A DNA stretch of 56,053 nt from Candidatus Pyrohabitans sp. JdFR-17 (GCA_002011115.2 MTME02000085.1:1-56053); one strand, 5' to 3'. Positions 1 through 56,053 are shown, counted from the stretch's first letter. Numbers and translations are program-made. The notes: generated by a model not told the origin, from the letters alone.

Positions 1-30
1 GATGTAGCTCAACCGCTTTGCAAACCTCAT
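1..30 (-). CDS. 5' end of a gene running off the window (MRFAKRLSYI...)
   Basis: ATG at 30 on the minus strand, open to the window edge, divergent from 98..589; only 10 codons visible. Confidence 0.4.
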   Translation of the reverse strand, partial: MRFAKRLSYI

Positions 31-97
31 TTAAACCACTACGCTTACTCAGCATTGCGACAAAAAAATTTTATGGGCGGGGGTAGAGATTTACTCC

Positions 98-589
98 ATG
101 CTCGTGGGGATAATCTCCGACTCTCATGATAATCTCGAGGCAATAGAGGCGGCAGTAGAGCTGCTAAACCGCGAGGGCGTGGAGCATGTGCTTCACGCCG
201 GCGACATGGTGGCGCCCTTCGCAGCGGCGAAACTTGCGAAGCTGGAGGCAAAGCTGACATGCGTCTATGGGAACAACGACGGGGAGCGAGCGCTGCTCGC
301 GAAACGCCTCACTGAGATGGGGGCAAGCATAGCTGATTTTGCAGAACTCGAGCTGGCCAATCGCAAAATTGCAGTTTACCACGGTACCGTAGCTGCGATT
401 ACCTCTGCGTTAGTGGCAAGCGGGCGCTACGACTTGGTGGTTACAGGGCATACCCACAAAACAGAGGTTAGCCGTAGCAACGCTTGTGTTGCGGTTAATC
501 CTGGGGAACTCTGCGGCTACCTGACTGGGAAACGCACCCTGTGCATCTTAGATTTAAAAAGCCTCAAGGCAGAGGTAATAGAGGTGTAA
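98..589 (+). CDS. Metallophosphoesterase, YfcE/MJ0936 family
   Basis: SDSH, HAGD, GNND, HG, GHTH and NPG motifs of calcineurin-like phosphoesterases. Confidence 0.92.
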   Translation: MLVGIISDSHDNLEAIEAAVELLNREGVEHVLHAGDMVAPFAAAKLAKLEAKLTCVYGNNDGERALLAKRLTEMGASIADFAELELANRKIAVYHGTVAAITSALVASGRYDLVVTGHTHKTEVSRSNACVAVNPGELCGYLTGKRTLCILDLKSLKAEVIEV

Positions 590-593
590 CGCG

Positions 594-839
594 TTGCACG
601 GCAGAGTATTCCTGCGCAACCTGGCGGTGTTTGCAGGCGCCTTCCTGATTGCTCACGGACTGCGGCTTTTACCTTCGAACACGGCTCTAAGCAGCGGGCT
701 TCTCATCCTTGGGCTTGGGAGCTTTCTCGGCGGGCTTAGCTATGCCTCAGCCGAAGAAAACATGCTCAGCCAGGTGCTTGCCGCTTACATAGCTGCAATA
801 CTCCTGGCAGGGATTATTCTGTTTTTTCTCAGCCCATAA
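594..839 (+). CDS. Small membrane protein (about 3 TM), hypothetical
   Basis: Hydrophobic 81-aa ORF 4 bp after the upstream stop; TTG start preceded by GAGGTG. Confidence 0.6.
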   Translation: MHGRVFLRNLAVFAGAFLIAHGLRLLPSNTALSSGLLILGLGSFLGGLSYASAEENMLSQVLAAYIAAILLAGIILFFLSP

Positions 840-882
840 GTCGTTAAATTTATAATGCAAGGGCTCGTAAAAAGCTGAAGGG

Positions 883-1206
883 GTGGCTATGGCAGAAACA
901 CAGAGTTTTAACAGGGCGCTGCTCAGTCTGGTTTCCGCAGGTATCGGCATACTCCTGCTATACCAGGCTTACATTGAGCAGGATGAAATGTTCATAGTGA
1001 TATACTGGGGTTTGGGTCTCGTCGCAATGGGCGCAGGCTTGTACCTCCTCCTTTACAAGCCTCGAGAACCAAAAAAGACTGAGCCAATGCAGGAGGTGAG
1101 CCTGCCCCAGGAGTGCCCCTCCTGCGGTGCTCCCATAGCCAGCGCGGGCAAATTCTGCGGATCCTGCGGTGCTCCGCTTACTGTGCAGGAGGTGGCTGAA
1201 GAGTGA
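883..1206 (+). CDS. Two-TM membrane protein with C-terminal zinc ribbon
   Basis: Two hydrophobic helices followed by CPSCG...CGSCG; GTGA overlap with uppS. Confidence 0.8.
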   Translation: MAMAETQSFNRALLSLVSAGIGILLLYQAYIEQDEMFIVIYWGLGLVAMGAGLYLLLYKPREPKKTEPMQEVSLPQECPSCGAPIASAGKFCGSCGAPLTVQEVAEE

Positions 1207-1964
1207 TTCTTTACCCAGTATACAGGCTGTACGAATGGTTCCTTGAAAGGCAGGTCAAAGCCAAGCCCATTCCTCAGCACATAGCGGTGATAATGGACGG
1301 AAACCGTCGCTTAGCCCGCAAGCTGGGCTCGCCGCCCTGGGTAGGTCACCGCCTTGGAGCACAGAAGCTGGAGGAATTCCTTGAGTGGTGTGTGCAGCTT
1401 GGTATAAAGACTGTCACCACCTACGCCTTCTCCACAGAGAACTTCTCGAGGCCAAAGGAGGAGGTGGAAAAGCTCTTCGACATCTTTGAGGAGTACTTCT
1501 ACAAAGTCGCCGAGGACGAGCGCATCCACCGCAACCGGGTAAGGATTAAGGCAATAGGCAAGGTGGAGCGCTTCCCGGAACGCGTTCAGAAGGCGATAGC
1601 CTACGCCGAAGAGAAGACGAAGCACTACGACAACCTCATCCTCAATGTGGCCGTCGCATACGGCGGGCGGCAGGAGATAGTCGATGCTTTTAAGAAAATG
1701 GCGGAGAAGATAGAGAGAGGGGAGATGAGCAGCGATGAGATAAGCGAAGCCACAATCGCCCAGCACCTTTACACCAATGGCACCCCCGACCCAGACTTAA
1801 TAATAAGAACCTCTGGCGAAGAGCGCATCTCTGGCTTCCTGCTGTGGCAGAGTGCCTATGCCGAACTCTACTTCTGCGAAACCTACTGGCCGGGTTTTCG
1901 GAAAATAGACTTCCTGCGCGCCCTGCGCACCTACCAGCAGAGACAGCGCAGGTTTGGCAGGTAG
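1203..1964 (+). CDS. uppS: cis-prenyltransferase (undecaprenyl/polyprenyl diphosphate synthase)
   Basis: PQHIAVIMDGNRR, YAFSTENF, YGGRQEI, PDLIIRTSGE.R.SGFLLWQ and RRFG motifs. Confidence 0.97.
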   Translation: MILYPVYRLYEWFLERQVKAKPIPQHIAVIMDGNRRLARKLGSPPWVGHRLGAQKLEEFLEWCVQLGIKTVTTYAFSTENFSRPKEEVEKLFDIFEEYFYKVAEDERIHRNRVRIKAIGKVERFPERVQKAIAYAEEKTKHYDNLILNVAVAYGGRQEIVDAFKKMAEKIERGEMSSDEISEATIAQHLYTNGTPDPDLIIRTSGEERISGFLLWQSAYAELYFCETYWPGFRKIDFLRALRTYQQRQRRFGR

Positions 1965-2372
1965 CTATCCTTTCAGATTGCGGTGAGCAAGGGAGCAGAC
2001 AGAGGCTATAACCTCAAAATGCCTGTCTCCGAAGTGCCAAAGCTCACAACCGTTTTGCTTAGCTGCTGCTGCGATAAGGAGGTCGACAGTGGGTACACGC
2101 TTTCCAGAGCGGGCAAGTTTCCATGCAAGTTTTGCCGCCATCACTGTCACTTCTTCGTCCAGTGGAAGCCAGGACAATGCGAAAAGGTCCTGCTTAAGCG
2201 TTTCATAATCGCGCCTCGTCTTTGCTCCACTGAGGAGTTCGACAATCACAGGAGCTACAACGGTAACTTCATGCAGTTCCAGCGCTTGAATAATCGCCTT
2301 TTTTACCTTTTCTGAGCCCATTGGATGATAAAATTCTATCCAGGCAGAGGTATCTATCAGCACCCTTAGCAC
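1965..2372 (-). CDS. vapC: PIN-domain toxin, type II TA
   Basis: VLIDTSAWI, ELLSG, DLLIAA and D.HF PIN motifs; start overlaps the antitoxin stop. Confidence 0.92.
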   Translation of the reverse strand: MLRVLIDTSAWIEFYHPMGSEKVKKAIIQALELHEVTVVAPVIVELLSGAKTRRDYETLKQDLFALSWLPLDEEVTVMAAKLAWKLARSGKRVPTVDLLIAAAAKQNGCELWHFGDRHFEVIASVCSLAHRNLKG

Positions 2373-2578
2373 TAGCGCTCCTCCCGAAGACGGCGTAGCT
2401 CCTCTTGGCTTAGTGCCAGCTCCACCTTGCCAGCGTGTGTGGCGATCTTTCTAAGACGCATGCGGCGCACAAACTCGCGAAGTGCAATTTCTATCGCCTC
2501 TTTTTTCGTCTTCGCTCCACTGAGCTCTCGTGCCTCTTTCAAAAGCTGCTCATCAATTACTAACGTGGTACGTGCCAT
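2372..2578 (-). CDS. vapB: VapB-family antitoxin
   Basis: MARTTLVIDEQLL...TKKEAIEIALREFVRR pattern, directly upstream of the PIN toxin. Confidence 0.9.
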   Translation of the reverse strand: MARTTLVIDEQLLKEARELSGAKTKKEAIEIALREFVRRMRLRKIATHAGKVELALSQEELRRLREER

Positions 2579-2594
2579 CTGAATGCACCATACT

Positions 2595-2606
2595 TATATG
2601 CATATA
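2595..2606. promoter_or_regulatory. Palindrome TATATGCATATA upstream of vapB (candidate operator overlapping the TATA region)
   Basis: Perfect 12-bp palindrome 17-28 bp upstream of the vapB ATG; type II TA operons typically autoregulate. Confidence 0.45.
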
Positions 2607-2652
2607 TTCTACATATAGAGCATACATTAACATTGTAAAACGGTGCGCATAA

Positions 2653-3750
2653 TCATTCCCTGGAAATCTCCACCAGCAGCTCTGTGGAGATGAAGGGCAC
2701 CGGCATGAAGGTGAGGATGAGGAGCAGAAGCATCAGCACGCCGAGGAGCTTTCTCTTGGTGTCTAAGGGGGAGACGTCGTTGAGAGGACCTGGATGCTCC
2801 AGCCTGGTTATTATGTACGCCACCACCGCCCAGAATAGCCAACCCGGCCACACCACAAAGGATAAAAGGAGCATCACAAAAACGCCTCGGTAAACGGCAC
2901 GGTATCGCCTGGGAAACAGGGCGCGAACTACGTGCCCGCCATCGAGTTGCCCCATCGGAAGGAGGTTGAGGGAGGTGACGAATAAGCCTATCCAGCCCGC
3001 CATCGCAAGTGGGTGAGCATCAAGGCTCGCCTCGCCGATGTCGCCGAGCACCAGCTTTGCTATTGCCTGCATTGCTAGGGGCATGAAGAAGGTTATCTCG
3101 TCCTTTGCCTCTTCTATAGGCACAGGTGTGGAATGCATTAAACCGTAGGCTATGAAGGGCAGCGCGAGGATAAAGCCCATTGCAGGTCCTGCGATGCCCA
3201 CCTCCATTAGCGCTTTTCTGTCCGGAATGGGAGAGCGCATTGTTATTACAGCCCCCATGGTACCGAAGGGGAATATGTTTGGCGGCACGGGGATGAAGAA
3301 CGGCAGAGTCGCCGCGACATTGCGACGCCTCGCCGCAAGGTAATGCCCCAGCTCATGCCCACCGAGGATAAGCATAAGCGAGGCTGCGAAGAGCACACTC
3401 AGGTAGATATCACCATCTGTCCACCAGATGTACCCAGCGAGGGTGACAGTTACTAGCGTGGTGAGGAATAGAAGGACATGAGCCCACTCAGGAGGAGAGA
3501 AGCCCCTTTTATTTCTCTTAACCACTGTGATAAAGTACCTACCATTCTTTTCCCTGTAGAGGGGATAGTAGCCTGAGCCTTCGAAGCCCTGTAGCACAAG
3601 CTCAAAGCTGCGCTCATGCCCAAAGAGTGGCTCCACTTCATAGCTTAAAAGCTTGCCAAAGTAGCGAGCTTTTATAATAAACCCTCTTGCAATGAGTTCC
3701 TCAAAGTTATACGCAGCTAAGCTGCGGGTGACGGAGTCAAGGTCGTTCAA
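2653..3750 (-). CDS. Site-2 protease (peptidase M50)
   Basis: HELGH, GIAGP and NLLP.GQLDGGH motifs; multiple TM helices. Confidence 0.95.
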   Translation of the reverse strand: MNDLDSVTRSLAAYNFEELIARGFIIKARYFGKLLSYEVEPLFGHERSFELVLQGFEGSGYYPLYREKNGRYFITVVKRNKRGFSPPEWAHVLLFLTTLVTVTLAGYIWWTDGDIYLSVLFAASLMLILGGHELGHYLAARRRNVAATLPFFIPVPPNIFPFGTMGAVITMRSPIPDRKALMEVGIAGPAMGFILALPFIAYGLMHSTPVPIEEAKDEITFFMPLAMQAIAKLVLGDIGEASLDAHPLAMAGWIGLFVTSLNLLPMGQLDGGHVVRALFPRRYRAVYRGVFVMLLLSFVVWPGWLFWAVVAYIITRLEHPGPLNDVSPLDTKRKLLGVLMLLLLILTFMPVPFISTELLVEISRE

Positions 3751-4145
3751 TCTTCCACCTCTACGTAGCCCTCATCGGCGTTTACCCTTAGCTTTGCGCC
3801 CTGAGGTATTCTCAGCACATCTTCGCTGGGAGAATCCACCAGAGGTAAGTCTGAGATTATCGCTCCAGTGGCGAGCATTTCATCCGCCTTAACAGCGATT
3901 ATGGCGAGAGGTGCGGTGCCAAGCTTCTTCATCTGGTATATCACGTAGCTCCCAACCGTCGAGCCCTTGGTGTGGGGAAGCACCAGAATTTTACCGGCTA
4001 TGCTTCTGCCTTCAAGCTCATGCCCGCGCTCCACCACCACGCCTCGCTTCGCGTCGACTCCGCCCAAGAAAGTGATGGGCTCTCGCGTAACCACCGCCTC
4101 GCCTTCTGCATAGCCTCCTGAAATTTTCCTTGCCCTTATCCTCAC
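3747..4145 (-). CDS. DUF126/AcnX swiveling-domain protein (likely mevalonate-5-phosphate dehydratase small subunit)
   Basis: ITFLGGVD...G.SIAGKILV.P..KGSTVGSY motif; GTG at 4145 overlaps the upstream TGA. Confidence 0.85.
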   Translation of the reverse strand: MRIRARKISGGYAEGEAVVTREPITFLGGVDAKRGVVVERGHELEGRSIAGKILVLPHTKGSTVGSYVIYQMKKLGTAPLAIIAVKADEMLATGAIISDLPLVDSPSEDVLRIPQGAKLRVNADEGYVEVED

Positions 4146-5146
4146 CTCTCGAATACCTCCAGGTTGAGTTCCTCCTTCCACCTTTGCTTGCAGGTACAGG
4201 TTAGCTCCTCAATGTAGCGAAGCTCCTGCGTAGAAGAGAACCTGCGTATAGCGGCGAGCACGCGGGAGTCGCACTTCCCGCAGTTGTGAGCGCCCCGCTT
4301 TGTGCCCGCTCCGGAAGGAGAGCACACCACGGGTATGCTCACACGCTCCTTCACGCGCTTTATAACCTCTACAACGCTCCAAAGCCACGGCGGGCGGTAC
4401 TCCCGCTTATAAAAAAGTTCCTCCACGAGGGTGCCCCGCTGAACATTGACCGGGTTAAAGCTAAGCCGCTCCACGCCCATGCGGGAAGCTTCAATGCCGC
4501 TTCTAACCGCATCCTCAATCGCCTCAGCCTCTGTTATGAAGGGCGGCTTTATGAGCAGGTAGGCTTTAACCTTAGCCCCCGTACTCTTGCAGGCGTTAAG
4601 GGCGCGGGTGAACTCTGCGAGGGTGAAGCCCTTGTTTATGCACACCTCGCGTATGTAGTCGTTTGTGGTTTCAAGGCCAATGCCCACCTCAAGCTCCGGC
4701 TCCAGCACGGATATAGCCTCTTCAAGCACCTCTCTAGTAATGTACTCAGGGCGGGTCTCCACCTGCAGACGCTTTACCCCGAGAGAATTGACAAGGCGAT
4801 AAATCTCCTGCCTCGTTTCCCGCGCAATTTCGCCAGAGTCGAAAAAGCTGCCCGAGTTGAACACCTTGAGGTAGGCTACGTCGCCAATCTTTGCTACGCC
4901 CTCTTTAAACTGCTGCAGCACCTCTGCCTGGGAGACACTTCGCGATGAATCGTAGATATAGCCGCACATAGTACAGCCTGCGCGAAGCGCCCAGGCGCAG
5001 CCCCGCGTGGAGAGCACAATAACGCCGGCATTTACCTCTTCGCCGTGGAGAAAATCCTTCTCACGCCACGCTGCAAAGCTCCCATGCGCACGAAGCTCTT
5101 CGAGAGCGCGCCTCCTGATTTTTCTAACCACACCCTCAAGCTGCAT
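4142..5146 (-). CDS. Archaeosine-synthesis radical SAM protein (RaSEA-like)
   Basis: STRGC-x7-CTMCG, NSGSFFD, ETRPEY, GLET, KAYLLIKPPF, YRPPWLWS, RGAHNCG.C; start uncertain (ORF extends to 5212). Confidence 0.88.
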   Translation of the reverse strand: MQLEGVVRKIRRRALEELRAHGSFAAWREKDFLHGEEVNAGVIVLSTRGCAWALRAGCTMCGYIYDSSRSVSQAEVLQQFKEGVAKIGDVAYLKVFNSGSFFDSGEIARETRQEIYRLVNSLGVKRLQVETRPEYITREVLEEAISVLEPELEVGIGLETTNDYIREVCINKGFTLAEFTRALNACKSTGAKVKAYLLIKPPFITEAEAIEDAVRSGIEASRMGVERLSFNPVNVQRGTLVEELFYKREYRPPWLWSVVEVIKRVKERVSIPVVCSPSGAGTKRGAHNCGKCDSRVLAAIRRFSSTQELRYIEELTCTCKQRWKEELNLEVFER

Positions 5147-5171
5147 CACAACATCGCTAGGAGCTAACGTT

Positions 5172-6533
5172 TCAATCCCTTTTCGTTTTCGCTTCCTCGA
5201 ATTCCTTTTCAACCAGGCGGAGAAGCTCCTGCAGACGCTCCTCGCTTTTCGCCTCGATGCTCGCCCTTATTAGTGGAGAGGTGTTACTCGGCCTGAGCAG
5301 CGCCCAGCCATCGTCGAAGATTATGCGCGCGCCGTCGGTTAAATCCAGGGTGTAGCCCTTCTCCTTAAGGCTCTGGATAATACTCTCCATCACCTGAAAC
5401 TTTATCCTGTCGTCGCATGCAAAGTTTTTGTGGAGCTTGGGGTAGCTTGGTATCTCGTCCACAAGTGTAGAAAGCTTCTCTCCCTGCTGCGAGAGAATCG
5501 ATGCCAGCTTCAGGCTTACCAAGATGGGGTCGTCGAAGGGGTAGAAGTCGGGATAGAAGTAGTGGGCCGAGGTTTCCATAGCAAAGATTGCGGAGTGCTG
5601 CTTTATTGCCTCGCACACGAAGACGTCGCCCACACGCACGCGTTTTACTTCTCCGCCATGCTTTGAAATCTCCTCCTCCACTATGCTGGAGCACTCAACG
5701 TTGGCAATGACCGTGCCTTTACCCTTCTCCCGCAGTATTTCCCTGGCTATTATTATGCCCACCTTCTCAGTCTGCACCACCCTCCCTAAATCGTCCACAA
5801 AGACGACACGGTCGGCATCGCCGTCGTAACCCGCGCCGAAGGCTGCGCCAATACCGGCGACAGTTTTAGCCAGGTCGACTAAGCTCTCGGCGTTTGGCTC
5901 GCTCTTACGCCCAGGGAAAGTGCCATCCGGCTGAGCGTTGAGCGTTGTAACCTTTGCCCCTGCCTTTCGAAATACGTAGGGTGCCACCACGCTGGCGGCG
6001 CCGTTACCCACGTCGAGAACCACCTTGAGCTCGCGCTCCAGGCTTAGTCTAGAAAGTAAGTAGTCTTCATACTCCCGAAGCACCTGCCTCGGGTTCAGCT
6101 CCACTATTTCGCCAACATCGCTCCACTTCGCCAGCTTGAACTCCCCGCCAAAGAAAATCTCCTTTACCTCAGCGTTCTCCTTAGTGTAGCCGGTGCCGTC
6201 GGCGCGGCGAAAGCGCACGCCATTGTACTCCGGCGGGTTGTGCGAAGCCGTAACGTAGGCGCCGGCGTCATAATCGTGCCTCGCAGTGGCGAAGTTCGCC
6301 ACAGGTATGGGTATCATTCCCGCGAGGTAAACATCAATGCCTGTAGAGGCTAAGCCAGAGCAAAAGGCGCGCTCAAATATCTCGCTGGTAATGCGCGGGT
6401 CTCTTGCAACCAGCACTCTGCCTTCGCCACCCAGGTATGTGCCATACGCCATGCCTATCCTCGCGGCTACGTCTGCTTTGACTTCCACGTTAAAAACTCC
6501 ACGAACATCGTAAGCGCGAAAGATGTACTCCAT
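5172..6533 (-). CDS. Phosphoglucomutase/phosphomannomutase family
   Basis: IFRAYDVRG, TASHNP (phospho-Ser), DGDADR and RPSNT motifs. Confidence 0.95.
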   Translation of the reverse strand: MEYIFRAYDVRGVFNVEVKADVAARIGMAYGTYLGGEGRVLVARDPRITSEIFERAFCSGLASTGIDVYLAGMIPIPVANFATARHDYDAGAYVTASHNPPEYNGVRFRRADGTGYTKENAEVKEIFFGGEFKLAKWSDVGEIVELNPRQVLREYEDYLLSRLSLERELKVVLDVGNGAASVVAPYVFRKAGAKVTTLNAQPDGTFPGRKSEPNAESLVDLAKTVAGIGAAFGAGYDGDADRVVFVDDLGRVVQTEKVGIIIAREILREKGKGTVIANVECSSIVEEEISKHGGEVKRVRVGDVFVCEAIKQHSAIFAMETSAHYFYPDFYPFDDPILVSLKLASILSQQGEKLSTLVDEIPSYPKLHKNFACDDRIKFQVMESIIQSLKEKGYTLDLTDGARIIFDDGWALLRPSNTSPLIRASIEAKSEERLQELLRLVEKEFEEAKTKRD

Positions 6534-6589
6534 GCGACCACCTAGCCTGAGTATGTCCACTGCTATATTTTACTTTTGTCCACCGCCTC

Positions 6590-7018
6590 ATAAATGGTCT
6601 CAGGTATTTAGCGATTCTGCTTATCCTGTTCTCTGCTGGCAGTGTCAAGGAGATCAAGGGAAACTTCGAAAGAGCCTGCTTTTAGCCCTGAAGTTGTCTT
6701 ATTTGAGTACAGCCGGAGCATAGATGCCGGAGACTACGAGAGAGCCTTTAATCTCACCGTTGTTGAGGCAGGAGCAGCTTCAGAGCGATGGATGAGCATG
6801 AGAGACTAGCCAAAAAGCTGAGCCTGACTGAAACCTACGGGGAAAAAGGGGAAAAGTTTGAAATCCTGGAGCTTGAGGTTATAAAGAAAGAGGAGCTTGA
6901 GGACAGGGTGAGGCTTCGCTACAGAATGAAGTTCTCACTGAATGGTAAGCAGGATGAGATAAGGGAATACATAGACCTGGTTCTGATTAATGGCACCTGG
7001 AAGGTGGTCTTCCCCTAG
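6590..7018 (+). pseudogene. Frameshifted exported protein with an NTF2-like fold
   Basis: Three segments in alternating frames: signal-like LRYLAILLILFSAGS, then SPEVVLFEYSRSIDAGDYERAFNL, then the 6788..7018 ORF ending LVLINGTWKVVFP. Confidence 0.55.
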
Positions 7019-8397
7019 GCTATGCCTTCCTTCGCCATTATCCCCCTGGCGGCGAGTATTCCTGTTGCTGAGGCAATTATTATCCCGCGAGAAACGCCAA
7101 CACCGTCGCCAGCGACGAAGAGGTTGGGTATGCTGGTTTCCATGGTCTTGTCCACCTCCACGCGCATGGCATAGTACTTAATCTCAGGCGCATAAAGCAG
7201 TGTTGAGTCGCTGGCAACGCCTGGAATCACTTTATCCAGACGCTCTAACCCCTCGAGAATGTTCGTAACGATACGGTGGGGCATGACCATTGCTATGTCT
7301 CCAGGCGTAACCGCCCGGAGAGTGGGCCTGACCAGACCTGAGTTAATGCGCTTCCAGGTGGAGCGCCTCCCTCTGCGCAGGTCGCCGAGGCGCTGAATCA
7401 GGGGGTTACCACCACCCAGCGTCGTCGCAGTCTTTGCTATGCTCTCCCCATACTCGGTGGAGTTCTCCACGGGCTCAGTAAGCTCTATTCGCGTTAGAAA
7501 TGCAAAGTTGGTATTGTTGCTCTGCTTGTCCCTCAGTGAGTGACCGTTAACTCCTACGTAGCCCTTGTAGCTCTCCTTTACCATGAAGCCACGATGATTA
7601 ACGCAGAAAGTGCGAACGAAATCGTCGTAGGTTTTGGTTATAATATGGAACTTGGGGTCGCGGTTTATCCTGCACACAGGCTCCATTATAACCGCTGGCA
7701 CCTCAACGCGCACGCCAACGTCAATTGGACCGTGGCGTATCTTTATCCCAAGCTTCTGCGATTGCTTCACCATCCATGGTGCGCCACTCCGCCCGGGGGC
7801 GGCGATTACATACTTGGCCTTAATCCTTTTTCCACTGGAAAGGACAAGCTCAAGCTCAGGGGTTATCTCCTCAACCTGAGTTTCAAGGAGGAACTCCACA
7901 CCCTTGCTGCGAAGGTGCTGAGCTATGCTCTTTATAACCTCCGGAGTGTGGTCGCTGCCTATGTGGCGCTGAGGTATCTGAACAAACTCTATGCCAGCGC
8001 TCGCCGCCTTGCGCGAAAGCTCTTCCTCCTCTTCGCTGGTAGCCTCATAAAGTTTCGTTGGCGTGCCGTGCTTCACATATATGCTATCCACGTAGCGCAC
8101 GAGCTCCCAGGCTTCGTTTTCTGACATGAACTCGTAAAGGTTGCCGCCAATGTCTGGGCGGAGGTTTAGCGTACCATCGCTCAGCCCGCCTGCCCCACCC
8201 ACGCCACTCATCACATTGCACGGCTTGCAATTTACACATACACCAGTCTTCTCCATTGGGCAGGTACGCTTATCAACGTCCTTGCCCATGTCTATAACCA
8301 CTACCTTAAGACTGCTCTTCTCCGCAAGCTCGTAAGCCGCGAACAAGCCTGCGGGACCTGCGCCGATTATTGCGACGTCGTATTTCAACCTTACCAC
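7015..8397 (-). CDS. FAD/NAD(P)-dependent oxidoreductase
   Basis: IIGAGPAG Rossmann motif, Cys cluster, GGAGGLSDG, GVRVE, YAPEIKYY, AGDG. Confidence 0.9.
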   Translation of the reverse strand: MVRLKYDVAIIGAGPAGLFAAYELAEKSSLKVVVIDMGKDVDKRTCPMEKTGVCVNCKPCNVMSGVGGAGGLSDGTLNLRPDIGGNLYEFMSENEAWELVRYVDSIYVKHGTPTKLYEATSEEEEELSRKAASAGIEFVQIPQRHIGSDHTPEVIKSIAQHLRSKGVEFLLETQVEEITPELELVLSSGKRIKAKYVIAAPGRSGAPWMVKQSQKLGIKIRHGPIDVGVRVEVPAVIMEPVCRINRDPKFHIITKTYDDFVRTFCVNHRGFMVKESYKGYVGVNGHSLRDKQSNNTNFAFLTRIELTEPVENSTEYGESIAKTATTLGGGNPLIQRLGDLRRGRRSTWKRINSGLVRPTLRAVTPGDIAMVMPHRIVTNILEGLERLDKVIPGVASDSTLLYAPEIKYYAMRVEVDKTMETSIPNLFVAGDGVGVSRGIIIASATGILAARGIMAKEGIA

Positions 8398-8475
8398 CGA
8401 ACCACCGACAATATGGACGAATTCCTATTTTAATGTTACGCTTCCTAGTTATTATTGAAAGAGAGTGGTGTATGT

Positions 8476-8652
8476 ATGGCAGGTTCAATCTCATGGGCAA
8501 TATACATAATTACCGCCGCATTGCTCATGTTGAATGTTTATCACTACATGAAGGTCAAATCCCTTGAAAAAGAAATATTCACATTACGAAGAGAAAGTGA
8601 GAATATAAAGAAGCAGGTGTTTAAGCTGAAAGGCGACGTCAACTCTTCATGA
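8476..8652 (+). CDS. Small single-TM coiled-coil protein
   Basis: Hydrophobic N-terminus followed by a heptad-like charged tail; fills the gap between flanking genes. Confidence 0.5.
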   Translation: MAGSISWAIYIITAALLMLNVYHYMKVKSLEKEIFTLRRESENIKKQVFKLKGDVNSS

Positions 8653-9139
8653 GGAGTTTTCCTATCTGCTTTTTCACCTCGGCTATGTCGCGGCTGAAGC
8701 CGAAGTAATCTGAGAATTTCTCAGTTGTGGTTAGCATCTTCGTTCTCCCCGCAGGAGCGGCGGCGACAAAACCCTTGGCAATGAGTTCCTTGATATGGGC
8801 GTAGGCAGAACTACCTCTAGCTTTGACCACCTCCGCCTGGGTGATGGGCTGGCGGAGCGCTATCAGTGAGAGCGTCTTTAGCACGTCCTGAGCAACCGCT
8901 GGCTTCACCAGCTCAATGAGCATGCCAGAAAGCGCATCCTTTGCCTGCATGAGGTAGTGGTCCTCGCCAATGCTGCGAATCTCAATGGCGCTATCGCGGG
9001 AGGCATAGTCCCTGCGAAGCTCCTCCACGAGGGCACGAACCTCATCGCGGGTTTTTCCAGAAATCTCTGCGAGCTTATCTATTGACACAGGCTCTGAAGA
9101 AACAAAAAGCGCTGCCTCAATAACCTGCTTTGCTTGCAT
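8639..9139 (-). CDS. scpB: SMC-Scp complex subunit ScpB
   Basis: IEAALFVS.EPVS, TLSLIA..QPIT..EV...RG and TT.KF.DYFG motifs. Confidence 0.93.
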   Translation of the reverse strand: MQAKQVIEAALFVSSEPVSIDKLAEISGKTRDEVRALVEELRRDYASRDSAIEIRSIGEDHYLMQAKDALSGMLIELVKPAVAQDVLKTLSLIALRQPITQAEVVKARGSSAYAHIKELIAKGFVAAAPAGRTKMLTTTEKFSDYFGFSRDIAEVKKQIGKLLMKS

Positions 9140-9144
9140 CCCAG

Positions 9145-9450
9145 CTACTTCACCTCAATAAGATCCTCGGAGTAGCCGTGTTTTATAAGGAACTCCTTAA
9201 CCCGCTGGCGGTGGTCGCCTTGAAGCTCAATCCTCCCGTCCTTGACAGTGCCCCCACAGGCGAGTTCACCCTTGAGCTTCTTTGCCAGGTCTGTGATGTT
9301 AATCGACTTCTCGCTTATACCCTCTACCACTGTCATCGATTTACCAAACTTACGCTTAGCTAGGGATATGGTGATTTTCTGTGTCTCCCTTGCAATCTCT
9401 TCACAGATGCACAAGTCCTCTGGTAAACCACAAACAGAGCAGATCTCCAT
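9145..9450 (-). CDS. Translation initiation factor SUI1 / aIF-1
   Basis: C..CGLP.DLC.C N-terminus; [16 protein letters not shown]. Confidence 0.96.
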
Positions 9451-9508
9451 TCCTTATCGATCCCGTCCTTTCGGTTTTTTTGGGCATCATATTTTTAGGC
9501 GAAGGGGT

Positions 9509-10588
9509 TTATAAATTTATCCCTAGAGGCTGGAGCAGCTCTCTCCTAACTTCGCTTCTCAACCATGCTTCGTCCTTACCTCTAGACTTGAGGTTTATCT
9601 CCTCCAGAGTGCGCACGCATGCAAGTGCTCTCTCGCGGGCATGTTCAACTGCACTCTCCACGCTGCCCCAGTCACCTTGCTTCGCCTCAGCGTAGGCCTC
9701 GGAAATCTCCGGGAAAAGTTCCCTTCTGAATCCGCTGAGTGAGGCGACATAGAAAGCGAGCGACGCGATACTTCTGCGCTTAACTATCGCCGAAAGCATG
9801 CCCTCTGCGTGGGTATCCGCGAGAAGGTCACGTATTCCTCTAGCCAAGCGCTCCATGAAGTGGGAAGCGCTTATCAGGCTCTGCCACAGGGCGTCCGGAA
9901 ACTCACTCTCCAGAGCTTCTCCTATCTCATGGGCAACCAGAGCGTAGCTCTCTTCCCTTGCTATCCTCTTTATATCCTCTGCAAGTGCCTCTCCACCCTG
10001 GAGCAGTTTCTCCCTGCTCACGCCATGGTAGGCAAAGGCTTCGCGAAGCGAAGGCTTAGCGCTGCCCATGCGAATCTCTTCCACCTTATCCCACAGGTAC
10101 TCTTCAAACACATGCATGCGAAGGTATATCCTGTCTTCCCTGAGCATAGCCGGCGACGCTAAGAGGTCGCGCACATGCTCACGCTCCACCACATGCACAG
10201 TGAAACTATGCTTTCTGTACTTCTCACCCAGCTCACCCAAGAAAAAGCTGGGCTTCATCGCCGTTGCGTAGCCGGCACCGTAGCACAGGTTATTGGGAAG
10301 GTGCCTTTCAACGCTTGCTACGTCGAAGGCATCGACAACCTCGCCATCAATGCGCAGGGGCTCAATTTTCCTGCCATTTAAACTCTGCCAGAACTTTTCC
10401 TTACCGCCTATCCACTCCATCAGCCTGGCTGTGTCTATCCTCTCCCAGGGCTTCATCGAATGCTCAAATCTATAAAGGCTGCGGAGCCGCATCAGCAGCC
10501 CGCATATTGAGTAAATCCCCCAGAAGTGAGCATTGCTTATCTCGCAGTTCAGCCTAACCTGCTCTCTTAGCTCAGCCATGTCCTGCAT
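9509..10588 (-). CDS. Sfum_1244-like conserved protein
   Basis: NC.IS.A...G.YSICGL..RLR.LY, YGAGY...KP.FFL, HEIGE, RDLLAD; family recognised from memory. Confidence 0.65.
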   Translation of the reverse strand: MQDMAELREQVRLNCEISNAHFWGIYSICGLLMRLRSLYRFEHSMKPWERIDTARLMEWIGGKEKFWQSLNGRKIEPLRIDGEVVDAFDVASVERHLPNNLCYGAGYATAMKPSFFLGELGEKYRKHSFTVHVVEREHVRDLLASPAMLREDRIYLRMHVFEEYLWDKVEEIRMGSAKPSLREAFAYHGVSREKLLQGGEALAEDIKRIAREESYALVAHEIGEALESEFPDALWQSLISASHFMERLARGIRDLLADTHAEGMLSAIVKRRSIASLAFYVASLSGFRRELFPEISEAYAEAKQGDWGSVESAVEHARERALACVRTLEEINLKSRGKDEAWLRSEVRRELLQPLGINL

Positions 10589-10635
10589 TATTCTTCAGAA
10601 ATAAACCTTTAGATTAACAATTGAAAGATTGCGCC

Positions 10636-11877
10636 CTACCTGAGAAACATAGCAGCCGCCACCGCAATGCCAGCGACGATGTTAACAAGCACCACTCGAA
10701 GGTAACGCCTCGCAAGCTCATGAGTACCACTCACCCTGGCGATGAAGGCACCGCTCAGGCTGCTGCTCGCCATCGCCAAGACGCCAGCGACTGCGGCTAT
10801 GTCGGCACCAAGTTTATTCATCGCCACCTGCGAGGCCAGCGAGGCAACAACGGCGGCGCTTGAAACCCAGCCCCCCGCAAGGGCGGTAAGGTATATTCCT
10901 CCAACCCCAAGGCTCTGGGCGTAGTGGGTCACCACAGTTATAACTCCAAATATGAGGGCAAATTTGATCGAAGGCAGTATCGCAAAGGGAGACTCGAGGG
11001 GCAGCTCCACCTCGCGCATAACCTTCTTTGTCTTAATGAGAAGGCTCTGAGCAACGCCGAGCATGGCCATTGCGAGAGTCGGAAGGAGCAGAAACTTTAA
11101 AAGCTCTATGCTCAGGAAACTCACCAGCGTGAGATTGCGCGATAGCATCACAGCGTTGGCAAAAATCATCCCGCGGAGAGCATTCGGGGCTATTTCAGCG
11201 CTCTTTCTGACCTTCTCAGAGAGGGCGCTTATCGTGGCTTGGCTATTAACAAGACCGCCTATCGCCCCTACCAGAGCAAGGGCAAGCTCTGTGCTGAGGA
11301 AGCGCAGCGTAAGGAAGCCAGCAAAGCCTATTGTTGAAACCACTATTACTGCAAGCACCAGCATCCTGGGATTTATCAAACCCAGAGGGTCAATCGGATA
11401 GTTTGGAGCCACCGGGTAGAGCACAAAAGCAATTAAACCAAACTCCATGGCGGAGCGCATCTCCTCGTGCCCCAGAGCTTCTGAGAGGATGGTGGTGTAC
11501 TTCTTGAATACCAGTATGCTTGTGATGAGAATACTTGCACTTATTGCCTCTATGTAAAGCTGAAGTCCCACCAGAATACCAATCAGGTAAGCCAGAAAGA
11601 AGGCCACAGGCGTCGTAATCCCTATGTCGAAGGTTCTGAAGTTTTTTATTATGCCCAGGAGGAGTACCATTAAAACAACGCCGAGCAGGGTGACGTTCAT
11701 CACCCAAGGTGAAGCTGCCTTTGTTGCGAGATAAACACTCAGAGTGCCTGTTATTGAGACCAGCATGAATGTGCGCGTACCTGCAATCACCTGCACCTTG
11801 AGCTCCCGCTCCACGCCGAGTAAGCCACCCACAAGCGCCGAGATAAGCAGCATTTTTATAAATTCTGTGTCAACCAT
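10636..11877 (-). CDS. MgtC/SapB + DUF4010 membrane protein
   Basis: G.LLG.ERE...AG.RTF, GITT and GGLV.S.A motifs; many TM helices. Confidence 0.88.
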   Translation of the reverse strand: MVDTEFIKMLLISALVGGLLGVERELKVQVIAGTRTFMLVSITGTLSVYLATKAASPWVMNVTLLGVVLMVLLLGIIKNFRTFDIGITTPVAFFLAYLIGILVGLQLYIEAISASILITSILVFKKYTTILSEALGHEEMRSAMEFGLIAFVLYPVAPNYPIDPLGLINPRMLVLAVIVVSTIGFAGFLTLRFLSTELALALVGAIGGLVNSQATISALSEKVRKSAEIAPNALRGMIFANAVMLSRNLTLVSFLSIELLKFLLLPTLAMAMLGVAQSLLIKTKKVMREVELPLESPFAILPSIKFALIFGVITVVTHYAQSLGVGGIYLTALAGGWVSSAAVVASLASQVAMNKLGADIAAVAGVLAMASSSLSGAFIARVSGTHELARRYLRVVLVNIVAGIAVAAAMFLR

Positions 11878-11953
11878 TAAGTTAAGCTATAAAAAGCAAA
11901 GTATATAAAGGTTCGAGGATGTTAGCTTAACTGTATTTTAAGGTGGGGAGTAG

Positions 11954-12193
11954 ATGATACCGAAACACAAACTCATCAGAAGGCTCGAGAACATTGCCGT
12001 GCTGGAGGATGAGGGCGTCGCGCTTATAAGCCGCTCCCTCAGTAAGTTCATTGAGAAGAGTGACCTGCCCGAGGAGAAGAAGACGCGTATCCTTGAGATA
12101 GCTGATATAATAAAAAGGGAGTCGGAAGGGCACAAGATAGCAATACTTCAGATGATAGAGAAGATTAAAATGAGGGATAAGGATGAGTTCTAA
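11954..12193 (+). CDS. Small half-ferritin/rubrerythrin-like helical protein
   Basis: Two-helix pattern LEDEG...ESEGH; GGGGAG SD upstream. Confidence 0.55.
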   Translation: MIPKHKLIRRLENIAVLEDEGVALISRSLSKFIEKSDLPEEKKTRILEIADIIKRESEGHKIAILQMIEKIKMRDKDEF

Positions 12194-12380
12194 CGAAATA
12201 ATCCTAGGCTCCCTTCGAAACCTCGCAGAAATAGAGAAGAATGCCCGGGATGTGTACAGGGAACTATACAATGAGCTTGAGGATGAGGAGCTGAAAGAGT
12301 TCATTGGAGAACTTATAAAATCTGAGGAACGCCACAAGGAGTTGGTTGACGAGGCGTTTAGGCTAATTGAGGAGGACTAA
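12183..12380 (+). CDS. Small ferritin-like (rubrerythrin-type) protein
   Basis: EIEKNA..Y..L and EERH (ExxH) diiron half-site. Confidence 0.7.
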   Translation: MSSNEIILGSLRNLAEIEKNARDVYRELYNELEDEELKEFIGELIKSEERHKELVDEAFRLIEED

Positions 12381-12383
12381 ACA

Positions 12384-12740
12384 CTAATCCAGTTCAACCT
12401 CGCGCAGGAGTTTTTTCACCACTTCAGGCTTCACTTTTCTTATTTTAGGCAGGCGATACATTTCGCGTATTGCATTTACACCCCGCATTGGCATGGCATA
12501 ACCCGTGTCAAGGATATACTTGACGCCCATTCTGAAGCTCTCAGGAAGCTCACCCCTCCGACGAGCCTCCATCATTAGGTTGTATATATCCACACCCTCT
12601 GGGCACGCCTCGACGCACTTCCAGCACCCGGCGCAGGTGAACCTATCCTCCCGCTCAAGCACGCTTGCACCTGTTGCAACTCCTCGCTTAAAGGCGATGC
12701 ATACCTTTTTGCACGCACCGCAGCGGTTGCACTCACCCAA
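12384..12740 (-). CDS. hdrC: HdrC-like 2x[4Fe-4S] protein (short)
   Basis: CxxCxxCxxxC and CxxCxxCxxxCP; overlaps the end of hdrB. Confidence 0.75.
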   Translation of the reverse strand: MGECNRCGACKKVCIAFKRGVATGASVLEREDRFTCAGCWKCVEACPEGVDIYNLMMEARRRGELPESFRMGVKYILDTGYAMPMRGVNAIREMYRLPKIRKVKPEVVKKLLREVELD

Positions 12741-13566
12741 GCTCCACCCTCCTTATATCCAGACCGAGCTCCTCTTTGCTTAGCCCGAAAGCTAAACCCA
12801 AAAGCTGCGGTAGGAAAAGCGTGGGAAGCTCCGCCTTTGGCTCCTGCTTCTTAATCTCCTCCTGATGCCTGTCGAAGAGATACGCGCAGTTGCCGCACGA
12901 CACGACAATCGCTTGAGCTCCCGCTTCGCGAGCAGAGGCAAGTTTGCTCGCCCCTGCACCAAGCCCCAGAGCTTTAGAGGTTAAAAGCAGTGTGGAGCCG
13001 CAGCATTCGTACTCCTGGGCATAGTCCACAATTTCCGCTCCGGTCAGGGCGACAATCTCCCTCATAGCTTTTGGTTTAAAGGGGTCGTCAAAGCGTGCCA
13101 CTTCGCTTGGGCGGAATACATTGCACGGATGCTGCAGCGCAACCCTGAGCTTTAATGGCTTCGCCACGTGTGCTCTAATCTTGTCCTCATTCTCTTTAAG
13201 CACCTCCAGCAGGTGACTCACCCTGACTTTACCCGAGTAGCTCAGCCCCACCCCAGCAAGGCGGGAATTCACCTCTTCTTTAAGCTTCTCATCCTTTAGC
13301 ATTAGGTTAGTCCTCTTAAGCATGGAGGTGCAGGTTCCGCATAGAGAGATTATATCCAGCCCTCGCCTCTCCGCAAGAGCAAGGTTGTACGCAGATAGGT
13401 AAATCCACGCCTCGCTTACAGAGGGAATAAACGTAGAAGAGCAGCACGCAAACTCGTGGAAGTCTCTGAGCTTGAAGCCAAGCTTTGAAAGCACCGCCTT
13501 TGCTGAGAGTTCATAATCAGGAAAGCGGTTGTAAACCATGCACCCAAGATAGAGAAGCCTCTCCAT
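12733..13566 (-). CDS. hdrB: Heterodisulfide reductase subunit B-like CCG-domain protein
   Basis: YLGC, CCS, C.TC, QHPC, ECCG, SCGNC...D..Q, PQLLGLAFG. Confidence 0.85.
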   Translation of the reverse strand: MERLLYLGCMVYNRFPDYELSAKAVLSKLGFKLRDFHEFACCSSTFIPSVSEAWIYLSAYNLALAERRGLDIISLCGTCTSMLKRTNLMLKDEKLKEEVNSRLAGVGLSYSGKVRVSHLLEVLKENEDKIRAHVAKPLKLRVALQHPCNVFRPSEVARFDDPFKPKAMREIVALTGAEIVDYAQEYECCGSTLLLTSKALGLGAGASKLASAREAGAQAIVVSCGNCAYLFDRHQEEIKKQEPKAELPTLFLPQLLGLAFGLSKEELGLDIRRVELG

Positions 13567-13611
13567 ACTCTTTCAATAATACCCGCGATGATTAACGTTG
13601 AGTGTAGGAAT

Positions 13612-14388
13612 ATGGGAAAGCGCTGGCTGATTGAGAAGAGGCGGGATTACTATTACAGAAAGGCGAAGCAGGAGAAGTACCGCTCCCGCGCTGCGTACAA
13701 GCTTATTCAGTTAAATCGACGCTTTAAGATTCTTAAGCCGGGCTACCGCGTTCTTGAGCTTGGCGCCGCACCAGGGGGCTGGACGCAGGTTGTACGAGAT
13801 ATCGTCGGTAGTTCTGGCTTTGTTGTTGGCATAGACCTGCAAAGGATAGAACCCCTGCCTTACGAGAATGTGATGTTCATCAGGGGCGACTTCACCTCCC
13901 GCGAAGTAAGGGAGAAGCTCAGGCAGGTGATCCCAAAGTGCGAGGCTGTGATAAGCGACGCCTCCCCAGATATAAGCGGGGTGTGGAGCGTCGACCACGC
14001 GAGGAGCGTGGAGCTGTGTGAGAATGCGCTTGGCTTGGCGGAGGAGCACCTTGAGCAAGGAGGAGCCTTTCTGGTGAAGGTGTTTCAGGGCGACCTGATT
14101 CAGGACCTCGTCGCAAAGGTAAAGCGGAGCTTCTCCTTTGTTAAACTCACTAAACCGAAGGCGAGCCGCAGTGAGAGCGCAGAGGTCTACCTCGTGGCTA
14201 GGGGCTTCTCGCCTGTGAAGAAAGGCGAAATCTACGAGGCTGAGGTGGAAGAGGTGAGCAGGCGTGGCGAAGGCATAGCCTATATTGACGGGGTAAAGGT
14301 GTTCATTAAGGGCGCTGCCAGGGGGGATAAGGTTAAGGTGAGAATCACGGCGCTGAAGAGGAGATTCGCCGAGGCGGAAATCTGCTAA
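13612..14388 (+). CDS. rlmE: 23S rRNA Um2552 methyltransferase with C-terminal TRAM domain
   Basis: YRSRAAYKL, LGAAPGGW, ISDASP, KVFQG, KPKASR.ES.E; TRAM tail. Confidence 0.95.
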   Translation: MGKRWLIEKRRDYYYRKAKQEKYRSRAAYKLIQLNRRFKILKPGYRVLELGAAPGGWTQVVRDIVGSSGFVVGIDLQRIEPLPYENVMFIRGDFTSREVREKLRQVIPKCEAVISDASPDISGVWSVDHARSVELCENALGLAEEHLEQGGAFLVKVFQGDLIQDLVAKVKRSFSFVKLTKPKASRSESAEVYLVARGFSPVKKGEIYEAEVEEVSRRGEGIAYIDGVKVFIKGAARGDKVKVRITALKRRFAEAEIC

Positions 14389-14421
14389 AATTTCATAAAG
14401 GAGGGGAAACAAAGTATCTGC

Positions 14422-16956
14422 ATGCTCAGAAAAGCTGTACTTTTTGTACTACTCCTCTATTTCCTCCCTCAGGTTTTTGCCCTCTGCTCCAGGGACGTGT
14501 ACTACGCCGCTCCCGGTAAAAACTTGGATGTGATCACCCTCATCTCCTTCGATCTAGACGCGAAGGCAAAAGGGGTGCAGAGCAGCATAAGAGCTGCTCC
14601 GGGACAGCACATCACCGGTACCCTCGCCTGGAAATTCGGGGCTCTCGCTGAAGGAGAGGCGAGGGTCAACCTATTTGGAAACTGGAGCAAGGCGGAGATA
14701 GCAAGGCTGTACTCTGGCAGCGCAATACCAAACCAGAGCACAAGCGTGGAGTTCAGCTTCTTTGCCCCCTTACAACCCGGAAGCTATACCCTCACGGCAG
14801 TATTTGCCTTTGACACCAGTTTCGCAATAGATAGCGAGGCGAGCAATCTGTGCTCAGCTCAGCGGTGCTCTTCCCTTGGGCGGTGCGCTGTGGTCTATGC
14901 CCTCGCGAGCATAGAGGTACTCAACACCACCCCTGCGCTCTATGTTGAGATAACCTCTCCCCGCGCGGAGGAGATTTTCAGCATCGGTGAAGGGGTAACA
15001 ATCAATGGCACCGTCATGCCAGCCAACGCCAGCGTGGCTTTGTACATCAATGGTACCTTGGCGGGTGAAGCTCTGCCCTATGAGTGGAACACCTCGGGTT
15101 TGCCACCTGGAGAGTATCCCATACTGGTCAACGCATCCTTCGCAAACAGAAGCACGTCGGCGCTGGTGAAGGTTACCCTTGTAAATCACTCCCTTGCAAA
15201 GCCGGAGCATTATGAGATACTGCCCCCACGCCGACCTGAGCAGGTGTACGCCACGTCGCAGAGCGTAATTGCCGTTGCTGGAAATGAGGTGTACATCCTG
15301 AAGCATTCGGGTGATATGCTGGGCAGTGTGAAAACTGGTGCAAGGCCACTTATCTCTGCCTCTGGCGAGCACTTCGTGCTGGCTGAGAAGAACCTTATTT
15401 CGTTTTACAGGGGCACCGAGAGGGTTTGGAATACCAGCATTGACACGAATGCCGAGCTTGTTGCCGCCTCTCCCCGAGGAGTAGGCGTGGTGGCAGGGAA
15501 TAACCTATATCTCTTCAACACCGCGGGTGCGCTTCTCTGGACAAAGCAGCTTGAGTTTAAGGCTGCTATGCTTGAGATGTCCAACGATAGCATAGGTATA
15601 GTGGGGAATCGTACAGTGTATCTACTCTCATACGACGGCGTCGTTACCTGGAATAAGAGCTTTGAGAGGGAGGTAGTAGCCCTCGCCCTGGAAGGCGATA
15701 ACCTGTTCACCCTCCTGGGAGGGGAAATCCACGCTTTTGGTAAAGGAGAACCCCTCTGGAATTTAACGCTTCTGCAGAACGCTACGCTGCTCAGCGCTGC
15801 AATGGGCTACCTTGTTGCCGCTTCCCCTGAGGCTGTAGAGCTGTACGACGCACAGCGGGGTGAGCTGATATGGCGGTATTACCCTGAGAAGGGCGTGAGC
15901 TCTGCCACGCTTACCCCTGACGGGAGCAGAATATTCATACTATCTGGAGAGAAGATCCTGGGGATACCTCTTGCCGAAGAAAAGCGGCTGAGCTCGCTGC
16001 GTATAGTTGTAGTGGCTGTTGCTCTGGTAATTGCCGGGCTTTTGTTCTTTTTCCTCTTCAAAAAGCGCCTGGCAAAGCCAGCTACAGAAGCGCAAAAGTA
16101 TGAGAGGCGTGAGGAAACTCTGCCTCTGGAGGTAATGGTTAAAAGTTCAAAAGGCGGGCTACCCGTTGAGGGAGCTCTGGTAAAGCTCAACAAGCTTGAA
16201 GAGACCACCAATCGCGACGGTATAGCCACCTTCAGAATCAAACCTGGCACCCTAAGCCTGTCTGTGGAAAAGGAGGGCTTTAAACCAGCTTCCAAGAAAT
16301 TTTCGTTTAAGAAAAGTGGTGAGGGAGTGGAGGTAGAGCTTGAGCCAGCGCTCAGCCTTCCATGGGAAGAGGAGAAGCGCCTCGAAGAGCTGCGCCGTAG
16401 GTTGGACGAAGCGTATGAACGCGTTGCTGAGCACGACCCCTGCCTGCCGGATTACTTCAGAAGCATAGGCTATGCGATTATCGACGGCACCGAAGCTCTT
16501 TCCTTAGCTTCTGAGTTCAGGGAATCGCCTGCACATGTAAGCGCTCTTATAAGCGCCGCAGAAAGGGCAGTGCCCCTGCTCTGCGAAGCTATGCAGGACT
16601 GGAAGAATGTCGCCCTGTACCAGGCTTCAGCCAACCATAGCTCTGAAGGGTGCAGGGCACCAGAGTTTCCCTTCGCAACAGCGGTGGACTTCCTCCTTGG
16701 AAAGTTGACAAAGGAAGAGCTTGAGAAGGAGATTTTTGAAGTAGACAGAACAATTACGTCGATGATAGGTGAAGTATCCACATATCCTCTCGCTTCGCTG
16801 TGGCAGATTTCAAGTAAACTCTATGAGAAGGGGAAGAGGAGCACCTCGCCTGAGGCTAACGCTTCCTTCGCCCTATCCCACTACCTCCTCATGTGCATAA
16901 AGCACATGCTCACCAGTGAAGATGTGCTATCGAGGCTGAGGAGGAGTATTATCTAG
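14422..16956 (+). CDS. Large bitopic membrane protein: exported Ig-like and beta-propeller region, TM, cytoplasmic beta-sandwich and helical domain
   Basis: Signal peptide; repeated G..(L/I)W blades; many NxS/T sequons; TM plus KKR near residue 530; PVEGALV...TNRDGIA.F PEGA-like segment. Confidence 0.75.
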   Translation: MLRKAVLFVLLLYFLPQVFALCSRDVYYAAPGKNLDVITLISFDLDAKAKGVQSSIRAAPGQHITGTLAWKFGALAEGEARVNLFGNWSKAEIARLYSGSAIPNQSTSVEFSFFAPLQPGSYTLTAVFAFDTSFAIDSEASNLCSAQRCSSLGRCAVVYALASIEVLNTTPALYVEITSPRAEEIFSIGEGVTINGTVMPANASVALYINGTLAGEALPYEWNTSGLPPGEYPILVNASFANRSTSALVKVTLVNHSLAKPEHYEILPPRRPEQVYATSQSVIAVAGNEVYILKHSGDMLGSVKTGARPLISASGEHFVLAEKNLISFYRGTERVWNTSIDTNAELVAASPRGVGVVAGNNLYLFNTAGALLWTKQLEFKAAMLEMSNDSIGIVGNRTVYLLSYDGVVTWNKSFEREVVALALEGDNLFTLLGGEIHAFGKGEPLWNLTLLQNATLLSAAMGYLVAASPEAVELYDAQRGELIWRYYPEKGVSSATLTPDGSRIFILSGEKILGIPLAEEKRLSSLRIVVVAVALVIAGLLFFFLFKKRLAKPATEAQKYERREETLPLEVMVKSSKGGLPVEGALVKLNKLEETTNRDGIATFRIKPGTLSLSVEKEGFKPASKKFSFKKSGEGVEVELEPALSLPWEEEKRLEELRRRLDEAYERVAEHDPCLPDYFRSIGYAIIDGTEALSLASEFRESPAHVSALISAAERAVPLLCEAMQDWKNVALYQASANHSSEGCRAPEFPFATAVDFLLGKLTKEELEKEIFEVDRTITSMIGEVSTYPLASLWQISSKLYEKGKRSTSPEANASFALSHYLLMCIKHMLTSEDVLSRLRRSII

Positions 16957-16961
16957 AACCA

Positions 16962-18977
16962 TTAACTTTCGGCGCCAAGCACAACGTCGCCCTCTGCGAG
17001 AGCTTCTGAATCGCGAACCCAGCGAATCAGACCAAGGGTAACCCTGGCCACAAACCACAGGAAGAATAGGGTGAGAAGTGTAAGGTAAACCTTAAATGCT
17101 CTTTCCACAGTGCGCTTTCCTTTTGTGAGCTCCTCCAGCCTTGACTGAATAAGCTCTGCCTCCCCCCTCTCGCCAGCTTTTTCGAGCAAAGACTTTGCTT
17201 CCTCAACGCGGGAGATAGCTGAGTCGTAGTGGGAAATAACTGCCTCGTAGTGGAAAGGGTTGATGACAAAGGAAGCCTCTTTTATATTGAAGCTGAGTCT
17301 CCTAGCTGCGGCCACCTCCTTTTCGGAGCTTTTAAGCAGGACCGCCGCTTCAGTAAGAGCTTCATAGTACGCCCGCTCCATCTCCTCCTGCTTTGAGGCG
17401 TACTCCCTCACTTTCTCCTCATCTCCTAGGAGAGAATAGAGCGTCTTAAGCCTCCTGTAGTCGAGGGTAGCACTGCGGTAGTCCATTTTCTCCTTTCCAA
17501 CCCGCTTTTCCAGAGCCTCTGCTACCTCGCGTGCCTCTCTGCTCCACACATCCTCAAGCGCCTCAACTGCAGGTATAGCATGCTTTTTAAGACTTTTGTC
17601 CTCCAAGCTCTCACTGCCTATTTTCGCCCTGTTCAGACTGCTTTTTGCAAGTATGATGCGCTCAACGCGCTCGTCCAAGGGCTTGCCATTGAGGTCTGAG
17701 AAGATGTTAATGAATGAACTAACCCCACTGTACACCGACATGACCATCGCTATCTCCCTGAGCTCTGTTACACCCTTCGAAGCGGCTATCAGCTCGCGAA
17801 GATTCTGCACCGTTTCCTGATAGGGCAGCGACGGAAGCTTGGCTAAGGAGCGCTCCGCCTCCTCGAGGCCAGGGAAGTACACCGTAGCTTCAGCCACAAT
17901 CTCCGCGCTTCCTGCATACTTAGTGGCGAGCGCAAACACCCAGTTCTTTTTGCCCAGGCTCGCATCCGGAGGCAAGAGCAGAGTAAAGTTTATCGTTGCA
18001 TTGCCTCCCGGAGGGATGTAGTTAACCTGAGAGTAGGCTACCCATCCCTCTTCACCACTCACCTGAGATATGCTCAACCCTTCAATGGGGGTGTAGCCCC
18101 CTACCTCTGAGATTGTAATGCTCGCCGTAGCTGTGTCCCTGTCCACCTCAAAAGTTAAACTGCCGAAGTCTATCTTGGCGCTGGAAAGCGCCATCTCAGG
18201 CTTGGGAATGGTGTAGTTGGCCTGCTCAAGCGTCGCCACTTGAACATTGTAGTCCTTTACAATCCTGGGGGTAACCCAGTAGTCTCCTGGTCTGAGATAC
18301 CTCTCCGGCACCTGAATTTTTACCTTAATACTCTTAGACCCTCCAGCGGGCACGTCTCCCACACCTGTGGTATAACTTAGATTAACAGGACCCGTCTTTG
18401 AGAGGTAGAGCGAGACGTTGCTTGCGCCAGCGTAGCCAAAAGTCTCCCTCACAGTGAGAGTGCGCTCAAAGCTTTGCCCCGCTCTGAGCTTGCCCCACTC
18501 TGCAAGGTCCCAGGTAGCTTCGAGCGTCGCAGGCGGGTGGTCCACATTTATTGTGATGTAGAATTCGTGCAGCAATGGGTGGACTCCTACTTTGGTGATA
18601 TAGGTGTAGTTGCCCTTAACCTCAAGCTTTGCCCCATAGCTACCCTCAGCCACACTGGGAGGAGCGCGGAAGGAGATCATGAGATACGAGCTGTCCTCCG
18701 GCTCAACCCTGAGATAGTTCTTCTCCAGTACAACACTAATGCCCTTATCCGCTGCCTCACCTGAGAGCTTTGCCTCAAGGTTTGAGAGGATGGCAGCGCT
18801 TTCATTGTCCGCATTATAAAACTTCAGGGTTAAGTTTGTTTCAAAGTAGGTGACCTCATTCTTGGGCTTGTCGAAGTCGAAATCCACCTCGCTATAGCCA
18901 AAGCGCGCCTCCACGAGAGCGCTCACCGGCGTTGTGAGGAGCAGGAGCATAACAAGAATAGCACTCAGGCAACGCAT
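16962..18977 (-). CDS. Exported Ig-like + helical protein with C-terminal TM anchor
   Basis: Signal peptide MRCLSAILVMLLLLTTPVSA, beta-rich repeats, helical region, TM and short tail. Confidence 0.8.
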   Translation of the reverse strand: MRCLSAILVMLLLLTTPVSALVEARFGYSEVDFDFDKPKNEVTYFETNLTLKFYNADNESAAILSNLEAKLSGEAADKGISVVLEKNYLRVEPEDSSYLMISFRAPPSVAEGSYGAKLEVKGNYTYITKVGVHPLLHEFYITINVDHPPATLEATWDLAEWGKLRAGQSFERTLTVRETFGYAGASNVSLYLSKTGPVNLSYTTGVGDVPAGGSKSIKVKIQVPERYLRPGDYWVTPRIVKDYNVQVATLEQANYTIPKPEMALSSAKIDFGSLTFEVDRDTATASITISEVGGYTPIEGLSISQVSGEEGWVAYSQVNYIPPGGNATINFTLLLPPDASLGKKNWVFALATKYAGSAEIVAEATVYFPGLEEAERSLAKLPSLPYQETVQNLRELIAASKGVTELREIAMVMSVYSGVSSFINIFSDLNGKPLDERVERIILAKSSLNRAKIGSESLEDKSLKKHAIPAVEALEDVWSREAREVAEALEKRVGKEKMDYRSATLDYRRLKTLYSLLGDEEKVREYASKQEEMERAYYEALTEAAVLLKSSEKEVAAARRLSFNIKEASFVINPFHYEAVISHYDSAISRVEEAKSLLEKAGERGEAELIQSRLEELTKGKRTVERAFKVYLTLLTLFFLWFVARVTLGLIRWVRDSEALAEGDVVLGAES

Positions 18978-18978
18978 G

Positions 18979-26571: not shown

Positions 26572-29500
26572 CTAAGCTGCCTTTTTCCTACTGAATATCA
26601 GAAGTGGTATGAGGGATATAAGAACGATGACGCTAGGACCACAGATCCCCTTCGTATTTTCATCTGGCACTTGAACCTCAGATTCCTCATGCTCCGTAGC
26701 TGTTGTTTTTTCATCTATTTCAACATATACTTCCGACTTATTTTCTACACCATCAGAGACACTTTCTTCCCCACCTTCAGTATTTGACCCCATAGAAAAA
26801 CCAAACATCGGGAAGTCATCAAATTTTCTTTCTTTTTTCAACTCTACGCCTTCAGTATTCCCCTCAACATAACCCTCTTCACCCGTCACAACAAAGTAGC
26901 TGAAGGTTTCAAATTCCGCCTCGTAGATATAGTGTTCACCATCCACACCAATATTTTTGGCTGGGAATTCTTCCCATTTGGCGGCATGGTAATGGAGCAG
27001 CTTCACTTTGTTGGGATTGATATTGTTCTCCTTCAACCACTCCTTTTTCACCTTAAACTTTATTTTAGCTTTCTCAATCGCCTTCGTGCTGAAATCTGCT
27101 TTAAATACCAAATATACCCTATCAGCCGGTGGCTTTTCAATATATTCTGGAAGTTCATCCAGAAATTCTATGATAATTTTCGCATAGTACAGGTCAACCT
27201 TAGGTTTTACTGCTATCTCCTCGATATCCTGTATTTCAATCATTATAAAAGCGTACTTACCTTTATTTGCTTCTTTTATCACCTTCTCTATTCTGTTTTT
27301 ATTCGTTTTACCTCCGCCGCCTCCTGCAGGAGGTATCTGCTTTTCCTCTATCAAGGTGGTTACTGTAATGTTGCTCCAGTTACCCCTGTTTCCTGCAGCA
27401 TCGAAGGTGCGGAGGGAGATATTGTAAGCTGTGGCTGGAAGGAGTCCCTTAATATTAAAGGATGTAAATGTGTAGTTAAGAGTTGCATTGGTCTCGTCGT
27501 TAACCCATATCTCTACACCTGCAAAATCAACATCCTCAGGATTCGTCCAGTTGAGGAAAATGCTTCTTACTCCCGAGGTGGCTGTGAGATTGCTCACCCT
27601 ACCTGGAGGGGTGGTGTCCACGCTGAAGTAAACTTCGGCAGAGGCAAGGTTGCCGGCTCTATCCAGGGCATAAACCACAATATGGTTTATTCCTTCCTGC
27701 GCGGTTATTGTGCTGTTGGGAGTTAAGGTGACATTGCCGGCGTTGTTGAGGCTGTAGGTCCAGGCGGAAATGCCCTCATTCGCAGTGACGTTTAGAGGTA
27801 TCTCTTTCGCGGTATAGGTTCTATTCAGAGGGGAGGTTATATTTACCACAGGCGGAGTTATATCGAGGGCTGCGTAAGTTCTCTTTACTGTCTCTACATT
27901 GCCGGCATTGTCTACACTGTAGTACTCAATGGTGTGGTTCCCTTCTGTGGTTATATTAACTGTTGTACCGTTTACCCAGCTTTGATTGTCCAGCTTATAG
28001 CTTGTGTAGGCGACACCGCTGAGATTATCCTGTGCGATGAGGCTGATCACAAACTCTGCGTTCTGCCAGCCTGCAGGAGAGTTGTCCGTGGTGATGGGTG
28101 GAGCTGTGTCCACATAGAAGTAAACCTGAGCACGGCCGAATACACCTGAAGTTGAGTTCGCCCATATTTCAAGGAGGTAATAGCCATCGCCGGAGGTTAT
28201 GGTTATGTTTTCCGGAGGGATGAAACTGTTGTTGGTGCTCCCATTTATGCTGTACAGCCAGATATGCACAGCCCTGTCCGAGGTTGCGTTCAGGAGGATT
28301 GTTGTTTCACTGTAGTAGGTGTTGTTCTCAGGAGAGATTATGGTTATATTGGGCGGATTAGGGTCTAAAACCGTAATAATTACCTCATTGCTGCTCACCC
28401 AGCCTACGGAGTCGTTGAACTCTATGGTGTAGTTGTATGCACCAAGCTGGGAGGTATCCACAGGTGCGGTAACATTGCTCGCATTACTGCTACTCCAAGG
28501 CTGCCAGTCCTCAATAACGCTACCATTTCTGAGCACTCTGTAGTAGCCACCCGCCACATTGTCGTACAGAGTCCAGGTGAGGTTGTAGGAAGAGTTTATG
28601 TCAACTTTTGTGTTCCCTGTCGAGGGAACCGCATAGGGCGGGGTGGTGTCCACTGTGAAATATACCCCTGAGGAGTTAGTATTGCCAGCAATGTCAGTGG
28701 CATAGATAATAAGATGGTTAAGTCCCTCGGAGGCATTTATGTTTGTAGGAAGAGTAACGTTCTGGTTTTCTCCATCGTTCAGGGATATACGCCAGGTTAC
28801 AGCCTCGCTGGCTGTGGCGTTGACGGTGATATTTCTGGTAGTGTACATGGTGCTGTTTTTCGGTGAGATTACCTGCATCGCTGGCGGAATTAGATCGACG
28901 GTGAAGTAGACACTCGAGTAGACCCAGTAACCTGCAACGTCATGAGCATAAACCTCCAGGGTATTGTTGCCCTCCACAACGCCATCCGTAGAATTTATTG
29001 TTGTGTTCGGAGTAAAGGTGACGTTGCCAGCGCTGTTCAGGTTATAAATCCATGCGGTTATCCTCTTATCTGAGGTTACATTAAGCGGTAGTTCTGTTGA
29101 ATTGTAGACTGCGTTGTTCGCTGGAGAAATTATGTAAATCACAGCGGGGGTTGCATTTATGTTGAGCCCTCTAACCTCAGAGAAACCAGTATTGTTACTC
29201 GCATCCTTCGCCTCGATGTAGTAGGAGGCATAACCCTGGGGAAAATCTGCCGGGCATAGCTGGTAGGTGCAGTAGGAGATATAACTACCCTGAGATAGAT
29301 TCATGGCAAATGCCTGCCCATCGAGGTAAAGAGTGCACCCCGCTATCGTCTCATTATAGGAGGTTACAGAAGCGTTGAGCAGTGTGCAGGAGTTTAACTC
29401 ATAGTTGGGGTGTAGATTTATGGAGAATATAACAGGAGGAGAGGTCTCGCGCTGCTTTATCAGCGGACCATAGTCGCCGCCGTTTTGTATATAGGTGTAT

Positions 29501-30501
29501 TCTGTTCCCTTAGTTGCATTGTATGGCAAGTTTGTGTCACCGATGCCGTCTACGTTGGTATCGCTGCCTTCATATGGAAGCAGTCCACCCCAGTAGTTGC
29601 CCTTTATGTAATTTCCACCAACGATATTTGTACCAGGAGTTTTTGAAATGTTGTAGTGGTTGTAGCCTCCCTGATCATCCTTACACGGGGGGCTGCCACA
29701 ATCAAAGTAGTTGTTGTAGAAAAGATTACCGGAGGAGGCATCATCGAAAAAGATACAGTAGGAAACTCTCCTAATGAAGTTGCCGGTAATTGTATTGCCA
29801 GTTGAAGAGGCGTTTATGTAGATGGCATAACCAGAATCGTATCCATCAACTTTGTCATTTACCACTTCATAAATATTATTGTTTATTATATTGGAATTAG
29901 AAACATTATAAAGTGCGATATATTTATTTGTATAAAGATTGGATGTAGTGCTTTCTTGAATAAAAGAGGAATCCTCCACAGTTATGTTGAAAGAATAGTG
30001 AATCTCAATGGCCGCTTTTTCAGCCTCGTAAACATATACCCCTCTTATGGTTACATTCTCAGAGGTATCGATATAGAAACCATGCTGAAAGCGGTCGCCT
30101 ATCGTGACATTCTCTATGGTGATGTTTTTTCCCCTAATCTGGAAAGCCTTTGCATTTCCTGGAGATGACGTAATTACAGTGAGATTTTTTACTTCTACAC
30201 CATTTGAATTTATGTTGATGTTATTAGAGTAGCTGACTTTAGCCAGATCAACAACAACAGTTCCCTGCTTGTGGCCATAGATTTTCAGGGATTTGTTTAT
30301 GACGATTCCGTAATTAACAGGGTAAGTCCCTGGACACACAACAATAGTATCGCCAGGGGAAGAAGAAATTACTGCCTGCTCTAGGGAAGAAACACTCAAA
30401 TCAGCAGAAACACAACCTGAGGACTGATTTACCTGAATAACCTGTCCACTGTCCGCGCCTACCAGCAGAAGGTACAGGAATAGTATAAAATATTTCTTCA
30501 T
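26572..30501 (-). CDS. Large surface glycoprotein: NosD beta-helix, Ig-like repeats, FN3, PGF-pre-PGF-like domain, CGP-CTERM anchor
   Basis: N.SKT.G.NIVGG..I.GNYW; repeated D..PP...I.SP.N..Y modules; F.V...W.....NP..V.L.....W...FS.F; ends ICGP + hydrophobic helix + RKK. Confidence 0.88.
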   Translation of the reverse strand: MKKYFILFLYLLLVGADSGQVIQVNQSSGCVSADLSVSSLEQAVISSSPGDTIVVCPGTYPVNYGIVINKSLKIYGHKQGTVVVDLAKVSYSNNININSNGVEVKNLTVITSSPGNAKAFQIRGKNITIENVTIGDRFQHGFYIDTSENVTIRGVYVYEAEKAAIEIHYSFNITVEDSSFIQESTTSNLYTNKYIALYNVSNSNIINNNIYEVVNDKVDGYDSGYAIYINASSTGNTITGNFIRRVSYCIFFDDASSGNLFYNNYFDCGSPPCKDDQGGYNHYNISKTPGTNIVGGNYIKGNYWGGLLPYEGSDTNVDGIGDTNLPYNATKGTEYTYIQNGGDYGPLIKQRETSPPVIFSINLHPNYELNSCTLLNASVTSYNETIAGCTLYLDGQAFAMNLSQGSYISYCTYQLCPADFPQGYASYYIEAKDASNNTGFSEVRGLNINATPAVIYIISPANNAVYNSTELPLNVTSDKRITAWIYNLNSAGNVTFTPNTTINSTDGVVEGNNTLEVYAHDVAGYWVYSSVYFTVDLIPPAMQVISPKNSTMYTTRNITVNATASEAVTWRISLNDGENQNVTLPTNINASEGLNHLIIYATDIAGNTNSSGVYFTVDTTPPYAVPSTGNTKVDINSSYNLTWTLYDNVAGGYYRVLRNGSVIEDWQPWSSSNASNVTAPVDTSQLGAYNYTIEFNDSVGWVSSNEVIITVLDPNPPNITIISPENNTYYSETTILLNATSDRAVHIWLYSINGSTNNSFIPPENITITSGDGYYLLEIWANSTSGVFGRAQVYFYVDTAPPITTDNSPAGWQNAEFVISLIAQDNLSGVAYTSYKLDNQSWVNGTTVNITTEGNHTIEYYSVDNAGNVETVKRTYAALDITPPVVNITSPLNRTYTAKEIPLNVTANEGISAWTYSLNNAGNVTLTPNSTITAQEGINHIVVYALDRAGNLASAEVYFSVDTTPPGRVSNLTATSGVRSIFLNWTNPEDVDFAGVEIWVNDETNATLNYTFTSFNIKGLLPATAYNISLRTFDAAGNRGNWSNITVTTLIEEKQIPPAGGGGGKTNKNRIEKVIKEANKGKYAFIMIEIQDIEEIAVKPKVDLYYAKIIIEFLDELPEYIEKPPADRVYLVFKADFSTKAIEKAKIKFKVKKEWLKENNINPNKVKLLHYHAAKWEEFPAKNIGVDGEHYIYEAEFETFSYFVVTGEEGYVEGNTEGVELKKERKFDDFPMFGFSMGSNTEGGEESVSDGVENKSEVYVEIDEKTTATEHEESEVQVPDENTKGICGPSVIVLISLIPLLIFSRKKAA

Positions 30502-30537
30502 CTACCATATTGAAAAATTTTAACAATAACATAAATT

Positions 30538-32211
30538 TTATTTGTACAGATACAGAAGGTACAGGATTATAAGTACAAACTGAATCACCAAGGTGATCTT
30601 TATCGGGAGGGCAAACTCCTGAGGCACCTCTCCACCGTACTTCTTCCTTAAGACCAGCATCAGAGCCACAAGAGCAACTATCAGGAAGCCAATAATTAGC
30701 AGGGGCGTCTTTGGCTTTTTAACCTCAACCGGAGCAAAAAGTTCCTCCTCTTCTGCGGTTTCATTTCTCTTTAGCTGTTCAATAACCTCTGGCCTCTGGA
30801 CGAGTACCACCTCACTCAGAGTAGAATTTACAATGGATAACTTCCATGCCCCTTCAGTGAGAGGTAGAGTCACGTTGAATATCACAGTCTTCTCCACATT
30901 CGGCTCAGCGAATACCGTCTGCCTGAGGCGATAACCTTTTGTCTCACCCCTTATATCCATCAGAATATCCACTGTTCCCTCTTTCCCAACATTTTTGAAT
31001 TTCACTTTAACTGAGAAGGGCTGGGAGATATTGACTATAAAGTCACTTGGTTCGATGGAGATAAATTTAAGTACAGGAATGGTGAGCTTTTCCTCCTTCA
31101 GCTCTGGAAGCACCTCAAAGGGTATCTTCGCAAAGTAAACAAGGTTTTCCTCCCCTGCCGGTTTGAGTATACCAAGGATGTTGTATGGGGCATCACTGAC
31201 ATCTCTGCCCTCTCTTATGCTTCTGTACGCATCTATTTTCTTAGTATCATAGCTCTCGGAATAATCACTCAGGCTTTTTATGAATTCCCTGAGAGGCTCA
31301 GGATTAGCTCTGTCATAGATTTTGACTAGTAGGAAATACTTACCTTCAGGCAACTCATAGGAAAATGTATGGGAAATTGTATCTGCTGGATATTTTATGT
31401 ACCGTTCGGTAGACTTAGAGTAGTATATGGGCTCATTTTTATTATTCGTTATGAGGAAGAAATAATCAAGAGCAACTATTCCATTATGGATGCCTCTGGA
31501 TAAGGATAAATTGAAAGTAAATGGTTTTTGAGAAACAAATATGGGCTTGTTCAGGATCTGTGAACCTATATAATATGAAATGTTCACGGGATACTGCACT
31601 ATCTCCCTCGTGGTCCTGACTGCTGCTTCTTTAGCTATGGCCTTCTTCTTAACTATCCTGAATTTTAAGGTTTTTGTCAACACTGACTGAGCAAAGGTTT
31701 CGCTCTTTAGGTAGCCAGAATAACCACCCACATTAATGCCCTCTGGCTGGTCAGTAAATGACATGGCTGCACTGTAGTCGGGATTGAACCATTCCAGGGC
31801 TCTGGCATACATCTTTCTGACTTTCTCCTCATCCGCCACATCGTAAGCACGAACCTTAATATAGTATTGCCCCTCCTCCCAGGTGTCTGGAATTTTAAAT
31901 TCTGGTGTTATGAACACATTTCTTACATGGTGCCTGTATCTCACGTTGTAGGGTATAACATCCTTAATTTCAAGTCTGCTATTAAAAACAATGATGTAGA
32001 AATTTACAGCAACAAAACCGGCATGATCTACGTCGTTTACTTCAACATAAAGTTTGACTTTCTCACCTGGCTGATACACTGGTTCCTCAACCTCGGTGTA
32101 GATGCCCAAGCCCTGGACATCAGACACTATTACAGCCTTTCCAGCTGCAAACACACCGGAGATTGTTAAAATGAACACCACTGGCACAGCAATCAACATA
32201 TTTGCCTTCAT
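30538..32211 (-). CDS. Exported protein with duplicated Ig-like domains and a C-terminal two-TM anchor
   Basis: Signal peptide; internal repeat EGQYYIKVRAYD / EGKYFLLVKIYD; two C-terminal TM helices. Confidence 0.8.
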   Translation of the reverse strand: MKANMLIAVPVVFILTISGVFAAGKAVIVSDVQGLGIYTEVEEPVYQPGEKVKLYVEVNDVDHAGFVAVNFYIIVFNSRLEIKDVIPYNVRYRHHVRNVFITPEFKIPDTWEEGQYYIKVRAYDVADEEKVRKMYARALEWFNPDYSAAMSFTDQPEGINVGGYSGYLKSETFAQSVLTKTLKFRIVKKKAIAKEAAVRTTREIVQYPVNISYYIGSQILNKPIFVSQKPFTFNLSLSRGIHNGIVALDYFFLITNNKNEPIYYSKSTERYIKYPADTISHTFSYELPEGKYFLLVKIYDRANPEPLREFIKSLSDYSESYDTKKIDAYRSIREGRDVSDAPYNILGILKPAGEENLVYFAKIPFEVLPELKEEKLTIPVLKFISIEPSDFIVNISQPFSVKVKFKNVGKEGTVDILMDIRGETKGYRLRQTVFAEPNVEKTVIFNVTLPLTEGAWKLSIVNSTLSEVVLVQRPEVIEQLKRNETAEEEELFAPVEVKKPKTPLLIIGFLIVALVALMLVLRKKYGGEVPQEFALPIKITLVIQFVLIILYLLYLYK

Positions 32212-32215
32212 GGCA

Positions 32216-32665
32216 TCACTCCAGTATCGCTGATCCACTTACGAAAGAAGATGACCATCTAACACTCTTGCTCCTCAAGGTTATATAGTATCTCACCTCA
32301 TCCCCCTTTTGGGGACTGTATCCATCCTCTGTGATCAGCACCACCTTGTAGTTCCCAGATCCTTTATACTGAACCAAGCCCCAGTAGGTTGAATGAGTAA
32401 CATTCTTGTTTTCTTTTGGTATCACATAGCCCCTGAAGGCTATGAAGGGAGGATAATCAACTCCCGGCACCTTATAATCTGTTAAATCCACTGGCGAAAT
32501 GTTTACTTTAACCGAATCTGGAACTATTTTGTTGTTTTCGATTCTCACTTCAAACGCTATACCGTTTATCTCTTTTGGCTTAATGTCGATACAGCCACTC
32601 AGCCACAGACTAGAAAATAATATCAATGATAAAAGCAAGAATCTTCGAGATTGTAATAAATCCAA
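32216..32665 (-). CDS. Putative lipoprotein
   Basis: Hydrophobic leader ending in lipobox LSGC; start uncertain because it overlaps the upstream gene. Confidence 0.7.
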   Translation of the reverse strand: MDLLQSRRFLLLSLILFSSLWLSGCIDIKPKEINGIAFEVRIENNKIVPDSVKVNISPVDLTDYKVPGVDYPPFIAFRGYVIPKENKNVTHSTYWGLVQYKGSGNYKVVLITEDGYSPQKGDEVRYYITLRSKSVRWSSSFVSGSAILE

Positions 32666-33287
32666 CTTTTTTCACCTCCTGCTTTGGCTGTTCCCTACTA
32701 ATTGTCTTGTTAATTATCTCCTCATTGAGATCTAACTTTTCAAGATCTTCTTTTGTAAATCTGGAAGCGAAGGCTGACCCATGGCACATCTTACACACAT
32801 TCCCAAGTATATTCGCATGTATATAGTGGATGTCATATTTGTGGCAGCTTTTGCACTCCATGGTTTTTGGCTTGCTAACTATAAAATCTGTTACATTCTG
32901 TATTTCGTGACACTTTACGCAGGGGGTCTCTTTATGTATCTTAAGATGGTATGCCTGATAAGTCACATTTTTTGTGCCTGCATGACACAACCTGCAGTGA
33001 TTTGAATCGTGAAGCTCCCTTACATCATTAATTCTCACACTATATCCATTGGCCACGTCGCTCTGATGACACCTGCAGCCCTCCTGAAGGAATTTTTCCT
33101 CGTACTCTTTGTCTGGCATCAGGAAGGCATGGCAGTATATGCACTTGCTTCCGCCATGTCCCATCCCCGCAAAATTTCTTACAAGAGGGTCTAACCCTTC
33201 TATCTTCGTATATTCTTCTTGAGAATATACCTGGGCAACGGTTACCATAGCCACCACTAATGCTGCAAATACCAGAGCAGCCTTCAT
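32610..33287 (-). CDS. Exported multiheme c-type cytochrome (5 CxxCH + 1 CxCH) with hydrophobic C-terminus
   Basis: CIYCH, CRCH, CRLCH, CVKCH, CKSCH, CKMCH; signal peptide. Confidence 0.9.
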   Translation of the reverse strand: MKAALVFAALVVAMVTVAQVYSQEEYTKIEGLDPLVRNFAGMGHGGSKCIYCHAFLMPDKEYEEKFLQEGCRCHQSDVANGYSVRINDVRELHDSNHCRLCHAGTKNVTYQAYHLKIHKETPCVKCHEIQNVTDFIVSKPKTMECKSCHKYDIHYIHANILGNVCKMCHGSAFASRFTKEDLEKLDLNEEIINKTISREQPKQEVKKVGFITISKILAFIIDIIF

Positions 33288-33295
33288 GCAATCGC

Positions 33296-34453
33296 CTATC
33301 TAAATTTTTTGAGTTTTTCATATAAGGCATAGAGGAAGCTTTGGGTAAATGGCGGCTTACTGGAGTCAAACAGTTTTGTTCTTCTATTTGTTCCCTGCAT
33401 CGCAAGGTATAGGGCAAGCACCTCGGCTAGGGTGTCTTTATCGAGGGTTATTGTTATACTATTATCATCAGTACTTATATATCCACCATTCCGATGGTAA
33501 CTACCACCATTTGCCTCGTATCTATTACCCCCTTCATTTGTGTGATATTTATCTCCGCCATTGCGTTGATATGGAGGCTTCTTACCAATTATTTTGTCAA
33601 GAATTTCTTTAACAGCCTCCACTTCAGCCGACGTAGCAGAGGATCCTCCATTTCTCATCTTTAAACCTTTTCCCCCATCTCTATAGGTTTCCATGGGTTT
33701 CTCTATAAAAGGAATCCTGCCTGTTGCATAATACGTTGCTATTGCATAATAACCGACGACATAAAAGATAAGGGTCAGAAACAGAAAAATGTGAAGAGTC
33801 TGCAGATCAAAATAGGCAAGAAGTATAAGACTGGTTATAGGTATAACGAGAATTGGAAAGATTATAAATATGTAAGCAGAGATATCGCTGAAGAGATCAT
33901 ACTCATCGGTAATTAGATACCACCAGAGAAATATGAGAATGAGAATCAAATATATGCTGTTGGGCGATAGCTTGATGTAGAGAAATATTATTGCTCCAAG
34001 AGTCAATATGGACATATTGAGGGACCTGATAAGAAAGGTCATGTTTGGCGCAAATGGTACCGTCGGGGTATGTGCTGTGGTGGCCTGCCTCTCTTTTGAG
34101 ATATAGGAAACCCTTTTGCTCAGAGCATCCACCTTCTCAGAGAGGTCGTCAATAGCAACTTGATACCTGCTGATCTCTTTAAGAAATGGCTCAAATTTTT
34201 CCAGCAAAAGGTACCTGAATTCCCTATCTGCAATGAGGTTTCTCCTAAATTTGGAGTTTATTCTGTAGGCACCGCTCAAAAGCAGCACACCAAGAAAAAG
34301 GAATATCAAGTCAAGAACAAGAGCACGCATGTCAGGAGTTATCATTGTATCATTGAATATCGAAACAAGCGATAGAAATATAATCCCAATAGGCACCATG
34401 TAGGATGAGTACAGGGCGAGCCTTTCACTCAGCTCAACATTATATGCGTTCAT
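33296..34453 (-). CDS. Polytopic membrane protein with cytoplasmic coiled coil and NGG-repeat tail
   Basis: 2 TM, coiled coil, 4 TM, then repeats RNGG/RNGG/NEGG/ANGG/RNGG; start probably MNAYNV (ORF track start 34531). Confidence 0.75.
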   Translation of the reverse strand: MNAYNVELSERLALYSSYMVPIGIIFLSLVSIFNDTMITPDMRALVLDLIFLFLGVLLLSGAYRINSKFRRNLIADREFRYLLLEKFEPFLKEISRYQVAIDDLSEKVDALSKRVSYISKERQATTAHTPTVPFAPNMTFLIRSLNMSILTLGAIIFLYIKLSPNSIYLILILIFLWWYLITDEYDLFSDISAYIFIIFPILVIPITSLILLAYFDLQTLHIFLFLTLIFYVVGYYAIATYYATGRIPFIEKPMETYRDGGKGLKMRNGGSSATSAEVEAVKEILDKIIGKKPPYQRNGGDKYHTNEGGNRYEANGGSYHRNGGYISTDDNSITITLDKDTLAEVLALYLAMQGTNRRTKLFDSSKPPFTQSFLYALYEKLKKFR

Positions 34454-34574
34454 ATGTATCACTATAGATTTCAGGACTAACATATATAAATATTTTTTTA
34501 TTTTTTTAAATAACATTTCATTTTGAGCCAATGATATTTAATTTCTCCTCTCCCCTCCTAAAGGTTCTGAGTAG

Positions 34575-34925
34575 ATGGTAAAAATTATGCAGCCATCTTT
34601 AGGGAGGGATTGTGAGTTATGGTGAAGTGGCTGTCTAGACATTCGATGGTTTCAGCCGCATGCACATCATCGCTAAAATGGTGTTTTGTGGTCTCTCCAG
34701 TTCTGGGGTTGCCCATAGCATTATAGTCTCTGCAGTTTAAGCTTTGCTTTTAAGATAGATCCTCTTCTCAAAGGCTTCTCTCTGTCTTAAATGGCAGGAT
34801 GAACAATTGACCATCTTCCTTTAGACAAAAATGTGGTCACCTTTAAATGTAAATTTTGCTGTTATCTGTACAGATAGTGGTGTAATAAAGAGAAACAACA
34901 CAAAGAGTAGTAAAAATCCCTTCAT
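34575..34925 (-). pseudogene. Degraded third paralog of the tetraheme cytochromes
   Basis: Hand translation from ATG 34925: MKGFLLLFVLFLFITPLSVQITAKFTFKGDHIFV*RKMVNCSSCH; after a frameshift LNCRDYN...HAAETIECLDSH. Confidence 0.8.
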
Positions 34926-35662
34926 CTCGGTACATTTCTAACTCTGGACTCTCTCACCTCAAGCAGTATATACAGAAGCATCACCACCAGGAAGACCAGC
35001 ATTCCCATCTTTCTCGTGGTGCCAAGAACATATTGGATAACCAGAGGGTTGGTTATAGCCTTGCCTGGCTCAACTATTAAACTCTCGCCAACTTGCTTTA
35101 TAATCAAAGGGTGACCAAATAGAGTAACTGCCTTACCTACAATTTTTTCTGGAGGCACCTCCCATGGGTCTGGAACTGGCATGGCATCGCCCTTAGTTTT
35201 TACCATCCCATCTCTGGTTATACTGTAAACCCTGTGGATTACAAACTCCCTCCTCTCCTGATCAAGCTCTATAAAACCTGAAAATAGAATTATATCGCCA
35301 ACCTCTGGTTCCTTAGATAGAGTTTGAATAAGAACCAGGTCGCCCTTCTCAAAGGTTGGACGCATGCTGTCGCTCACCACGACAGCGAAGAAAAATATCT
35401 TTGAAAGAATTAAATAGCCGAGGAAGAGGTAGAAAATGGAGATGAGTATAATTTCAGAAATGGTCTTAGGTCTGTAAGGAAATACCATCTGATACATTCT
35501 GCTAGCAACTTTCCTTTCCCTTGTCTTCCTCAGTATTCTCTCCCTAATGGGACTTATTTTAAGAAGGAGCTTGGTAACTGGAAGGCGAACGCCGCTGATG
35601 AAGTATATTATTACTAGGATAACTGCAAAGTAGAATATGAGCATTTTCTGGATGAAGTTCAT
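34922..35662 (-). CDS. Signal peptidase I (S26, Sec11 type)
   Basis: VVSDSMRPT..KGDLV, VIHRV, KTKGD, PDPW (Ser-His type); extra N-terminal TMs; start uncertain. Confidence 0.92.
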   Translation of the reverse strand: MNFIQKMLIFYFAVILVIIYFISGVRLPVTKLLLKISPIRERILRKTRERKVASRMYQMVFPYRPKTISEIILISIFYLFLGYLILSKIFFFAVVVSDSMRPTFEKGDLVLIQTLSKEPEVGDIILFSGFIELDQERREFVIHRVYSITRDGMVKTKGDAMPVPDPWEVPPEKIVGKAVTLFGHPLIIKQVGESLIVEPGKAITNPLVIQYVLGTTRKMGMLVFLVVMLLYILLEVRESRVRNVPR

Positions 35663-35790
35663 ACTATTAATTGTATAAAATAACATTGAAAAATTGTTGA
35701 ATAAAATGAAAATTTGTACCTTAAAAATTGACATGAAAATCGTCGGTTGTGCACCTATTCATCAGCTGCGATTCTTTCTCCTTATTTACT

Positions 35791-35812
35791 TAAAATTAAA
35801 AAGAAAAAGGGG
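35791..35812 (-). terminator. Oligo-T tract after the tetraheme cytochrome gene
   Basis: Minus strand reads CCCCTTTTTCTTTTTAATTTTA just after the stop at 35825. Confidence 0.5.
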
Positions 35813-35824
35813 TGAGGGACGTAT

Positions 35825-36502
35825 TTACGGCTTATTGATACCAAATGTTATACTCCAGTTGAAGCCATAGCCGTCGTTGTAGCAGTTGGGATCTGGCGTA
35901 CCAGTAAATCCAGAATACCAGCCTGTGCAGTTAGTAGCAGTTGCAGTTACGTTGAGGTACTGGGTTGGCTCAATTATCGTGACATTAGCAGCATAGGTAT
36001 GGCAGGATATACACGCTTCATTGGCGCCCTGTAGCATGTCATTTGTATCAACGCCAGAGGCGTTCTTTGCCCTATAGTACAGTGGTTTGTGTGCCTCGAC
36101 ATTGCCGCCCTCGAACTCTGCTGTAACGTTGGCTCCGGGTATAGTCAAACCACCGTTGTCAGTTGTGGTACCATTTCTGACACCATGGCAGTAGAGACAC
36201 TCAACCATAGCTGCAGCGTGGTAGCTGGCTGTAGCACCTCCATATGGGTTATAGTAATCTTCACCAGGTCTCTTATTATTCGGTATATGGCATACTCTGC
36301 ATGGCGAAGTTCCTATAGTAGACTTGTTCCAGTCGTGCGCATTACCTGAATGAAGCTCGTTACTTATTGTGGTGTGGCACCGCTCGCAGTCTACTGAACT
36401 TCCGTTAATAAACTGATGCTGCCCTGTGAACTTCGCCATGGCGCTAGGCATCACTAGAAATATCACTGCAACCAAACCAAGCACCAGCAAGAGTTTCCTC
36501 AT
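35825..36502 (-). CDS. Exported tetraheme c-type cytochrome A (nanowire-subunit-like)
   Basis: Signal peptide; KFTGQHQF; CERCH, CRVCH, CLYCH, CISCH; strong SD AGGAGGTGA at 36509-36517. Confidence 0.92.
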   Translation of the reverse strand: MRKLLLVLGLVAVIFLVMPSAMAKFTGQHQFINGSSVDCERCHTTISNELHSGNAHDWNKSTIGTSPCRVCHIPNNKRPGEDYYNPYGGATASYHAAAMVECLYCHGVRNGTTTDNGGLTIPGANVTAEFEGGNVEAHKPLYYRAKNASGVDTNDMLQGANEACISCHTYAANVTIIEPTQYLNVTATATNCTGWYSGFTGTPDPNCYNDGYGFNWSITFGINKP

Positions 36503-36561
36503 GTGTTTTCACCTCCTATTGTATATTTTTTTAATATAATTTAAATATTTTTCCATTACCT

Positions 36562-37191
36562 TCACCTCTTACTCACCTCAAAGGCTATGTTCCAGCCACT
36601 GTAGCAGTTGGAGGTACCCCCTATGCAGTCTGAGTAATTGGCTGTAATATTGAGGTACTGGATTGGCTCAATTATTGTGATATTCGCGGCGTGGGTATGG
36701 CAGGATAAACAAGCTTCGTTTGCTCCTCTCAGATAGTCAGCTGTATCCACTCCTGAGGCATTCTTTGCACGCCAATAGAGTGGTCGATGAGCTTCAACCT
36801 GTGAGTTGTTGAACTCTGCATTCACATCCACGCCCGCGGTTATGTAAGTGTTATTTACATGGCACCAAAGACACTCTACTAGAGCAGCACCATGGAACTG
36901 AATATCTTTGTAGTACTCCTCACCCGTTAAAGTGTAAACATCACTCCATTTCACTCTTCCCAGAAATGGATCTGTTGTACCAATATGACAGTCAATACAC
37001 GCAAGATTTATTGACCTGTGGGGCTGGTTGGGATCACTGTTATACTCTGACACAATGTCAGGATGACACTTGCCACAATTAACGCTGCTTCCATTAACAA
37101 ACTGGTGCTGCCCTGTGAACTTTGCTACAACCTGGGGCATAACTAGAAAGGTCACTGCAAGCAGCCCCAATGCCAGGAGTGTTATTCTCAT
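36562..37191 (-). CDS. Exported tetraheme c-type cytochrome B (paralog of A)
   Basis: KFTGQHQF; CGKCH, CIDCH, CLWCH, CLSCH; shares VEAH.PLY.RAKNASGVDT.D.L.GANEAC with A. Confidence 0.92.
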   Translation of the reverse strand: MRITLLALGLLAVTFLVMPQVVAKFTGQHQFVNGSSVNCGKCHPDIVSEYNSDPNQPHRSINLACIDCHIGTTDPFLGRVKWSDVYTLTGEEYYKDIQFHGAALVECLWCHVNNTYITAGVDVNAEFNNSQVEAHRPLYWRAKNASGVDTADYLRGANEACLSCHTHAANITIIEPIQYLNITANYSDCIGGTSNCYSGWNIAFEVSKR

Positions 37192-37267
37192 GTCCTCTTC
37201 TCCTTATCTTCCTGTCCTTACACTATCGATTTAAAATATTTTTGAACATTTCTGAAAAAATTTTATA

Positions 37268-40200
37268 TTACTGGATACCGTGTATGAAGGCATCCATTCC
37301 ATCGTTTGTGCTGCCTCCGTAGTGGCATGTTGCACACTTATCGTCAGTGTAAGGTGCGGTGAGTGTAGAGTGGTTTCCTGTACCCGGTGTGATAACAGGC
37401 GGCTTCTTGCTGTAAAATCTCGTGAAGTAATAGTTGACCGTTAAGGTGTAGTCAGAGTCACTTGTAATATGACAGGAGCCACACCATGTTGTGGTGCCTG
37501 ACCCTATTGTGGCGTTGATTCTCGCCGGGTAGTCTCCGCTCCTGATACCCGCTAACCGAACCGCATAACCGATGGGCAGATTCTCACTGTGGTCTGAGGT
37601 GTGGCAGAATATGCAGGCAGTGTAGTTGTCGCTCCAGTAGGTTGTGCTTCCGTCAGCGGAGATGCCATTGCCGTGGCCTGAGAAGGGCACTTTGACCACA
37701 TTGGTGTAGCCATAGCTGCTCATTAAAGCGTCGAGGGTGCTGTTTACGTGGCAGGTGTAGCACTTTGCATAGCTTTTCTGCTGCTTGGCTATCTTTGCAG
37801 GCACGTATGCCCCACTTTCGGTAAGGTAGGTGACATTGTGCACCTTGTTGGTTGTTCCAACGTGGCAGAGCTTACAGCCCATTCCGTTAACGTGAGTTCT
37901 TCCGCCGGTTATGGGTATGTGGCACGTTCTGCACTCACTATCAAAGCTTGTGTAGCTGGGTATTGTAAGGCTCTGGGTGTGGAGGTTATTGACACTATTA
38001 TGACATTTGAAGCATGGTGCATAGTATCGCCTCGACCTTGCGCTGTGGTCTGGCTGCACCGTCCTGTTGGTATTGGTGAAGAACTGGTTGTAAGCACTGC
38101 TGGTGGTACCACTCTTGTGCTGCTGATGGCAGTAGCCACAGTAGCTCTCATCTTTCTTGGCTTTAAGGTCATCTCTCTTCATCACGTAGTGCGAGGCATA
38201 ACTCTTGTTGTTGTCCACGCTTGTGTAGTGAGAAGGCATCTCATAGTCGAGATTGCTAACCTGATTCTCTCCAAGACTGTGGCAATTGTAGCACTCAGCG
38301 TTGGTCACCTTGACATCCTCACCGTTCTTGTAGTGCTCCTTGACCAGCGGCGCACCAAAGGCTCCGGTAGTGTGGCAGTCTTCGCAGAGCTTGGGTGTGT
38401 TGTAGCCTACAGGATGATCCCCTGAAGGTGGTTCCAGACCATCCTTAGTGTGGCATGCCCAGCACTTCTTATTCTCCGCAGGCAGAGTGGTTACTACGTT
38501 GCTGTTGAGATTCCTGTGAGCCGCATTCGGATCCTCTGTGGCATTGAAGTCAACATCCCACGCCAGTTCGCCCAGATTGTGACAGCTAATGCAGTTGTTG
38601 CCTCCCGAAACACCTTCAGCAACCCTGTGTACAAACTCACGAGTTGTGGTGGAGGTACCTATCAGCCCACCGTGGCATTTGCGGCACTCGCTGTCACTGT
38701 AGCTTGTGTTTGAGATATACCCCCTGCTCAAGTGGTCCCTGTAAGCCGTACCGTCGGTGGCGTTGCTCAAATCCCAGCCGGAGAGATTTACAACCTTAGG
38801 AGAGAAGGCTGAGCCGTTATAGTTCGCTGCTTGGGAGAAGTGACAGCCTGCGCACCAGCTGGTTGAGCTCAGATTTGAGGTGTTCCTAGTAAGCGAATCC
38901 TCTATTAGTGAGACATTGCCCAGAGCATTTGCCCTGTGTCTGCTATCGCCATGGCAGAAAGCACATGCACTCTGCTCGTCGCCTGGCGTCCAGTAGGTCT
39001 GCGATGTCTTATTCCACTTCTGTCCAGCTATTGGGTCATCGCTATGATTTAATGGCGGAATCTGGGAGGCATTCGCAAACTTTCCTCCAAGATTACTACG
39101 ATGGCAGGTGGTGCAGCTAGCGGGTGATGTGGTACCCCATACCTCATATTTACCCGAGCTGTTGAGATATTTAATTCCGTGGATATCCCTTACATTTACG
39201 GTGTTTATATCCCCTGTGTGGCAGTTAACACAATAAACAGTTTCATTCTTTGCTCTGTTTCCTGCGGAATTATGGAGTTGCTTATTGGTGTGGCAGGTCA
39301 TACAGAGTGTGTTGTTTGTGGGTGTGAGAACGGGCTTAGTCAAGCTTTCATCGTGCATTCTGCCAGAACCGTGGCAATCTGCGCACCCAGGGCCACCCAC
39401 GTTGTCGGTGTGGTTAAGCATGTTGTTGTGCGTTGCATCCTGCATTACCAGGTCGAAGCTACTGTTCTGCTGATGGCAGTATACGCAGTTCGCTACACCG
39501 GAGTTGTTGAGCACCGGCGAGATCTTACCATAGTGGTAGGCGCTAAGATTTCCACCATACACACCGTCGCCGTCAGCATCAAAGCTACCGTTGTCAGGGT
39601 CATTAACATTGATTATCCTCAGCTCGGATATGTTTGGATTCTGGTGGCAGTTGAGGCAGCTCTTCAAAGCCGTGTTCGCTCCTGTGGTTGCTACAAGCTC
39701 ACTGCCATTTAGGTAGTGCTCACTCACCATAGGAGCACCATAAGCACCAGCCTTAACTCCTGTGCTGAGGTGACAGTCGGTACATACAAAGGGCGTCTTC
39801 TGCTTGTCGGGATGACCGTCAGGCGGCTGACCGTTACTGCTGTGACAGGCGTAGCAGGGCTCATTCACTTCATAACCTGTGGTGGAGGTGGTGTTTATGT
39901 TGCCGTGCACACCATTCTGTAGAGCCGTGAAGTTGATGTGCTTCGGAGCGGAGCCGCCTAAATCGTGGCAACTCCTGCAGTCAGGGCCTGCTGTTTTGTG
40001 TTTACCATCAATGTTTGCTCCGGGTTGATTCATATCCACACTGTGTACCGTTAGAGCTTTAACACCATACGCATTTGAGCTGCTGTGACAATCTGCACAG
40101 TTAAGAGGAGTAACCCCATCCTGCTGATAGAAGTCCGAAGAACTGTGACATTTCACACACTCGCTGGGTGTCATATTATCGTTTCCATATCCCATGCCGA

Positions 40201-42037
40201 AGGGTATGAGCTTTGTATCGTTGGTGGAGTGGATTGAGGCGTTGGGGTAATAGGTGGTGCCGTTGTATACTATGCTGACATTGTTGTGACAGGAAAGGCA
40301 AGTGAGATTTCCACCACCGGTAACGTTGGCGGCATGTACCTGAGTTACATTCCTGGCTCCTGTGGCGGAGCCATCGTGACATCCTGCCTGGTTACATGAA
40401 GGCGTGGAAGCGGTTATGGTATTATCGTGGGGTGAGCTAACCCCGTGGCAGTTCTGGCAGGTCTTGTTGGCGTTGCCATGGTAAATTGCATTGTTGCTAT
40501 CCCAGCTTGGCACAGGCTGGGCAGCTGCTGACTTTCCACCAACACCTGTAGAGGTGTGGCAGTCCGAGCAGGCAGGGATACGAATATCATGACCGCTAGC
40601 CGAGCCAGTAGCGGTAACGTGGCAGTCCACACAACTTTTGGTTACTGTCTGTCCATGCTGTATATTGCCAACATTCCTCGGCGCTGGAGCACCTGCACCG
40701 TGACAGGAGTTGTCGCCACTTCCGCAGGTGACGCCATAACCAGAACCGCCCACATCCTGAATGGTTACATTGTGACCGTGACCGTGGCAGTAGCGGCAGT
40801 CAACACCTGCGTGGGCATAGGTGGTGTTAACCGTCGGGCTTATTTTAAGTCCTGTTGTATGACACTCGTAGCAGTCCCTGACTTCTGGTACTCCGTTGGC
40901 TGCGCTCAAAGTCGTGCCTCCAACTTTGTGGCAGGTAGCGCAGTTTGTGGCAGGGTCAATGGTTCTGTGATTGAAGTTCGCCGCTGTTACAGTGTTGTGG
41001 CAGTCTGTACAGGCAGGAGAGTCTGTACGGGTGAAATTCGCACCAATTATATTTTTTGCCATCCAGCTCTGAGAAATTCCGTGACAACCCCTATTATAGT
41101 TTCCATATCTGCTTGGTTCACTGCTATTGTATGCTTTATCTGGAGTACCACCCTTAACTATGGAGTAGTCTGGTTGCACACCATAAGCACATCCTGCAAA
41201 AGTAGGTGGTCCTCTGTTGTCTGAAGGACCATACTTGAGAGACTCCGTTTCAAAGATACCATCCCCATCATTATCCTTCCACTCACTGCCACCCGGGGTT
41301 GCAATATATCCCAAACCTTCAATAACACCTGTGTTAGACTCACCCATTATAATGTTGTTTGGATCTCCCCAATATGTTACACCATCGTCCGCACCATAGG
41401 GAAATCTGAAAGGTCCCAAATCTGTGCCAACTGCATCCCCTGCATTCTGGTCAGAAGTTCCATTTAAAATTGTAGGACTTATACCGGTACCACCAGTATT
41501 ACTCCCTGTGATAGGGCTAATCAAATAATCCCAATCTAATGGATAGTCATATTCATCATTCAGTGAATACCAGAGGGCAGAAGCATTGTTTGTATCAAAA
41601 CCCCTGTATATCTCCATTATTGTTCCTTTGTTTTTTGGTGGTGCATCTGGACCTGCTTTCCAGAGAGGCCAATTACCATCGCCGTGCTGCATGTGCACCC
41701 ATCTTGGGAAAGTTGAAGCAGGGACTCTACCTGAACCGGGATGAGGTACGCCTGAGCCTGCAAATGGTCCCTGATTGTTGTAAACCTTATAATCTTGGAT
41801 ACGGTCATACACGCCATCTGGACCGGGACCATTTTTACCACTCATAAGCCCACCAAAAGTCGCATTAATCATATGACATGAACCTGTGGTGCCATCCCCC
41901 TGGGAGCAGCTTAACTGAGGGTTCTCCTCAATCTCAAGGTTGGTGGGTGCCATGATATCATACTTACCAGAGGCGAAGGTAAGGCTTATTGCGATCATTC
42001 CGATGAACAGAATGAGCAGAATGTCACTCTTCTCCAT
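37268..42037 (-). CDS. Giant exported multiheme cytochrome c (34 CxxCH plus atypical motifs)
   Basis: Signal peptide; 34 CxxCH counted by hand; Cx4CH, Cx6CH, Cx9CH; many NxS/T sequons. Confidence 0.95.
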   Translation of the reverse strand: MEKSDILLILFIGMIAISLTFASGKYDIMAPTNLEIEENPQLSCSQGDGTTGSCHMINATFGGLMSGKNGPGPDGVYDRIQDYKVYNNQGPFAGSGVPHPGSGRVPASTFPRWVHMQHGDGNWPLWKAGPDAPPKNKGTIMEIYRGFDTNNASALWYSLNDEYDYPLDWDYLISPITGSNTGGTGISPTILNGTSDQNAGDAVGTDLGPFRFPYGADDGVTYWGDPNNIIMGESNTGVIEGLGYIATPGGSEWKDNDGDGIFETESLKYGPSDNRGPPTFAGCAYGVQPDYSIVKGGTPDKAYNSSEPSRYGNYNRGCHGISQSWMAKNIIGANFTRTDSPACTDCHNTVTAANFNHRTIDPATNCATCHKVGGTTLSAANGVPEVRDCYECHTTGLKISPTVNTTYAHAGVDCRYCHGHGHNVTIQDVGGSGYGVTCGSGDNSCHGAGAPAPRNVGNIQHGQTVTKSCVDCHVTATGSASGHDIRIPACSDCHTSTGVGGKSAAAQPVPSWDSNNAIYHGNANKTCQNCHGVSSPHDNTITASTPSCNQAGCHDGSATGARNVTQVHAANVTGGGNLTCLSCHNNVSIVYNGTTYYPNASIHSTNDTKLIPFGMGYGNDNMTPSECVKCHSSSDFYQQDGVTPLNCADCHSSSNAYGVKALTVHSVDMNQPGANIDGKHKTAGPDCRSCHDLGGSAPKHINFTALQNGVHGNINTTSTTGYEVNEPCYACHSSNGQPPDGHPDKQKTPFVCTDCHLSTGVKAGAYGAPMVSEHYLNGSELVATTGANTALKSCLNCHQNPNISELRIINVNDPDNGSFDADGDGVYGGNLSAYHYGKISPVLNNSGVANCVYCHQQNSSFDLVMQDATHNNMLNHTDNVGGPGCADCHGSGRMHDESLTKPVLTPTNNTLCMTCHTNKQLHNSAGNRAKNETVYCVNCHTGDINTVNVRDIHGIKYLNSSGKYEVWGTTSPASCTTCHRSNLGGKFANASQIPPLNHSDDPIAGQKWNKTSQTYWTPGDEQSACAFCHGDSRHRANALGNVSLIEDSLTRNTSNLSSTSWCAGCHFSQAANYNGSAFSPKVVNLSGWDLSNATDGTAYRDHLSRGYISNTSYSDSECRKCHGGLIGTSTTTREFVHRVAEGVSGGNNCISCHNLGELAWDVDFNATEDPNAAHRNLNSNVVTTLPAENKKCWACHTKDGLEPPSGDHPVGYNTPKLCEDCHTTGAFGAPLVKEHYKNGEDVKVTNAECYNCHSLGENQVSNLDYEMPSHYTSVDNNKSYASHYVMKRDDLKAKKDESYCGYCHQQHKSGTTSSAYNQFFTNTNRTVQPDHSARSRRYYAPCFKCHNSVNNLHTQSLTIPSYTSFDSECRTCHIPITGGRTHVNGMGCKLCHVGTTNKVHNVTYLTESGAYVPAKIAKQQKSYAKCYTCHVNSTLDALMSSYGYTNVVKVPFSGHGNGISADGSTTYWSDNYTACIFCHTSDHSENLPIGYAVRLAGIRSGDYPARINATIGSGTTTWCGSCHITSDSDYTLTVNYYFTRFYSKKPPVITPGTGNHSTLTAPYTDDKCATCHYGGSTNDGMDAFIHGIQ
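37271..39990 (-). repeat. Tandem duplication of a 12-heme module (about 450 aa) within the giant cytochrome
   Basis: Hemes 11-22 parallel hemes 23-34: H.N.N...C.ACH...PP..HP...TP..C.DCH...GAP.V.EHY.NG, YW...AC.FCH, WC..CH, F.H. Confidence 0.8.
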
Positions 42038-42040
42038 CCA

Positions 42041-42934
42041 TCACCACCTCGCTCTGAGCAGAAGCGTGGCAAAGCCAAAGATGCTCAGCAGAGCCGCGCG
42101 CAGCGCACTAGGGAGCATGCTGCCCTGAAATTCACCTGACACAGAAGCAGTTGCACTACCTCGCCCATCCACCCAGTAGGTGTGCCCGTCGCTCACCTTC
42201 ACAATGACCTTGTGATCACCAACCATAGAAGGCGTCCAAGAGCCGGTCCAGATGCCATCATTCTCCGGGTCCGAAAGAGTTAGAGTAGTTTCCCCACCAG
42301 GTCCGGTGATGTACGCAACTACGGTTGGTGCTGCGCTGTTGCCCTCGTTGTCGGTGTAGGCGCCACCTATCAGATTGCCGGCGTTATCCCTGACCTCCGC
42401 CTGGATTGTGGTGGCAACCCCAACCTCTGGAGTGGGTGAAAATGTTATGTTTGTAACATTGAGCTGCCCCCTTACATAGAGATAGAAAGTGGCGGAGTTG
42501 CCGTTGCTGTCAGTAACAGTAACGGTCCACCTGCCCGGGTCGTCATCTGTGCCCCAGGCATACTCTGTGAAGAACTCTCCTTTAGTGGTGCCCTGCCCTG
42601 TTAAACTCAGAACATTATCTCCGGCAGCATCCTGCATCGAAACACTGACAGTGCTCGTGTCAGTAACATACCACCATCCGCAGTCCTGCGACCAGTAATC
42701 CTCTTCCCTAACGTATATCCTGATCTTCTTGTAGCCATAATCATAAAACTGCCTGTCAGCACTGGCGGTGAGGCGGGCATAGTTGTAATAGTTACCAGAT
42801 ACCCAGGTTTGAATATAAACCTGCTGCCAGCCATAACCTCCTGGTCCCTGAGATTCAACAGTACTGGCAGCATGAGCTTCGCCAAGAATTCCAAACAGTA
42901 ATATTATGCCAATAACAAAACGAGCCCATCTCAT
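42041..42934 (-). CDS. Exported Ig-like protein with C-terminal TM anchor
   Basis: Signal peptide ending AHA; PG.W.V.V.D..GN and D...DGIW.G motifs; TM + RAR; 3 bp upstream of the giant cytochrome. Confidence 0.82.
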   Translation of the reverse strand: MRWARFVIGIILLFGILGEAHAASTVESQGPGGYGWQQVYIQTWVSGNYYNYARLTASADRQFYDYGYKKIRIYVREEDYWSQDCGWWYVTDTSTVSVSMQDAAGDNVLSLTGQGTTKGEFFTEYAWGTDDDPGRWTVTVTDSNGNSATFYLYVRGQLNVTNITFSPTPEVGVATTIQAEVRDNAGNLIGGAYTDNEGNSAAPTVVAYITGPGGETTLTLSDPENDGIWTGSWTPSMVGDHKVIVKVSDGHTYWVDGRGSATASVSGEFQGSMLPSALRAALLSIFGFATLLLRARW

Positions 42935-43003
42935 CCTTACCCCTCTTCTACCATTTTCCAATATTCCATCAGGATGCCACCCACATGATACTGATGACCT
43001 CAT

Positions 43004-43246
43004 AGGACTTCTTCGCTATTTAACTTTTATTTAACTTATATAAAAAGTTTTTGTTGTAAATGTGTTTCAACACGCGACAAATTTATAAAATTTTGCATCA
43101 ACAATGAATAACTATATTGGGACTAACTTCGCCTCAGGACAGTTACGATGTAAATATATTATTAAAAAATTTTAAAGATACTTTCTATGTGCTTACCAAA
43201 ATAAATCCCACTAATTAAAAATATACTTTCAATATATTGAATCATA
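43004..43246. promoter_or_regulatory. AT-rich upstream region of the cytochrome operon
   Basis: Long AT-rich intergenic stretch with several TATA-like boxes and palindromes GTGTT-TC-AACAC and TTCAATATATTGAA (43228-43241). Confidence 0.5.
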
Positions 43247-44470
43247 TTAAGTTTCCCTAGAAGAGGTGTGCTTCGCCATCACCTTCGCAAGCTTCGCCGC
43301 AGCCTTTGTGGTCTCCCCATTTCTATCCAAGTGATGGTTGAGCTCGGTTATCTCCTGAAGCACCACCTTAATATTCCTCTTCTCAGACTCTTTATAAATC
43401 AGCTTGAGAGCGTAGAGTACCTCCTCTAGGGTGGCGCCGCGCTTGTCTATGGCTGCGTAAGCCTCCTCTATGGGCATGCCCGTAGAAAACAGGTAGCTGT
43501 TTGCAACCATGCACACCAGTGGCGCAACCTCATTGTATCTGAAGCCGTGGTAGGTGTTCTTTTCAAGAACATCTACATCTATGGAAATAATAATTGAATC
43601 CACTCCGCGCCTTTCAAGCTCATCGAAAAACCTCTTAACATTCTCCTTTGTTTTCTCCTTCGATTTCAGCTCATCCAGGGTGGTTACGTATATATCAGAG
43701 CCCACAAACGGAAGCTCCCTCTTAACAATAACAGTATGCGTCGGGGGCAGATTCTTTGGCCTCAGCCTCACCCCAAGAATTAAAGTATAGTTCACATCAC
43801 CCTCCACCACAGCGGTGCCCACCACCCAGGAATTCTTAATTTCATAGAAGTTGCCATGACTGATTGTCTCATTCTCAGACGTGTATGTGTCTGCATGGGC
43901 ATCAAAAATTATCGCTCCTACTTGCCCGCCTGAGATGTTCTTCGCCGCCCTGGCGAGAGCTATGTAGCTGGCGTGGTGCTCAGCTATGACAACACTTGGC
44001 CTCCTCTCGGCAATTAGCTTGGCAAGCGCCCTGAACCTCGGATCTGCAAGGTACCTGTACTTCTGTATCTCCCCCTCAATGGCATCACGGGTCACATTCT
44101 GCGGATTTCCCCACTCAGGCACCAGCGCAGCGAACGCGGGCCAGCTGCCGTAGTAAAGCTCCCTCTGGGTGAAGCCCTCCATCACCACTACCCTCTCATA
44201 CCTCCAGCCGAGAAGCTCTGCCACCGCATCGGGTGCCTCGCGGGTGTAGTTAACAATAAGCACCTCGTCGAGGTTTGGAAGCCTTCCGCTCTCTACAACC
44301 TTGTAAGCTCGAAGGTTACCACCAGCGGCGACGTCACACCATTCGGGCATGCTGTATATTATACCCAGGGCAGTGTAATCTTGGCCCCGAAGGCAGCCAG
44401 AAAAAATTATCAAAATAACCAGCAAGGCCGGAGCAATTTTACCCATTGTACCCTCTGCCATACTACTCAC
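43247..44470 (-). CDS. Lipoprotein with arginase/ureohydrolase-fold metal motifs
   Basis: Lipobox FSGC (ATG 44446 is an alternative start); AEHH, FDAHAD, SHG, SIDVDVL, EITELN. Confidence 0.78.
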   Translation of the reverse strand: MSSMAEGTMGKIAPALLVILIIFSGCLRGQDYTALGIIYSMPEWCDVAAGGNLRAYKVVESGRLPNLDEVLIVNYTREAPDAVAELLGWRYERVVVMEGFTQRELYYGSWPAFAALVPEWGNPQNVTRDAIEGEIQKYRYLADPRFRALAKLIAERRPSVVIAEHHASYIALARAAKNISGGQVGAIIFDAHADTYTSENETISHGNFYEIKNSWVVGTAVVEGDVNYTLILGVRLRPKNLPPTHTVIVKRELPFVGSDIYVTTLDELKSKEKTKENVKRFFDELERRGVDSIIISIDVDVLEKNTYHGFRYNEVAPLVCMVANSYLFSTGMPIEEAYAAIDKRGATLEEVLYALKLIYKESEKRNIKVVLQEITELNHHLDRNGETTKAAAKLAKVMAKHTSSRET

Positions 44471-45864
44471 CTGAGTAAAATAGTAAGATATATTATAGTA
44501 AAGAGGAATCCGAAGACGTAAACAATGGCTGCGACATCCCTGTTTTCATAGCCCAAATGAAGAGAGGCTGCAATTAAAGCTGCCATACCAAGAGCAAAAA
44601 ACTCTCTCTCACCCAGTAAGGCCATGCCATACGTTGCTGGGAGAATCAGCGCAAGTGCATAACCCTTACCAAAGAGGTTGCTTAAGACCAGAGAAGACAA
44701 CATAACCACCAGGAGAACGGCAGCAGGGCCACTGAAGGGCAGCGAAGATGCGAGGTTGAGAAGAAGGTTCCCAAGGTAAAATCCCGCCCCGCTCTCGTGG
44801 AGAAGTATCATTATAGCAAGGAGAAAGGCAAATGGAATAGCTTTAGAATCCACCTCCACCTCCTTCTTCATCGCCAGAAGCGCTATAGCGAGAATAAGGG
44901 AGGCAATTCCATAACCCAAAAATGAGCCAGCAAGCAGAACAAAACCTAAGGGAAGAGCTGCTCTTGCGTTGAAGGAGATGTTCAAACTTTCCTTAAAATT
45001 CAACGCTCTTGATACAAGGAGGTAAACCAAAAGAAGCGCTATAGCTAGAGGCAGAGAAATGGAGAGCCACCTTATTAGCGCTGCCTCATCTAAAAGCTCC
45101 ACCAGGAACAGGTTGTAAAAGCTGGAAATTGGCAGCAGAAAAGCGCTCGCAGCAAGCGCTGCCGTATACCTGCCCCTCACATACCCTCTGCACTTCTCTT
45201 CTGTAAATACCAAGCCAGAGAGAAAGGCTGAGGTGAAGCTCGAAGCTTCCTCAACGCTTCGCTTATAGTTTATTGAGCTGAGTACAAAGCTGTAGGCCAA
45301 AAAGAAGACCAGCGGATCTCTAAAAACTGCCCTGCTTAAATCCGCGTATCCAAAACTCAATAGAAGGGCGAGGAGACCAAAAGCTCCTGCTAGATGCTCT
45401 GAGATGAGGAAGAGCGCCGCTGATATGGTGAGAATCTGAAGCAGCCTCTTATACTCCCACGTCAGGGCGTAGCCCTCTTCCACCTCAATCTTCTTCCCGC
45501 CAGCCACAACCTCCTCAAAATCAGAGGTTACAAGCTTCTTCCCCTCTTTGAAATAGAACACACCTCTGCCATCCTCAGTAACCACCTGCCCAAGACCCTG
45601 ACGCACACCAACAAGGGAAACCTTTACCCCAAGGCGTTTTTCAGGAGCCTCGACCTGCGTCATGCCCAGCATGAGCTTCTCGCCAGAGAGTGTTGTCAGC
45701 CTTTCTCCTTCGTGGGTGTACACTTCGCCGCCTCTGGCAACGAGAGGCGCGCCCTGATAGAGGAGCACTTTCCCTTCAGAGGTGGTAATCGCCGAAGGTA
45801 TTGCGCTCTGGGTGGAGATAAAAATAAAAGCAATAAGAGCAAGCGCAGCGATAGCTCGCTTCAT
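44467..45864 (-). CDS. Membrane protein with an exported N-terminal domain, possibly transporter-like
   Basis: Signal peptide, about 120-aa soluble beta-rich domain, about 10 TM helices; overlaps both neighbours. Confidence 0.7.
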   Translation of the reverse strand: MKRAIAALALIAFIFISTQSAIPSAITTSEGKVLLYQGAPLVARGGEVYTHEGERLTTLSGEKLMLGMTQVEAPEKRLGVKVSLVGVRQGLGQVVTEDGRGVFYFKEGKKLVTSDFEEVVAGGKKIEVEEGYALTWEYKRLLQILTISAALFLISEHLAGAFGLLALLLSFGYADLSRAVFRDPLVFFLAYSFVLSSINYKRSVEEASSFTSAFLSGLVFTEEKCRGYVRGRYTAALAASAFLLPISSFYNLFLVELLDEAALIRWLSISLPLAIALLLVYLLVSRALNFKESLNISFNARAALPLGFVLLAGSFLGYGIASLILAIALLAMKKEVEVDSKAIPFAFLLAIMILLHESGAGFYLGNLLLNLASSLPFSGPAAVLLVVMLSSLVLSNLFGKGYALALILPATYGMALLGEREFFALGMAALIAASLHLGYENRDVAAIVYVFGFLFTIIYLTILLR

Positions 45865-47774
45865 CCTCCGCCTTCACTCCTTCCAGAGCCGGGTGCGGTT
45901 TGAGTTCCCTCCTTAAATGACAGCCTTGCAAAGAGATTGGTGTTCTCATACCTCCCCAGGCGCCACAGGTACACGTTGTCATAGATTAGGTCGCTGGTAA
46001 GGTCGTGTATCACCTGCGCCTTCGATGGTCTCAGACCGAAGGCAGAGAGCCTGGCAATGAGGGGAATCCTGTTTATGCTCCTGCCGCGATACTGGCTCTT
46101 CCTCGCCTCAAAGAATTCCTCGGCGGTCATACCCCGGGAAACCCTCGAGTAAGCCTCCAGCGTAAGCAGCTTATCATAAAATCCTGCGGTGACCTCGCTC
46201 GCTCGGGCTTCTGAGGTCAGCGCCCTTATATTGTAGAGGAGCATAAAGCTTCTGGTGTATTCCTTGGCAAGGTCGACTGCAACCTCGAAGGAGAGGTTGG
46301 TAATAAGCTCCTCCTCCAGAGCTTTCCCACGCTGTATGCTCTCCGAGAGGTTCTGCAGGAAGTAGTTCAGCGGCGGGGAGGAGTTCTCAGCAATCTGCAT
46401 CACCCTGCTCTCATCAAATCCCATATAAATCGGCTCCATCTCCACCAGCTCTCTGAGAAAGCCTGCCTTCATCAACTGGAAAGCCTGCCTCTGACTACCC
46501 ACCAGCCTGCCAGTGGTCTTATCCACCAGGAAAACATAACCCGTGGGCTTGCCCTCTGCGTCGACGATGTCAAACAGGTAAACCTCGTGATTATTTGAGA
46601 GGTAAGGTCCCTTCACAACCACGCCTTCACCTCTGAGGAGGAGCGGAAAGCCCGAGAGTATCACCCTCGCCTCCTCTTCGGTTATATTCTTCCCTTCTAT
46701 TGTTATCTTTACATCCTTCACCTCTTCCAGGGATATTTTTTGAGAGATAAGCTCCTCCGGGCTTGGTATTTGCACAGCGTAGGCTGAGGAGAGCAGAATA
46801 AGGGTGGTAATAACCAGCGTGGTCCTTCTCCTCAGGAGCAGGAGGGCAGGAATAAGCAGAATAAATGTGGGGCCACACACGGGCTTGGCGCCCATCCTTG
46901 CATACGCTTTAGCTATGGCATCACTGTAATCGCTGTTCAGCATACTCTCCCTGAGCTTAATCTCCTTCTCCAGCTCCTTGGCGTTCTCATTAACCAGCTC
47001 CACCTCTTTGAGAATGTCCTCCTTCCTTATAACAATCTCCCATTTCTCCCTTATCGTCGTGCCCGGCGGGTACTCCTCAAGCTCCCCAGCAAGGTCAACA
47101 AGGTTAATACCATAAGTATAATAGTCGTCCAGCAGCTTGTTGTATGCGCTTATTAATCGAGAGAAACCCTCATAAGAGTAGTTACCTTCAACAGAAGACC
47201 TCTCCACGCTTACTCTGAAGTGAGGCTCCACCACAGAGTACTCAAAGCGAAGGGCATTATCTGGGTAGAGGATGGAAGAGGTAATCTCAGAGATCTCAGC
47301 CACGTCCTGCATGAGCCTTGTGTAGCTCTCCAACACCTTCTCCAGCTTTTCTCTCTCCACGTCTTCAAGCGTCGCAAAGCTTGCGAAGTTCCTCACATTC
47401 TGCACTTCAAACTCGGAGGCAAGGGGGATTAAGGAGGTGTTGCCCACTGCATAGAAGAGGGGATCATCTATTGTTAAGAGCTTCAAATCCTTTGTGGCGA
47501 GCACCTTACGAATTATCTCCCGATCCTTCACAAACTTCCCCTGCGAAGGGTCGTAAACCAGCGATCCCCTGTTCTCAGCAAGAAACATGTAGTCGAGCAC
47601 ATAGTAGGGCTTGCCCTCAACGTAAAAGGGGCCGTCCACCATAATAGCCTCGCCCTTAGAGTACTTCTCGCCTGCACTGCGGATATCGTCGAAGCTCAGG
47701 GAAAACGCTGAGGGCAGGAGCACTAGCAGAACAAGCAATGATATCAGTGTTGGAAAAACCTTCTTTATATTCAT
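45861..47774 (-). CDS. Exported protein with two homologous halves joined by CGP-CTERM + second signal peptide
   Basis: GEAIMVDGPFY vs GEGVVVKGPYL repeat; central VCGPTFILLIPALLLLRRRTTLVITTLILLSSAYA. Confidence 0.82.
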   Translation of the reverse strand: MNIKKVFPTLISLLVLLVLLPSAFSLSFDDIRSAGEKYSKGEAIMVDGPFYVEGKPYYVLDYMFLAENRGSLVYDPSQGKFVKDREIIRKVLATKDLKLLTIDDPLFYAVGNTSLIPLASEFEVQNVRNFASFATLEDVEREKLEKVLESYTRLMQDVAEISEITSSILYPDNALRFEYSVVEPHFRVSVERSSVEGNYSYEGFSRLISAYNKLLDDYYTYGINLVDLAGELEEYPPGTTIREKWEIVIRKEDILKEVELVNENAKELEKEIKLRESMLNSDYSDAIAKAYARMGAKPVCGPTFILLIPALLLLRRRTTLVITTLILLSSAYAVQIPSPEELISQKISLEEVKDVKITIEGKNITEEEARVILSGFPLLLRGEGVVVKGPYLSNNHEVYLFDIVDAEGKPTGYVFLVDKTTGRLVGSQRQAFQLMKAGFLRELVEMEPIYMGFDESRVMQIAENSSPPLNYFLQNLSESIQRGKALEEELITNLSFEVAVDLAKEYTRSFMLLYNIRALTSEARASEVTAGFYDKLLTLEAYSRVSRGMTAEEFFEARKSQYRGRSINRIPLIARLSAFGLRPSKAQVIHDLTSDLIYDNVYLWRLGRYENTNLFARLSFKEGTQTAPGSGRSEGGG

Positions 47775-47909
47775 TCCAACTGTCCCTTTAATCCATTTTT
47801 TGCAAACCTGCATGCGCCATTCCATCATTATGCCTCGTCCTTAGGATTCCAGTTATTGAAATGTATTTTATTTTATTTAAATTTTTATCCAAATCTCAGC
47901 TTAACAAAC

Positions 47910-48485
47910 TTATGCCACGCTAAATTGCCACCTCAGTATCGCCCTTGCGAGCAGGCGCGCCACCTTCAGAGGCTCTGGCACCGAACCCTGAAGGGTGAAC
48001 AGGTTGAGTGCATGCTTTGCCTCATGCTTATTCATGCCCCTGTAGCGCACAAACACGCGATAGCCAGTGTGAAGCAACACTTCGCTTCTCGCTCCAAGAC
48101 GGCGGTATATCTCCAGCCTAGCATCGGCGTCGCTGAACTCGCGCAGATACTTCTCCAGACCAGAGCTTTCTTCATAGGTGACGCAGATTACAGGCTTCGC
48201 AAGAGTTTCATAAACCTTGTCCAGGTTGACCAGATTGAAGAGGCTTATCACGCAGCCGTTCAGCATTATAAGGTTAATATCCCTTCGTCCGAGCTGATTG
48301 TATATATCAATTACACCCTGCGTAGCGTCTAACCCACGCAGGGTAATCTCCGCAAAGCCAAAGCCGTCTATCTGAAGGTCGCCGCGCATTACCACGCCTG
48401 CGAGCACCGCTTTCTCCCGCTGCTTCACAAAGCTCTCGGCTATACCCAGCGCACGAAGCCCCCGTTTGAAGAAGTTAAGCGGCAT
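47910..48485 (-). CDS. DUF99 family (endonuclease V-like) protein
   Basis: LGIAESF, AGVVMR.D..IDG, G.DAT, FN.V, PEPL.VA motifs. Confidence 0.85.
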   Translation of the reverse strand: MPLNFFKRGLRALGIAESFVKQREKAVLAGVVMRGDLQIDGFGFAEITLRGLDATQGVIDIYNQLGRRDINLIMLNGCVISLFNLVNLDKVYETLAKPVICVTYEESSGLEKYLREFSDADARLEIYRRLGARSEVLLHTGYRVFVRYRGMNKHEAKHALNLFTLQGSVPEPLKVARLLARAILRWQFSVA

Positions 48486-48531
48486 GAGTTTATTTTGTTT
48501 GATGTTTTATATACTCATTGCGAAGAGGCTA

Positions 48532-49305
48532 CTAATCCAAACCAGCAAACTCGCGGAGGTACTCTTCCTCCAGAAAGTGGAGCTCCCCGGGGATTACCAG
48601 CGTGTGGGGCAGCGCCCCAAGCTCAGCTTTTAGAAGCTCTTTAATTTTACCTGCCGTAACCTTCGCGTTAGGAGCGCCGGCGGCAGAAACCACTATAGCA
48701 AGCGTGTCTTCGCCTATAACCCCATCTCCACGTTTTTTCTCAATGGTGAGGAGAATATTCAGCGCCTCCCCCGCGGACATCATGTACCCCTCTTCAGCTT
48801 TAATGTCCAGGAAGAGCAGTGTGTGAAGCCCCCGTGAAAGGTTCTCCTTGAGCACATCGTAGGGCGTTTCCGGGAAAAAACCTGCCTCTGGCCTAGCTAC
48901 AGTTGCACTTCTACCAAACTTGTAGTTGTGCAAGCCACTGAGAGAAGGTGCAGCCGAGAGAATGGACGCGTTGTGCACAACCCGCGTTGCGATGCCTAGA
49001 TTCTTTGCCTCGATACGGAGCGCCGCGTGGGTGGTCGAAACCATGGGATCACCTGCCACAAGCAGGGCAACCCTTTTTTGTTTCGCCAGCTTTAAGATAA
49101 CCTCTCCAGCATGCTCCTCCACGTCCCGCCTGCTCAGCAGCTTTATCTTCTTTCCTGCCAGGCGCTCCAGGCGCTCCAGGTTGAGCCCAGGCATGTGGGA
49201 GGTGTAGAGCTCTGCAAAGGCCAAGTCGCACCGCTTAAGCTCCTCCAAGCCGCGCAGAGTTATGTCCATCTCATCGTAGAGACCAAGTCCTATGAAGATG
49301 AGCAT
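48532..49305 (-). CDS. dph5: Diphthine synthase
   Basis: MLIFIGLGL, E.YTS, GDPMVSTTH, YKFG, GLHTL.FLD, PHTLVIPG.LH..E; true start at MLIFIG. Confidence 0.96.
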   Translation of the reverse strand: MLIFIGLGLYDEMDITLRGLEELKRCDLAFAELYTSHMPGLNLERLERLAGKKIKLLSRRDVEEHAGEVILKLAKQKRVALLVAGDPMVSTTHAALRIEAKNLGIATRVVHNASILSAAPSLSGLHNYKFGRSATVARPEAGFFPETPYDVLKENLSRGLHTLLFLDIKAEEGYMMSAGEALNILLTIEKKRGDGVIGEDTLAIVVSAAGAPNAKVTAGKIKELLKAELGALPHTLVIPGELHFLEEEYLREFAGLD

Positions 49306-49337
49306 AAATAAATATTCGCAGTGGTTTATAAAAAAAC

Positions 49338-50351
49338 ATGCTCGGCGTGCGCGTACCTGCGAAGGAGGCAGAGAAGGCAAGGCGGGAGCTTCTCGCAGCG
49401 GGAGCGCTGGCAAAGGAGTACCACATTAAGAGGCAGGGTAACTATGTGCTCCTCCCTGTAAAAGAAGAAGCCAGAGAGCTTCTCCATGACTACGAGGTGA
49501 TTGAAGCCGAGTTTGAGCCGCTTGCAAAGCGCAAGAGCTTTGAGAGCCTGCTGAAGGAGGTCCTGAGTAAGGAAGAGCTTTCACACGTTAAGTGGAGCTT
49601 CGACATAGTTGGCGACATCGCAATAATAGAAGTGCCGGAAGAGCTTGCCCACAGGAAGCATGAGATCGCTAAGGCGCTGATGGAAGCGCACAAGAATATC
49701 AAAGCGGTTTTCCGCAAGAGCAGCGAGGTTCGTGGCGAGGCGAGAGTACGTGAGCTTGAGCATCTCGCTGGCGAGGCGAGGAGCGAGACAATTCACAAAG
49801 AACACGGTCTTAGACTCAAGCTGGACGTGGCGAAGGTCTACTTCTCACCCCGTCTCGCCTATGAAAGGCAGCGGGTGCTGAAGCAGGTTAAAGATGGCGA
49901 GGTTATAGTGGACCTCTTCGCAGGCGTGGGTCCATTTCCACTCCTCTTTGCAAAGCACCGCAGGGTTAAAGTTTATGCGATTGACATTAACCCAGAGGCA
50001 GTGAAGTACATGAGGGAGAACATAGCCCTCAACAGACTAAAGGGTGAGGTCATACCCCTCCTCGGTGACGCCCGCGAGATTGCACCGCGTGGCGTAGCCT
50101 CGCGCGTAATAATGAACCTGCCAAAGAGCAGCGACGCCTTTCTCGACCTTGCCTTTGAGGTTCTCAAGCCAGAGGGAGGTGTGGTGCATTACTACACGAT
50201 TGCGCCGGAGGAAGACCTATGGGGTAAGGCTGAGCTTGCTCGCAGTGTAGCGAGGCGCATGGGGAAGAAAATAAAGCTGCTGGAAAAGCGCGTGGTGCGC
50301 ACATACTCGCCGCGAAACTACCACGTGGTATTTGACCTTAAAGTCTCCTGA
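49338..50351 (+). CDS. trm5: tRNA (guanine-37-N1) methyltransferase, Trm5/Met-10 family
   Basis: FDIVGDIAI, KVYFSPRL..ER, DLFAGVGPF, IDINP.A, IMNLP. Confidence 0.93.
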   Translation: MLGVRVPAKEAEKARRELLAAGALAKEYHIKRQGNYVLLPVKEEARELLHDYEVIEAEFEPLAKRKSFESLLKEVLSKEELSHVKWSFDIVGDIAIIEVPEELAHRKHEIAKALMEAHKNIKAVFRKSSEVRGEARVRELEHLAGEARSETIHKEHGLRLKLDVAKVYFSPRLAYERQRVLKQVKDGEVIVDLFAGVGPFPLLFAKHRRVKVYAIDINPEAVKYMRENIALNRLKGEVIPLLGDAREIAPRGVASRVIMNLPKSSDAFLDLAFEVLKPEGGVVHYYTIAPEEDLWGKAELARSVARRMGKKIKLLEKRVVRTYSPRNYHVVFDLKVS

Positions 50352-50814
50352 AGAAACTCCACCTGCGCAGGTATTCCAGGTTGAGAGGCAGAATCTCCGG
50401 CTTATACGCTGCTATGAACAGGAGCAAGCCTATCGCATCAGTGCCAATTCCAAAGAAGCCCAGATAGTGGTCGAATATGCTGTAGCTGTCTACCACTGGA
50501 AATTCATAGTCAAGCAGGGGGTAAAACCAAGGCACAAAGGAATAGGCGTCCTCTATAAGATGGGCGACGCTACCCAGAGCGAGAGAAACGCCAGCTCGCT
50601 TACTGTGAAGCAGAGCAAAGGCACAGCCTGCGAGGGCAGCGAAGGCGAGGGTGTGGGCAATAAACCGCCCTCCACCTATATTGAAGAATATCACCAGAAC
50701 TTTATCCACAAGGTCGGGGAGGAGCACGCCCAGGGCAAGAAAGCCAATGCTGAGGTTGAGCTTCCTGCCCACAAGCAAGGTGAAGGTCACATGCCCCAGG
50801 GGATACATAATCAA
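50338..50814 (-). CDS. Membrane metal-dependent hydrolase (YdjM-like)
   Basis: GH, LPDLVD, R..AHT and AHL.ED motifs with TM helices. Confidence 0.8.
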   Translation of the reverse strand: MIMYPLGHVTFTLLVGRKLNLSIGFLALGVLLPDLVDKVLVIFFNIGGGRFIAHTLAFAALAGCAFALLHSKRAGVSLALGSVAHLIEDAYSFVPWFYPLLDYEFPVVDSYSIFDHYLGFFGIGTDAIGLLLFIAAYKPEILPLNLEYLRRWSFFRRL

Positions 50815-50828
50815 AACCCTTTTTATAG

Positions 50829-50945
50829 AGTATAAATAACTTTACCCCGTAAACTACCACTCGTTAAAACGGGTGGCTTTGTGGGTTGTGCCCACGGGCA
50901 TGTTTACGATGCCCCAGCTCTTAGGGAACTTTGCCCTAAGAGCTA
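50829..50945 (-). ncRNA. Predicted TnpB omega-RNA 3' scaffold and guide
   Basis: Stacked hairpins GGGCAT/ATGCCC, GTGGG/CCCAC, CCAC/GTGG overlap the tnpB 3' end; the guide would be the flank GGGGTAAAGTTATTTATACT; 5' end unknown. Confidence 0.55.
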
Positions 50946-52217
50946 TGTTACAACTTGCGTTGAAATCTGCATTGGAGGTATAACCATGTTTACACTTGAA
51001 AAGCACACCATGGCGGTAACCTACCGCCCCGCAAATGTGGCATCTCTTGGATGTTCCATTAGGCAAGACTATCTTAACATAAATGCCCCTCCAATGTGCT
51101 TTGTAGAGAACGAAGTCCCTGATTCTGCCATGTATCCAGTTAGAAAGTTTTCGATTCATTTTCTTGCCACGCTTGCCCTTCCTTGGTTTAAAGTTATTGA
51201 GATTCTCAATAGCAATCATAGCATTGTTGGCTCTAGCTTTTTCAACAATTCGTTTGGACACATTGTGAGCAATCCATGTGTTAATTCTGTGAATTTTCCT
51301 CCACAACCTTCTTATCTGCTTCGAAGTTCTCTGTCCCTCTGGGAGTTTAGACTTCAAGTAATCAATTCTTTTCCACAAGTAGCGAATTCTATCAAGCAAC
51401 CTGCGATACTTTACAAACTCAACATCGCTTATCTTGCCGTTTTTATGCAAAACCACAACTGTGGCTTGATACCTCAAGCCTATGTCCACACCAACTACGG
51501 TGTCAGATTGCTTAACCTCAACTTCCTTCTTGACTACAACTACGAAGTAAAACCATCCTCCACGCCTGACAAGCTGAACCGCTCCAAGCTTGTATTTCCT
51601 TTCCAAGGCGTCTTTAAGCAGCCCGCGCTGATATTCACCGCACTCAACTGGAATTACGATGCGGCTGTTGTTGTCAACCTTAACCTTAAAGAAGAAGGGA
51701 AATTCTTTACCATGTTCGAATATACTACATACACGTGGAATATTCATTCTGACTGTAAATTCTACAATCCTGGGCAAAGAGGGTTCATGTTCGATTTCAC
51801 CATCAAGCCACTTCTTGTAAAGCTTAGCCCAACTGTTAAAAGCTTCTACAACTACATCTCTAATTTCCTGCACAGTCTGGCTTCCAACATCAAAAGTTTC
51901 CCTAACCTGCTTGTAGAGTTCTTGGTGAAGGATATTTTTGAGGTCTCTAGCTGTAATCTCATTAATAAGCTTCTCGTGCAGAGAGTTCTCAAGTATGTAA
52001 GAGTGGTAAAACCTGGCTATTGCCTGGCATCGATTGTAAAAGTCTCTAAGCTGCAAAAACTTATTCATGTTTATCTTTGGCGAAACCTTCACTGTAACAC
52101 TTTTAGCAACCTGCATCGTGCGGTCTTGTGGTTATTTAAATTTAAAAACCTAACGGAGGTGAGTAAGGCGGCATTCCTCCACCCATTGAAATGCGCTGCC
52201 TCCTGCCGCCAGAGTTT
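50849..52217 (-). mobile_element. Non-autonomous IS200/IS605-family (IS1341-like) element carrying tnpB only
   Basis: Left-end hairpin GGCGGCA..TGCCGCC (52167-52210); right-end hairpin CCACTCGTTAAAACGGGTGG followed by GTAGTTTAC on the minus strand; no tnpA; ends inferred. Confidence 0.8.
50854..52116 (-). CDS. tnpB: RNA-guided endonuclease TnpB
   Basis: RuvC GVDIG / IAIENL / NADFNA with all three acidic residues intact; TSKRCHICG...FKCKHG zinc ribbon. Confidence 0.93.
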   Translation of the reverse strand: MQVAKSVTVKVSPKINMNKFLQLRDFYNRCQAIARFYHSYILENSLHEKLINEITARDLKNILHQELYKQVRETFDVGSQTVQEIRDVVVEAFNSWAKLYKKWLDGEIEHEPSLPRIVEFTVRMNIPRVCSIFEHGKEFPFFFKVKVDNNSRIVIPVECGEYQRGLLKDALERKYKLGAVQLVRRGGWFYFVVVVKKEVEVKQSDTVVGVDIGLRYQATVVVLHKNGKISDVEFVKYRRLLDRIRYLWKRIDYLKSKLPEGQRTSKQIRRLWRKIHRINTWIAHNVSKRIVEKARANNAMIAIENLNNFKPRKGKRGKKMNRKLSNWIHGRIRDFVLYKAHWRGIYVKIVLPNGTSKRCHICGAVGYRHGVLFKCKHGYTSNADFNASCNIALRAKFPKSWGIVNMPVGTTHKATRFNEW

Positions 52218-53204
52218 ATGAAACTCTCACAGCTGGGCGAGCGTAATATAATTAAGGTCTTCGCAGAAATTTTTGGAGACTGTGCTGCGGCGGAAGTAGG
52301 TATAGGCGACGATGCAGCTGTGATTAGGGCAGACGAGGCTCTGATTGTGGTCTCCGCAGACATGATACGCGAAACAACGCACATTCCGCGAGAGATGACG
52401 CCGGAGCAGGCGGGCAGCTATGCGGTGAATGTCAACCTGAGCGACCTAGCAGCCATGGGAGCCAAACCCCTGGCGATGCTCTTCTCCTTTGGCTTGCCCG
52501 GCGATAAGGACGAGACATATGTGAAAAGGCTGGCGCAGGGTATAAAAGAAGCGTGCGATGCTCACGAAGTTTGCGTTATAGGAGGCGACACAAAGGAGCA
52601 CAGCGAAGTTGTGATTTCAGGCTTTGCCCTTGGCGTAGCCGAGGCAGGGAGATACCTGACGCGGAGCGGAGCAAAAGTTGGAGAGCTGCTCTGCGTCACA
52701 GGCAGCTTAGGCGCAGCCGCCGCTGGCTTCTACTGCCTTACCAGAGATATAGAGCATCCAAATAGGGAAGATTTCCTCAAAGCGGCACTTGAGCCGAGGG
52801 CGAGAGTTAAGGAAGGGCTTGCCCTTGCTGGTAGCGCAAGCGCTTGCATGGATGTAAGCGACGGCCTGGCGTTCAGCCTGCATGAGCTGGCGAGAAAAAG
52901 CGGCGTGGGCTTCGAGGTTTATGAAGAGCTCCTGCCACGCCCTGAGGCGGTTAAAGAGATAGCCGCCCTCGCTAGCGTTGACGAGAGGGAGGTGCTCTTC
53001 CACAAGGGCGGAGACTTCGAGCTTTTGTTTACAGTAAGCGAGGAGGCATTCCCTGCGCTGCAGGAGGAGTTTAAGAAGAGAAAGCTGGCGCCAATCTCAA
53101 TGATAGGCAGGATTATCAATGAAGGGAGCTGGCTGATAACAGAAAAAGGCGAGAAGGTGAAGCTTCCAGCGCGGGGTTACGAAGCGTTTAAGGGTGGGTT
53201 TTAA
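52218..53204 (+). CDS. thiL: Thiamine-monophosphate kinase
   Basis: GE..II, GIGDDAA, NLSDLAAMGA.P, IGGDT, RSGA, MDVSDGL, GGDFELLFT; start at MKLSQLGE. Confidence 0.96.
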   Translation: MKLSQLGERNIIKVFAEIFGDCAAAEVGIGDDAAVIRADEALIVVSADMIRETTHIPREMTPEQAGSYAVNVNLSDLAAMGAKPLAMLFSFGLPGDKDETYVKRLAQGIKEACDAHEVCVIGGDTKEHSEVVISGFALGVAEAGRYLTRSGAKVGELLCVTGSLGAAAAGFYCLTRDIEHPNREDFLKAALEPRARVKEGLALAGSASACMDVSDGLAFSLHELARKSGVGFEVYEELLPRPEAVKEIAALASVDEREVLFHKGGDFELLFTVSEEAFPALQEEFKKRKLAPISMIGRIINEGSWLITEKGEKVKLPARGYEAFKGGF

Positions 53205-53494
53205 ATCCCTATCAATCCCAGATCCCAGATGCCCCACACTATGGCGATTAAGCCTGCTATTCGAAGAGCAGCCTCCGCCATACTCTTGCCGACGAAGATT
53301 ATCACAAGACCAATAACCACCGGGAATATTGCTTCAAGGCTAACTGCAAATCCGCTCAGGTAGTACTTCACCGCTCCAATGAGAATAAAGCCCGCGCCTA
53401 TTATGTTGAGAATCAAGCCCACAACGCGGGGGGCTATTAGTATAAGCACCAGACCAATGGCAATCTTAACAAGGGGCTCCATTCCCAGATTCAT
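53201..53494 (-). CDS. Small membrane protein
   Basis: Almost entirely hydrophobic 97 aa; stop overlaps the thiL stop. Confidence 0.7.
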   Translation of the reverse strand: MNLGMEPLVKIAIGLVLILIAPRVVGLILNIIGAGFILIGAVKYYLSGFAVSLEAIFPVVIGLVIIFVGKSMAEAALRIAGLIAIVWGIWDLGLIGI

Positions 53495-53572
53495 GCATAT
53501 AATTTTGCAATGGAGAAGTTAAAAAGCTTTCGCACGGCAAGCTTTATTAGCTCTGCTGAGAATACCCCTGCC

Positions 53573-54322
53573 ATGATTAAAGCAGAGTTTATGATAGAAG
53601 CCCAGAGTAACAACATGGACGCGGTGGCAGGGGCACTTCACGAGCTGGAGGAGAAGATTAGAGCAGACGCAGAGGTGAGGGTTCGCAGGGTAGAGTACGG
53701 CGATGTCGAGGAGGAGGATGGGCTTTACTCTGGCATCGCCGAGTTTGAGCTTGAATTTGACAGCTTTCGAAGTTATCTCAACGCCGCCATTGCGTATGGA
53801 CCCTCGGCGATATATGTGCTCAGCCCTGAGAAGCTCGTGCTCAGCACCAAAGAGTTTCTCCTCACCCTTGGGGAGATTATCAAGCTAACAAAGAAGTTTT
53901 ATCAGAGGTACCGCGTGGGGTTTGAGTTTGAGCCAGAGGAAGAGGTCAATGTTGGCATCGACGACTATGAGATAGAGGAGTTGCTCAAGGAGGGGGCGCT
54001 TCGCATAAAGCTTGTTGCTGAGGTCTCTGCGGAAAGCGAGGATGAGGCGGTAAAGCTCTTCGTTGGGGATATAAGCGAGGAGGCTCCTGTAAACAAGGTG
54101 AAGAGCACCTTCAACAAGGAGAGCGGTGCCTACCTCGTAGCTGTGGAGGCCTTTCCCCATGATGCGAGGGCACTTTTCAGCATAGCAATACGCCATGTGC
54201 CGGTGCTTATAGAGATACTCGAGCCAGAGGAGATAACCCTGAGCATGCTCGACCTTCAGGACATCGCCCTTGACCTCGCTGGCATTTTCTTTGAGGCTTC
54301 GCAAATGCTGGCGCTGAGGTGA
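53573..54322 (+). CDS. Conserved archaeal hypothetical protein with internal duplication
   Basis: YGPSAIYVLSPEKL vs HVPVLIEILEPEEI repeat; acidic; start probably MIKAEF. Confidence 0.75.
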   Translation: MIKAEFMIEAQSNNMDAVAGALHELEEKIRADAEVRVRRVEYGDVEEEDGLYSGIAEFELEFDSFRSYLNAAIAYGPSAIYVLSPEKLVLSTKEFLLTLGEIIKLTKKFYQRYRVGFEFEPEEEVNVGIDDYEIEELLKEGALRIKLVAEVSAESEDEAVKLFVGDISEEAPVNKVKSTFNKESGAYLVAVEAFPHDARALFSIAIRHVPVLIEILEPEEITLSMLDLQDIALDLAGIFFEASQMLALR

Positions 54323-54345
54323 GCAGGAGATAGCAAGGTGATGGC

Positions 54346-55605
54346 ATGGAAGCACTCCTCAAAAAGGTGGAAGAGCATTTCAGGAGGAAGGAGTGGAAGG
54401 AGCTTGAGAAGGCGAGCAGCGAACTCCTCACCTCGAGCAAAGAGCACAAGCTAAAGGCACTGGCACAGGGTTTCAAAAGCTATGCCCGCGCAAGACAGGA
54501 GCATGAGGTGGAGAAGGTCATCTACCTTCTCAGCGAGGCTGCCGACGCATTTAAGGGTGTGGATGAGCTTCTGCATGCGATGGCTACAACTGAAAGGCTC
54601 CTGCTTCTCTCAGTATTCGATGAGCCAAACAGAGGTAAGCACCTCAAGGCTCTGGGAGAGTTCTCTCTCAACAGCTTCCTTCGCACCCGCAGCGAGGGAG
54701 ATATAAAGCTCGCGATAGAGGCGCTGGAGCGTGCGCGGGAGCACCTCACTGGTGGAGAACTCGCTGAGGTAGAGCTCAACCTCACCTTTTGCTATGGAAG
54801 CCTGGCTGAAGTGAGCGATAACCCAAAGCGAGAATATGAGAAGGTATTGGCCCTCTGCCAGGAGATGGAGGAGCGCTACCGCGAGAACAAGGCTATGCTT
54901 GCGAGGCTGAAGATGAACCACGCCACGGCGCTTCAAAACTTGGCTCGGTTACAGCCTGAGGAGGCGCTAAAGCTCCTTGACGAAGCGGCGTTGCTGAATC
55001 GCGAGGCGGTGCACATTTTCCGCGAGCTTGAAGCAAAGGCGGAGCTTGCAAGGGCACTGCAGAGTCTTGCGAATATATACATGGAAGCTGCGAACTTCAG
55101 CGAGACTTACCTCGAGAAGTTTATCCAGGTTAAGAGGGAGACCGCCAGTCTATTCTCTCAGGCAGAGTACGAGGTAAACGCAGCGCTTGAAGAACTTGAA
55201 GCCGCTCTTGCAAGAGTTGAGCTCGCAGCTAAGCGGGGGGATAGGCTGAGCCTAGATGTTGCGCTTGAGGAGATTGGCAGGGTATCTGAATTTTTCAGAG
55301 AGCAAGGTAAAAGTGAGGAGTTTGCCCATTCCCTCGCCGCCATGGGCGCTGCTTACAGGAGCAGAGCAAACCTGGGCAGCGATGCCAGAGAGGAGCTTCT
55401 CAGAAAAGCTGCGGAAAGTTACGAGGAGGCGATACGCCTCTTTGCAAGAGGTAATAATACCAATTACCTTGGCGCTGCAAAGGCGGCACTTGCACAGGTT
55501 TACCGCGATCTGGCAGAGCTTACAGGCAGAGCAAAGTATGCAGAAAAGGCAGAAACGCTGGAAAGAGAAGCAAGAGAACTTCTGAGAAAAAAGGAAATAA
55601 AATAA
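54346..55605 (+). CDS. TPR-like helical repeat protein
   Basis: Repeated Ala/Leu-rich helix pairs (ARALQSLANIY, AHSLAAMGAAY, AALAQVY); SD GGTGA. Confidence 0.75.
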   Translation: MEALLKKVEEHFRRKEWKELEKASSELLTSSKEHKLKALAQGFKSYARARQEHEVEKVIYLLSEAADAFKGVDELLHAMATTERLLLLSVFDEPNRGKHLKALGEFSLNSFLRTRSEGDIKLAIEALERAREHLTGGELAEVELNLTFCYGSLAEVSDNPKREYEKVLALCQEMEERYRENKAMLARLKMNHATALQNLARLQPEEALKLLDEAALLNREAVHIFRELEAKAELARALQSLANIYMEAANFSETYLEKFIQVKRETASLFSQAEYEVNAALEELEAALARVELAAKRGDRLSLDVALEEIGRVSEFFREQGKSEEFAHSLAAMGAAYRSRANLGSDAREELLRKAAESYEEAIRLFARGNNTNYLGAAKAALAQVYRDLAELTGRAKYAEKAETLEREARELLRKKEIK

Positions 55606-55626
55606 AGTTTTGTAAAAGAAAAGCCT

Positions 55627-55827
55627 TTACTTTGCAGCCAGCTTTATATCGCTAGCTTTTACAGTCTTTCTCCCGGCGTGCTTAGCAAGGGCACCTGCCT
55701 CTCTCGATATCTCAGTGCCTATCTCCTCGAGAATCTCTGCAAGGTACTCAGCAGCATCCCTGCCAACTCTCAAGCCTGTGGCATTCCTTATTATCCTGTC
55801 GCACGCAGAAATAGGTAGTTCACCCAT
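55627..55827 (-). CDS. Archaeal histone (HMf family)
   Basis: MGELP.....RII......RV..DA...L...LE......A.HAGRKTVK..DI.LA; SD GAGGTGA and a TATA-like box upstream. Confidence 0.96.
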   Translation of the reverse strand: MGELPISACDRIIRNATGLRVGRDAAEYLAEILEEIGTEISREAGALAKHAGRKTVKASDIKLAAK

Positions 55828-56053
55828 GATATCACCTCTTTTTTCTTATTTTCTATGTTTTCCCGACTGTTGTGTGTAAACCTTATTATATATAAATCTT
55901 ACTGTGGTTATTACCCAAGATGTGACTCTTTCAGGCTTTCTGATTTTTATGAGGACTTTCCAGGTTGACATGAGTTTCGGTTTCAAGTACCTTCGGGAGG
56001 GGTGCTGTCAACTTAAGCTATAAATGTGTAGTGGAGGCGTCCTTTTTGTTTGG

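What the first reader, a model, noticed from the sequence alone, without database searches (positions are those of the whole stretch)
30538..43003. Complete-looking extracellular electron transfer / cytochrome nanowire gene cluster
Seen: ten co-oriented genes or pseudogenes: TM-anchored Ig protein, 34-heme cytochrome, two tetraheme paralogs, signal peptidase, pseudogene paralog, polytopic membrane protein, pentaheme cytochrome, lipoprotein and two-TM Ig protein. Known: polymeric tetraheme cytochrome nanowires exist in Archaeoglobus veneficus and Pyrobaculum calidifontis, and large multiheme cytochromes occur in ANME/Methanoperedens. Inference: a membrane-to-surface conduit with filament subunits and its own export/assembly factors; the non-heme genes are candidate assembly proteins. 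No ccm genes are in the window.
Basis: partly seen in the sequence, partly recalled or inferred. Interest (0 to 1): 0.85.

Follow-up and report, generated by a model that had tools for sequence, protein, structure and literature searches.

The report
Archaeal cytochrome nanowire gene cluster
An uncultured hydrothermal archaeon carries genes for haem-protein "wire" subunits like those of Archaeoglobus veneficus, next to helper genes that accompany such subunits in several archaeal lineages and are therefore candidates for building the wire.

Summary
On the minus strand, 43003..30538 carries nine intact co-oriented genes and one decayed gene. They include a 1589-aa cytochrome with 34 CXXCH plus one CX4CH, two tetrahaem paralogues, an archaeal-type signal peptidase, a 6-TM protein and a pentahaem cytochrome.

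The window belongs to a Hydrothermarchaeota genome bin. A profile of the tetrahaem family matches PDB 8E5G, the A. veneficus nanowire subunit, over nearly its full length (E 3.9e-25; identity of 8E5G).

The accessory genes are co-conserved with these subunits:
- The full set of six families occurs in 14 of 77 loci.
- Signal peptidase and 6-TM protein lie together in 25 of 26 loci that have the peptidase.
- In a 121-genome sample of the Methanoperedens class, the same 4 genomes hold both the subunit and the 6-TM protein; 117 hold neither.

CcmF, CcmE, CcmB and a CcmC-like gene lie elsewhere in the genome.

A signal-peptide end motif with Phe two residues after the predicted cut occurs in 151 of 166 family ORFs. 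This suggests processing by the dedicated peptidase. Filament formation and the roles of the accessory proteins are inferred, not shown. I rate it a new member of a known kind.

The parts
42041..43003 (-). Ig320: 320-aa protein with an N-terminal signal or anchor and a C-terminal hydrophobic tail. Lineage-specific, first gene of the cluster.
   Evidence: Filamin repeat E 1e-4, below Pfam's cut-off. The only homologue found is in G001 (27.5% identity, E 2e-7).
37268..42037 (-). MHC1589: secreted giant multihaem cytochrome with 34 CXXCH plus 1 CX4CH. It has a haem-free N-terminal region of about 340 aa and no C-terminal anchor.
   Evidence: Pfam MtrC/MtrF II-IV domain E 9e-35 and cytochrome c7 E 3e-33. 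46 N-X-S/T sequons. Homologues lie next to tetrahaem genes in G003 (65% identity), G001 (3294 aa) and G036.
36562..37191 (-). T209: tetrahaem cytochrome, homologue of the A. veneficus nanowire subunit; candidate filament subunit.
   Evidence: 4 CXXCH. phmmer against PDB hits 8e5g_A at E 2.9e-8; the family profile gives E 3.9e-25. The signal peptide ends VVA|KFTGQH. 7 sequons.
35825..36502 (-). T225: second tetrahaem paralogue, 55-56% identical to T209; candidate filament subunit.
   Evidence: 4 CXXCH. Hits 8e5g_A at E 2.3e-6. 75-88% identical orthologues in G002, G003, G006, G008 and G010. 9 sequons.
34922..35734 (-). SP270: cluster-specific archaeal/ER-type signal peptidase I with an extra N-terminal TM helix.
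   Evidence: TIGR02228 69.4 bits against a cut-off of 51.85. S123, H167, D183 and D189 are invariant in 28 of 28 and 23 of 23 sequences. The family profile hits human SEC11A/C at E 4e-14. A second signal peptidase scoring 120 bits lies on C74.
34532..34921 (-). Decayed remnant of a nanowire-family cytochrome gene, at the site that holds a 382-aa 7-haem paralogue in G001.
   Evidence: An intact 386-aa 7-haem paralogue lies on contig C12.
33296..34531 (-). mem411: 6-TM protein with a long charged helix after TM2, an invariant WW in TM4 and a disordered C-terminal tail. It is always paired with the signal peptidase.
   Evidence: No Pfam or NCBIfam hit. AlphaFold2 mean pLDDT 77.5, blocks covering residues 41-90 and 171-270 at 94 or higher. 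No Foldseek match in the PDB at E<=0.001. Only 61 representative proteins at E<=1e-3 among 1.84 billion. Alignments A2 and A3.
32610..33287 (-). penta225: pentahaem cytochrome with a signal peptide and a conserved hydrophobic or amphipathic C-terminal tail.
   Evidence: 5 CXXCH. 19 of 20 homologues have 5 haem motifs, and similar C-terminal tails are visible in their printed ends.
32216..32665 (-). lipo149: small predicted lipoprotein (LSGC) that overlaps the 3' end of penta225.
   Evidence: Homologues follow the pentahaem gene in 18 loci, and many show a Cys shortly after the hydrophobic N-terminus.
30538..32238 (-). Ig566: membrane-anchored, mostly extracellular repeat protein with an N-terminal signal and two C-terminal TM helices.
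   Evidence: Family HMM hits in Hydrothermarchaeota, Methanoperedens, ANME-1 and Archaeoglobi. No PDB sequence match.
26572..30501 (-). Possibly co-transcribed 1309-aa glycoprotein-like surface protein (NosD beta-helix, Ig-like domains, fn3, PGF-pre-PGF), starting 36 nt downstream of Ig566. Association is uncertain.
   Evidence: Homologues lie downstream of Ig566 in G003, G004 and G036.

Best explanation
This is an A. veneficus-type (AvECN/F2KMU8-type) extracellular cytochrome filament locus in a Hydrothermarchaeota archaeon.

Shown:
- T209 and T225 are full-length homologues of the solved nanowire subunit. All four haem motifs and the distal histidines are conserved.
- The neighbouring signal peptidase, 6-TM protein, pentahaem cytochrome, lipoprotein and Ig566 travel with such subunits across several archaeal lineages.
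- The genome has System I haem c maturation genes and a separate housekeeping signal peptidase.

Inferred mechanism:
1. The subunits are exported by Sec and loaded with haem by Ccm.
2. The cluster's own ER-type signal peptidase cuts their family-specific signal peptide after (A/S), leaving a (K/L)-F-x-G-Q-H N-terminus. It probably works with its obligate 6-TM neighbour. This follows the logic of SipW and TasA, where a Phe at P2' calls for a dedicated archaeal-like peptidase.
3. The mature subunits stack into a haem wire.
4. The C-terminally tailed pentahaem cytochrome, the lipoprotein and the membrane-anchored Ig566 form the cell-proximal base or feed point.
5. The 34/35-haem cytochrome and Ig320 are lineage-specific additions that extend or terminate the path. 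A longer 7-11-haem paralogue, decayed in this locus but intact on contig C12, is a candidate adaptor.
For: Homology to the nanowire subunit:
- The profile of 14 tetrahaem proteins hits 8e5g_A at E 3.9e-25 (91.6 bits) over profile positions 4-201 of 207. The next hit is at E 0.002.
- Single sequences give E 2.9e-8 and 2.3e-6.
- 8E5G is F2KMU8 of A. veneficus (passages).
- Seven histidines are invariant in alignment A1: four in CXXCH motifs plus H29, H100 and H135. The alignment also shows a further His in most rows near position 57.

Synteny and co-occurrence:
- Conserved gene order in G003, G002, G001, G036 and G035.
- Of 77 loci: signal peptidase in 26, 6-TM protein in 25, both in 25, all six families in 14.
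- 5 of 5 Archaeoglobi genomes have one copy of the 6-TM gene. Signal peptidase and Ig566 are adjacent to it in 4 of 5, although unlinked from the subunit genes.
- Among 41 relatives: both 16, subunit only 3, 6-TM only 5, neither 17.
- In the 121-genome class sample: both 4, either alone 0, neither 117.

Signal peptidase:
- Above the TIGR02228 cut-off, with Ser/His/Asp invariant.
- It is a second, divergent paralogue (71 bits against 120 bits for the C74 copy).
- In the tree, the 23 cluster-linked peptidases plus a second Methanoperedens copy separate from 8 other peptidases of the same genomes, with support 86/91.

Other:
- N-terminal motif in 151 of 166 family ORFs, with F at +2 in 144 and H at +6 in 151.
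- TasA/SipW Phe-at-P2' precedent: abstract of PMC10269814, seen in the listing.
- Ccm genes.
- N-X-S/T sequons run at 2.9-4.0 per 100 aa in the cytochromes against 0.4-0.7 in the signal peptidase and 6-TM protein, which fits exposed glycoproteins.
[quoted passage not shown] M. vercellensis (passages).
Against: - No direct evidence of polymerisation. The AlphaFold2 model of T209 is poor (mean pLDDT 54.9), so the fold and haem geometry could not be compared.
- T209 and T225 are remote in sequence from AvECN: as single sequences they reach it only at E 2.9e-8 and 2.3e-6. The family also has many paralogues, and only one member has been shown to form a filament.
- 51 of 77 loci hold subunit paralogues without signal peptidase or 6-TM protein in the fetched flanks. 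23 of those 51 have under 1 kb to a locus end on one side. Most copies are therefore not physically linked to the helper genes.
- The 6-TM protein's predicted loops outside the membrane are 2-5 residues long, and its long helix and tail look cytoplasmic by charge. This does not suit an extracellular assembly platform.
- Chadwick et al. read the same kind of gene pair as general cytochrome maturation factors.
- No membrane electron-input module was identified.
- The locus carries a decayed gene.
Confidence: 0.68

Rival explanations
1. The cytochromes are non-filamentous surface or pseudoperiplasmic electron carriers. The signal peptidase and 6-TM pair are general maturation factors for many multihaem cytochromes (signal-peptide removal, haem handling), as Chadwick et al. 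proposed for ANME, and are not filament-assembly factors.
For: - Chadwick et al. 2022 (PMC9012536, passages) describe a signal peptidase plus an unannotated integral membrane gene next to CcmF2/MHC-B in ANME-2a/2b/3. They also report it in ANME-1, Syntrophoarchaeum, Geoglobus and Ferroglobus, and suggest a role in maturation and haem handling.
- The 6-TM protein has conserved Trp residues (WW, LW, AW).
- Most subunit paralogues are unlinked from the pair.
Against: - Alignments A2 (20 sequences) and A3 (49 sequences) have no invariant or nearly invariant His or Cys. CcmC/CcmF-type haem handling needs conserved histidine ligands (that requirement is from general knowledge).
- mem411 has no PF01578 hit.
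- The predicted external loops are tiny.
- The family-wide cleavage-site motif is specific to the nanowire family. The 34-haem cytochrome of the same cluster has a different signal-peptide end.
- In the 121-genome class sample, the 6-TM gene occurred only in the 4 genomes that also hold the subunit family. That sample was not screened for other multihaem cytochromes.
Confidence: 0.2
2. The cluster is a respiratory module for a soluble or periplasmic substrate. The small cytochromes would be redox partners of the giant cytochrome, which would act as a terminal reductase or oxidase, with no long-range wire.
For: - The giant cytochrome has MtrC/MtrF-like and DmsE-like segments.
- The genome holds other respiratory multihaem proteins, such as an NrfA-like Cytochrom_C552 (E 1e-49).
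Against: - No catalytic domain was detected in any cluster protein.
- The core module occurs in Methanoperedens, ANME-1 and Archaeoglobi without the giant cytochrome.
- The subunits are homologous to a solved filament.
Confidence: 0.07
3. The locus is decaying and no longer functional in this organism.
For: One family member inside the cluster is reduced to a 390-nt remnant with stops and a frameshift. No RNA data were available.
Against: - All nine other genes are intact. They are 74-88% identical to orthologues in G003 and G002, apart from the giant cytochrome at 65% to its G003 homologue. Gene order is the same.
- The catalytic residues and all haem motifs are kept.
- The lost gene type has an intact copy on C12.
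Confidence: 0.05

Closest known systems
AvECN (F2KMU8, PDB 8E5G), the extracellular cytochrome nanowire of Archaeoglobus veneficus (Baquero et al. 2023, Cell; paper not held, known here through citing papers)
   Same: Tetrahaem subunit. Full-length profile match at E 3.9e-25, with all four CXXCH and the GQH, HAAA and EAH histidines aligned. Same N-terminal motif.
   Different: Shorter (209 and 225 aa against 262 aa) and reached as single sequences only at E 2.9e-8 and 2.3e-6. A different phylum. Two tandem paralogues. The subunits are physically linked to the signal peptidase, 6-TM, pentahaem, lipoprotein and Ig566 genes, whereas in the five Archaeoglobi genomes examined the helper trio is unlinked from the subunit genes. 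Filament formation is not shown here.
ECN(Mv) cluster of 'Ca. Methanoperedens vercellensis' (PMC13748539, passages)
   Same: A 4-haem AvECN homologue inside a gene cluster. Methanoperedens loci fetched here have the same helper families: pentahaem-lipoprotein-subunit-SPase-11-haem paralogue-6TM-Ig566.
   Different: Different gene order. The long 11-haem paralogue is intact there and decayed here. No giant 34-haem neighbour there. In the passages I saw, the paper's text does not discuss the non-haem genes; its Fig. 3a and supplements were not visible to me.
Signal peptidase + '8x TMH' membrane gene pair of ANME, Geoglobus and Ferroglobus (Chadwick et al. 2022, PMC9012536, passages)
   Same: An archaeal signal peptidase next to an unannotated integral membrane protein with conserved Trp residues, found with multihaem cytochrome genes and restricted to lineages proposed to do extracellular electron transfer. 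An ANME-1 locus labelled with a 'CONS3730' isolate name carries both families (L106).
   Different: They report 8 TM helices, a large periplasmic loop and no homologues outside those groups. Here the model has 6 TM helices with minimal outer loops, and the family also occurs in Hydrothermarchaeota, Thermoplasmata-type and Methanocellales genomes.
TapA-SipW-TasA fibre operon of Bacillus subtilis (abstract of PMC10269814 in the listing; operon details recalled)
   Same: A dedicated archaeal/ER-type signal peptidase encoded beside an extracellular fibre subunit whose cleavage site has Phe at P2'. SP270 also gives a weak SipW model hit (NF046067, E 1e-7, far below its cut-off).
   Different: TasA is a haem-free beta-rich fibre assembled by donor-strand exchange. 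The subunits share no homology. This is an analogy of logic only.
Geobacter OmcS/OmcE and OmcZ nanowires, with the OzpA protease for OmcZ (passages)
   Same: A polymer of a multihaem cytochrome. For OmcZ, a dedicated protease in the neighbourhood is needed for maturation.
   Different: No sequence relationship was detected (one search lists no Omc filament chain). OzpA is a subtilisin-type protease acting on a C-terminal part, not a signal peptidase. The cell envelope also differs.

Membership tests
AvECN-type nanowire subunit family (F2KMU8 / 8E5G) | Significant full-length sequence similarity to the solved subunit | tested here: met
   Profile E 3.9e-25, positions 4-201 of 207 against residues 3-230 of 262. 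Single sequences give E 2.9e-8 and 2.3e-6.
AvECN-type nanowire subunit family (F2KMU8 / 8E5G) | Four c-type haem motifs with enough conserved histidines for bis-His ligation | tested here: met
   4 CXXCH in T209 and T225. Seven His are invariant in A1, and a further His is visible near position 57 in most rows. The actual ligation was not observed.
AvECN-type nanowire subunit family (F2KMU8 / 8E5G) | Secreted: N-terminal signal peptide with the family's end motif | tested here: met
   VVA|KFTGQH and AMA|KFTGQH in the window. The motif is in 151 of 166 family ORFs and in the 8e5g_A sequence as aligned.
AvECN-type nanowire subunit family (F2KMU8 / 8E5G) | Polymerises into a filament with a continuous haem chain | not testable with these tools
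   AlphaFold2 without haems gave mean pLDDT 54.9.
Archaeal/ER-type signal peptidase I (TIGR02228; SEC11/SipW type) | Score above the curated cut-off, and Ser/His/Asp catalytic residues present | tested here: met
   69.4 bits against 51.85. S123, H167, D183 and D189 are invariant. The family profile hits SEC11A/C at E 4e-14. Assigning these residues as catalytic rests on general knowledge.
System I cytochrome c maturation (Ccm) in the genome | CcmF, CcmE, CcmC and CcmB present | tested here: met
   PF01578: 116 bits in a 738-aa ORF on C75, and 81 bits in a 319-aa ORF on C94. PF03100: 68.5 bits on C75. PF03379: 29.9 bits against a cut-off of 24.9 on C76. CcmA, CcmG and CcmH were not searched. 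The genome is 83% complete.
Haem-handling proteins (CcmC/CcmF/CcsA, WWD domain), considered for mem411 | Match to the family model, and conserved histidines flanking a Trp-rich external loop | tested here: not met
   No PF01578 hit. No invariant or nearly invariant His in A2 or A3. The WW sits inside TM4 of the model.
Chadwick 'signal peptidase + 8x TMH' pair | Unannotated integral membrane protein with conserved Trp, adjacent to a signal peptidase in cytochrome-rich archaea | tested here: inconclusive
   Adjacency is met (25 of 26 loci) and conserved Trp is met. The helix count is 6, not 8. No sequence from that paper was available for comparison.
MtrC/OmcA-type decahaem cytochromes, considered for MHC1589 | Whole-protein match to the decahaem family models | tested here: not met
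   Only domain-level hits: PF22113 E 9e-35. TIGR03508 scores 92 bits against a cut-off of 192. No PDB sequence match at E<=0.01.

The most novel reading that the evidence does not exclude
The signal peptidase, its obligate 6-TM partner and the Ig566 anchor form a previously unrecognised archaeal machine that licenses cytochrome-wire assembly by proteolysis.

- Cutting the family-specific signal peptide would free a (K/L)-F-x-G-Q-H N-terminus.
- Its histidine, six residues in, would complete haem ligation at a subunit interface, so that only processed subunits can polymerise.
- The 7-11-haem long paralogue and the tailed pentahaem cytochrome would serve as the base adaptor and feed point.

The same machine would serve Methanoperedens, ANME-1, Syntrophoarchaeum, Archaeoglobi, Thermoplasmata-type archaea and Hydrothermarchaeota.
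Probability: 0.3. Interest if true: 0.85.

Novelty: new member of a known kind. Interest (0 to 1): 0.62.

Why it matters
[quoted passage not shown] This locus, read together with its relatives, gives a short list of candidates that can be tested:
- a dedicated signal peptidase
- a rare 6-TM protein that is always beside it
- a tailed pentahaem cytochrome
- a lipoprotein
- an Ig-repeat membrane anchor
- a precise cleavage-site motif

The same set occurs in cultured Archaeoglobi and in enriched Methanoperedens, where experiments are feasible.

The locus also extends AvECN-type wire genes to Hydrothermarchaeota, a subseafloor and hydrothermal lineage. I saw no treatment of such a system in the 3 of 5 papers I opened that mention both 'Hydrothermarchaeota' and 'multiheme'. 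That would add mineral or partner-directed electron transfer to the lineage's possible lifestyles.

Tried and rejected
- AlphaFold2 of T209 with the 14-row alignment gave mean pLDDT 54.9. That is too poor for a fold search, so none was run on it.
- Foldseek of the mem411 model against the PDB gave 0 matches at E<=0.001 out of 51 listed, with all query-normalised TM-scores at or below 0.22. No fold assignment follows.
- The ESM Atlas search of the mem411 core gave no usable hit.
- Complex prediction on the signal peptidase (A4) with mem411 residues 25-285 (A3) returned 'no answer', score 0.02 against a mark of 0.32. This is no evidence either way.
- The look-up of sequencing runs listed no RNA holder. 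Expression is therefore unknown.
- Sequence searches against the PDB found nothing for penta225 (best E 0.14), nothing for MHC1589 and nothing for Ig566.
- Pfam on nine other multihaem ORFs of the genome and the C12 paralogue did not reveal a NapC/NirT- or NrfD-type membrane entry point. The electron input remains unassigned.
- I considered a prepilin-type (class III) signal for the subunits and rejected it. The conserved motif follows the hydrophobic stretch instead of preceding it, and it obeys the -3/-1 small-residue rule.
- I considered mem411 as a haem-handling protein and rejected it (see membership test).
- Baquero et al. 2023 could not be read. What I say about AvECN comes from citing papers. 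That AvECN uses histidines from adjacent subunits is only hinted at in a figure legend and otherwise recalled.
- Supplements are closed. Chadwick's S11 Fig and S2 Data, and the Nat Commun 2026 Fig. 3a and Supplementary Data, could bear on whether the helper genes are already mapped.
- One search listed only 12 of 1,814 papers.

Full report
**What is there.** The window is contig C85 of a 1.62-Mb, 101-contig genome bin rated 83% complete. Its same-genus relatives carry public names such as Candidatus Hydrothermarchaeota and Ca. Pyrohabitans jungbluthii JdFR-16.

Between 43003 and 30538, all on the minus strand, lie the following genes:
- Ig320
- a 1589-aa cytochrome with 34 CXXCH plus one CX4CH
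- two tetrahaem proteins, T209 and T225, 55-56% identical to each other
- SP270
- a 390-nt gap
- mem411
- a pentahaem cytochrome
- a small lipoprotein-like gene
- Ig566

Gaps between genes are 3-90 nt, apart from the 390-nt one.

The 390-nt gap holds a decayed family member. It has a signal-peptide-like start, then AKFT..G.H.F, then a CSSCH motif with a stop codon between them. After a frameshift it reads HAAETIECLDSH, so that haem motif is lost.

**The tetrahaem proteins are relatives of a solved nanowire.**
- As single sequences, T209 and T225 hit one PDB chain significantly, 8e5g_A, at E 2.9e-8 and 2.3e-6.
- A profile of 14 family members from this lineage hits the same chain at E 3.9e-25. 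The match covers 198 of 207 profile positions and aligns all four CXXCH motifs and the GQH, HAAA and EAH histidines. The next PDB hit is at E 0.002.
- 8E5G is F2KMU8, the tetrahaem filament of Archaeoglobus veneficus.
- Seven histidines are invariant in the alignment, and a further His is visible in most rows. This fits four bis-His haems.
- The AlphaFold2 model was poor (pLDDT 54.9). The link to the nanowire therefore rests on sequence only.

**The helper genes travel with the subunits.**

Within Hydrothermarchaeota, the order subunit(s)-SPase-6TM-pentahaem-lipoprotein-Ig566 is kept in G003, G002 and G001 (same genus) and in G036 (another family). In G035 the signal peptidase and 6-TM genes are swapped.

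I built HMMs from these orthologues and searched the ORFs of 77 loci that the search for related loci returned for the subunit family:
- The signal peptidase was in 26 loci, the 6-TM protein in 25, and both in 25.
- All six families were in 14 loci: six from Hydrothermarchaeota, seven from Methanoperedens and one from ANME-1.
- Partial sets were in GoM-Arc1, Methanocellales, Methanomassiliicoccales, Thermoplasmata-type and Syntrophoarchaeum contigs.
- 51 loci held only subunit paralogues, often in arrays. 23 of these 51 have under 1 kb to a locus end on one side.

In five Archaeoglobi genomes that carry AvECN-like genes, each has exactly one 6-TM gene. In 4 of 5 it sits next to the signal peptidase and Ig566, away from the subunit genes.

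Presence and absence agree across genomes:
- Among the 41 relatives: both 16, subunit only 3, 6-TM only 5, neither 17. One of the 'subunit only' genomes, G004, has the cluster cut by a contig end.
- In a 121-genome sample of the class that contains Methanoperedens, the same four genomes have both genes and 117 have neither.

Related genomes are not independent, so these counts show linkage and not a statistical test.

**The peptidase.**
- SP270 passes the archaeal signal peptidase I model at 69.4 bits against a cut-off of 51.85.
- It keeps Ser123, His167, Asp183 and Asp189 in every homologue aligned.
- As a family it matches human SEC11A/C.
- The genome has a second, better-scoring signal peptidase on C74 (120 bits against 71 bits). 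The cluster copy is therefore an extra paralogue.
- It carries an added N-terminal TM helix and a longer C-terminal region than the C74 copy.
- In a maximum-likelihood tree, the 23 cluster-linked peptidases from six lineages, plus a second Methanoperedens copy, fall on one side. That second copy lies on the same contig as further family genes. Eight other peptidases of the same genomes fall on the other side. Support for the split is 86/91. Inside the cluster-linked side, the lineages form well-supported groups.

**A family-wide cleavage motif.** In 151 of 166 family ORFs the hydrophobic N-terminal stretch ends in (L/M)-P-x-(T/A)-x-(S/A), followed by (L/K/M)-F-x-G-Q-H. Phe is at +2 in 144 and His at +6 in all 151. 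About half of the 15 misses are truncated fragments lacking the N-terminus.
- The small residues at -3 and -1 fit cleavage by signal peptidase I.
- The long 7-11-haem paralogues share the motif. The 34-haem protein does not.
- A Phe at P2' is the feature that makes B. subtilis TasA depend on the dedicated archaeal-like peptidase SipW (abstract of PMC10269814, seen in the listing).
- I therefore infer that SP270 processes the subunits. This is an inference from motif and linkage, not a result.

**The 6-TM protein.**
- mem411 has no Pfam or NCBIfam match.
- Only 61 representative proteins match it at E<=1e-3 among 1.84 billion.
- No PDB fold match was found.
- The AlphaFold2 model is confident for the core, with pLDDT blocks of 94 or higher over residues 41-90 and 171-270. 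It shows six TM helices, with TM2 running on into a charged helix that ends at residue 151.
- The external loops are 2-5 residues. By charge, the N-terminus, the long helix and the tail face the cytoplasm (my reading). Thermoplasmata-type forms add TPR and zinc-ribbon domains at the N-terminus.
- WW in TM4 is invariant. No His or Cys is conserved, which argues against haem handling.
- Its role is open. I favour a membrane partner or platform for the peptidase and the filament base, with modest confidence.

**The other parts.**
- The pentahaem protein keeps five haem motifs in 19 of 20 homologues, and similar hydrophobic or amphipathic C-terminal tails are visible in their printed ends.
- The lipoprotein-like gene follows the pentahaem gene in 18 loci.
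- Ig566 is a membrane-anchored repeat protein with no solved relative.
- Ig320 has a homologue only in G001. The giant cytochrome has homologues only in close relatives, and the G001 version is 3294 aa. These two are lineage-specific additions.
- The cytochromes are rich in N-X-S/T sequons.
- CcmF, CcmE, CcmB and a CcmC-like gene are present on other contigs.
- The genome has 14 ORFs with three or more CXXCH.

**Comparison with the literature.**
- Chadwick et al. 2022 described a signal peptidase plus an unannotated membrane gene beside cytochrome genes in ANME, Syntrophoarchaeum, Geoglobus and Ferroglobus, and proposed a maturation role. The pair here is probably the same one, now tied specifically to the AvECN family and found in further lineages.
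- The 2026 paper on Ca. M. vercellensis names an ECN homologue cluster. [quoted passage not shown]
- I found no text on such a system in Hydrothermarchaeota. Those searches are limited, and supplements were closed.

**Verdict.** The locus is a new member of the AvECN kind, in a new phylum. Its helper-gene set is informative about how such wires may be processed and anchored. Polymerisation, the peptidase's substrate, the role of the 6-TM protein and the electron entry point remain to be shown.

Noticed in passing
window 20001-21200, 21203-22570, 22575-23873 (+): Two Tubulin/FtsZ-family genes (PF00091, E 5e-25 and 1e-6) flank a 455-aa ORF that has no Pfam hit.
   Followed up: no
window 24001-38000: GC content drops to 0.40-0.47 across the helper genes and the two NosD-like surface protein genes, against about 0.47-0.56 in the flanking parts of the window.
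   Followed up: no
window 26572-30501 (-) and 23870-25714 (-): Two NosD/beta-helix surface proteins. The 1309-aa one has Big_13, fn3 and PGF-pre-PGF domains, 60 N-X-S/T sequons and a C-terminal Cys-Gly-Pro followed by a TM helix and a basic tail. The 614-aa one has CWB2 repeats. Homologues follow Ig566 in G003, G004 and G036.
   Followed up: partly
window 45861-47828 (-): A 655-aa ORF with a Cys-Gly-Pro + hydrophobic + RRR stretch in the middle of the protein, resembling a C-terminal sorting signal placed internally. It may be a fusion or a read-through.
   Followed up: no
window 25811-26428 (+): A peptidase M54 (archaemetzincin-type) gene, E 1e-23, sits between the two surface protein genes on the opposite strand.
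   Followed up: no
L021/L044 (G001, contig MTMD02000002.1), about 2717-12601 of L021: The giant cytochrome next to the tetrahaem genes in Ca. Pyrohabitans jungbluthii JdFR-16 is 3294 aa as a called ORF. As an open-ended 3306-aa read in L044 it carries 69 CXXCH motifs.
   Followed up: no
P0047; P0010, P0038; L053, L055, L068: Fused forms of the 6-TM family. One is a 1483-aa protein whose N-terminal part has beta-propeller (PQQ/DUF5711) and Big_7 hits. The Thermoplasmata-type forms carry N-terminal TPR repeats and a zinc ribbon.
   Followed up: partly
G000 contig C12: 10006-11166 (L030): An intact 386-aa, 7-haem long paralogue with the family N-terminal motif stands alone among unrelated genes. 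The syntenic copy in the window has decayed.
   Followed up: partly

Follow-up and report, generated by a model that had tools for sequence, protein, structure and literature searches.

A position at the end of the protein is what defines the C-terminal sorting signals (LPXTG, PEP-, PGF- and CGP-CTERM), and to our knowledge one internal case is known, an experimental one in Haloferax. A gene in the 56,053-nucleotide stretch of DNA analysed here (the window), from the archaeon Candidatus Pyrohabitans sp. JdFR-17, places what looks like a CGP-type signal in the middle of a polypeptide, with a second export signal apparently following at once. The locus raises the question of how two such signals came to stand back to back, and whether the protein is cut between its halves or stays whole, held in the membrane by a helical hairpin.

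The first-pass annotation described a single uninterrupted open reading frame, and the ORF listing and translation agree, giving one frame across 45861..47774(-) that encodes 637 amino acids. As listed, the frame extends over 45861..47828(-), with 655 amino acids from the first ATG and 637 from the ATG at 47774 (MNIKK...). Translation from 47774 gives a canonical signal peptide; initiation at 47828 is also possible, and P0002, a protein 97% identical to that of the window, is annotated at 654 amino acids. The parts of the gene, and one tail for comparison, are as follows.

45861..47774 (-): whole gene, 637 codons plus stop (45861-45863), with an alternative upstream ATG at 47828; uninterrupted in the contigs of four runs
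47700..47774 (-): N-terminal Sec-type signal peptide, residues 1-25, predicted cut AFS/LS (translation and a crude -3/-1 rule, LPSAFS/LSFD)
46881..47699 (-): ectodomain A, residues 26-298, long helices preceded by a beta domain of about 50 residues (AlphaFold2 pLDDT mostly >90; end-to-end alignment with single-unit PGF-tailed homologues)
46824..46880 (-): internal CGP-type tripartite sorting signal, residues 299-317, V-CGP, 12 hydrophobic residues and RRR (TIGR04288 17.4/16.8 bits; K-x-[VIL]-CGP-[TS] context)
46776..46823 (-): second hydrophobic segment, signal-peptide-like, residues 318-333, with S-A-Y-A as its c-region and a predicted cut at A333/V334 (translation, -3/-1 rule)
45864..46775 (-): ectodomain B, residues 334-637, with an (I/V)P..EL start, a beta domain homologous to that of A and a helical bundle (profile comparison, alignment, AlphaFold2)
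26575..26652 (-): for comparison, KGICGPSVIVLISLIPLLIFSRKKAA, a genuine CGP tail at the C-terminus of the 1309-aa surface protein encoded by 26572..30501 (translation, profile scan)

The gene's end is overlapped by 4 bases by the gene for a 465-aa membrane protein. Within 1.5-kb flanks at the other family loci, this neighbour recurs only at the locus of the closest relative, and it was dropped as a conserved partner for that reason.

Origin of the two halves and conservation of the fused family

The two halves had been described as homologous. By BLASTP, half A and half B match at 19% identity over 83 amino acids (E 0.002), and a profile-profile comparison of 14-sequence alignments of each half gives a probability of 97.2% (E 3.5e-11), the match covering only the 85-column N-terminal beta domain of each half. 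The claim is demonstrable only for these approximately 85 residues of each half.

The origin of the gene is indicated by a set of seven Methanosarcinales-type single-unit proteins of 259-324 amino acids (P0074, P0076, P0077 and P0079-P0082; Methanosarcinales where named), in each of which a signal peptide and the same domain precede a C-terminal tail of P-G-F, a hydrophobic stretch and basic residues. One of the seven passes a curated CTERM cut-off, that of Heimdall-CTERM (25.1 versus 24; PGF_CTERM, 23.8 versus 24.5), and carries the JGI name 'PGF-CTERM protein'. Signal peptide, beta domain, helical domain and tripartite tail all align to half A. Unlike the window protein, these homologues consist of one unit of about 310 amino acids, with the tail at the true C-terminus, PGF in place of CGP, and no second unit. 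With hhalign, the single-unit profile matches half A over 283 columns (99.5%, E 1.6e-22), the PGFGF of the single units aligning on the CGPTF of half A, and half B over 131 columns (97.7%, E 2.5e-12). Because the true C-terminal PGF tail of the single units aligns with the internal CGP, it is well supported by these alignments that the gene arose by fusion of two secreted units, and that the internal CGP would be the former C-terminal signal of unit A. In the distant homologues P0068 and P0072, A-like and B-like parts are joined by a soluble linker; covalent linkage of the halves is therefore tolerated, a point against processing.

Whether homologues are fused or split, a check proposed with the first description, has a clear answer: all 50 near-length homologues are fused, 49 of them 575-697 amino acids long and one a 422-aa partial, with 33-97% identity and, except in the partial, 86-100% coverage. 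A split form was not found among the homologues, where only two short fragments occur, on contigs of 3443 and 1690 bases. The family (50+ proteins, P0002-P0060) is present in 11 of the 35 genomes that represent the order in the collection. The (I/V)P..EL motif that opens ectodomain B is conserved in the family alignment, with P337 invariant.

The two-segment junction is found in 50 of 51 aligned rows, and it is there irrespective of CGP, which is missing from 29 of the 51 members; this speaks for a junction that serves as an uncut hairpin. CGP is kept in 17 members of a 19-row clade and in all four members of a second clade. Two members inside the CGP clade have lost the cysteine (P0010 reads YGP and P0011 YGL), so the cysteine is dispensable for the family, again in keeping with an uncut protein. 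Among the 22 CGP-bearing rows, a subset chosen by the motif so that its own 22/22 for CGP is circular, the commonest residue at linker positions 296, 298 and 304 is present in only 5-7 rows. Retention of CGP in the two clades beside such variable flanks speaks for selection on the motif. In a quick, midpoint-rooted (in fact unrooted) tree that leaves out the partial P0048, all rows are fused and CGP needs only two changes. Because of these two features, CGP looks to have been gained after the fusion, while the signal was already internal.

The internal CGP site, the segment behind it and candidate sorting enzymes of the host

Translation of the middle of the protein reads KPV-CGP-TFILLIPALLLL-RRR-TTLVITTLILLSSAYA-VQIP, an exact match to the junction string first quoted (KPVCGP...RRR...VQ). 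The order is V299-C300-G301-P302, 12 hydrophobic residues (303-314), R315-R317, T318 to A333 ending in A-Y-A, and V334-Q-I-P. The resemblance drawn to the tail of 26572..30501 is also real, as that gene does end in KGICGPSVIVLISLIPLLIFSRKKAA.

The passages of a preprint that deal with CGP-CTERM (10.1101/2023.06.07.544157) describe an invariant Cys-Gly-Pro that abuts a short hydrophobic segment and is followed by an Arg-rich cluster, and propose lipidation of the Cys and then a cut by a CPBP/Rce1-like protease; they state that the domain is exclusive to Thermococcales, where the 30 residues before the motif are 26% Thr and 15% Ser. In the window protein, C300-G301-P302 directly abuts hydrophobic TFILLIPALLLL, and the tripartite layout of CGP, 12 hydrophobic residues and RRR is present. 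The site is not C-terminal, as 320 residues lie downstream of the basic cluster, and residues 270-299 before Cys300 hold three Ser and no Thr, so that a Ser/Thr-rich linker is lacking. Spacing from CGP to RRR is 12 residues versus 14-18 in the genuine tails of the genome. Position, upstream composition and this shorter spacing each count against processing. Compared with the Thermococcales CGP-CTERM/MrtA system (TIGR04288, NF040590), as far as those passages describe it, the motif, hydrophobic segment and Arg-rich cluster are alike, whereas here the host probably belongs to Hydrothermarchaeales, the tails score below the cut-off, no NF040590 equivalog was found and the signal is internal.

Residues 315-333 have the layout of a Sec signal peptide (basic n-region, h-region of about 7-15 residues, small residues at -3 and -1), with RRR, TTLVITTLILL and SS-A-Y-A/V in succession; the rule lists LSSAYA/VQIP, the span from RRR to A333 is 16 residues, and the segment starts at residue 315 of 637 and not at the N-terminus. 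By our home-made and crude -3/-1 rule, a small -3/-1 site lies 2-9 residues past the hydrophobic core of the second segment in 42 of 50 family members, which are kin and not independent, compared with 36 of 50 for the members' own N-terminal signal peptides and a baseline of already 48% (48 of 99 internal in-to-out segments of the host genome; 6 of 16 in a stricter subset). That the c-region pattern is retained despite divergence to about 33% identity argues against an uncut hairpin, and the height of the baseline argues for one. On the combined evidence of profile scan, pattern search and family alignment, the arrangement originally proposed, in which a signal-peptide-like segment comes directly after a CGP sorting signal of the C-terminal type, is supported and is conserved rather than accidental.

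A regular expression for CGP, 9-22 hydrophobic residues and a basic pair, run over the 4044 stop-to-stop frames of at least 100 amino acids in the genome, found six C-terminal tails and one internal site, which is that of the window protein. Counted as K-G-[VIL]-C-G-P-[TS], the C-terminal tails number eight, again beside the one internal site in the window protein, and the context K-x-[VIL]-CGP-[TS] is common to this site and all eight. That the motif copies the context of the host tails, and that Cys300 is the sole cysteine of the 637-aa protein, argue against an uncut hairpin. The CGP-CTERM profile TIGR04288, which the first-pass annotation had named as a check, does match the internal segment, at 17.4 bits for the excised piece and 16.8 bits in the genome scan (second among the six matches listed), and it misses the curated cut-off of 21, a shortfall that favours the hairpin; the genuine tails of the host also score below 21, the best at 20.5-20.6 bits.

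CGP-CTERM had at first been taken to be archaeosortase-associated. This does not hold: the enzyme predicted in the relevant part of the preprint is the CPBP/Rce1-type protease MrtA (10.1101/2023.06.07.544157). MrtA (NF040590) was not found in the host genome, which is 83% complete (best 13.9 bits versus a cut-off of 200), a further point for a protein that is left uncut. Two generic CPBP proteins (PF02517) are encoded there, scoring 82 and 74.5 bits. For one of these, full-length relatives are present in 11 of 61 related genomes. KGxCGP tails accompany them in most of the 11, but such tails also occur in G022, G020 and G031, which lack these relatives. The motif is CGP and not the Pro-Gly-Phe of archaeosortase (PGF-CTERM) substrates, and at E<=10 the PGF_CTERM profile has no match in the host genome, although it does match in the control genomes (Haloferax, Methanosarcina). 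Archaeosortase PF09721 likewise has no match in the host genome, a result that says little because this insensitive search was positive in only 1 of 14 control genomes.

Where the family member carries CGP, KGxCGP tails number 8 (G000), 10 (G001), 3 (G009), 0 (G013), 1 (G017), 7 (G019), 0 (G021) and 4 (G031), and where it does not, 0 (G018), 0 (G026), 1 (G025) and 1 (G043), in a small sample of related genomes and by a pattern that misses tails without K-G. These counts do no more than suggest that CGP in the family member goes together with KGxCGP tails in its genome.

Predicted complex, processing and its alternatives

The AlphaFold2 monomer has a mean pLDDT of 87.4 and a pTM of 0.85; residues 299-333 fall below a pLDDT of 50 and are mostly non-helical. 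Modelled as separate chains, A (27-299) and B (334-637) reach an ipSAE of 0.89 in three runs, against 0.47 for the best control (58 of 80 solved complexes attain the ipSAE mark, as do 2 of 110 mismatched pairs). Some 280 contacts are predicted, at least 87% of which are shared between runs, with a partner pLDDT of 82 or more. Because the ectodomains are thus predicted to form one tight complex, an anchored heterodimer is the product to be expected, and the free secreted paralogue that was first envisaged is unlikely.

Searches for known relatives of the structure or sequence gave little. Pfam has no family for the whole protein at E<=10, NCBIfam only a chance row (SstD, 13.1 bits), Foldseek of the model against the PDB no match at E<=0.001, ESM Atlas no usable match, and the profile against PDB sequences a best E of 0.019 (DUF4465). 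VIA-align over 48,161 chains returned only generic four-helix bundles on residues ~437-550, the best of which, the McpZ sensing domain (Z 9.1, rmsd 3.7, 105 residues), is below the noise level of the tool for helical models.

Internal processing of the window protein is plausible. The reading we prefer is a surface protein of two fused secreted units with back-to-back sorting and export signals, processed to an anchored A-B heterodimer, and we regard it as an even call. Unit A would retain a C-terminal sorting signal of the host's CGP type and unit B its signal peptide, which would bring the two back to back in mid-polypeptide. We infer five steps in all. The N-terminal signal peptide would start export of A; the CGP segment would stop transfer, leaving RRR in the cytoplasm; the second segment would restart export, now of B; signal peptidase I would cut after A-Y-A333; and Cys300 would be lipidated, with a CPBP/Rce1-type intramembrane protease trimming off what is left of the tail, about 33 residues. 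This would leave a 1:1 heterodimer at the cell surface, in which B is bound non-covalently to a lipid-anchored A. The more specific statement, that this is a conserved cellular archaeal polyprotein cut twice in the membrane (by signal peptidase I and a CPBP-type protease) into a 1:1 lipid-anchored heterodimer, with CGP acquired after the fusion, is one we hold tentatively, at somewhat less than even.

An uncut helical hairpin is a real contender, short of probable. It has the same origin, but the relic signals would serve as a two-pass anchor, with both ectodomains outside and RRR inside, and CGP would have been kept for some other cause, for example shared ancestry, helix capping or a lipidation that involves no cut. 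Since the halves are predicted to pack together whether or not they are joined, a tether would cost nothing; however, both segments are short for membrane helices, at about 16 residues each, the first has two prolines, and the low-confidence AlphaFold2 junction forms no packed hairpin.

That just one of the two cuts happens seems improbable. Signal peptidase might free B, with the CGP segment holding A in the membrane in the manner of an ordinary C-terminal helix, which is likely to be the state in the CGP-less relatives, or the CGP cut might free a lipidated A and leave B anchored by the second segment. The CGP-less clades retain a signal-peptide-like c-region (for example, PAMS/IVIP, PALS/QS and AYA/AP), which suggests that the second cut is older and independent of CGP, but the limits of the -3/-1 rule and its baseline apply to these sites as well.

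An error of sequencing, assembly or frameshift that joined two adjacent genes has practically no chance and is refuted: contigs of four runs span the junction with zero inserted or deleted letters across the gene (X3 and X4, which show 38 and 37 substitutions, are independent of the source; the other two may be the source itself) and none has the stop or indel that the first-pass annotation had said to look for, 49 of the 50 homologues have the full fused length, 14 of 14 homologous frames from related genomes read through with no stop, and from R315 to V334 there is no in-frame ATG, GTG or TTG, on which ground an internal translation start for half B was also rejected.

Comparison with known internal cuts and significance

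FbcH, the cytochrome b/c1 precursor of Bradyrhizobium, is one translation product that signal peptidase splits at an internal signal. Viral glycoprotein polyproteins with internal signal peptides are likewise split by host signal peptidase, as reported for bunyaviruses (PMC7926653). Both resemble the processed form of the window protein in the internal signal-peptidase cut of one product and the fixed stoichiometry that follows; they differ in being viral or respiratory, and neither is known to carry a sortase-type C-terminal signal ahead of its internal signal peptide. In vertebrate astrotactins 1 and 2, according to the part of a preprint that concerns their topology, signal peptidase cuts after the second membrane segment and the fragments stay together (10.1101/493858). 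They share with the window protein an N-terminal signal peptide (cleaved or uncleaved), an outside domain, two membrane segments and a large outside domain, but belong to the eukaryotic ER, have fragments held by a disulfide bond, a first segment with no known sorting motif and no known lipid anchor.

HVO_0405 of Haloferax volcanii is reported, in the section of the source that covers it, to be a two-gene fusion with a central site at which cleavage depends on ArtA and also on HvPssA/HvPssD (PMC7157517). It is thus, like the window protein, an archaeal two-gene fusion with a C-terminal-type sorting signal in its middle. Whereas HVO_0405 is described in that section as strain-specific, with a PGF-type signal and an archaeosortase, the window protein belongs to a conserved family of 50+ proteins, found in 11 of the 35 genomes collected for its order, with a CGP-type signal and a predicted CPBP protease. 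In the window protein, moreover, the sorting signal is trailed by a signal-peptide-like segment, which should bring the second half to the cell exterior, and binding between the halves is predicted.

What sets this family apart is an internal signal kept over long evolutionary time throughout, directly before a second export signal and between two domains predicted to form one complex. The analysis also shows CGP-type tails in an order outside Thermococcales. If the tentative reading of a polyprotein cut twice, with CGP acquired after the fusion, is true, this class of sorting enzyme would read signals away from the C-terminus, and the CGP sorting system would reach well beyond Thermococcales. 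A processed protein would make a convenient reporter of the CGP sorting pathway, because its size would shift from about 70 kDa to about 31 + 34 kDa, and it would represent a natural archaeal route to a fixed-ratio two-subunit surface complex from one gene. Even if it is uncut, the family documents two sorting signals recycled as a membrane hairpin.

The fused gene and its junction

The gene lies within an open frame that, in the ORF listing, runs without interruption across window positions 45861..47828 on the minus strand:

45861..47774, minus strand: P0001, a protein of 637 residues when started at the ATG at 47774

At the N-terminus of P0001 stands a typical Sec signal peptide (MNIKKVFPTLISLLVLLVLLPSAFS|LS). 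The translated junction between its halves A and B is identical to that read by the first-pass annotation, ...ARMGAKPV-C300-G-P-TFILLIPALLLL-R315RR-TTLVITTLILLSSAYA333-VQIPSPEE..., and the gene to which this had been compared, 26572..30501 on the minus strand, does end in KGICGPSVIVLISLIPLLIFSRKKAA. Below, segment 1 is the hydrophobic stretch from CGP to RRR, and segment 2 is the signal-peptide-like stretch that follows, up to A333. As no ATG, GTG or TTG lies in frame from R315 to V334, half B has no separate start available. Cys300 is the sole cysteine among the 637 residues, and in several other CGP-clade members the motif cysteine is likewise the only one beyond the N-terminal leader.

Logan contigs from four public runs span the junction without an inserted or deleted letter across the whole gene. 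The window may derive from two of these runs; the other two, X3 and X4, are independent, with 38 and 37 substitutions. Matches to P0001 occur in 12 of 61 related genomes, where each full-length match is one open frame without stops (78% to 32% identity), and 14 such frames align over the entire length. The fused ORF with its internal CGP junction is thus confirmed, and there is next to no chance that an artefact explains it.

A collection of 5.8 billion proteins yielded 50 relatives of near length, all but one of 575-697 amino acids; the remaining one (422 amino acids) is labelled partial by its source. No split pair was found when 1.84 billion representatives were searched exhaustively with a profile, nor in a search for short forms, which returned just two fragments (203 and 240 amino acids, on contigs of 3443 and 1690 bases). 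P0061 (364 amino acids), a truncated call, still has half B together with CGP and segments 1 and 2. None of the 50 has a Pfam domain on record, and those named by source are 'hypothetical protein' of Hydrothermarchaeales or Hydrothermarchaeaceae archaea, which makes Hydrothermarchaeales the probable order of the window's organism. One member, P0039, carries the NCBI name '4-alpha-glucanotransferase', for which Pfam and NCBIfam searches of its homologue P0001 gave no support. The family is patchy, present in 11 of the 35 genomes of the order; one genome, 62% complete (G031), has three paralogues (L007/L026, L013/L033, L017), two with CGP and one without.

Other features noted in the window are:

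44467-45864, minus strand: 465-aa protein whose start overlaps the P0001 gene's stop by 4 bases
37268-42037, minus strand: 1589-aa protein with 34 CxxCH haem-binding motifs and an N-terminal signal-like segment
about 24000-38000: stretch of G+C 0.40-0.47, against about 0.51-0.54 elsewhere

After a signal-like N-terminus, the 465-aa protein has roughly 120 residues outside and then about seven more hydrophobic segments; it matches no Pfam family and was found again, within flanks of 1.5 kb, only beside the P0001-family gene of the closest relative (L002). The MtrC/MtrF-like, cytochrome c7 and c3 domains of the 1589-aa protein mark it as a multihaem cytochrome of very large size, of a type that serves extracellular electron transfer. 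The low-G+C stretch encodes very large surface proteins, including a CGP-tailed one of 1309 residues and one of 566, and may be an island of surface proteins that was acquired or evolves fast.

Origin and conservation of the two units

The first-pass annotation described two homologous halves. BLASTP gives E 0.002 across 83 residues, and the match in profile comparison (97.2% probability, E 3.5e-11) is confined to an 85-column beta domain opening each half; as far as sequence comparison reaches, the halves are homologous in part only.

The profile search also recovered seven single-unit proteins of 259-324 amino acids (P0074, P0076, P0077, P0079-P0082), from Methanosarcinales where named (Methanimicrococcus, Methanolapillus, a Methanosarcinales MAG). 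All seven start with a signal peptide, continue through the same beta domain and a helical region, and finish in a tail of P-G-F, hydrophobic stretch and basic end. NCBIfam models recognise these tails weakly, one of seven exceeding a curated cut-off: P0081, a 'PGF-CTERM protein' in JGI naming, scores 25.1 against 24 for Heimdall-CTERM and 23.8 against 24.5 for PGF_CTERM. The single-unit profile aligns with half A over 283 columns, from signal peptide through tail (probability 99.5%, E 1.6e-22), the final columns setting PGFGF over CGPTF, and with half B over 131 columns (97.7%, E 2.5e-12). The internal CGP therefore occupies the place of the true C-terminal sorting signal of single-unit relatives, and segment 2 the place where unit B's signal peptide would be. 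An origin of the fused gene as [signal peptide - A - sorting signal][signal peptide - B] is strongly supported by these alignments.

Other architectures exist among shorter and more distant relatives. P0067 (223 amino acids, Hydrothermarchaeota archaeon) comprises just half A's helical part and ends at a true C-terminus in a plain hydrophobic segment and RRYRS, a single-unit form inside the same phylum. In two distant relatives recovered among the representatives, P0068 (585 amino acids) and P0072 (611), a soluble linker that contains Cys and lacks hydrophobic segments connects an A-like to a B-like part; the two-domain unit thus exists as a plain single chain too.

In alignment A1, segment 1, the basic cluster and segment 2 are present in 50 of 51 rows, the exception being P0033 with its Ser-rich first segment. 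CGP itself is found in 22 rows; P0010 has YGP and P0011 YGL at its position. On an IQ-TREE tree built in quick mode from 50 rows (all but P0048; the careful search is unfinished), CGP occurs in a clade of 19 rows (17 with CGP) and one of 4, and is absent from clades of 13 and 11 and three single rows, a pattern of two changes. Since every row is fused, parsimony favours acquisition of CGP after the fusion, on a midpoint-rooted tree whose root is not established.

CGP tails and candidate sorting enzymes in the host

A regex scan of all 4044 host frames of at least 100 amino acids matched CGP tails at six C-termini and, internally, a single site, that of P0001 (K-P-V-C-G-P-T). Eight sites match a degenerate DNA pattern for K-G-x-C-G-P, all of them true C-terminal tails of the form K-G-[VIL]-C-G-P-[TS], 14-18 hydrophobic residues, basic end and stop. 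These tails and the two PF02517 (CPBP) proteins of the genome are:

Contigs C13, C15, C25, C38, C54, C68, C85 (window 26575-26652) and C90: KGxCGP tails
C28, 11679-12356 (L021, 1120-1797): CPBP/Rce1-like PF02517 membrane protease, candidate sorting enzyme for CGP tails
C26, 7880-8167 (L022): CPBP/Rce1-like PF02517 membrane protease, candidate sorting enzyme for CGP tails

With TIGR04288, the CGP-CTERM model built from Thermococcales sequences, the internal site ranks second among the six genome matches listed (16.8 bits) but, like all six, falls below the curated 21 bits; as excised pieces, it scores 17.4 bits and a control tail 20.6. PGF_CTERM has no match in the host genome at E<=10, the same search being positive in Haloferax and Methanosarcina. 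The motif type is therefore that of the host, PGF in Methanosarcinales and CGP in this genome.

In this order, probably Hydrothermarchaeales, CGP-type tails are frequent (8 in the host, 10 in G001, 7 each in G019 and G022), and at least one KGxCGP match occurs in 28 of 61 related genomes, against three matches in total for a reversed control pattern. The Thermococcales equivalog MrtA, the predicted CGP-CTERM enzyme (preprint 10.1101/2023.06.07.544157), was not found in the host genome, 83% complete (13.9 bits against 200). Full-length relatives of the C28 protease occur in 11 of 61 related genomes, most with KGxCGP tails (G000-G005, G007, G009, G011, G019, G027), and in none of G022, G020 and G031, although tails are present there; its distribution agrees only imperfectly with the tail counts.

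Proposed processing and surface product

Segment 2 was scored with a home-made cleavage rule (A/V/S/T/G/C at -3, A/G/S at -1, no Pro at +1 or -2, site 2-9 residues past the hydrophobic core). It is positive in 42 of 50 family members (P0048 left unscored), as are 36 of 50 N-terminal signal peptides of the same members, compared with 48 of 99 internal in-to-out hydrophobic segments of the host genome and 6 of 16 where a hydrophilic stretch follows; the enrichment is real but modest, and the members are kin. Several of the eight misses have plausible sites barely beyond the distance window (PPTLTA|DNQ, HTSPAA|TLE). The mature start of B is conserved as (I/V)-P-x-P-E-E-L, P337 being invariant.

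Processing of P0001 is plausible, and its best reading, to which we give about an even chance, is a precursor cut twice. Half A would be exported by the N-terminal signal peptide and transfer halted at the CGP segment with RRR inside; segment 2 would restart export of B, with signal peptidase I cutting behind A333. Finally, a lipid would be placed on Cys300 and a CPBP-type protease would take off the tail that is left, some 33 residues, following the order of lipidation and tail removal proposed for CGP-CTERM in 10.1101/2023.06.07.544157, whose passages on CGP-CTERM describe no internal CGP signal.

The main alternative, a possible though somewhat less probable one, is an uncut hairpin anchor, which accounts for the 29 CGP-less and two Cys-less members with no extra assumptions. 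P0033 and P0055 are difficult to reconcile with a two-helix hairpin: a Ser-rich or amphipathic stretch replaces segment 1 and the signal-peptide-like segment 2 is retained (..PAYS|QEA, ..PSVYS|QEA). A mixed state with one cut only is unlikely.

AlphaFold2 modelled P0001 from a 51-row alignment with mean pLDDT 87.4 and pTM 0.85, falling below pLDDT 50 only at residues 20-24, 299-333 and 625-637. There is no packed helical pair at the junction, where DSSP helix is confined to H323-326, and the fold resembles nothing specific (four-helix-bundle likenesses only, Z <= 9.1). Supplied as separate chains with alignments, residues 27-299 and 334-637 gave ipSAE 0.89 in three of three runs against 0.47 for the best control, with about 280 contacts, at least 87% contact agreement between runs and partner pLDDT of at least 82; of 80 solved complexes 58 attain the mark, as do 2 of 110 mismatched pairs. 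Structure and profile searches turned up no solved complex resembling the model, so a remembered structure is an unlikely source of the score. The prediction supports binding between A and B. The earlier proposal of an anchored subunit plus a secreted paralog is thus probably wrong in its second part, a bound heterodimer being the more likely product.

Internal signal peptides are textbook features of viral glycoprotein precursors, and the bacterial FbcH precursor is a further comparison case. The nearest documented case to P0001 is HVO_0405 of Haloferax volcanii. Vertebrate astrotactins share the topology of P0001, and there, in the accessible part of the account, a signal-peptidase cut follows the second membrane segment (10.1101/493858). 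For P0001, two cuts would leave a lipid-anchored A at the surface with B held non-covalently. The sole description of CGP-CTERM that we found, in its accessible text, claims exclusivity to Thermococcales (10.1101/2023.06.07.544157), whereas the KGxCGP tails of this order are CGP tails outside that group.
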